Made by a program: the position numbers and the translations under genes. A stretch of 14,550 bases of DNA from Candidatus Methylomirabilota bacterium (lineage in GTDB: Bacteria > Methylomirabilota > Methylomirabilia > Rokubacteriales > CSP1-6). Below, in pieces: positions 1 to 14,550 of the stretch (positions are counted from its first letter, which is position 1; each line of letters starts with the position of its first letter). The DNA is taken from positions 1 to 14,550 of the forward strand of contig JBKPAK010000225.1 in the NCBI GenBank assembly GCA_046726415.1. Direction: 5' to 3'. The notes beneath the pieces are model-generated. The model saw only the letters and a program-made list of their open reading frames with translations. It made no database searches and was not told the origin of the DNA.

Positions 1-176
1 TCCCTGGGCTGCGTACGACCCCACCGCGCGGTGGAGCCTTCGAGGACGTTGTGTCGGTCCTGCTGCGACGGGGCTGGTTGCCCGGCCCCGCCTGGACCCA
101 GACTACTCGGGCGCATCGGGGCCTTCCCGAGGCGGGCTCCTCTCATCCCGCTAGACCAGACGCTTCGGCCTCGCAC
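1..176 (-). mobile_element. Structured non-coding end of an element interrupting the RT (IS110-type non-coding end or 5' end of a second group II intron); runs off the window
   Basis: Starts GTGCG exactly at the RT breakpoint. Contains minus-strand hairpins CGGGGCCGG-GCAA-CCAGCCCCG (68-89) and CTCCACCG-CG-CGGTGGGG (19-36). No credible ORF. Confidence 0.35.
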
Positions 177-456
177 GGTCGTCGGCATACCGCGCGGACT
201 CTACGTGCGTGGTCATGCCCTCGCGGGTGACCGCCTTCGACCGCTCCAGCATGGCATCCACCTCGGTGAGATAGATGTTGCTGAGGAGGGGAGAAATCAC
301 CCCGCCCTGAGGAACCCCGCGCTTCCCGGATGCCTTCAGCATCAGCGTGAGCAAGTGCAGAATCTCGGCATCCTGAACGCGGCGCGCCACCTTCCCCACC
401 AGCAGATCGTGCCGGACGGTATCGAAGTAGGCGCTGCCTCGGCCGGCCCAGCACAA
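151..456 (-). pseudogene. Group II intron reverse transcriptase/maturase, internal fragment (homology about 177-436)
   Basis: Translation contains AYFDTVRH, GVPQGGVISPLLSNIYL and RYADD, the motifs of group II intron RTs. The N-terminal RT domains and the thumb/X domain are absent, and homology stops one base after the YADD codons (178-189). Confidence 0.88.
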
Positions 457-722
457 CCCTTACTACCAACCCGTCCTTCCCACCCCTACTCTCTCCTGGT
501 GAGCCAACCTGATGGCAGCTCTGCCCAGCTTGGCGATACGTCGCCGCCTTTCCCACGGTCTCGCGTAGGCGTGCAGTAAGGCCTAGCTTGATCGGTTGGC
601 GGCGCCCGTTCGGCATCCCGGACAGTCGCGATGTCGCCCGGATGGCATTCTGGCGAAGGACAGGGCCCGAGTTGAAATCCGGACGAAACCGGCTCCATTG
701 TGGGGCGGAAAGAGGTGCTGGA

Positions 723-1868
723 GTGCGCGCACGGACCTCACGCAAGCCCGTGGTCGCCGGAGTCTCGGTGTCGCTGAGTGGACCACTGCACCGCCAGGGG
801 CGAGACGCGTACGACGGGCTCCGCCTCTGGGTAGATCACGTCGCGTGCGCCGGAGGCCTGACACTCGGTCGGGATCGATCGATCCGCCCACTCCGCCTCA
901 TCACCCTCGATGACGAAAGCAGCTCGACGCGCGCGCGGGAGAACGTGGCGCGGTTGCTGACCGAGGAGCGCGTCGATCTGCTCCTCGGACCGTATGGGAG
1001 TGGATCGACCCTGGCCGTCGCGCCTCTCGCCGCTGCGCACGGGAAGATCCTCTGGAATCACGGCGGCGCGTCCGACGCGATCACCAAGGCCGGCTCCGCG
1101 GATGTCGTCAGCGTGCTGAGCCCGGCCAGCCACTATCTTCGAGACCTGCCGAGACTCGTCCGGCACCGCACGGGTGCGCGCCGGGCCACGGTCCTCTACG
1201 CCAAGCGCGGCACCTTCGCGACGAGCGTCGGGCGCGGCGTAGAAGCTGGAGCCCGAGCTGCCGGGTTCGATGTCGTGCGGGCGATCGCGTTCGACACGCC
1301 GCTTCGGGACACGAAGACGCTCCTGGGCGCCTCGCTCGCCGACAGTCCCAACCTCCTCGTGGTCGCAGGGCGATTCGAGGACGACGTCGCCATCACCCGG
1401 GAGCGCGGGCTGCTCGAAGCGGTCGAGGCCGTCGCATGTGTCGCGGCCGGAACGGACGCCTTCCACCAAGAGCTCGGCATGCTTGCTGAGGGCGTGATGG
1501 GACCGAGCCAATGGGAGTCCCAGGTCTACGAGCGACCTTCGATTGGGCCGACCTCGGCCTGGTTTTGCTCCGCATTCCGGCGGGTGTTCCAGCGCGACCC
1601 TAGCTATGTCGCCGCCCAGGCGTACGCGCTGGGCATTATCATCGGCGAGTGCATCCGGCGCGCGGACAGTCTCGAGGACCGGGAACTGTTGGCAGCTGTT
1701 CGTCGGCTCGACACGACGACGCTCTACGGTCGATTCCGACTCGACCCAGGCTCTTCACGCCAGGTGGGACACGAAATCCTCCTCGTCGAGTGGCGAGCCG
1801 GCCGGATGCGTCCGCTCGCACCGACCGGCGTCACGTCAAAGCGCGGTCGGCCGGCCGAGGAACACTGA
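723..1868 (+). CDS. Branched-chain amino acid-type (LivK/Peripla_BP_6) ABC substrate-binding protein homolog, no evident signal peptide
   Basis: Motifs GVSVSLSG, LITLDDES, VDLLLGPYGS, GVMGPSQW, YVAAQAYA and TTLYGRFRLD fit type I periplasmic binding proteins. GTG at 723 follows purine-rich GGAAAGAGG. The track ORF starts at 588, but that extension does not look protein-like. Confidence 0.85.
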   Translation: MRARTSRKPVVAGVSVSLSGPLHRQGRDAYDGLRLWVDHVACAGGLTLGRDRSIRPLRLITLDDESSSTRARENVARLLTEERVDLLLGPYGSGSTLAVAPLAAAHGKILWNHGGASDAITKAGSADVVSVLSPASHYLRDLPRLVRHRTGARRATVLYAKRGTFATSVGRGVEAGARAAGFDVVRAIAFDTPLRDTKTLLGASLADSPNLLVVAGRFEDDVAITRERGLLEAVEAVACVAAGTDAFHQELGMLAEGVMGPSQWESQVYERPSIGPTSAWFCSAFRRVFQRDPSYVAAQAYALGIIIGECIRRADSLEDRELLAAVRRLDTTTLYGRFRLDPGSSRQVGHEILLVEWRAGRMRPLAPTGVTSKRGRPAEEH

Positions 1869-1890
1869 GCGCGATGAACGGAGTCGTCGC

Positions 1891-1925
1891 TGCCTCCCCC
1901 CCAGCGGCGAGCCGAGGGGGGGGCA
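1891..1925. terminator. GC-rich hairpin between convergent genes (possible terminator or REP-like element)
   Basis: TGCC-T-CCCCCCC...CGG-CGAG-CCG...GGGGGGGGCA inverted repeat between stops at 1868 (+) and 1943 (-). No U-tract. Confidence 0.35.
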
Positions 1926-1942
1926 GGACGAACAGAGAGGTT

Positions 1943-3043
1943 CTACAGATTCGCCTGGAAGTCGACGTAGTCGCGAACCTTGCGGTAAACCTGCAAACGA
2001 TTCCGCTGGCTGTCGGCTACGACGATGCGGTCAGTTTCAGGATCGAAGTCCACCGCCGTCGGGAAGCAGAAGCGATATTCGGGCTCCAGGCTTCGTACCC
2101 GACGTCGAGCCTTCATCATGTCGGGGTTGGCGTCGATGCTCATCTGGCCCCACTTGGACATGACCTGGGCATCGCCGATGAGATTGGCGACAGGGCCGCC
2201 CTCAGCGTCGAAGATGCAGACTCGATGGTTGCCCCAATCAGCGACGTAGATGTCACCGTCGGTATCCACCGCGACGTCGGTGGGATGATTGAGCAGGCCC
2301 GCCTTGGGATAGCCCGGCGTGCCCGAGGCCGACATGTACGGTCCCATGTAGCTGACGGCGTAGGCCCCCGCCGGCGCGGGAATCGTCCCGTACTGGCCGA
2401 TCTTCATCAAGACTTTGCCCTGGGGGGAGAGCTTCTGGACACGGTGGTTCTTCCAGTCCGCGACGTAGATATTGCCCGCCTGATCGAGGGTAATCCCCCA
2501 GGGCTGGTTGAACTCTCCGTCTCCGCTCCCGCCTCTGCCGCACTTCGCCACGAATTTCCCGTCGCCGCTGAAGACCTGCAGGCGATTGTTCCCGCTGTCG
2601 ACGACGATGACGTTACCGTTTTTCTCGCACACCAGACCAGCCGGGCGCAGGAGCTCGCCATCGCCACTGCCCGTCTTCCCCCATTTCCGGAGAAACTTGC
2701 CGGCGCTGTCGAACACCGAGATGGTGTTGTTCCAGTCATCCGAGACGTACACATGGTCCCGGCCGTCGGTCGCGACGCCGAACGGCCAGGTCGAACGGCC
2801 GTCCCCTTCGCCCCACGGGAAGAACTCAGCGAGCAGTTCCTCTTCGCCGGGACCGCCGATCTTTACTTCGTTGACACGCATCCCGAAGTTGTTCTCGTTG
2901 CCCCGGTTGGCGACGTAGGCGACGCCACCGTTCGCGAGGCACATCGTCTGGGGATAGTTGAATCCCGTGCCCGACGCCGCGCCGCGCCCGACGGCGTGGC
3001 TCCACTCGTAGACCCTTCCGCGCGCTACCGTTGTCAGCGGCAT
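1943..3043 (-). CDS. NHL-repeat beta-propeller protein (366 aa)
   Basis: Repeated units such as PFGVATDGRDHVYVSD, PAGLVCEKNGNVIVVDSGNNRLQVF, PWGITLDQAGNIYVADWKNHRVQKL and PTDVAVDTDGDIYVADWGNHRV. RBS GGGAGGGGAG precedes the ATG. Confidence 0.92.
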   Translation of the reverse strand: MPLTTVARGRVYEWSHAVGRGAASGTGFNYPQTMCLANGGVAYVANRGNENNFGMRVNEVKIGGPGEEELLAEFFPWGEGDGRSTWPFGVATDGRDHVYVSDDWNNTISVFDSAGKFLRKWGKTGSGDGELLRPAGLVCEKNGNVIVVDSGNNRLQVFSGDGKFVAKCGRGGSGDGEFNQPWGITLDQAGNIYVADWKNHRVQKLSPQGKVLMKIGQYGTIPAPAGAYAVSYMGPYMSASGTPGYPKAGLLNHPTDVAVDTDGDIYVADWGNHRVCIFDAEGGPVANLIGDAQVMSKWGQMSIDANPDMMKARRRVRSLEPEYRFCFPTAVDFDPETDRIVVADSQRNRLQVYRKVRDYVDFQANL

Positions 3044-3119
3044 TGCTCCCCTCCCATCTCACGCCCTCCTTTCCGTGGCGGAGACCACGGGAAGAGGGCC
3101 GAAACGGCAAACCCTCCCA

Positions 3120-4250
3120 CTAGTTCAGGAAGGCCGGTTGGTCAAAGCGGCCACCGGTGATCGGTTTGGGATCCAACTTCAGCCATTTCTCCAGGATTGT
3201 CGAGTAGATGCTGCGGAAGTCCGTGCTCGGGTTCAGGTCGCCCTGAACCAGCTTCTCAGCCTTGAGGGAGGGATATTCGCCGTAGTGACCACCTTTGACG
3301 TTCTCGCCGAGCAGGAAGACTGGCCCCGCTGCACCGTGGTCCGTCCCCGAGCCGTTGTCGTGCACGCGGCGGCCGAACTCCGAGAACAGCAGGATAAGGA
3401 CGTTATCGGCGTGATCGTGCTCGCGAAGGTCCGCCATGAAGGCCTCGAGCCCCCCGCACACGTCGCTCCACAGGTTGCCGTGGCCCGGGTTCTGACCGGC
3501 GTGGGTGTCGAAGCTGCCATGATCACAGTAGAAAATCCGGCTACCCAGATCGGCGAAGTGCACCTGGGCGATCCCGCGGAGCTTGCGGGCGATCGGGGTA
3601 TCGGGATATTTGACGGTGGACGCGTACTTCTGGGGCGCCACCTTCAGGATGTCCGCGCCCTTCAGGGAATCCAGGCCGGTGGTGCCGAGGTATTCCATCA
3701 CACCGCTCCCCGCGACGGGGGCGTACATCTTCGCGAAGCGATCGAGCACTTGCAGACGCTGCGCCCGTTCCTGGATGTTCGGCAGGAATCCATACTTCTC
3801 CAGGGGACCGGCCACGCACGCTACCGGAACTCCCGGCGCCACCAGAGCCCGAAAGAGGCTTGGTCCGAAGCTCACGACCGTGACCACGTTCTCTTTCCTG
3901 GGGTCGTATTCGCGCGCCACCTGACCCAACCAGCCCTGCGTCCCCACCTTCTCGGGCTCGCAGGTATGCCAGATGTCCATCGATCGGAAGTGGGAGCGCG
4001 GCGAGTTGGCATAGCCGACGCCGTGGACGATGGCGAGCTTGCCTTCATCCCAGACCTTCTTCAGCGGGGCCATCGACGGATGGAAGCCATAGGTCTTGTC
4101 GAAGTGCAGGATCTTGTCGTCGGGGATCCTCACCGCTGGCCGATTGTCGCGGTACAGCGGGTCATTGAACGGAATCACCGTGTTCAGATAGTCGTTCCCG
4201 CCCGAGAGCTGCAGCGTGACCAGCACAGGGTTCTTTTGCGTTGCGGCCAT
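3120..4250 (-). CDS. DUF1501 family protein (376 aa), no Tat leader
   Basis: Motifs QLSGGNDYLN, RSHF, SFDTH, FSEFGRR and GTDHG. Lies directly downstream of DUF1800, as is typical. RBS GAGGAGG. Confidence 0.9.
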   Translation of the reverse strand: MAATQKNPVLVTLQLSGGNDYLNTVIPFNDPLYRDNRPAVRIPDDKILHFDKTYGFHPSMAPLKKVWDEGKLAIVHGVGYANSPRSHFRSMDIWHTCEPEKVGTQGWLGQVAREYDPRKENVVTVVSFGPSLFRALVAPGVPVACVAGPLEKYGFLPNIQERAQRLQVLDRFAKMYAPVAGSGVMEYLGTTGLDSLKGADILKVAPQKYASTVKYPDTPIARKLRGIAQVHFADLGSRIFYCDHGSFDTHAGQNPGHGNLWSDVCGGLEAFMADLREHDHADNVLILLFSEFGRRVHDNGSGTDHGAAGPVFLLGENVKGGHYGEYPSLKAEKLVQGDLNPSTDFRSIYSTILEKWLKLDPKPITGGRFDQPAFLN

Positions 4251-4284
4251 GCGTATTCCTCCTCACCCGATGAGGCTCATGACG

Positions 4285-5691
4285 TTAGGCAAACTGATAC
4301 TCTCGCGTCGCGACGATCAGTTGCAGCATCTCGCCAACACGCTTGTCGGCCGTCTTGGCGCTCGTCTCACTCGCCCAGGCTGTCTGGCCCCACTCCTTGG
4401 CCTGCGCGACGAGCTCCTGCCGCGTTTCGAAGGCCACCTCAACGGGGCCCAGCAGGTCTAGACACCCGTCGACCAGTTGCTCTGGGCTGAGCGTGCCCTT
4501 GGCCTTCAGGCGATCGATGATGGCGCGCACGCCTGGCAGCGACGGATCACCTACCAGTCCGGCAACGAAGTTGATGCGGGCCATCAGGGAGCCACTGTTG
4601 ATCCACTCCGGACCCGTATGCCATCCCTCCACGCTCGGCGGATTCAGGAGGTCCTGACCCATATAGGCGGGCTGCATCGACAGGTCGCCGTACCCGGGTC
4701 GCGGCAGCTCCTGCCCACCCACCAGACGCAAACTGCCCACCACCACCTCAGCGGGGGATTTCAGGTGTTTGAAGCGGGCCTCCTTGAAGAAGCTCGAGTT
4801 GAACAGCACCCGAAGGACGGACCGGATGTCGAAGCGAGACTGACGGAACGCTGCCGTCAGCGAGTCGATCGCCTTCTGGTCTTTCGGCGGCTCGATCGAC
4901 CAGGCGGGCACCTGGGGCTCGTCGGCAACGAAGAAGTTGTAGAGGTGCCGACACACGAAGCGCGCGCAGGCCGGCTGCTCCACCACGATGTCGATGATGT
5001 CTTCGCCGTTGAAACGGCCGCGATGGCCGAGAAACTCTTTTTCGCCGTCGTCATGATCTTCGGGGCGGTACTCGAACTTCCACGGGAACCGCCCATAGGG
5101 CAGGCGCGGGATCTTGGTCTCGAAGGTCCAGCCCGTGAAGGCCCGGGATGCTTCACGTACATCCTTTTCCGTGTAGGCGCCGACGCCCAAGCTGAACAGC
5201 TCGAGCAACTCGCGACCCCAGTTCTCGTTGACGGCGGTCCCGTGGTTCTCGTTGTTGTCGAGCCAGAAAATCATCGTGGGGTTTCTGGCGATCGTGACGA
5301 GTAGGTCGCGGTAGTTGCCCATGCCATGCTGACGGAACAGGCCGATCTGCTCCAGCAGCTGATCGTAGTTATCCACCTTCGAGTTGCCGGTGGCGAACAC
5401 GTGGTGCCAGAAGAGGGCCATTTTCTCTTCCAGCGGGCGCTTCGTGTTCACCAGGTGATACATGATATTCACGTTCCCCATCGGAGGCTGCCCGCCAGGC
5501 AGCAATGACGCCGGCTGGTAGCGGAGCAGGGTGTAGACATCGACCGCCGGCTGTGTCTCGGGGTGAAGCAACTCCTCGACCGTCGCCTCGTACCCCTTGG
5601 CCACGCGCGCTTCCAGTTCGTCGCGGCCTGCGCCGAAGCCCCCACGGCGCATCAGGTGAGCCATCAACGCGATGTCTTCTTGGTATGCCAT
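4285..5691 (-). CDS. DUF1800 family protein (468 aa)
   Basis: Motifs AHLMRRGGFG, LEEKMALFWHHVFAT, NENWGRELLELFSLG, DVREASRAFTGW, HDDGEK and PPSVEGW. RBS AAAGGAG. Confidence 0.9.
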   Translation of the reverse strand: MAYQEDIALMAHLMRRGGFGAGRDELEARVAKGYEATVEELLHPETQPAVDVYTLLRYQPASLLPGGQPPMGNVNIMYHLVNTKRPLEEKMALFWHHVFATGNSKVDNYDQLLEQIGLFRQHGMGNYRDLLVTIARNPTMIFWLDNNENHGTAVNENWGRELLELFSLGVGAYTEKDVREASRAFTGWTFETKIPRLPYGRFPWKFEYRPEDHDDGEKEFLGHRGRFNGEDIIDIVVEQPACARFVCRHLYNFFVADEPQVPAWSIEPPKDQKAIDSLTAAFRQSRFDIRSVLRVLFNSSFFKEARFKHLKSPAEVVVGSLRLVGGQELPRPGYGDLSMQPAYMGQDLLNPPSVEGWHTGPEWINSGSLMARINFVAGLVGDPSLPGVRAIIDRLKAKGTLSPEQLVDGCLDLLGPVEVAFETRQELVAQAKEWGQTAWASETSAKTADKRVGEMLQLIVATREYQFA

Positions 5692-5755
5692 ACGCCGACT
5701 CCTTTAGTTGTGAGTCACTCTCGAGTCACTACCTCCGCCGTGCACTGGGTTCTCG

Positions 5756-6193
5756 TTAGAGCTTTCGTGCCGCCGGGCGCGGAGGCCTGGAGGCTGGACG
5801 TCGCGCGGCACAGACCTGACACACCCCATGGACCGTCACGCTGACCGTCGTCACCACGTAGCCGTCTTTCGCGAGCGGAGTCAGGTCCATCCGTCGAGCC
5901 CGCCGCAAGAACAGGTCGCTCACTCGACCGCATCTCCCGCAGACGAAATGATCATGCTCACTGGTCTCGGGGTCGTATCGCGCTACCTGTTCACCCAGGA
6001 GGAGGGTGCGGATCTTGCCCTCCTCGACGAGACTGTGAAGGTTGCGATACACCGTGGCGAGGCTGATTCGAGGCAGCTTTTTGTGCACGCGCCGGTAGAT
6101 CTCATGGGCGAACGGATGGGTATCGTCGCCCGGGAGAGCTTTGAACACCTCTTCCAGCTGACGCGTCTTACGTTTGCGGGCGGCTGGCCGCAT
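5756..6193 (-). CDS. Fur family transcriptional regulator, PerR-like (145 aa)
   Basis: Motifs HPFAHEIY, ISLATVYRNL, RYD, HDHFVCGRCG, SD and GVCQVC (two CxxC structural Zn motifs). ATG at 6193 follows GAGGGAGG. Confidence 0.9.
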   Translation of the reverse strand: MRPAARKRKTRQLEEVFKALPGDDTHPFAHEIYRRVHKKLPRISLATVYRNLHSLVEEGKIRTLLLGEQVARYDPETSEHDHFVCGRCGRVSDLFLRRARRMDLTPLAKDGYVVTTVSVTVHGVCQVCAARRPASRPPRPAARKL

Positions 6194-6240
6194 GCCTCCC
6201 TCGAACCTTGGCCGTCGGACGGCTCGACGTCCGTTACTGC

Positions 6241-6269
6241 CGGCTATCAAATCATCGGCCGCCTGTCAA
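6241..6269 (-). promoter_or_regulatory. Candidate sigma70 promoter for the regulator-DUF1800-DUF1501-NHL operon
   Basis: Perfect TTGACA (6269-6264), 17-bp spacer, then TAGCCG preceded by TGn. The -10 is a weak match. Confidence 0.4.
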
Positions 6270-6293
6270 GTGGTCTCCCGGCTCAGTGTTAAA

Positions 6294-6308
6294 GACACAT
6301 GATGTGTC
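6294..6308. promoter_or_regulatory. Perfect 7-1-7 inverted repeat, candidate operator
   Basis: GACACAT-G-ATGTGTC in the intergenic region between two divergent TTGACA hexamers (6264-6269 minus, 6317-6322 plus). Confidence 0.45.
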
Positions 6309-6388
6309 CGCTCGGATTGACAACTGAAATGTCCGCTCAACCCGCCTCGGGCTGGGATGCACTGGGGACTCGGGAGGGTCGCCGAAGG

Positions 6389-7671
6389 TGTCCCGGTCAA
6401 AAACTCAACGTTCAAAAGCCTGATGTAGAATCTCGGCCAGCTCTTCATCCCTCACCGTTGGGAGCTGCAATGATCCTCGTCCTGGGCGTCTGGACCTTCC
6501 TCCGCGCCCTTCTCGGCCGCTCCACCGCCGTTACGCTCGAGAACGTTGCTCTGCGCCATCAATTGATCGTCCTGCAGCGGTCGATCCCGCGCCCTCGGCT
6601 CCGCCGCCAGGACCGCATCCTCTGGATTTGCCTCTCACGGCTCGGGGCGAACTGGCGGTCCAGCCTTCTCATTGTCCAGCCCGCCACTGTTGTCGCTGGC
6701 ACCGCCAGGGCTTTCGACTCTACTGGCGTTGGAAGTCCCGACTCCGCTCACCGGGCCGTCCGCCGATCGACCTCGAGATCCGCAGCTTGATTCGACGCAT
6801 GGGCCCGAGAAAACCCCACCTGGGGCCAAGCGCCGGATTCAGGCCGAACTCCGCTTCCTCGGCTATGAAGTCGCCGCCCTCACCGTCGCCAAGTACATGC
6901 GCCGTGCCTCCCGTCACCCGTCGCCTCCCTGGCGGGCCTTCCTGGCTGCTCACCGCCACGACATCGCGGCCATCGACTTCTTCGTCGTACCGACCCTGAC
7001 CTTTCGCCTGTTCTTCGGCTGTGTGATACTCCGCCACCACCGCCGAGAACTCCTCCACATCGGCGTCACCGACCAGCCCACCGCCGCCGGGGCGGCTCAA
7101 CAGATCGTCCACGCCTTCCCGGACGAGACTGGCCCCGCCTACCTGCTCCGCGATCGCGACGCCATGTACGGCGCTGACTTCCAGCGCCGGGTCGAGCGCA
7201 TGGGCATTCGCCAGGTCGTCACCGCACTTCGCGCTCCCTGGCAGAATCCCTTCGCCGAGCGCGTCATCGGCTCGATTCGCCACGAATGCCTCGATCTCGT
7301 TATCGTGCTCAACGAACGCCACCTCCGACGCGTGCTGCGCACGTACCTCGCCTACTACAACGTTACGCGGCCCCACCAGAGTCTCGGTAACGATAGCCCG
7401 CGCCGGCGCACAGTACAGTCCGTCTCATCCGGGCATATCGTCACCGTCTCCGAGGTCGGCGGGCTTCATCACCGCTACCAGCGCGCGGCCTGACCGCCCG
7501 CGATCTCCGCCTGCCAACCCACCCCGCAATCATCTGCTTCGACAGGTCTGTGATGCCGATACCGTCATCGGCGCCGCAGCCCGTGTTGGCACTCGAGTCA
7601 GTTCCAGCGCGAACGTTCTCGGAGCCGACGCGAACGCTTTGCCAGCTCGTATTACCTTTTTGACCGGGACA
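6389..7671 (+). mobile_element. IS481-like (rve/DDE integrase-core) insertion sequence, 1283 bp
   Basis: Perfect 15-bp terminal inverted repeats TGTCCCGGTCAAAAA (6389-6403) and TTTTTGACCGGGACA (7657-7671) enclose an integrase-core transposase. No target duplication is visible. Confidence 0.88.
6470..7493 (+). pseudogene. Integrase-core transposase with three frameshifts
   Basis: Joined frames read LENVALRHQL..QPATVVA / WHRQGFRLYWRWKS..IRRM / ARENPTWG / RRIQAEL..AIDFF..LLRDRD..PWQNPFAERVIGSIRHECLD..YYNVTRPHQSL..GGLHHRY. Shifts are -1 near 6696, +1 near 6802 and +1 near 6829. Confidence 0.88.
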
Positions 7672-8194
7672 GGGGGCGGTGGCCGACGAGCAGCTCGAAA
7701 TCGTGAGCCGGCTCTGGGGAGAGGACAGGCCGAGCTTCGAGGGCCGGTATTATCGCTTCCACAAGGTCGGATTCTCGCCGAAGCCGATGCAGAGGCCACG
7801 CATCCCCATCTGGGTCGGCGGCGAGGGGTCGCGCGCTCAGCGGCGCGCCGCGCGCTACGGCGACGCCTGGTTTCCCTACTTCGTGAGGATCGCCCCGCGC
7901 GAGCTGGCCGCCCGGTTCGACAACGTCCGGCGCTGGGCCCGGGAGGCCGGGCGCGATCCCGAGCCGATCCGGCTCGCGTGCTGTCTGCCGATCGAGTTGA
8001 CGCCAGTGCCAGTGCCGCAGGAGGAAGATCATCTGAGGGGCAGCCCGGAGCAGCTCGCGGTCGCCCTTCGGGCCTACGGGAAGATCGGCGTCGAGCACAT
8101 CGCGCTGCAGTTCATGGTGCCGCGCTGGCCCGAGCGCCGCGAGCAGATCGAGCGCTTCGCCCAGGAGGTCATGCCCGGATTCAGCACCCGCTGA
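7672..8194 (+). pseudogene. LLM-class (luciferase-like, probably F420-dependent) oxidoreductase, C-terminal half only
   Basis: GAVADEQLEIVSRLW, FEGRYYRF, PKPMQRPRIPIWVGG, RRAARYGDAW and IERFAQEVMP. Coding sequence begins directly at the IS right end. Confidence 0.85.
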
Positions 8195-8221
8195 AGCCTC
8201 GGAGGTGCGTCGTGGCGACTC

Positions 8222-8300
8222 GGGCATCCTGATTCCCGGGGCGAACAAGGCTACGGCGGACCGAGTGGACGCGACCGGACGCAACCGCCGCGCAACCACG
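8222..8300 (+). pseudogene. Possible C-terminal scar of a tyrosine site-specific integrase
   Basis: With one frameshift it reads GH-LIPGANKATADRVDATGRN, resembling the post-catalytic tail (Y)GHLIPGANxxAVDRLD of island integrases. It overlaps CGCAACC repeats at 8280-8286 and 8291-8297. Confidence 0.4.
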
Positions 8301-8656
8301 GGCCACGGGACGAGCCGATGACCGAGACGCGTAAGTAGTTGAAAAGGGTTGGCTCCCCTTCGTGGAGTCATATCGTGCGATAGCGGGCTCGGCAGGACTT
8401 GCGCAAGGCGGGCGCCCGGGACGGCGCTCCGAACTCGTGGGATTTTTCGCTGGCCCTGGATGGTTCCGGGGAGGCGCTGCCCCAAGGTGGGGCGCCAGCG
8501 CCTGCCTGGGTGTCGCAGGTCCGCAGCACGCCGAAGGCGTTGGGGGTATCATGCGGTCCTCGATCCCGAGCGGCAGGTCCTCTGGAACACACGGGCCGGG
8601 CCCGGCGGTACGGGTTCTGATTGGACGGAACCTCCCGGCATGGAACGAGGGTCGCG

Positions 8657-10315
8657 ATGCCAAAGCACTCGGTCCTGATCGTAGGCGGCGGAATCGCTGG
8701 GATGCGGGCGGCCCTGGCGGCGAAGGAACGGGGCACCGACGTCGCGCTGATCTCGAAGGTCCATCCTCTGCGGACCCAGGGCGGCACAAGCCAGGGCGGG
8801 ATCAATGCGGCCGTGCGCGACGGGGACAGCGCCGAGCTTCACGCGGCGGACACGGTCAAAGGCGGTGATTACCTCGCCGACCAGGCGGCCGTCGAGCTCT
8901 TGACCGGCGCGGCGCGCAGCGTGGTCATCGCGCTGGACCACTGGGGGGTGCCGTTCAACCGGAACGCGAACGGCCGTCTCGACGCGAGGCGCCTCGGCGG
9001 AGCCAGCCGCCCGCGCGCATGTTTCGTCGACGACATGACCGGCCACGCCATCCTCCAGGTCCTTCACGAGCAGCTCCTCAAGGCGACGATTCCGACCTAC
9101 GAAGAGTGGACGGTGACGAGCCTCCTCGCCGAGGACGGCGCGTGCGTCGGCGTCGTCGCGCTCGAGCTCGCCACGGGCCGGAGCGACGCCTTCACGGCCA
9201 ATGCCGTGGTGCTCGCGACGGGCGGGTGTGCCCGCGTGTACGAGCCGACCGGAGCGGCCTACGGAGTCACCGGAGATGGCGTGGCGCTGGCGTACCGAGC
9301 GAGCGCTTCCCTGATGAACATGGAGATGGTCCAGTTCCATCCGCTCGGGATCAAGGGAAGCGGGATGATCCTGAGCGAGGCGCTCCTCGGGCTCGGGGGA
9401 TACCTGATCAACACGCGTGGCGAGCGTTTCGTGCTGAAGTCTGCTCCGACGCTCGGCGAGCAAGCGCCGCGTGACGTCGTGGCTCGCGCCGCGGAAGAGG
9501 AGATCGTGAGCGGGCATGCGGAGTTCGTCGCGCTCGACCTCCGCCATCTCGACGGCGACGAATTGAAGCGTCTCGGATTGACCGGTCACATCATCAAGAC
9601 GCAGGCCGGCGTCGATCCGGCCAAGCACACGATTCCCGTACGTCCCGTGGCGCACCGCACGATGGGGGGCGTCCAGGTCACCTCGGACGGCGCCACCGGT
9701 ATGGCGGGGCTCTACGCGACGGGGGGATGCGCGGCCACCGGCGTCCATGGCGCCAACGGGCTCGCGGGCAACTGGCTCCTCGAAGCCCTGGTCTTCGGGG
9801 AGCGAGCCGGTCGGGCGGCAGCCCAGCGAGCGCCGCAGCCCGCAAAAGGGATCGACGCGCAGCTCGAGGACGAACGGCGCCGGATCGCCTCGCTGGTGGA
9901 TCGACCGGCGGGATCCGAGAAGGCGGGAGCCCTCCGGAACGAGCTGGGGCGCCTGATGCGGCGGCACGTCGGCCCCTTGCGGATCGCGTCTGGCCTTCAG
10001 GAGGCGGCGAACCAGATCGGGGAGCTGGCCACGCGATTCCGCAAAGTGGGGATCGCGAACAAGCAACGGCACTATAACTACGAGCTCGTCGCTTTCCTGG
10101 AACTCGAGTCTCTCCTGACCGTCGGCGGCGTGATCGTCGCCACCGCCGGGTTCAGAGAGGAGAGCCGGGGCGCCCACTATCGCCAGGATCGTCCGGAACG
10201 AGACGACGCCCGATGGCTCGCGCACACCGTGGCGTCCTTCCGACCTGATGGCCCCGCGATGACCTCGAAGCCTGTCGGGATCACGCGATGGAAGCCGGAA
10301 GGGAGACGGTACTGA
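8657..10315 (+). CDS. sdhA: SdhA/FrdA-family flavoprotein subunit with a divergent active site (552 aa)
   Basis: Motifs VGGGIAG, QGGINAA, DTVKGGDYLADQ, VVLATGG, MEMVQFHP, APRDVVAR, HRTMGG, VHGAN and REESRGAHYR. ATG at 8657 follows GAGGG. Confidence 0.9.
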   Translation: MPKHSVLIVGGGIAGMRAALAAKERGTDVALISKVHPLRTQGGTSQGGINAAVRDGDSAELHAADTVKGGDYLADQAAVELLTGAARSVVIALDHWGVPFNRNANGRLDARRLGGASRPRACFVDDMTGHAILQVLHEQLLKATIPTYEEWTVTSLLAEDGACVGVVALELATGRSDAFTANAVVLATGGCARVYEPTGAAYGVTGDGVALAYRASASLMNMEMVQFHPLGIKGSGMILSEALLGLGGYLINTRGERFVLKSAPTLGEQAPRDVVARAAEEEIVSGHAEFVALDLRHLDGDELKRLGLTGHIIKTQAGVDPAKHTIPVRPVAHRTMGGVQVTSDGATGMAGLYATGGCAATGVHGANGLAGNWLLEALVFGERAGRAAAQRAPQPAKGIDAQLEDERRRIASLVDRPAGSEKAGALRNELGRLMRRHVGPLRIASGLQEAANQIGELATRFRKVGIANKQRHYNYELVAFLELESLLTVGGVIVATAGFREESRGAHYRQDRPERDDARWLAHTVASFRPDGPAMTSKPVGITRWKPEGRRY

Positions 10316-11277
10316 TGCAGGCGACATTCAAGATCTATCGCTACGACCCTGAAGCGGGCGGCCAACCGACCTTCCAGCCGTACGCGCTCGAGCTACCCGA
10401 GGAGGCGACCGTGCTCGACGGGCTCTTCAAGATCAGGGAAGAGCTGGACGGGACCCTCGCCTTCCGCGCGTCCTGCAACCGCGGGTTCTGTGGCGAGTGC
10501 ACGCTCAGGATCAACCGGGGTGGACGGCTCGCCTGCATGACCAGCGTCGCCGCCGCGAAGACGAAGGACGGCGAGATCACGGTGGAGCCGACACGCCACG
10601 TGCGCGTACTGAAGGATCTCGTCTACGACGTGGACCGTCAGCTGTGGCAGAAAATCCGGGCGGTGGAGCCGTGGCTTCAGCCGACGGACCCCCGGCTGGA
10701 GGGCGAGTATGTGGTCGCTGACGCAGAGCTTCGGCCTGTGCGCAACGCGATGAAGTGCTATTACTGCGGGCTCTGTGACGAAGGGTGCAGCGTGATCCCA
10801 TTCGACAACAGCTTCCTCGGGCCCACTGCGCTCACCAAGGCGTATCGCTTCGTCGCCGATCCCCGCGATGGTGCGCGGGCGCGTCGCCTGCGTGTGGTCG
10901 GCGAGCCGCGAGGGATGTGGGACTGTGTCCACTGCTATGAGGCCGACGAGCACTGCCCGCGGGGAATCGAGCCGACCCAGCGGATCCTCGATCTCCGTGA
11001 GATGGCCGTGGGCGTCGGGATCAAGTCGGGTGCGACGAATCCGCAAGTGGCGCGCCACTACGATAGCTTCGCGGCCTCGGTCAGGAAGAGCGGATGGCTC
11101 GACGAAGGGCGGCTGGCCCTCGAAACCTGGGGGGTCCGACGCATCTTCGATCTCCTTCCCGTCGCCTGGCGTGCGCTCCGGCGAGGGAAGCTGCCGATTC
11201 CCTATCGGCATCCCAAGCGGCGGGGCGCCGAGCGGATCAATCGAATCTTTGAGAAGGTCGAGAGGAGAACGCCATGA
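10315..11277 (+). CDS. sdhB: SdhB/FrdB iron-sulfur subunit with type E-like C-terminal extension (320 aa)
   Basis: Motifs SCNRGFCGEC..RLAC (2Fe-2S), CYYCGLCDEGC and CVHCYEADEHCP. Starts in a TGATG overlap with the sdhA stop. Confidence 0.92.
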   Translation: MQATFKIYRYDPEAGGQPTFQPYALELPEEATVLDGLFKIREELDGTLAFRASCNRGFCGECTLRINRGGRLACMTSVAAAKTKDGEITVEPTRHVRVLKDLVYDVDRQLWQKIRAVEPWLQPTDPRLEGEYVVADAELRPVRNAMKCYYCGLCDEGCSVIPFDNSFLGPTALTKAYRFVADPRDGARARRLRVVGEPRGMWDCVHCYEADEHCPRGIEPTQRILDLREMAVGVGIKSGATNPQVARHYDSFAASVRKSGWLDEGRLALETWGVRRIFDLLPVAWRALRRGKLPIPYRHPKRRGAERINRIFEKVERRTP

Positions 11278-12149
11278 AGGTCGCCTTCTATCCTGGGTGC
11301 GTGTCGCGAGGTGGCTGCCCCGAGCTGTACCCGGCGGCGGTCAAGGTGGCGGCCGAGCTGGGTCTCGAGCTCGAGGAACTGACCGACGTGGGCTGCAACG
11401 GCGCCGGCGTGCTCAGCCGAGAGGTCTGCGACCCCATCAACGCGCGGACCTTCGCGAAGGCCGAGCAGCGAGGACTGTCGACGGTCATGACGATCTGCAG
11501 CACCTGCACCGGAGTGATGGGCCAGGCGAGCATCCGGTTGCGGGAGGACGCCCGCTATCGTGAGCTGATCAATCGAGAGTTCCTGGCCGATGAGGGCCTC
11601 GAGTACCGGGGCACGGTCGCCGTCAAGCACCTGCTCTGGATCCTCCACGAGGACTATGGGCTCGACCGGCTGAAGACGGCCGTGAAGCGCCCGCTCCGAG
11701 GCCTGAAGGTGTCGCCCTTCTACGGCTGCTACATCCGCCGGCCCGACGCGATCATCGAGGGCAAGCCCCAGCGCAAGCAATACCTGGAGCGGACCATCGA
11801 GGCGGTCGGTGCCGAGGTCGTGGATTTCGGCGGCAAGGGCCGATGCTGCGGGTTCCCGATCCTCACGGCGAACGAGACGAACTCGATGGCGATGGTCGCC
11901 GCGCACACCAGCGAGGCGAAGGGCCGGGGCGCCGATTGCATGGTCACGCCGTGTCCCCTCTGTCACCTCAACCTCGACGGCGGCCAGCCCAAGGCCGAGG
12001 CGCAGAAGGGGGAGCCGATCGGCTTGCCGATCCTGCACCTTCCCCAACTCCTCGGACTGGGCTTCGGCTTCAGCCCCGAAGAGCTCCAGCTGAAGCGGCA
12101 CATCGTGCCGACCCGAACCGTCGCCGAAAAGGTGCAGCTCCTCACCTGA
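11274..12149 (+). CDS. HdrB-like / type E SdhE CCG-domain subunit (291 aa)
   Basis: Motifs FYPGC, GCNGAG, TICSTC, FYGC, CCGFP, TPCPLCHLNLD and LPILHLPQLLGL. ATGA overlap with sdhB. Confidence 0.9.
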   Translation: MKVAFYPGCVSRGGCPELYPAAVKVAAELGLELEELTDVGCNGAGVLSREVCDPINARTFAKAEQRGLSTVMTICSTCTGVMGQASIRLREDARYRELINREFLADEGLEYRGTVAVKHLLWILHEDYGLDRLKTAVKRPLRGLKVSPFYGCYIRRPDAIIEGKPQRKQYLERTIEAVGAEVVDFGGKGRCCGFPILTANETNSMAMVAAHTSEAKGRGADCMVTPCPLCHLNLDGGQPKAEAQKGEPIGLPILHLPQLLGLGFGFSPEELQLKRHIVPTRTVAEKVQLLT

Positions 12150-12152
12150 GCG

Positions 12153-13670
12153 ATGGACGTCAAGCTAGGGAGCCACCTGATCCGGCTCTGCACCGGTCTC
12201 TGTTGCCGCTTGGTGGGGGCCACGGATCACCTTCGCACGCTCGAGAATCGCCTGGCCATCACGCACGGGCAGACGACAGTTGATGGCCGGGTCGCGGTGG
12301 AGGAGGCGCGCTGCCTCTCGGTGTGTTCGCTCGCTCCTGTCGTCGAGGTCGACGGCGTCTGCCACGGCCGCGTGACGTCGGCCGCGATCGATCGTCTGCC
12401 GAGGTGGTACCGGACACGGCCGCCGTGGCCGGCGGACGTCGACGCCTCCAACTTCCCCCCGGTTCGGGCCGACGGCGCCACCGCACGAGAGCGTCTCGCC
12501 TGGCTCCGCGCCCAGGCGGAGGCTCGTGCCCGCGCGCGGCCCGAATGGCGATTCCTGGTTCAGGGCGGCTCGTGCGGCGAGGCGCTCGGGGCCGGCGAGA
12601 CGCTCAAGGCGCTTCGGATCCTGGCCGCCATGCGCGGGCTCGACGCCGAGGTGCTCGACGGAGCCTGTCACGGGCTGTGCGCGGCGGGAATCGTGGTGGA
12701 GGTCCAGCGCGCCGGGTGGCCGGCGCTGACCTTCATCCACCTGACGACAGACACGGTTCCCGACTTCCTGTCTGCGGTCGCAGGTGGCACGCCGCCGTTG
12801 ACGCACTTTGCCGGCGTGGCCTGGAACAGCGAGGGCTGGCGAGGCCTTCCTCCAGTGTCGCGTCACCCGTTCTTCGCGAGGCAGCGTCGCGTGATTTTGG
12901 AACGATGCGGTCACGTCAATCCCGTCAGCCTCGACGACGCCCTCCTCCGCGATGGGTACTCCGCGCTCGCACAGGTTCTGGACCACCGGACCGCTGAGGA
13001 CGTCATCGAGGAGGTGCCGGTGTCCACCGGCTTCGTGGTGAGCGGAGCAGACGGGATCCCCGGCCTCTTCACGGATCGCCACCTCATGGAAGGAGACCCA
13101 CACCGCGTGCTCGAGGGCTTGGTGATTGCAGGCCATGCGGCACGAACGAACTTCGGCATCATCCGGATCAACGGCGCGGCGCGGCTCACGCGTGACCGAA
13201 TGGCTCGGGCCAACGCCAAGGCACAGGCCGCCGGGCTGATCGGTGAGCGCATCCTCGGGTCGGAATTCTCCTTCCACGTGGAGATCCGCCAGGAGGCGCG
13301 CGGACCCCTCCTGGACGAAGAGCCCCTTTCGAGCATCGCGGCCCTGGCCGCGCTTCCTCCATTGATCGCCGAGGGCGATCGCGGACGGGCCAGCCCGGGC
13401 GGGAGCCCGACGACACTGTGCGGTGTGTCGGGTCCGGTTGATCGCCCCGGGATCGTGGAAGTCGACGGAGCTGTCACACTGCGTGAGTTGCTTTCCTCGA
13501 TCGCGGGCGCGCCCCGCGATCGAGGCCAATTCAAGTGCGCGCTGGTTGTAGGAGCATCTGGAGTCCCGCTCAGCGCCGAGTCGCTCGACGCTCCGGTGCA
13601 GTCTCTCGCCGCCTTCTCGGCCGGAACCGGTGGCGTCATCGCCTTCCCTGACGATCCGACAGGTTCCTAG
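12153..13670 (+). CDS. NuoE-like 2Fe-2S + second thioredoxin-like Fe-S domain + reduced NuoF/HydB-like domain fusion (505 aa)
   Basis: CTGLCC..CLSVCSLAPVVEVDG (NuoE type) and GSCG..GACHGLC. NuoF/HydB-like stretches FFARQRRVILERCG, DRHLMEGDPHRVLEG, GLIGERILGSEFSFHVEI and SGPVDRPGIVEV. Starts 3 nt after the CCG gene stop. Confidence 0.82.
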   Translation: MDVKLGSHLIRLCTGLCCRLVGATDHLRTLENRLAITHGQTTVDGRVAVEEARCLSVCSLAPVVEVDGVCHGRVTSAAIDRLPRWYRTRPPWPADVDASNFPPVRADGATARERLAWLRAQAEARARARPEWRFLVQGGSCGEALGAGETLKALRILAAMRGLDAEVLDGACHGLCAAGIVVEVQRAGWPALTFIHLTTDTVPDFLSAVAGGTPPLTHFAGVAWNSEGWRGLPPVSRHPFFARQRRVILERCGHVNPVSLDDALLRDGYSALAQVLDHRTAEDVIEEVPVSTGFVVSGADGIPGLFTDRHLMEGDPHRVLEGLVIAGHAARTNFGIIRINGAARLTRDRMARANAKAQAAGLIGERILGSEFSFHVEIRQEARGPLLDEEPLSSIAALAALPPLIAEGDRGRASPGGSPTTLCGVSGPVDRPGIVEVDGAVTLRELLSSIAGAPRDRGQFKCALVVGASGVPLSAESLDAPVQSLAAFSAGTGGVIAFPDDPTGS

Positions 13671-14161
13671 CGAAGCTTCGCCTCAGCCGCCGGTCGAGCC
13701 CTCGACCGCCGCTGGCAGCGTCGGCTCGTCGCCCGTGTCGCGCTCGCCATCCAAGGCGGAGCGGGGCCGCTGCGTTCCTCTTCCGCGACCGGGGCGAGGG
13801 CCAGCGGCCAAGCGTCGCCGACGTGCAGGGGTTCTTCACACTACGGGCTACGCGGGGCCTCGCCCGTGATGGGCACGAAGCTGTCCCTCGGCAAAATCCC
13901 ATCCAGCGGTCACATGGTGGAAGCCTTCGACTACGGACAAAAGTGCGGGCGCCACGATGAGCGGCGACCTCGAGCGAGAGAACCGTCGCCTCTGCGTCCA
14001 GGAGGAGAACGAGTAGCTTGATACCTCACCGGCCGGACCGGAGGTCGCCACGATGGGCAAGTAGCTCGCATGCGTCAGGAAGCACGCGAGCTGCCTGGAG
14101 TCTGCGCCGATTCGGACGTTCAGGGACCACTTGCGCTATAGATCGACCAGTGCACCTGGAA

Positions 14162-14187
14162 TGGTGGCCCCAGGGGGATTCGACCCC
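14162..14187 (-). other. tRNA 3'-end fragment (probably tRNA-Glu), likely an att site
   Basis: Minus strand reads GGGGTCGAATCCCCCTGGGGCCACCA: a near-canonical T-arm, a 3' acceptor strand TGGGGCC, a discriminator A and CCA. No convincing anticodon or D arm upstream. Confidence 0.65.
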
Positions 14188-14276
14188 GTATGGTCCGAAT
14201 ACTCGGCGGAGCGTCACCCGGTACACGGGCCGGGTTGAGGCACGGTACGATCAGCCCATGACGACCGATGTCACCC

Positions 14277-14550
14277 TGTCCCGGTCAATAACCCCATCTG
14301 CTCGTCCTACTTGAACTTCTTCACCGTCTCCACCGCCCATCCGGTAGGGTCTCGACCCAGACGCCATGCCGGATGCCGGGGGGGCCGCGATGGTTCTCGT
14401 GACGGGTTTACCTTCCTTCACGCCGTGTTCTTTGGGTCAGCGGCGATCGCCCTTGAGAACATGGCGCTCCGCCATCAACTGCTCGTCCTTCAGCGATCGG
14501 CCGGCCGACCACGTCTGGCTCAGCGGGACCGGATCTTCTGGGTCTGGCTG
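14277..14550 (+). mobile_element. Left part of a second, diverged IS481-like copy (runs off the window)
   Basis: Left IR TGTCCCGGTCAATAA (14277-14291) matches the first element at 14 of 15 positions and is followed by a homologous transposase N-terminus. Confidence 0.85.
14390..14550 (+). pseudogene. Integrase-core transposase N-terminus, frameshifted near its start, partial
   Basis: MVLV.. / FTFLHAVFFGSAAIALENMALRHQLLVLQRSAGRPRLAQRDRIFWVWL aligns with MILV..WTFLRALLGRSTAVTLENVALRHQLIVLQRSIPRPRLRRQDRILWICL at 6470. The ATG at 14390 is out of frame with the homologous frame. Confidence 0.8.

What the first reader, a model, noticed from the sequence alone, without database searches (positions are those of the whole stretch)
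12153..13670. NuoE/HydB-like fusion with FMN/NADH-binding segments removed in frame
Seen: after EDVIEEV (about 13016) the Gly-rich SGLRGRGGAGFPTGxKW segment is absent. NADEGxPG has drifted to GADGIPG and GAYICGEETAL to EARGPLLDEE (13293-13322). The following EGxRGxPRxKPP..NNVET stretch is absent, and the protein ends before the SCGxCxPCR 4Fe-4S domain. The NuoE N-terminal helical domain is also missing. The Cys sets of two thioredoxin-like Fe-S domains remain and the 505-codon frame is intact. Known: the missing segments bind FMN, NAD(H) and cluster N3 in NuoF/HoxF/HydB. Inference: a flavin-free pseudo-diaphorase acting as Fe-S wire, ferredoxin dock or scaffold.
Basis: partly seen in the sequence, partly recalled or inferred. 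Interest (0 to 1): 0.75.

Follow-up and report, generated by a model that had tools for sequence, protein, structure and literature searches.

The report
Dead diaphorase subunit beside succinate dehydrogenase
A gene at the end of a succinate dehydrogenase operon encodes a relative of the NADH-oxidising module of formate dehydrogenase and complex I that has lost every part needed to hold flavin and NADH, yet is still kept by selection: an enzyme turned into a non-catalytic subunit.

Summary
ORF 12153-13670 (505 aa) is a fused NuoE/NuoF-type protein. It lacks the NuoE helical domain, the Gly-rich FMN/NADH loop, a 33-residue GEET-to-NNVET segment and the whole N3 4Fe-4S domain. One correction: only the first thioredoxin-like domain has a 4-Cys set. 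The second has 3 Cys in all 104 family members, intact ones included.

It is not a HydB relative in the strict sense. Its full-length relatives (about 700 aa) are FdsG-FdsB-type fusions. They lie beside a formate dehydrogenase alpha gene in 59 of 80 loci. The window protein is the most reduced form in a nested loss series within one Rokubacteria clade. That clade sits directly after sdhA-sdhB-sdhE (type E complex II) in all four complete cases, with a conserved 3-nt junction.

dN/dS is 0.30-0.35, the same range as the intact paralogs, and the strongest constraint has moved to the N-terminal half.

Best reading: a selected, flavin-free pseudo-diaphorase kept as an accessory subunit of SdhABE with one [2Fe-2S] site. 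Binding to Sdh is inferred from gene order, not shown. I rate it a new variant of a known kind, of moderate interest.

The parts
8621..10315 (+). sdhA/frdA flavoprotein subunit, first gene of the conserved block
   Evidence: Pfam FAD_binding_2 292 bits and Succ_DH_flav_C. TIGR01812 575 bits, above its cut-off of 567. 80-83% identical orthologues lie upstream of EF' in L001 and L003.
10288..11277 (+). sdhB iron-sulfur subunit. The real start is probably Met10, nt 10315.
   Evidence: Fer2_3 and Fer4_8. TIGR00384 178 bits. M10 is invariant in the 101-sequence alignment A5. Its 11 Cys are at 63/68/71/83, 157/160/163/167 and 213/216/223.
11274..12149 (+). sdhE, the CCG-domain (HdrB-like) subunit of type E succinate:quinone oxidoreductase
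   Evidence: Pfam CCG, 2 stretches. MFR_anch_SdhE 174 bits and CoB_CoM_SS_B 176 bits, both below their cut-offs. 91-92% identical in L001-L003. 7996 relatives found.
12150..12161 (+). sdhE-EF' junction and site of the N-terminal in-frame deletion
   Evidence: CTGA-GCN-ATGGAC is conserved in the window, L001, L002 and L003. After Met-Asp the window continues with VKLGSH, where L001-L003 carry about 62 further residues, the NuoE helical domain.
12153..13670 (+). EF': the degenerate FdsG/FdsB (NuoE/NuoF)-type fusion protein, 505 aa (P0001)
   Evidence: AF2 model pLDDT 84.8, pTM 0.89. Foldseek top matches are HydB, NfnB and FdsB with TMq 0.56-0.66.
12153..12407 (+). Domain 1 (residues 1-85): NuoE/FdsG-type thioredoxin-like [2Fe-2S] domain with the full 4-Cys set
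   Evidence: Pfam 2Fe-2S_thioredx 66.5 bits. C13, C18, C54 and C58 are invariant in 104 of 104 sequences.
12543..12797 (+). Domain 2 (residues 131-215): FdsB/NfnB-type N-terminal thioredoxin-like domain with 3 Cys (C141, C172, C176); a possible Zn-type site
   Evidence: Aligns to residues 5-100 of 9bov_B and 9n5u_B. The 3-Cys pattern holds in all classes. It has the lowest dN/dS of the protein, 0.20-0.25. E143 and H173 are fixed only in the degenerate clade.
13014..13031 (+). Deletion scar 1 (residues 288-293): replaces the 32-residue stretch that holds the Gly-rich FMN/NADH loop
   Evidence: pLDDT is below 50 at residues 286-291.
13014..13325 (+). Residual Rossmann-type core of the Complex1_51K domain (residues 288-391); EEGEPG has become GADGIPG and GEET has become DEEP
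   Evidence: Pfam profile positions 31-99 only. D308, H310, D315, P316, E321 and G322 remain invariant in 104 of 104 sequences. dN/dS is 0.30-0.36.
13323..13334 (+). Deletion scar 2 (residues 391-394): replaces the 33-residue ALLESIEG...PTVINNVET segment
   Evidence: pLDDT is below 50 at residues 384-391.
13326..13670 (+). SLBB/ubiquitin-like domain and C-terminus (residues 392-505). The protein ends where intact relatives begin the four-helix N3 [4Fe-4S] domain.
   Evidence: SLBB 20 bits. Aligns to residues 322-436 of 7t2r_B. 0 of 54 degenerate-clade sequences have the CxxCxxC motif, against 50 of 50 intact ones.

Best explanation
EF' is a catalytically dead descendant of the FdsG-FdsB (NuoE-NuoF-type) NADH dehydrogenase module. 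A paralogue of the formate dehydrogenase diaphorase came to lie next to a type E sdhABE operon in a Rokubacteria lineage.

It then lost its parts in steps:
1. the N3 [4Fe-4S] domain;
2. the Gly-rich loop and the GEET motif;
3. the NuoE helical domain;
4. finally, by in-frame trimming, the now useless loops.

The window protein is the most reduced form. It cannot bind FMN or NADH in the ancestral way. It still folds as two thioredoxin-like domains plus a Rossmann/SLBB core, keeps one complete [2Fe-2S] ligand set and a 3-Cys metal site, and is under purifying selection.

It is most likely co-translated with SdhE and kept as a non-catalytic accessory subunit of the SdhABE complex, at the operon position where classical type E enzymes have SdhF. 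It would contribute structure or stability and a peripheral [2Fe-2S] centre rather than a substrate site.

Shown: the losses, their order, the operon linkage and the selection. Inferred: physical association with SdhABE, cluster occupancy, and the scaffold role.
For: Losses:
-.
- 0 of 54 degenerate-clade sequences have the Gly-rich motif or the N3 Cys motif, against 50 of 50 intact ones.

Functional meaning of the lost parts:
- PMC11829005, passages: loop 1 GLRGRGGAGFP and loop 2 sandwich the NADH adenine, and FMN sits in the cleft of the Rossmann, ubiquitin-like and four-helix-bundle domains.
- PMC6560083, passages: E95, E97 and E184 of NuoF bind NADH.

Order of losses (IQ-TREE on 73 rows):
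- The degenerate clade of 54 rows has support 100*. Its sister is intact P0061/P0065.
- The N3-less class II is basal.
- Classes III+IV+V have 100*. Class V plus P0027 has 100*.
- The helical domain was lost at least 3 times.

Operon linkage:
- sdhA-sdhB-sdhE lies immediately upstream in the window and in L001 and L003; sdhB-sdhE in the truncated L002.
- In L022, EF follows sdhABE after two inserted genes.
- The other 76 loci have no Sdh genes.
- The CTGA-GCN-ATGGAC junction is identical in 4 of 4.
- L022's copy is 96% identical to intact P0061, so the linkage predates the decay.

Origin:
- 59 of 80 loci carry an FdsA-type gene beside the full-length form, and 0 of the 4 Sdh-linked loci do.
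- MAGs AR17 and AR26 carry both kinds: L003 and L033, L001 and L041.

Selection:
- dN/dS is 0.30-0.35 overall. The bootstrap 95% interval is 0.24-0.39. For residues 288-391 the maximum of 500 bootstraps is 0.67.
- Intact paralogues at similar dS score 0.16-0.36.
- The constraint has moved. Domain 2 scores 0.20-0.25 against 0.40 in intact pairs, and the NuoF N-terminal region 0.13-0.27 against 0.46. The Rossmann core scores 0.30-0.36 against 0.22, and SLBB 0.40-0.46 against 0.26.
- 47 of the 57 clade-specific fixed residues lie in residues 5-259.

Fold: kept, with pLDDT 84.8. Confidence is low at the N-terminus (residues 1-5), at the two deletion scars (286-291, 384-391) and at 411-416. The model matches HydB, NfnB and FdsB.
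Against: - No direct evidence that EF' touches SdhA, SdhB or SdhE. Association rests on gene order and the coupled junction only.
- EF' evolves 2-4 times faster than its Sdh neighbours: dN/dS 0.30-0.35 against 0.08-0.20.
- One orthologue (L003) carries a 25-nt deletion that breaks the frame, although a near-identical intact protein, P0042, exists with 87 member sequences.
- The same SdhE type is widespread at 65-72% identity in other phyla. Whether those operons carry an EF' was not examined. If they do not, as the narrow range of the EF' clade suggests, EF' is not generally required by SdhABE.
- The dN/dS values are simple Nei-Gojobori pairwise estimates at dS 0.5-0.8 in a GC3-rich genome, and the domain values rest on 35-110 codons.
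- Expression is unknown.
Confidence: 0.55

Rival explanations
1. EF' is an active electron-transfer subunit. Its NuoE-type [2Fe-2S] cluster, possibly with a metal centre in thioredoxin-like domain 2, forms a new entry or exit port. This port would link SdhB/SdhE to a soluble low-potential partner such as ferredoxin, making the complex a ferredoxin-linked fumarate reductase or giving it a second outlet.
For: - The four [2Fe-2S] Cys are invariant in 104 of 104 sequences.
- Constraint has shifted onto the two thioredoxin-like domains.
- E143 (93%) and H173 (100%) became fixed next to the three Cys of domain 2 only in the degenerate clade.
- In NfnABC the C-subunit [2Fe-2S] domain and the B-subunit thioredoxin domain help form the ferredoxin-binding 'tripod' (PMC11829005, passages).
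Against: - That tripod also needs the B3/B4 ferredoxin-like C-terminal domain, which this whole family lacks.
- With FMN and N3 gone, the remaining cluster has no neighbour inside the protein, so a wire needs a wholly new docking geometry.
- Conservation of the N1a-type cluster is also seen where it is off-pathway (recalled knowledge of complex I).
- No partner gene is conserved nearby: window ORFs up- and downstream have no match in L001-L003.
Confidence: 0.2
2. EF' is a relic on its way to loss. It is a former NADH-input subunit no longer used, still open in most genomes only because too little time has passed.
For: - The losses are stepwise and ongoing. Gap 2 shrinks from 33 to 17, then 5-7, then 2 residues within one clade.
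- The helical domain was lost three times independently.
- L003 is frameshifted.
- The C-terminal half is less constrained than in the intact paralogues.
Against: - dN/dS is 0.30-0.35 at dS 0.58-0.82, and every domain is below 0.6. No bootstrap replicate of the pseudo-FMN part reaches 1.
- All deletions are in frame and excise loops while the fold is predicted with pTM 0.89.
- All 54 degenerate-clade sequences used are uninterrupted proteins of at least 480 aa.
- 57 positions became newly fixed in the clade.
Confidence: 0.1
3. EF' works independently of the Sdh complex, for example as a redox- or iron-sensing protein or an assembly/maturation factor. It would share the operon only for co-regulation.
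For: The function of the retained [2Fe-2S] and 3-Cys sites is open. The operon partner SdhE is found widely in other phyla, where the presence of an EF' was not examined.
Against: The coupled TGA-3 nt-ATG junction is conserved in 4 of 4 loci across dS of about 0.5-0.8. No DNA-binding or known maturation domain was found.
Confidence: 0.1
4. EF' still binds a nucleotide or flavin in a non-canonical way and keeps some dehydrogenase activity.
For: The Rossmann-type core and the motif DRHLMEGDPHxxLEG remain invariant. The SLBB loop xGTGG is partly kept.
Against: - Both NADH-sandwiching loops and the FMN cleft's four-helix bundle are absent.
- The residues invariant or near-invariant in the intact forms at window positions 302 (E), 307 (K), 391 (T), 393 (N) and 421 (K) are replaced.
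- There is no exit cluster.
Confidence: 0.04

Closest known systems
FdsG-FdsB diaphorase module of NAD-dependent formate dehydrogenase (FdsABG/FdsGBA; solved 6vw7/6vw8, 6tg9)
   Same: This is the closest by descent. The intact relatives (36-46% identity) are fused FdsG+FdsB-type proteins that lie beside an FdsA-type gene in 59 of 80 loci. The domain order is the same: NuoE-like [2Fe-2S], thioredoxin-like domain, Rossmann, SLBB. Foldseek TMq to 6vw8_B is 0.62.
   Different: There is no FMN/NADH loops, no N3 domain and no FdsG helical domain. It is linked to sdhABE instead of fdsA.
NuoE/NuoF, the N-module of respiratory complex I
   Same: Homologous domains (Pfam PF01257, PF01512, PF10531), with structure matches to Aquifex NuoF and Thermus Nqo1. 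The N1a-type 4-Cys set is kept.
   Different: It scores 88 bits against the 559-bit cut-off of nuoF_fam. The defining cofactor sites are absent. It is fused into one chain and is not in a nuo operon.
HydB/NfnB + HydC/NfnC (BfuBC core of electron-bifurcating enzymes)
   Same: These give the best sequence and fold matches in the PDB. The 3-Cys thioredoxin-like domain matches the B5 site of C. saccharolyticus NfnB, which holds Zn with 3 Cys and 1 Glu (PMC11829005).
   Different: There is no C-terminal 2x[4Fe-4S] domain in any family member, no FMN and no B1/N3 cluster. It therefore cannot bifurcate.
Type E succinate:quinone oxidoreductase SdhABEF (Sulfolobus, Acidianus) and sdhABE-type enzymes (Wolinella/Campylobacter MfrABE)
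   Same: The three upstream genes are SdhA, SdhB and a two-CCG-domain SdhE. Type E enzymes have a second small non-transmembrane subunit, SdhF (PMC2754724, passages). EF' occupies the fourth position of the operon (the classical gene order is recalled).
   Different: EF' is unrelated to SdhF and four to five times larger (SdhF size recalled). The third Cys motif of SdhB is C-x2-C-x2-A-x3-C-P with an invariant Ala.
Pseudoenzymes and vestigial cofactor sites retained as structural parts of respiratory complexes (for example the off-pathway N7 cluster of NuoG; recalled)
   Same: A catalytic fold kept under selection after its cofactor sites were lost.
   Different: Here the whole loss series survives in living relatives and can be ordered on a tree.

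Membership tests
NuoF / Complex1_51K NADH dehydrogenase flavoprotein (includes FdsB, HoxF, HydB, NfnB) | Gly-rich loop (GxRGRGGAGF-type) that binds FMN/NADH | tested here: not met
   It is absent: 6 residues stand where intact relatives have 32. The motif is found in 0 of 54 degenerate-clade sequences and 50 of 50 intact ones.
NuoF / Complex1_51K NADH dehydrogenase flavoprotein (includes FdsB, HoxF, HydB, NfnB) | Acidic (N/E)(A/E)(D/E)xGEPG loop and GEET motif at the NADH/FMN pocket | tested here: not met
   The window has GADGIPG and GPLLDEEP, where the intact forms have (G/A)EEGEPG in 50 of 50 and GEET in 48 of 50.
NuoF / Complex1_51K NADH dehydrogenase flavoprotein (includes FdsB, HoxF, HydB, NfnB) | C-terminal four-helix domain with the N3 [4Fe-4S] Cys motif (PF10589) | tested here: not met
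   There is no PF10589 match. The protein ends 3 residues after the SLBB domain.
NuoF / Complex1_51K NADH dehydrogenase flavoprotein (includes FdsB, HoxF, HydB, NfnB) | Rossmann-type core plus SLBB/ubiquitin-like fold | tested here: met
   AF2 model pTM 0.89. Foldseek E 1e-25 to 1e-23 to HydB, NfnB and FdsB.
NuoF / Complex1_51K NADH dehydrogenase flavoprotein (includes FdsB, HoxF, HydB, NfnB) | Curated whole-protein score | tested here: not met
   TIGR01959 scores 87.9 bits against a cut-off of 558.65. Pfam PF01512 scores 34.1 against 31.2, covering profile positions 31-99 only.
NuoE / FdsG thioredoxin-like [2Fe-2S] subunit | C-x4-C-x35-C-x3-C ligand set in a thioredoxin-like domain | tested here: met
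   C13, C18, C54 and C58 are invariant in 104 of 104 sequences. PF01257 scores 66.5 bits. Cluster occupancy itself cannot be tested here.
NuoE / FdsG thioredoxin-like [2Fe-2S] subunit | N-terminal helical domain | tested here: not met
   Only profile positions 63-140 of 145 match. About 62 residues are deleted after Met-Asp relative to L001-L003.
Type E succinate:quinone oxidoreductase operon (SdhABE[F]) | SdhA flavoprotein, SdhB Fe-S protein and an SdhE with two CCG domains, with no transmembrane SdhC/D | tested here: met
   No cytochrome b-type anchor gene was found in the conserved block. The features are as defined in PMC2754724.
Type E succinate:quinone oxidoreductase operon (SdhABE[F]) | EF' is a physical subunit of the complex | not testable with these tools
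   Only gene order and the conserved coupled junction speak for it.
Type E succinate:quinone oxidoreductase operon (SdhABE[F]) | SdhB centre S3 is a second [4Fe-4S], needing four Cys in the second motif | tested here: inconclusive
   The second motif has three Cys (C213, C216, C223), with an invariant Ala219 at the canonical third position.

The most novel reading that the evidence does not exclude
The series records the conversion of an NADH-linked fumarate reductase/succinate dehydrogenase (sdhABE plus an intact FdsGB-type NADH module, as in the P0061/L022 arrangement) into a complex that keeps the dead module as an entrenched subunit. In the end state the surviving [2Fe-2S] centre, and a metal site in thioredoxin-like domain 2 remodelled by the clade-specific E143 and H173, have taken on a new job. 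That job would be a new electron port or a redox switch on a type E complex II, a subunit class not described for any complex II.
Probability: 0.15. Interest if true: 0.75.

Novelty: new variant of a known kind. Interest (0 to 1): 0.55.

Why it matters
Automatic pipelines label this protein 'NADH-quinone oxidoreductase subunit F/E' (source names). Metabolic reconstructions of Rokubacteria therefore gain an NADH-oxidising function that the sequence cannot perform.

It is also an unusually complete natural record of how a redox enzyme module becomes a pseudoenzyme inside a respiratory operon. Intact, N3-less, loop-less, helix-less and trimmed forms all survive and nest on one tree, and the constraint measurably moves from the catalytic half to the thioredoxin-like half.

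If the intact sister form really works with SdhABE, it would define an NADH-linked type E fumarate reductase. If EF' is a true subunit, type E complex II has a new kind of accessory subunit. Both points can be tested directly with four cloned genes.

Tried and rejected
- Complex prediction: SdhB(126-329) + SdhE + EF', each with an alignment. Result: no verdict, score 0.00 in two runs, controls not run. This says nothing either way.
- The listing of cluster members, to confirm that EF' and Sdh proteins of classes II, IV and V share contigs, was switched off. Only equal source and contig length remain, which is circumstantial: P0016/P0246, P0048/P0248, P0050/P0253, P0054/P0127.
- SdhE-EF' fusion proteins: six long relatives (708-1034 aa) scanned with Pfam have no CCG domain.
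- Promoter/terminator scan of 8100-14200: nothing above shuffles.
- Rfam on the window: 0 matches.
- Motif regexes on the 146 broader superfamily representatives were too crude to classify them.
- dN/dS: the ORFs picked for L015 and L044 were in wrong frames and were dropped. L033 is a divergent copy (omega 0.45-0.54) and was kept apart.
- Literature: searches returned no description of an Sdh-linked degenerate NuoEF/FdsGB protein among the papers listed. PMC12727194 was opened and was not relevant.
- Read-through of the sdhE stop into EF' (same frame) was considered and rejected. There is a conserved ATG-GAC start 3 nt after the stop in 4 of 4 loci, and no fusion was found.
So the DNA of the 15 other class V clusters, their operon context and their codon-level selection stayed unchecked.
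Full report
**What is there.** ORF 12153-13670 (+) encodes 505 residues without interruption.
- Pfam sees only the C-terminal, thioredoxin-like half of the NuoE domain: residues 5-82, profile positions 63-140 of 145.
- It sees the middle third of the NuoF FMN-binding domain: residues 294-373, profile positions 31-99 of 150, 34 bits.
- It sees a weak SLBB match and no NADH_4Fe-4S domain.
- The NCBIfam NuoF equivalog scores 88 bits against a cut-off of 559.

**Where the segments are missing.** phmmer alignments to solved HydB/NfnB-type chains (7t2r_B, 9bov_B, 9n5u_B) show it directly.
- After EDVIEEV (residues 281-287) the query skips the SGLRGRGGAGFP region.
- After residue 391 it skips about 34 residues.
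- It ends at about reference residue 436 of about 590.

**The one sub-claim that fails: the two Cys sets.**
- Domain 1 has C13-x4-C18-x35-C54-x3-C58, invariant in 104 of 104 family sequences.
- Domain 2 has only C141, C172 and C176. The position of the first Cys is Val in at least 90% of sequences of every class, intact ones included.
- The solved NfnB of C. saccharolyticus has the same 3-Cys pattern in this domain. It holds a Zn ion with three Cys and one Glu there, not a cluster (PMC11829005, passages read).

**Relatives and the loss series.** A search of the 5.8-billion-protein set gave 412 relatives, of which 120 were listed. On the 104 of those that are at least 480 aa long (alignment A2), a motif census gives five classes.

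| Class | Sequences | Size | State |
|---|---|---|---|
| I | 50 | about 700-765 aa | All features intact: helical NuoE domain, Gly-rich loop, (G/A)EEGEPG, GEET (48 of 50), the 33-residue segment ending NNVET, and the N3 CxxCxxC motif |
| II | P0050, P0054, P0058 | | Lacks N3 |
| III | 30 | about 620 aa | Also lacks the Gly-rich motif and has GEER instead of GEET |
| IV | 5 | | Also lacks the helical domain |
| V | the window plus 15 clusters, P0002-P0016 | 489-526 aa | Also has the two loops trimmed |

- In class V, gap 1 is 3-12 residues in 15 of 16 sequences. Gap 2 is 2-7 residues in 16 of 16.
- None of the 54 degenerate sequences has the Gly-rich or N3 motif.
- I built an IQ-TREE tree of 73 rows. 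To save time I kept 19 of the 50 intact sequences and all 54 others.
- The tree nests the classes. The degenerate clade has support 100*, and its sister is the intact pair P0061/P0065. Class II is basal. Classes III+IV+V have 100*. Class V plus P0027 has 100*.
- The helical domain was lost at least three times.
- In the 1.84-billion representative library the degenerate clade collapses to two full-length 50% clusters, P0011 and P0058, plus fragments. It is a narrow lineage.

**Context.** The gene is the fourth in a same-strand block:
- sdhA, 8621-10315 (TIGR01812, 575 bits);
- sdhB, 10288-11277;
- sdhE, 11274-12149 (two CCG stretches, HdrB-like);
- EF', starting 3 nt after the sdhE stop.

This is a type E succinate:quinone oxidoreductase/fumarate reductase set as defined in PMC2754724 (passages).

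- Among 80 loci fetched from species-representative genomes (328 relatives were found and the best 80 kept), only four carry Sdh genes upstream of the EF gene: L001, L002, L003 and L022.
- The first three are class III forms with exactly the same CTGA-GCN-ATGGAC junction as the window.
- In L022 an alpha/beta hydrolase gene and panB lie between sdhE and the EF gene. That EF copy is 96% identical over 314 residues to the intact class I protein P0061. It is cut by a frame change and the contig end.
- In 59 of the 80 loci the full-length form lies beside an FdsA-type formate dehydrogenase alpha gene with Fer2_4, 4Fe-4S and molybdopterin domains. None of the four Sdh-linked loci has one.
- Two MAGs hold both kinds of copy: AR17 has L003 and L033, and AR26 has L001 and L041.
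- The window's other ORFs have no counterpart in those loci.
- So the family is the fused FdsG-FdsB diaphorase of NAD-dependent formate dehydrogenase. The window protein belongs to a paralogous branch that became attached to sdhABE while still intact, and then decayed.

**Is it a relic?** I computed pairwise Nei-Gojobori estimates with my own script for the window against L001, L002 and L003.

| Gene or region | dN/dS | dS |
|---|---|---|
| SdhA | 0.17-0.20 | |
| SdhB | 0.10-0.15 | |
| SdhE | 0.08-0.10 | |
| EF' | 0.30-0.35 | 0.58-0.82 |
| EF' pseudo-FMN core, residues 288-391 | 0.30-0.36 | |

- The bootstrap 95% interval for the whole gene is 0.24-0.39. For residues 288-391 it is 0.16-0.51, and the highest of 500 replicates is 0.67.
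- Intact Fdh-linked paralogues compared among themselves at dS 0.23-0.74 give 0.16-0.36. The wrongly framed ORFs of L015 and L044 were dropped. The divergent L033 gives 0.45-0.54.
- EF' is therefore no more relaxed overall than its working paralogues.

The distribution of constraint has changed.

| Region | EF' | Eight intact pairs (mean) |
|---|---|---|
| Thioredoxin-like domain 2 | 0.20-0.25 | 0.40 |
| NuoF N-terminal region | 0.13-0.27 | 0.46 |
| Rossmann core | 0.30-0.36 | 0.22 |
| SLBB part | 0.40-0.46 | 0.26 |

- Residue conservation agrees. 47 of the 57 positions fixed specifically in the degenerate clade lie in residues 5-259. 35 of the 45 positions that are conserved in intact forms but changed in the clade lie in residues 285-503.
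- The domain values rest on 35-110 codons each and should be read as a trend.
- One orthologue (L003) has a 25-nt deletion that removes AWNxEGWRG and shifts the frame. A near-identical unbroken protein, P0042, stands for 87 member sequences.

**Structure.**
- AlphaFold2 with the 104-sequence alignment gives pLDDT 84.8 and pTM 0.89. Confidence is low only at residues 1-5, 286-291, 384-391 and 411-416; two of these stretches are the deletion scars.
- Foldseek finds HydB (7p8n, 8a6t), NfnB (9n5u, 9bp5) and FdsB (6vw8) with TMq 0.60-0.66.
- The deletions have therefore excised loops and left the domain cores.

**What the lost parts did.**
- In NfnB the NADH adenine is sandwiched by Phe159 of loop 1 (GLRGRGGAGFP) and Phe294 of loop 2 (residues 283-299). 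[quoted passage not shown]
- In Aquifex NuoF, residues E95, E97 and E184 bind NADH through waters (PMC6560083, passages).
- In the window protein loop 1, loop 2 and the four-helix bundle are gone.
- The residues conserved in the intact forms at window positions 302 (E), 307 (K), 391 (T), 393 (N) and 421 (K) are replaced.
- That FMN also contacts the Gly-rich loop and NNVET is recalled from complex I structures, not taken from a call.

**Mechanism proposed.**
- Shown: the protein cannot be an NADH:acceptor oxidoreductase of the ancestral type. It is maintained by selection. It is encoded in tight coupling with sdhE. It derives from an intact module already linked to sdhABE.
- Inferred: it is a subunit of the SdhABE complex, retained for structure or assembly and carrying a peripheral [2Fe-2S] centre. 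It sits at the operon position where classical type E enzymes have SdhF (gene order recalled).
- The rival reading is that the [2Fe-2S] centre and a remodelled metal site in domain 2 form a new electron port. E143 is fixed in 93% and H173 in 100% of the 54 degenerate sequences, against Arg and Asn in the intact forms. This reading is not excluded.
- A relic reading is disfavoured by the selection data.

**Comparison and novelty.**
- The protein is a member of the NuoE/NuoF-FdsG/FdsB superfamily by descent and fold. It fails four of the five defining features of a NuoF-type flavoprotein that I tested, so it should not be annotated as NuoF, NuoE, HoxF or HydB.
- Four literature searches listed no paper describing an Sdh-linked degenerate NuoEF/FdsGB protein.
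- Other partial forms exist elsewhere. P0444, P0494 and P0496 have half-length Complex1_51K matches but keep N3. Atlas clusters of N3-less NuoEF-like fusions occur in other phyla, with scores below 0.9, so these are leads only. The general phenomenon of degenerate NuoF-like proteins may therefore not be unique.
- I rate it a new variant of a known kind and of moderate interest. Its main value is as a clean, ordered record of pseudoenzyme formation in a respiratory operon, and as a correction of annotation.

**Limits.**
- Binding to Sdh, metal content and expression are untested.
- The single complex prediction gave no verdict.

Noticed in passing
window 10288-11277 (SdhB residues 213-224): The second ferredoxin-type motif of SdhB reads C213-x2-C216-x2-A219-x3-C223-P. 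The Ala is invariant in 101 aligned sequences. It therefore has the 'extra' second Cys but lacks the third. This differs from the classical 3Fe-4S motif, and from the four-Cys motif expected for the second [4Fe-4S] of type E enzymes (the classical motifs are recalled).
   Followed up: partly
window 12147-12155; L001 6803-6811; L002 1868-1876; L003 4293-4301: sdhE and EF' are in the same reading frame, separated only by TGA plus one codon (GCN). The sequence CTGA-GCN-ATGGAC is conserved in 4 of 4 loci.
   Followed up: partly
L003 about 5150-5204: The EF' orthologue of MAG AR17 has a 25-nt deletion relative to the window and L001. It removes the conserved AWNxEGWRG motif and shifts the frame. 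The two resulting ORFs overlap by 4 nt: 4299-5204 and 5201-6121. It could be a real pseudogene, a split gene or an assembly error; this is undecided.
   Followed up: partly
L022 4878-6714 and about 7730-7849: In the locus with the intact-type copy, an alpha/beta hydrolase gene and panB lie between sdhE and the EF gene on the same strand. The EF reading frame changes about 120 nt before the contig end.
   Followed up: partly
window 12579-12581 (E143) and 12669-12671 (H173): Two potential metal ligands next to the three Cys of thioredoxin-like domain 2 are fixed only in the degenerate clade. E143 is present in 93% and H173 in 100% of the 54 degenerate sequences. The intact forms have Arg (54%) and Asn (80%) at these positions.
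   Followed up: no
window 6672-7493 (+) and 151-456 (-): There is an integrase core domain (rve_3, 57 bits) and a short reverse-transcriptase fragment (RVT_1, 35 bits). These look like remains of mobile elements upstream of the operon.
   Followed up: no
window 1943-5691 (-), 5756-6250 (-), 588-1868 (+): Other genes in the window: a DUF1501/DUF1800 gene pair, an NHL-repeat ScyF-like protein, a FUR-family regulator and a Peripla_BP_6 solute-binding protein. None is conserved next to the operon in related loci.
   Followed up: no
window 7639-8232 (+), 13636-13902 (-), 14018-14550 (+): The ORFs flanking the operon have no Pfam or NCBIfam match and no tblastn match in the 80 loci. ORF 7679-8194 has a strong coding signature, with GC3 of 0.90.
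   Followed up: no
proteins P0444, P0494, P0496 (one search hits): Other NuoF-like proteins from the representative library match only the first two thirds of Complex1_51K (profile positions 2-99, 1-97 and 18-112 of 150) yet keep the N3 domain. They may be independent partly degenerate forms. ESM Atlas also lists N3-less NuoEF-like fusion clusters in Planctomycetota and Actinomycetota, with scores below 0.9.
   Followed up: partly
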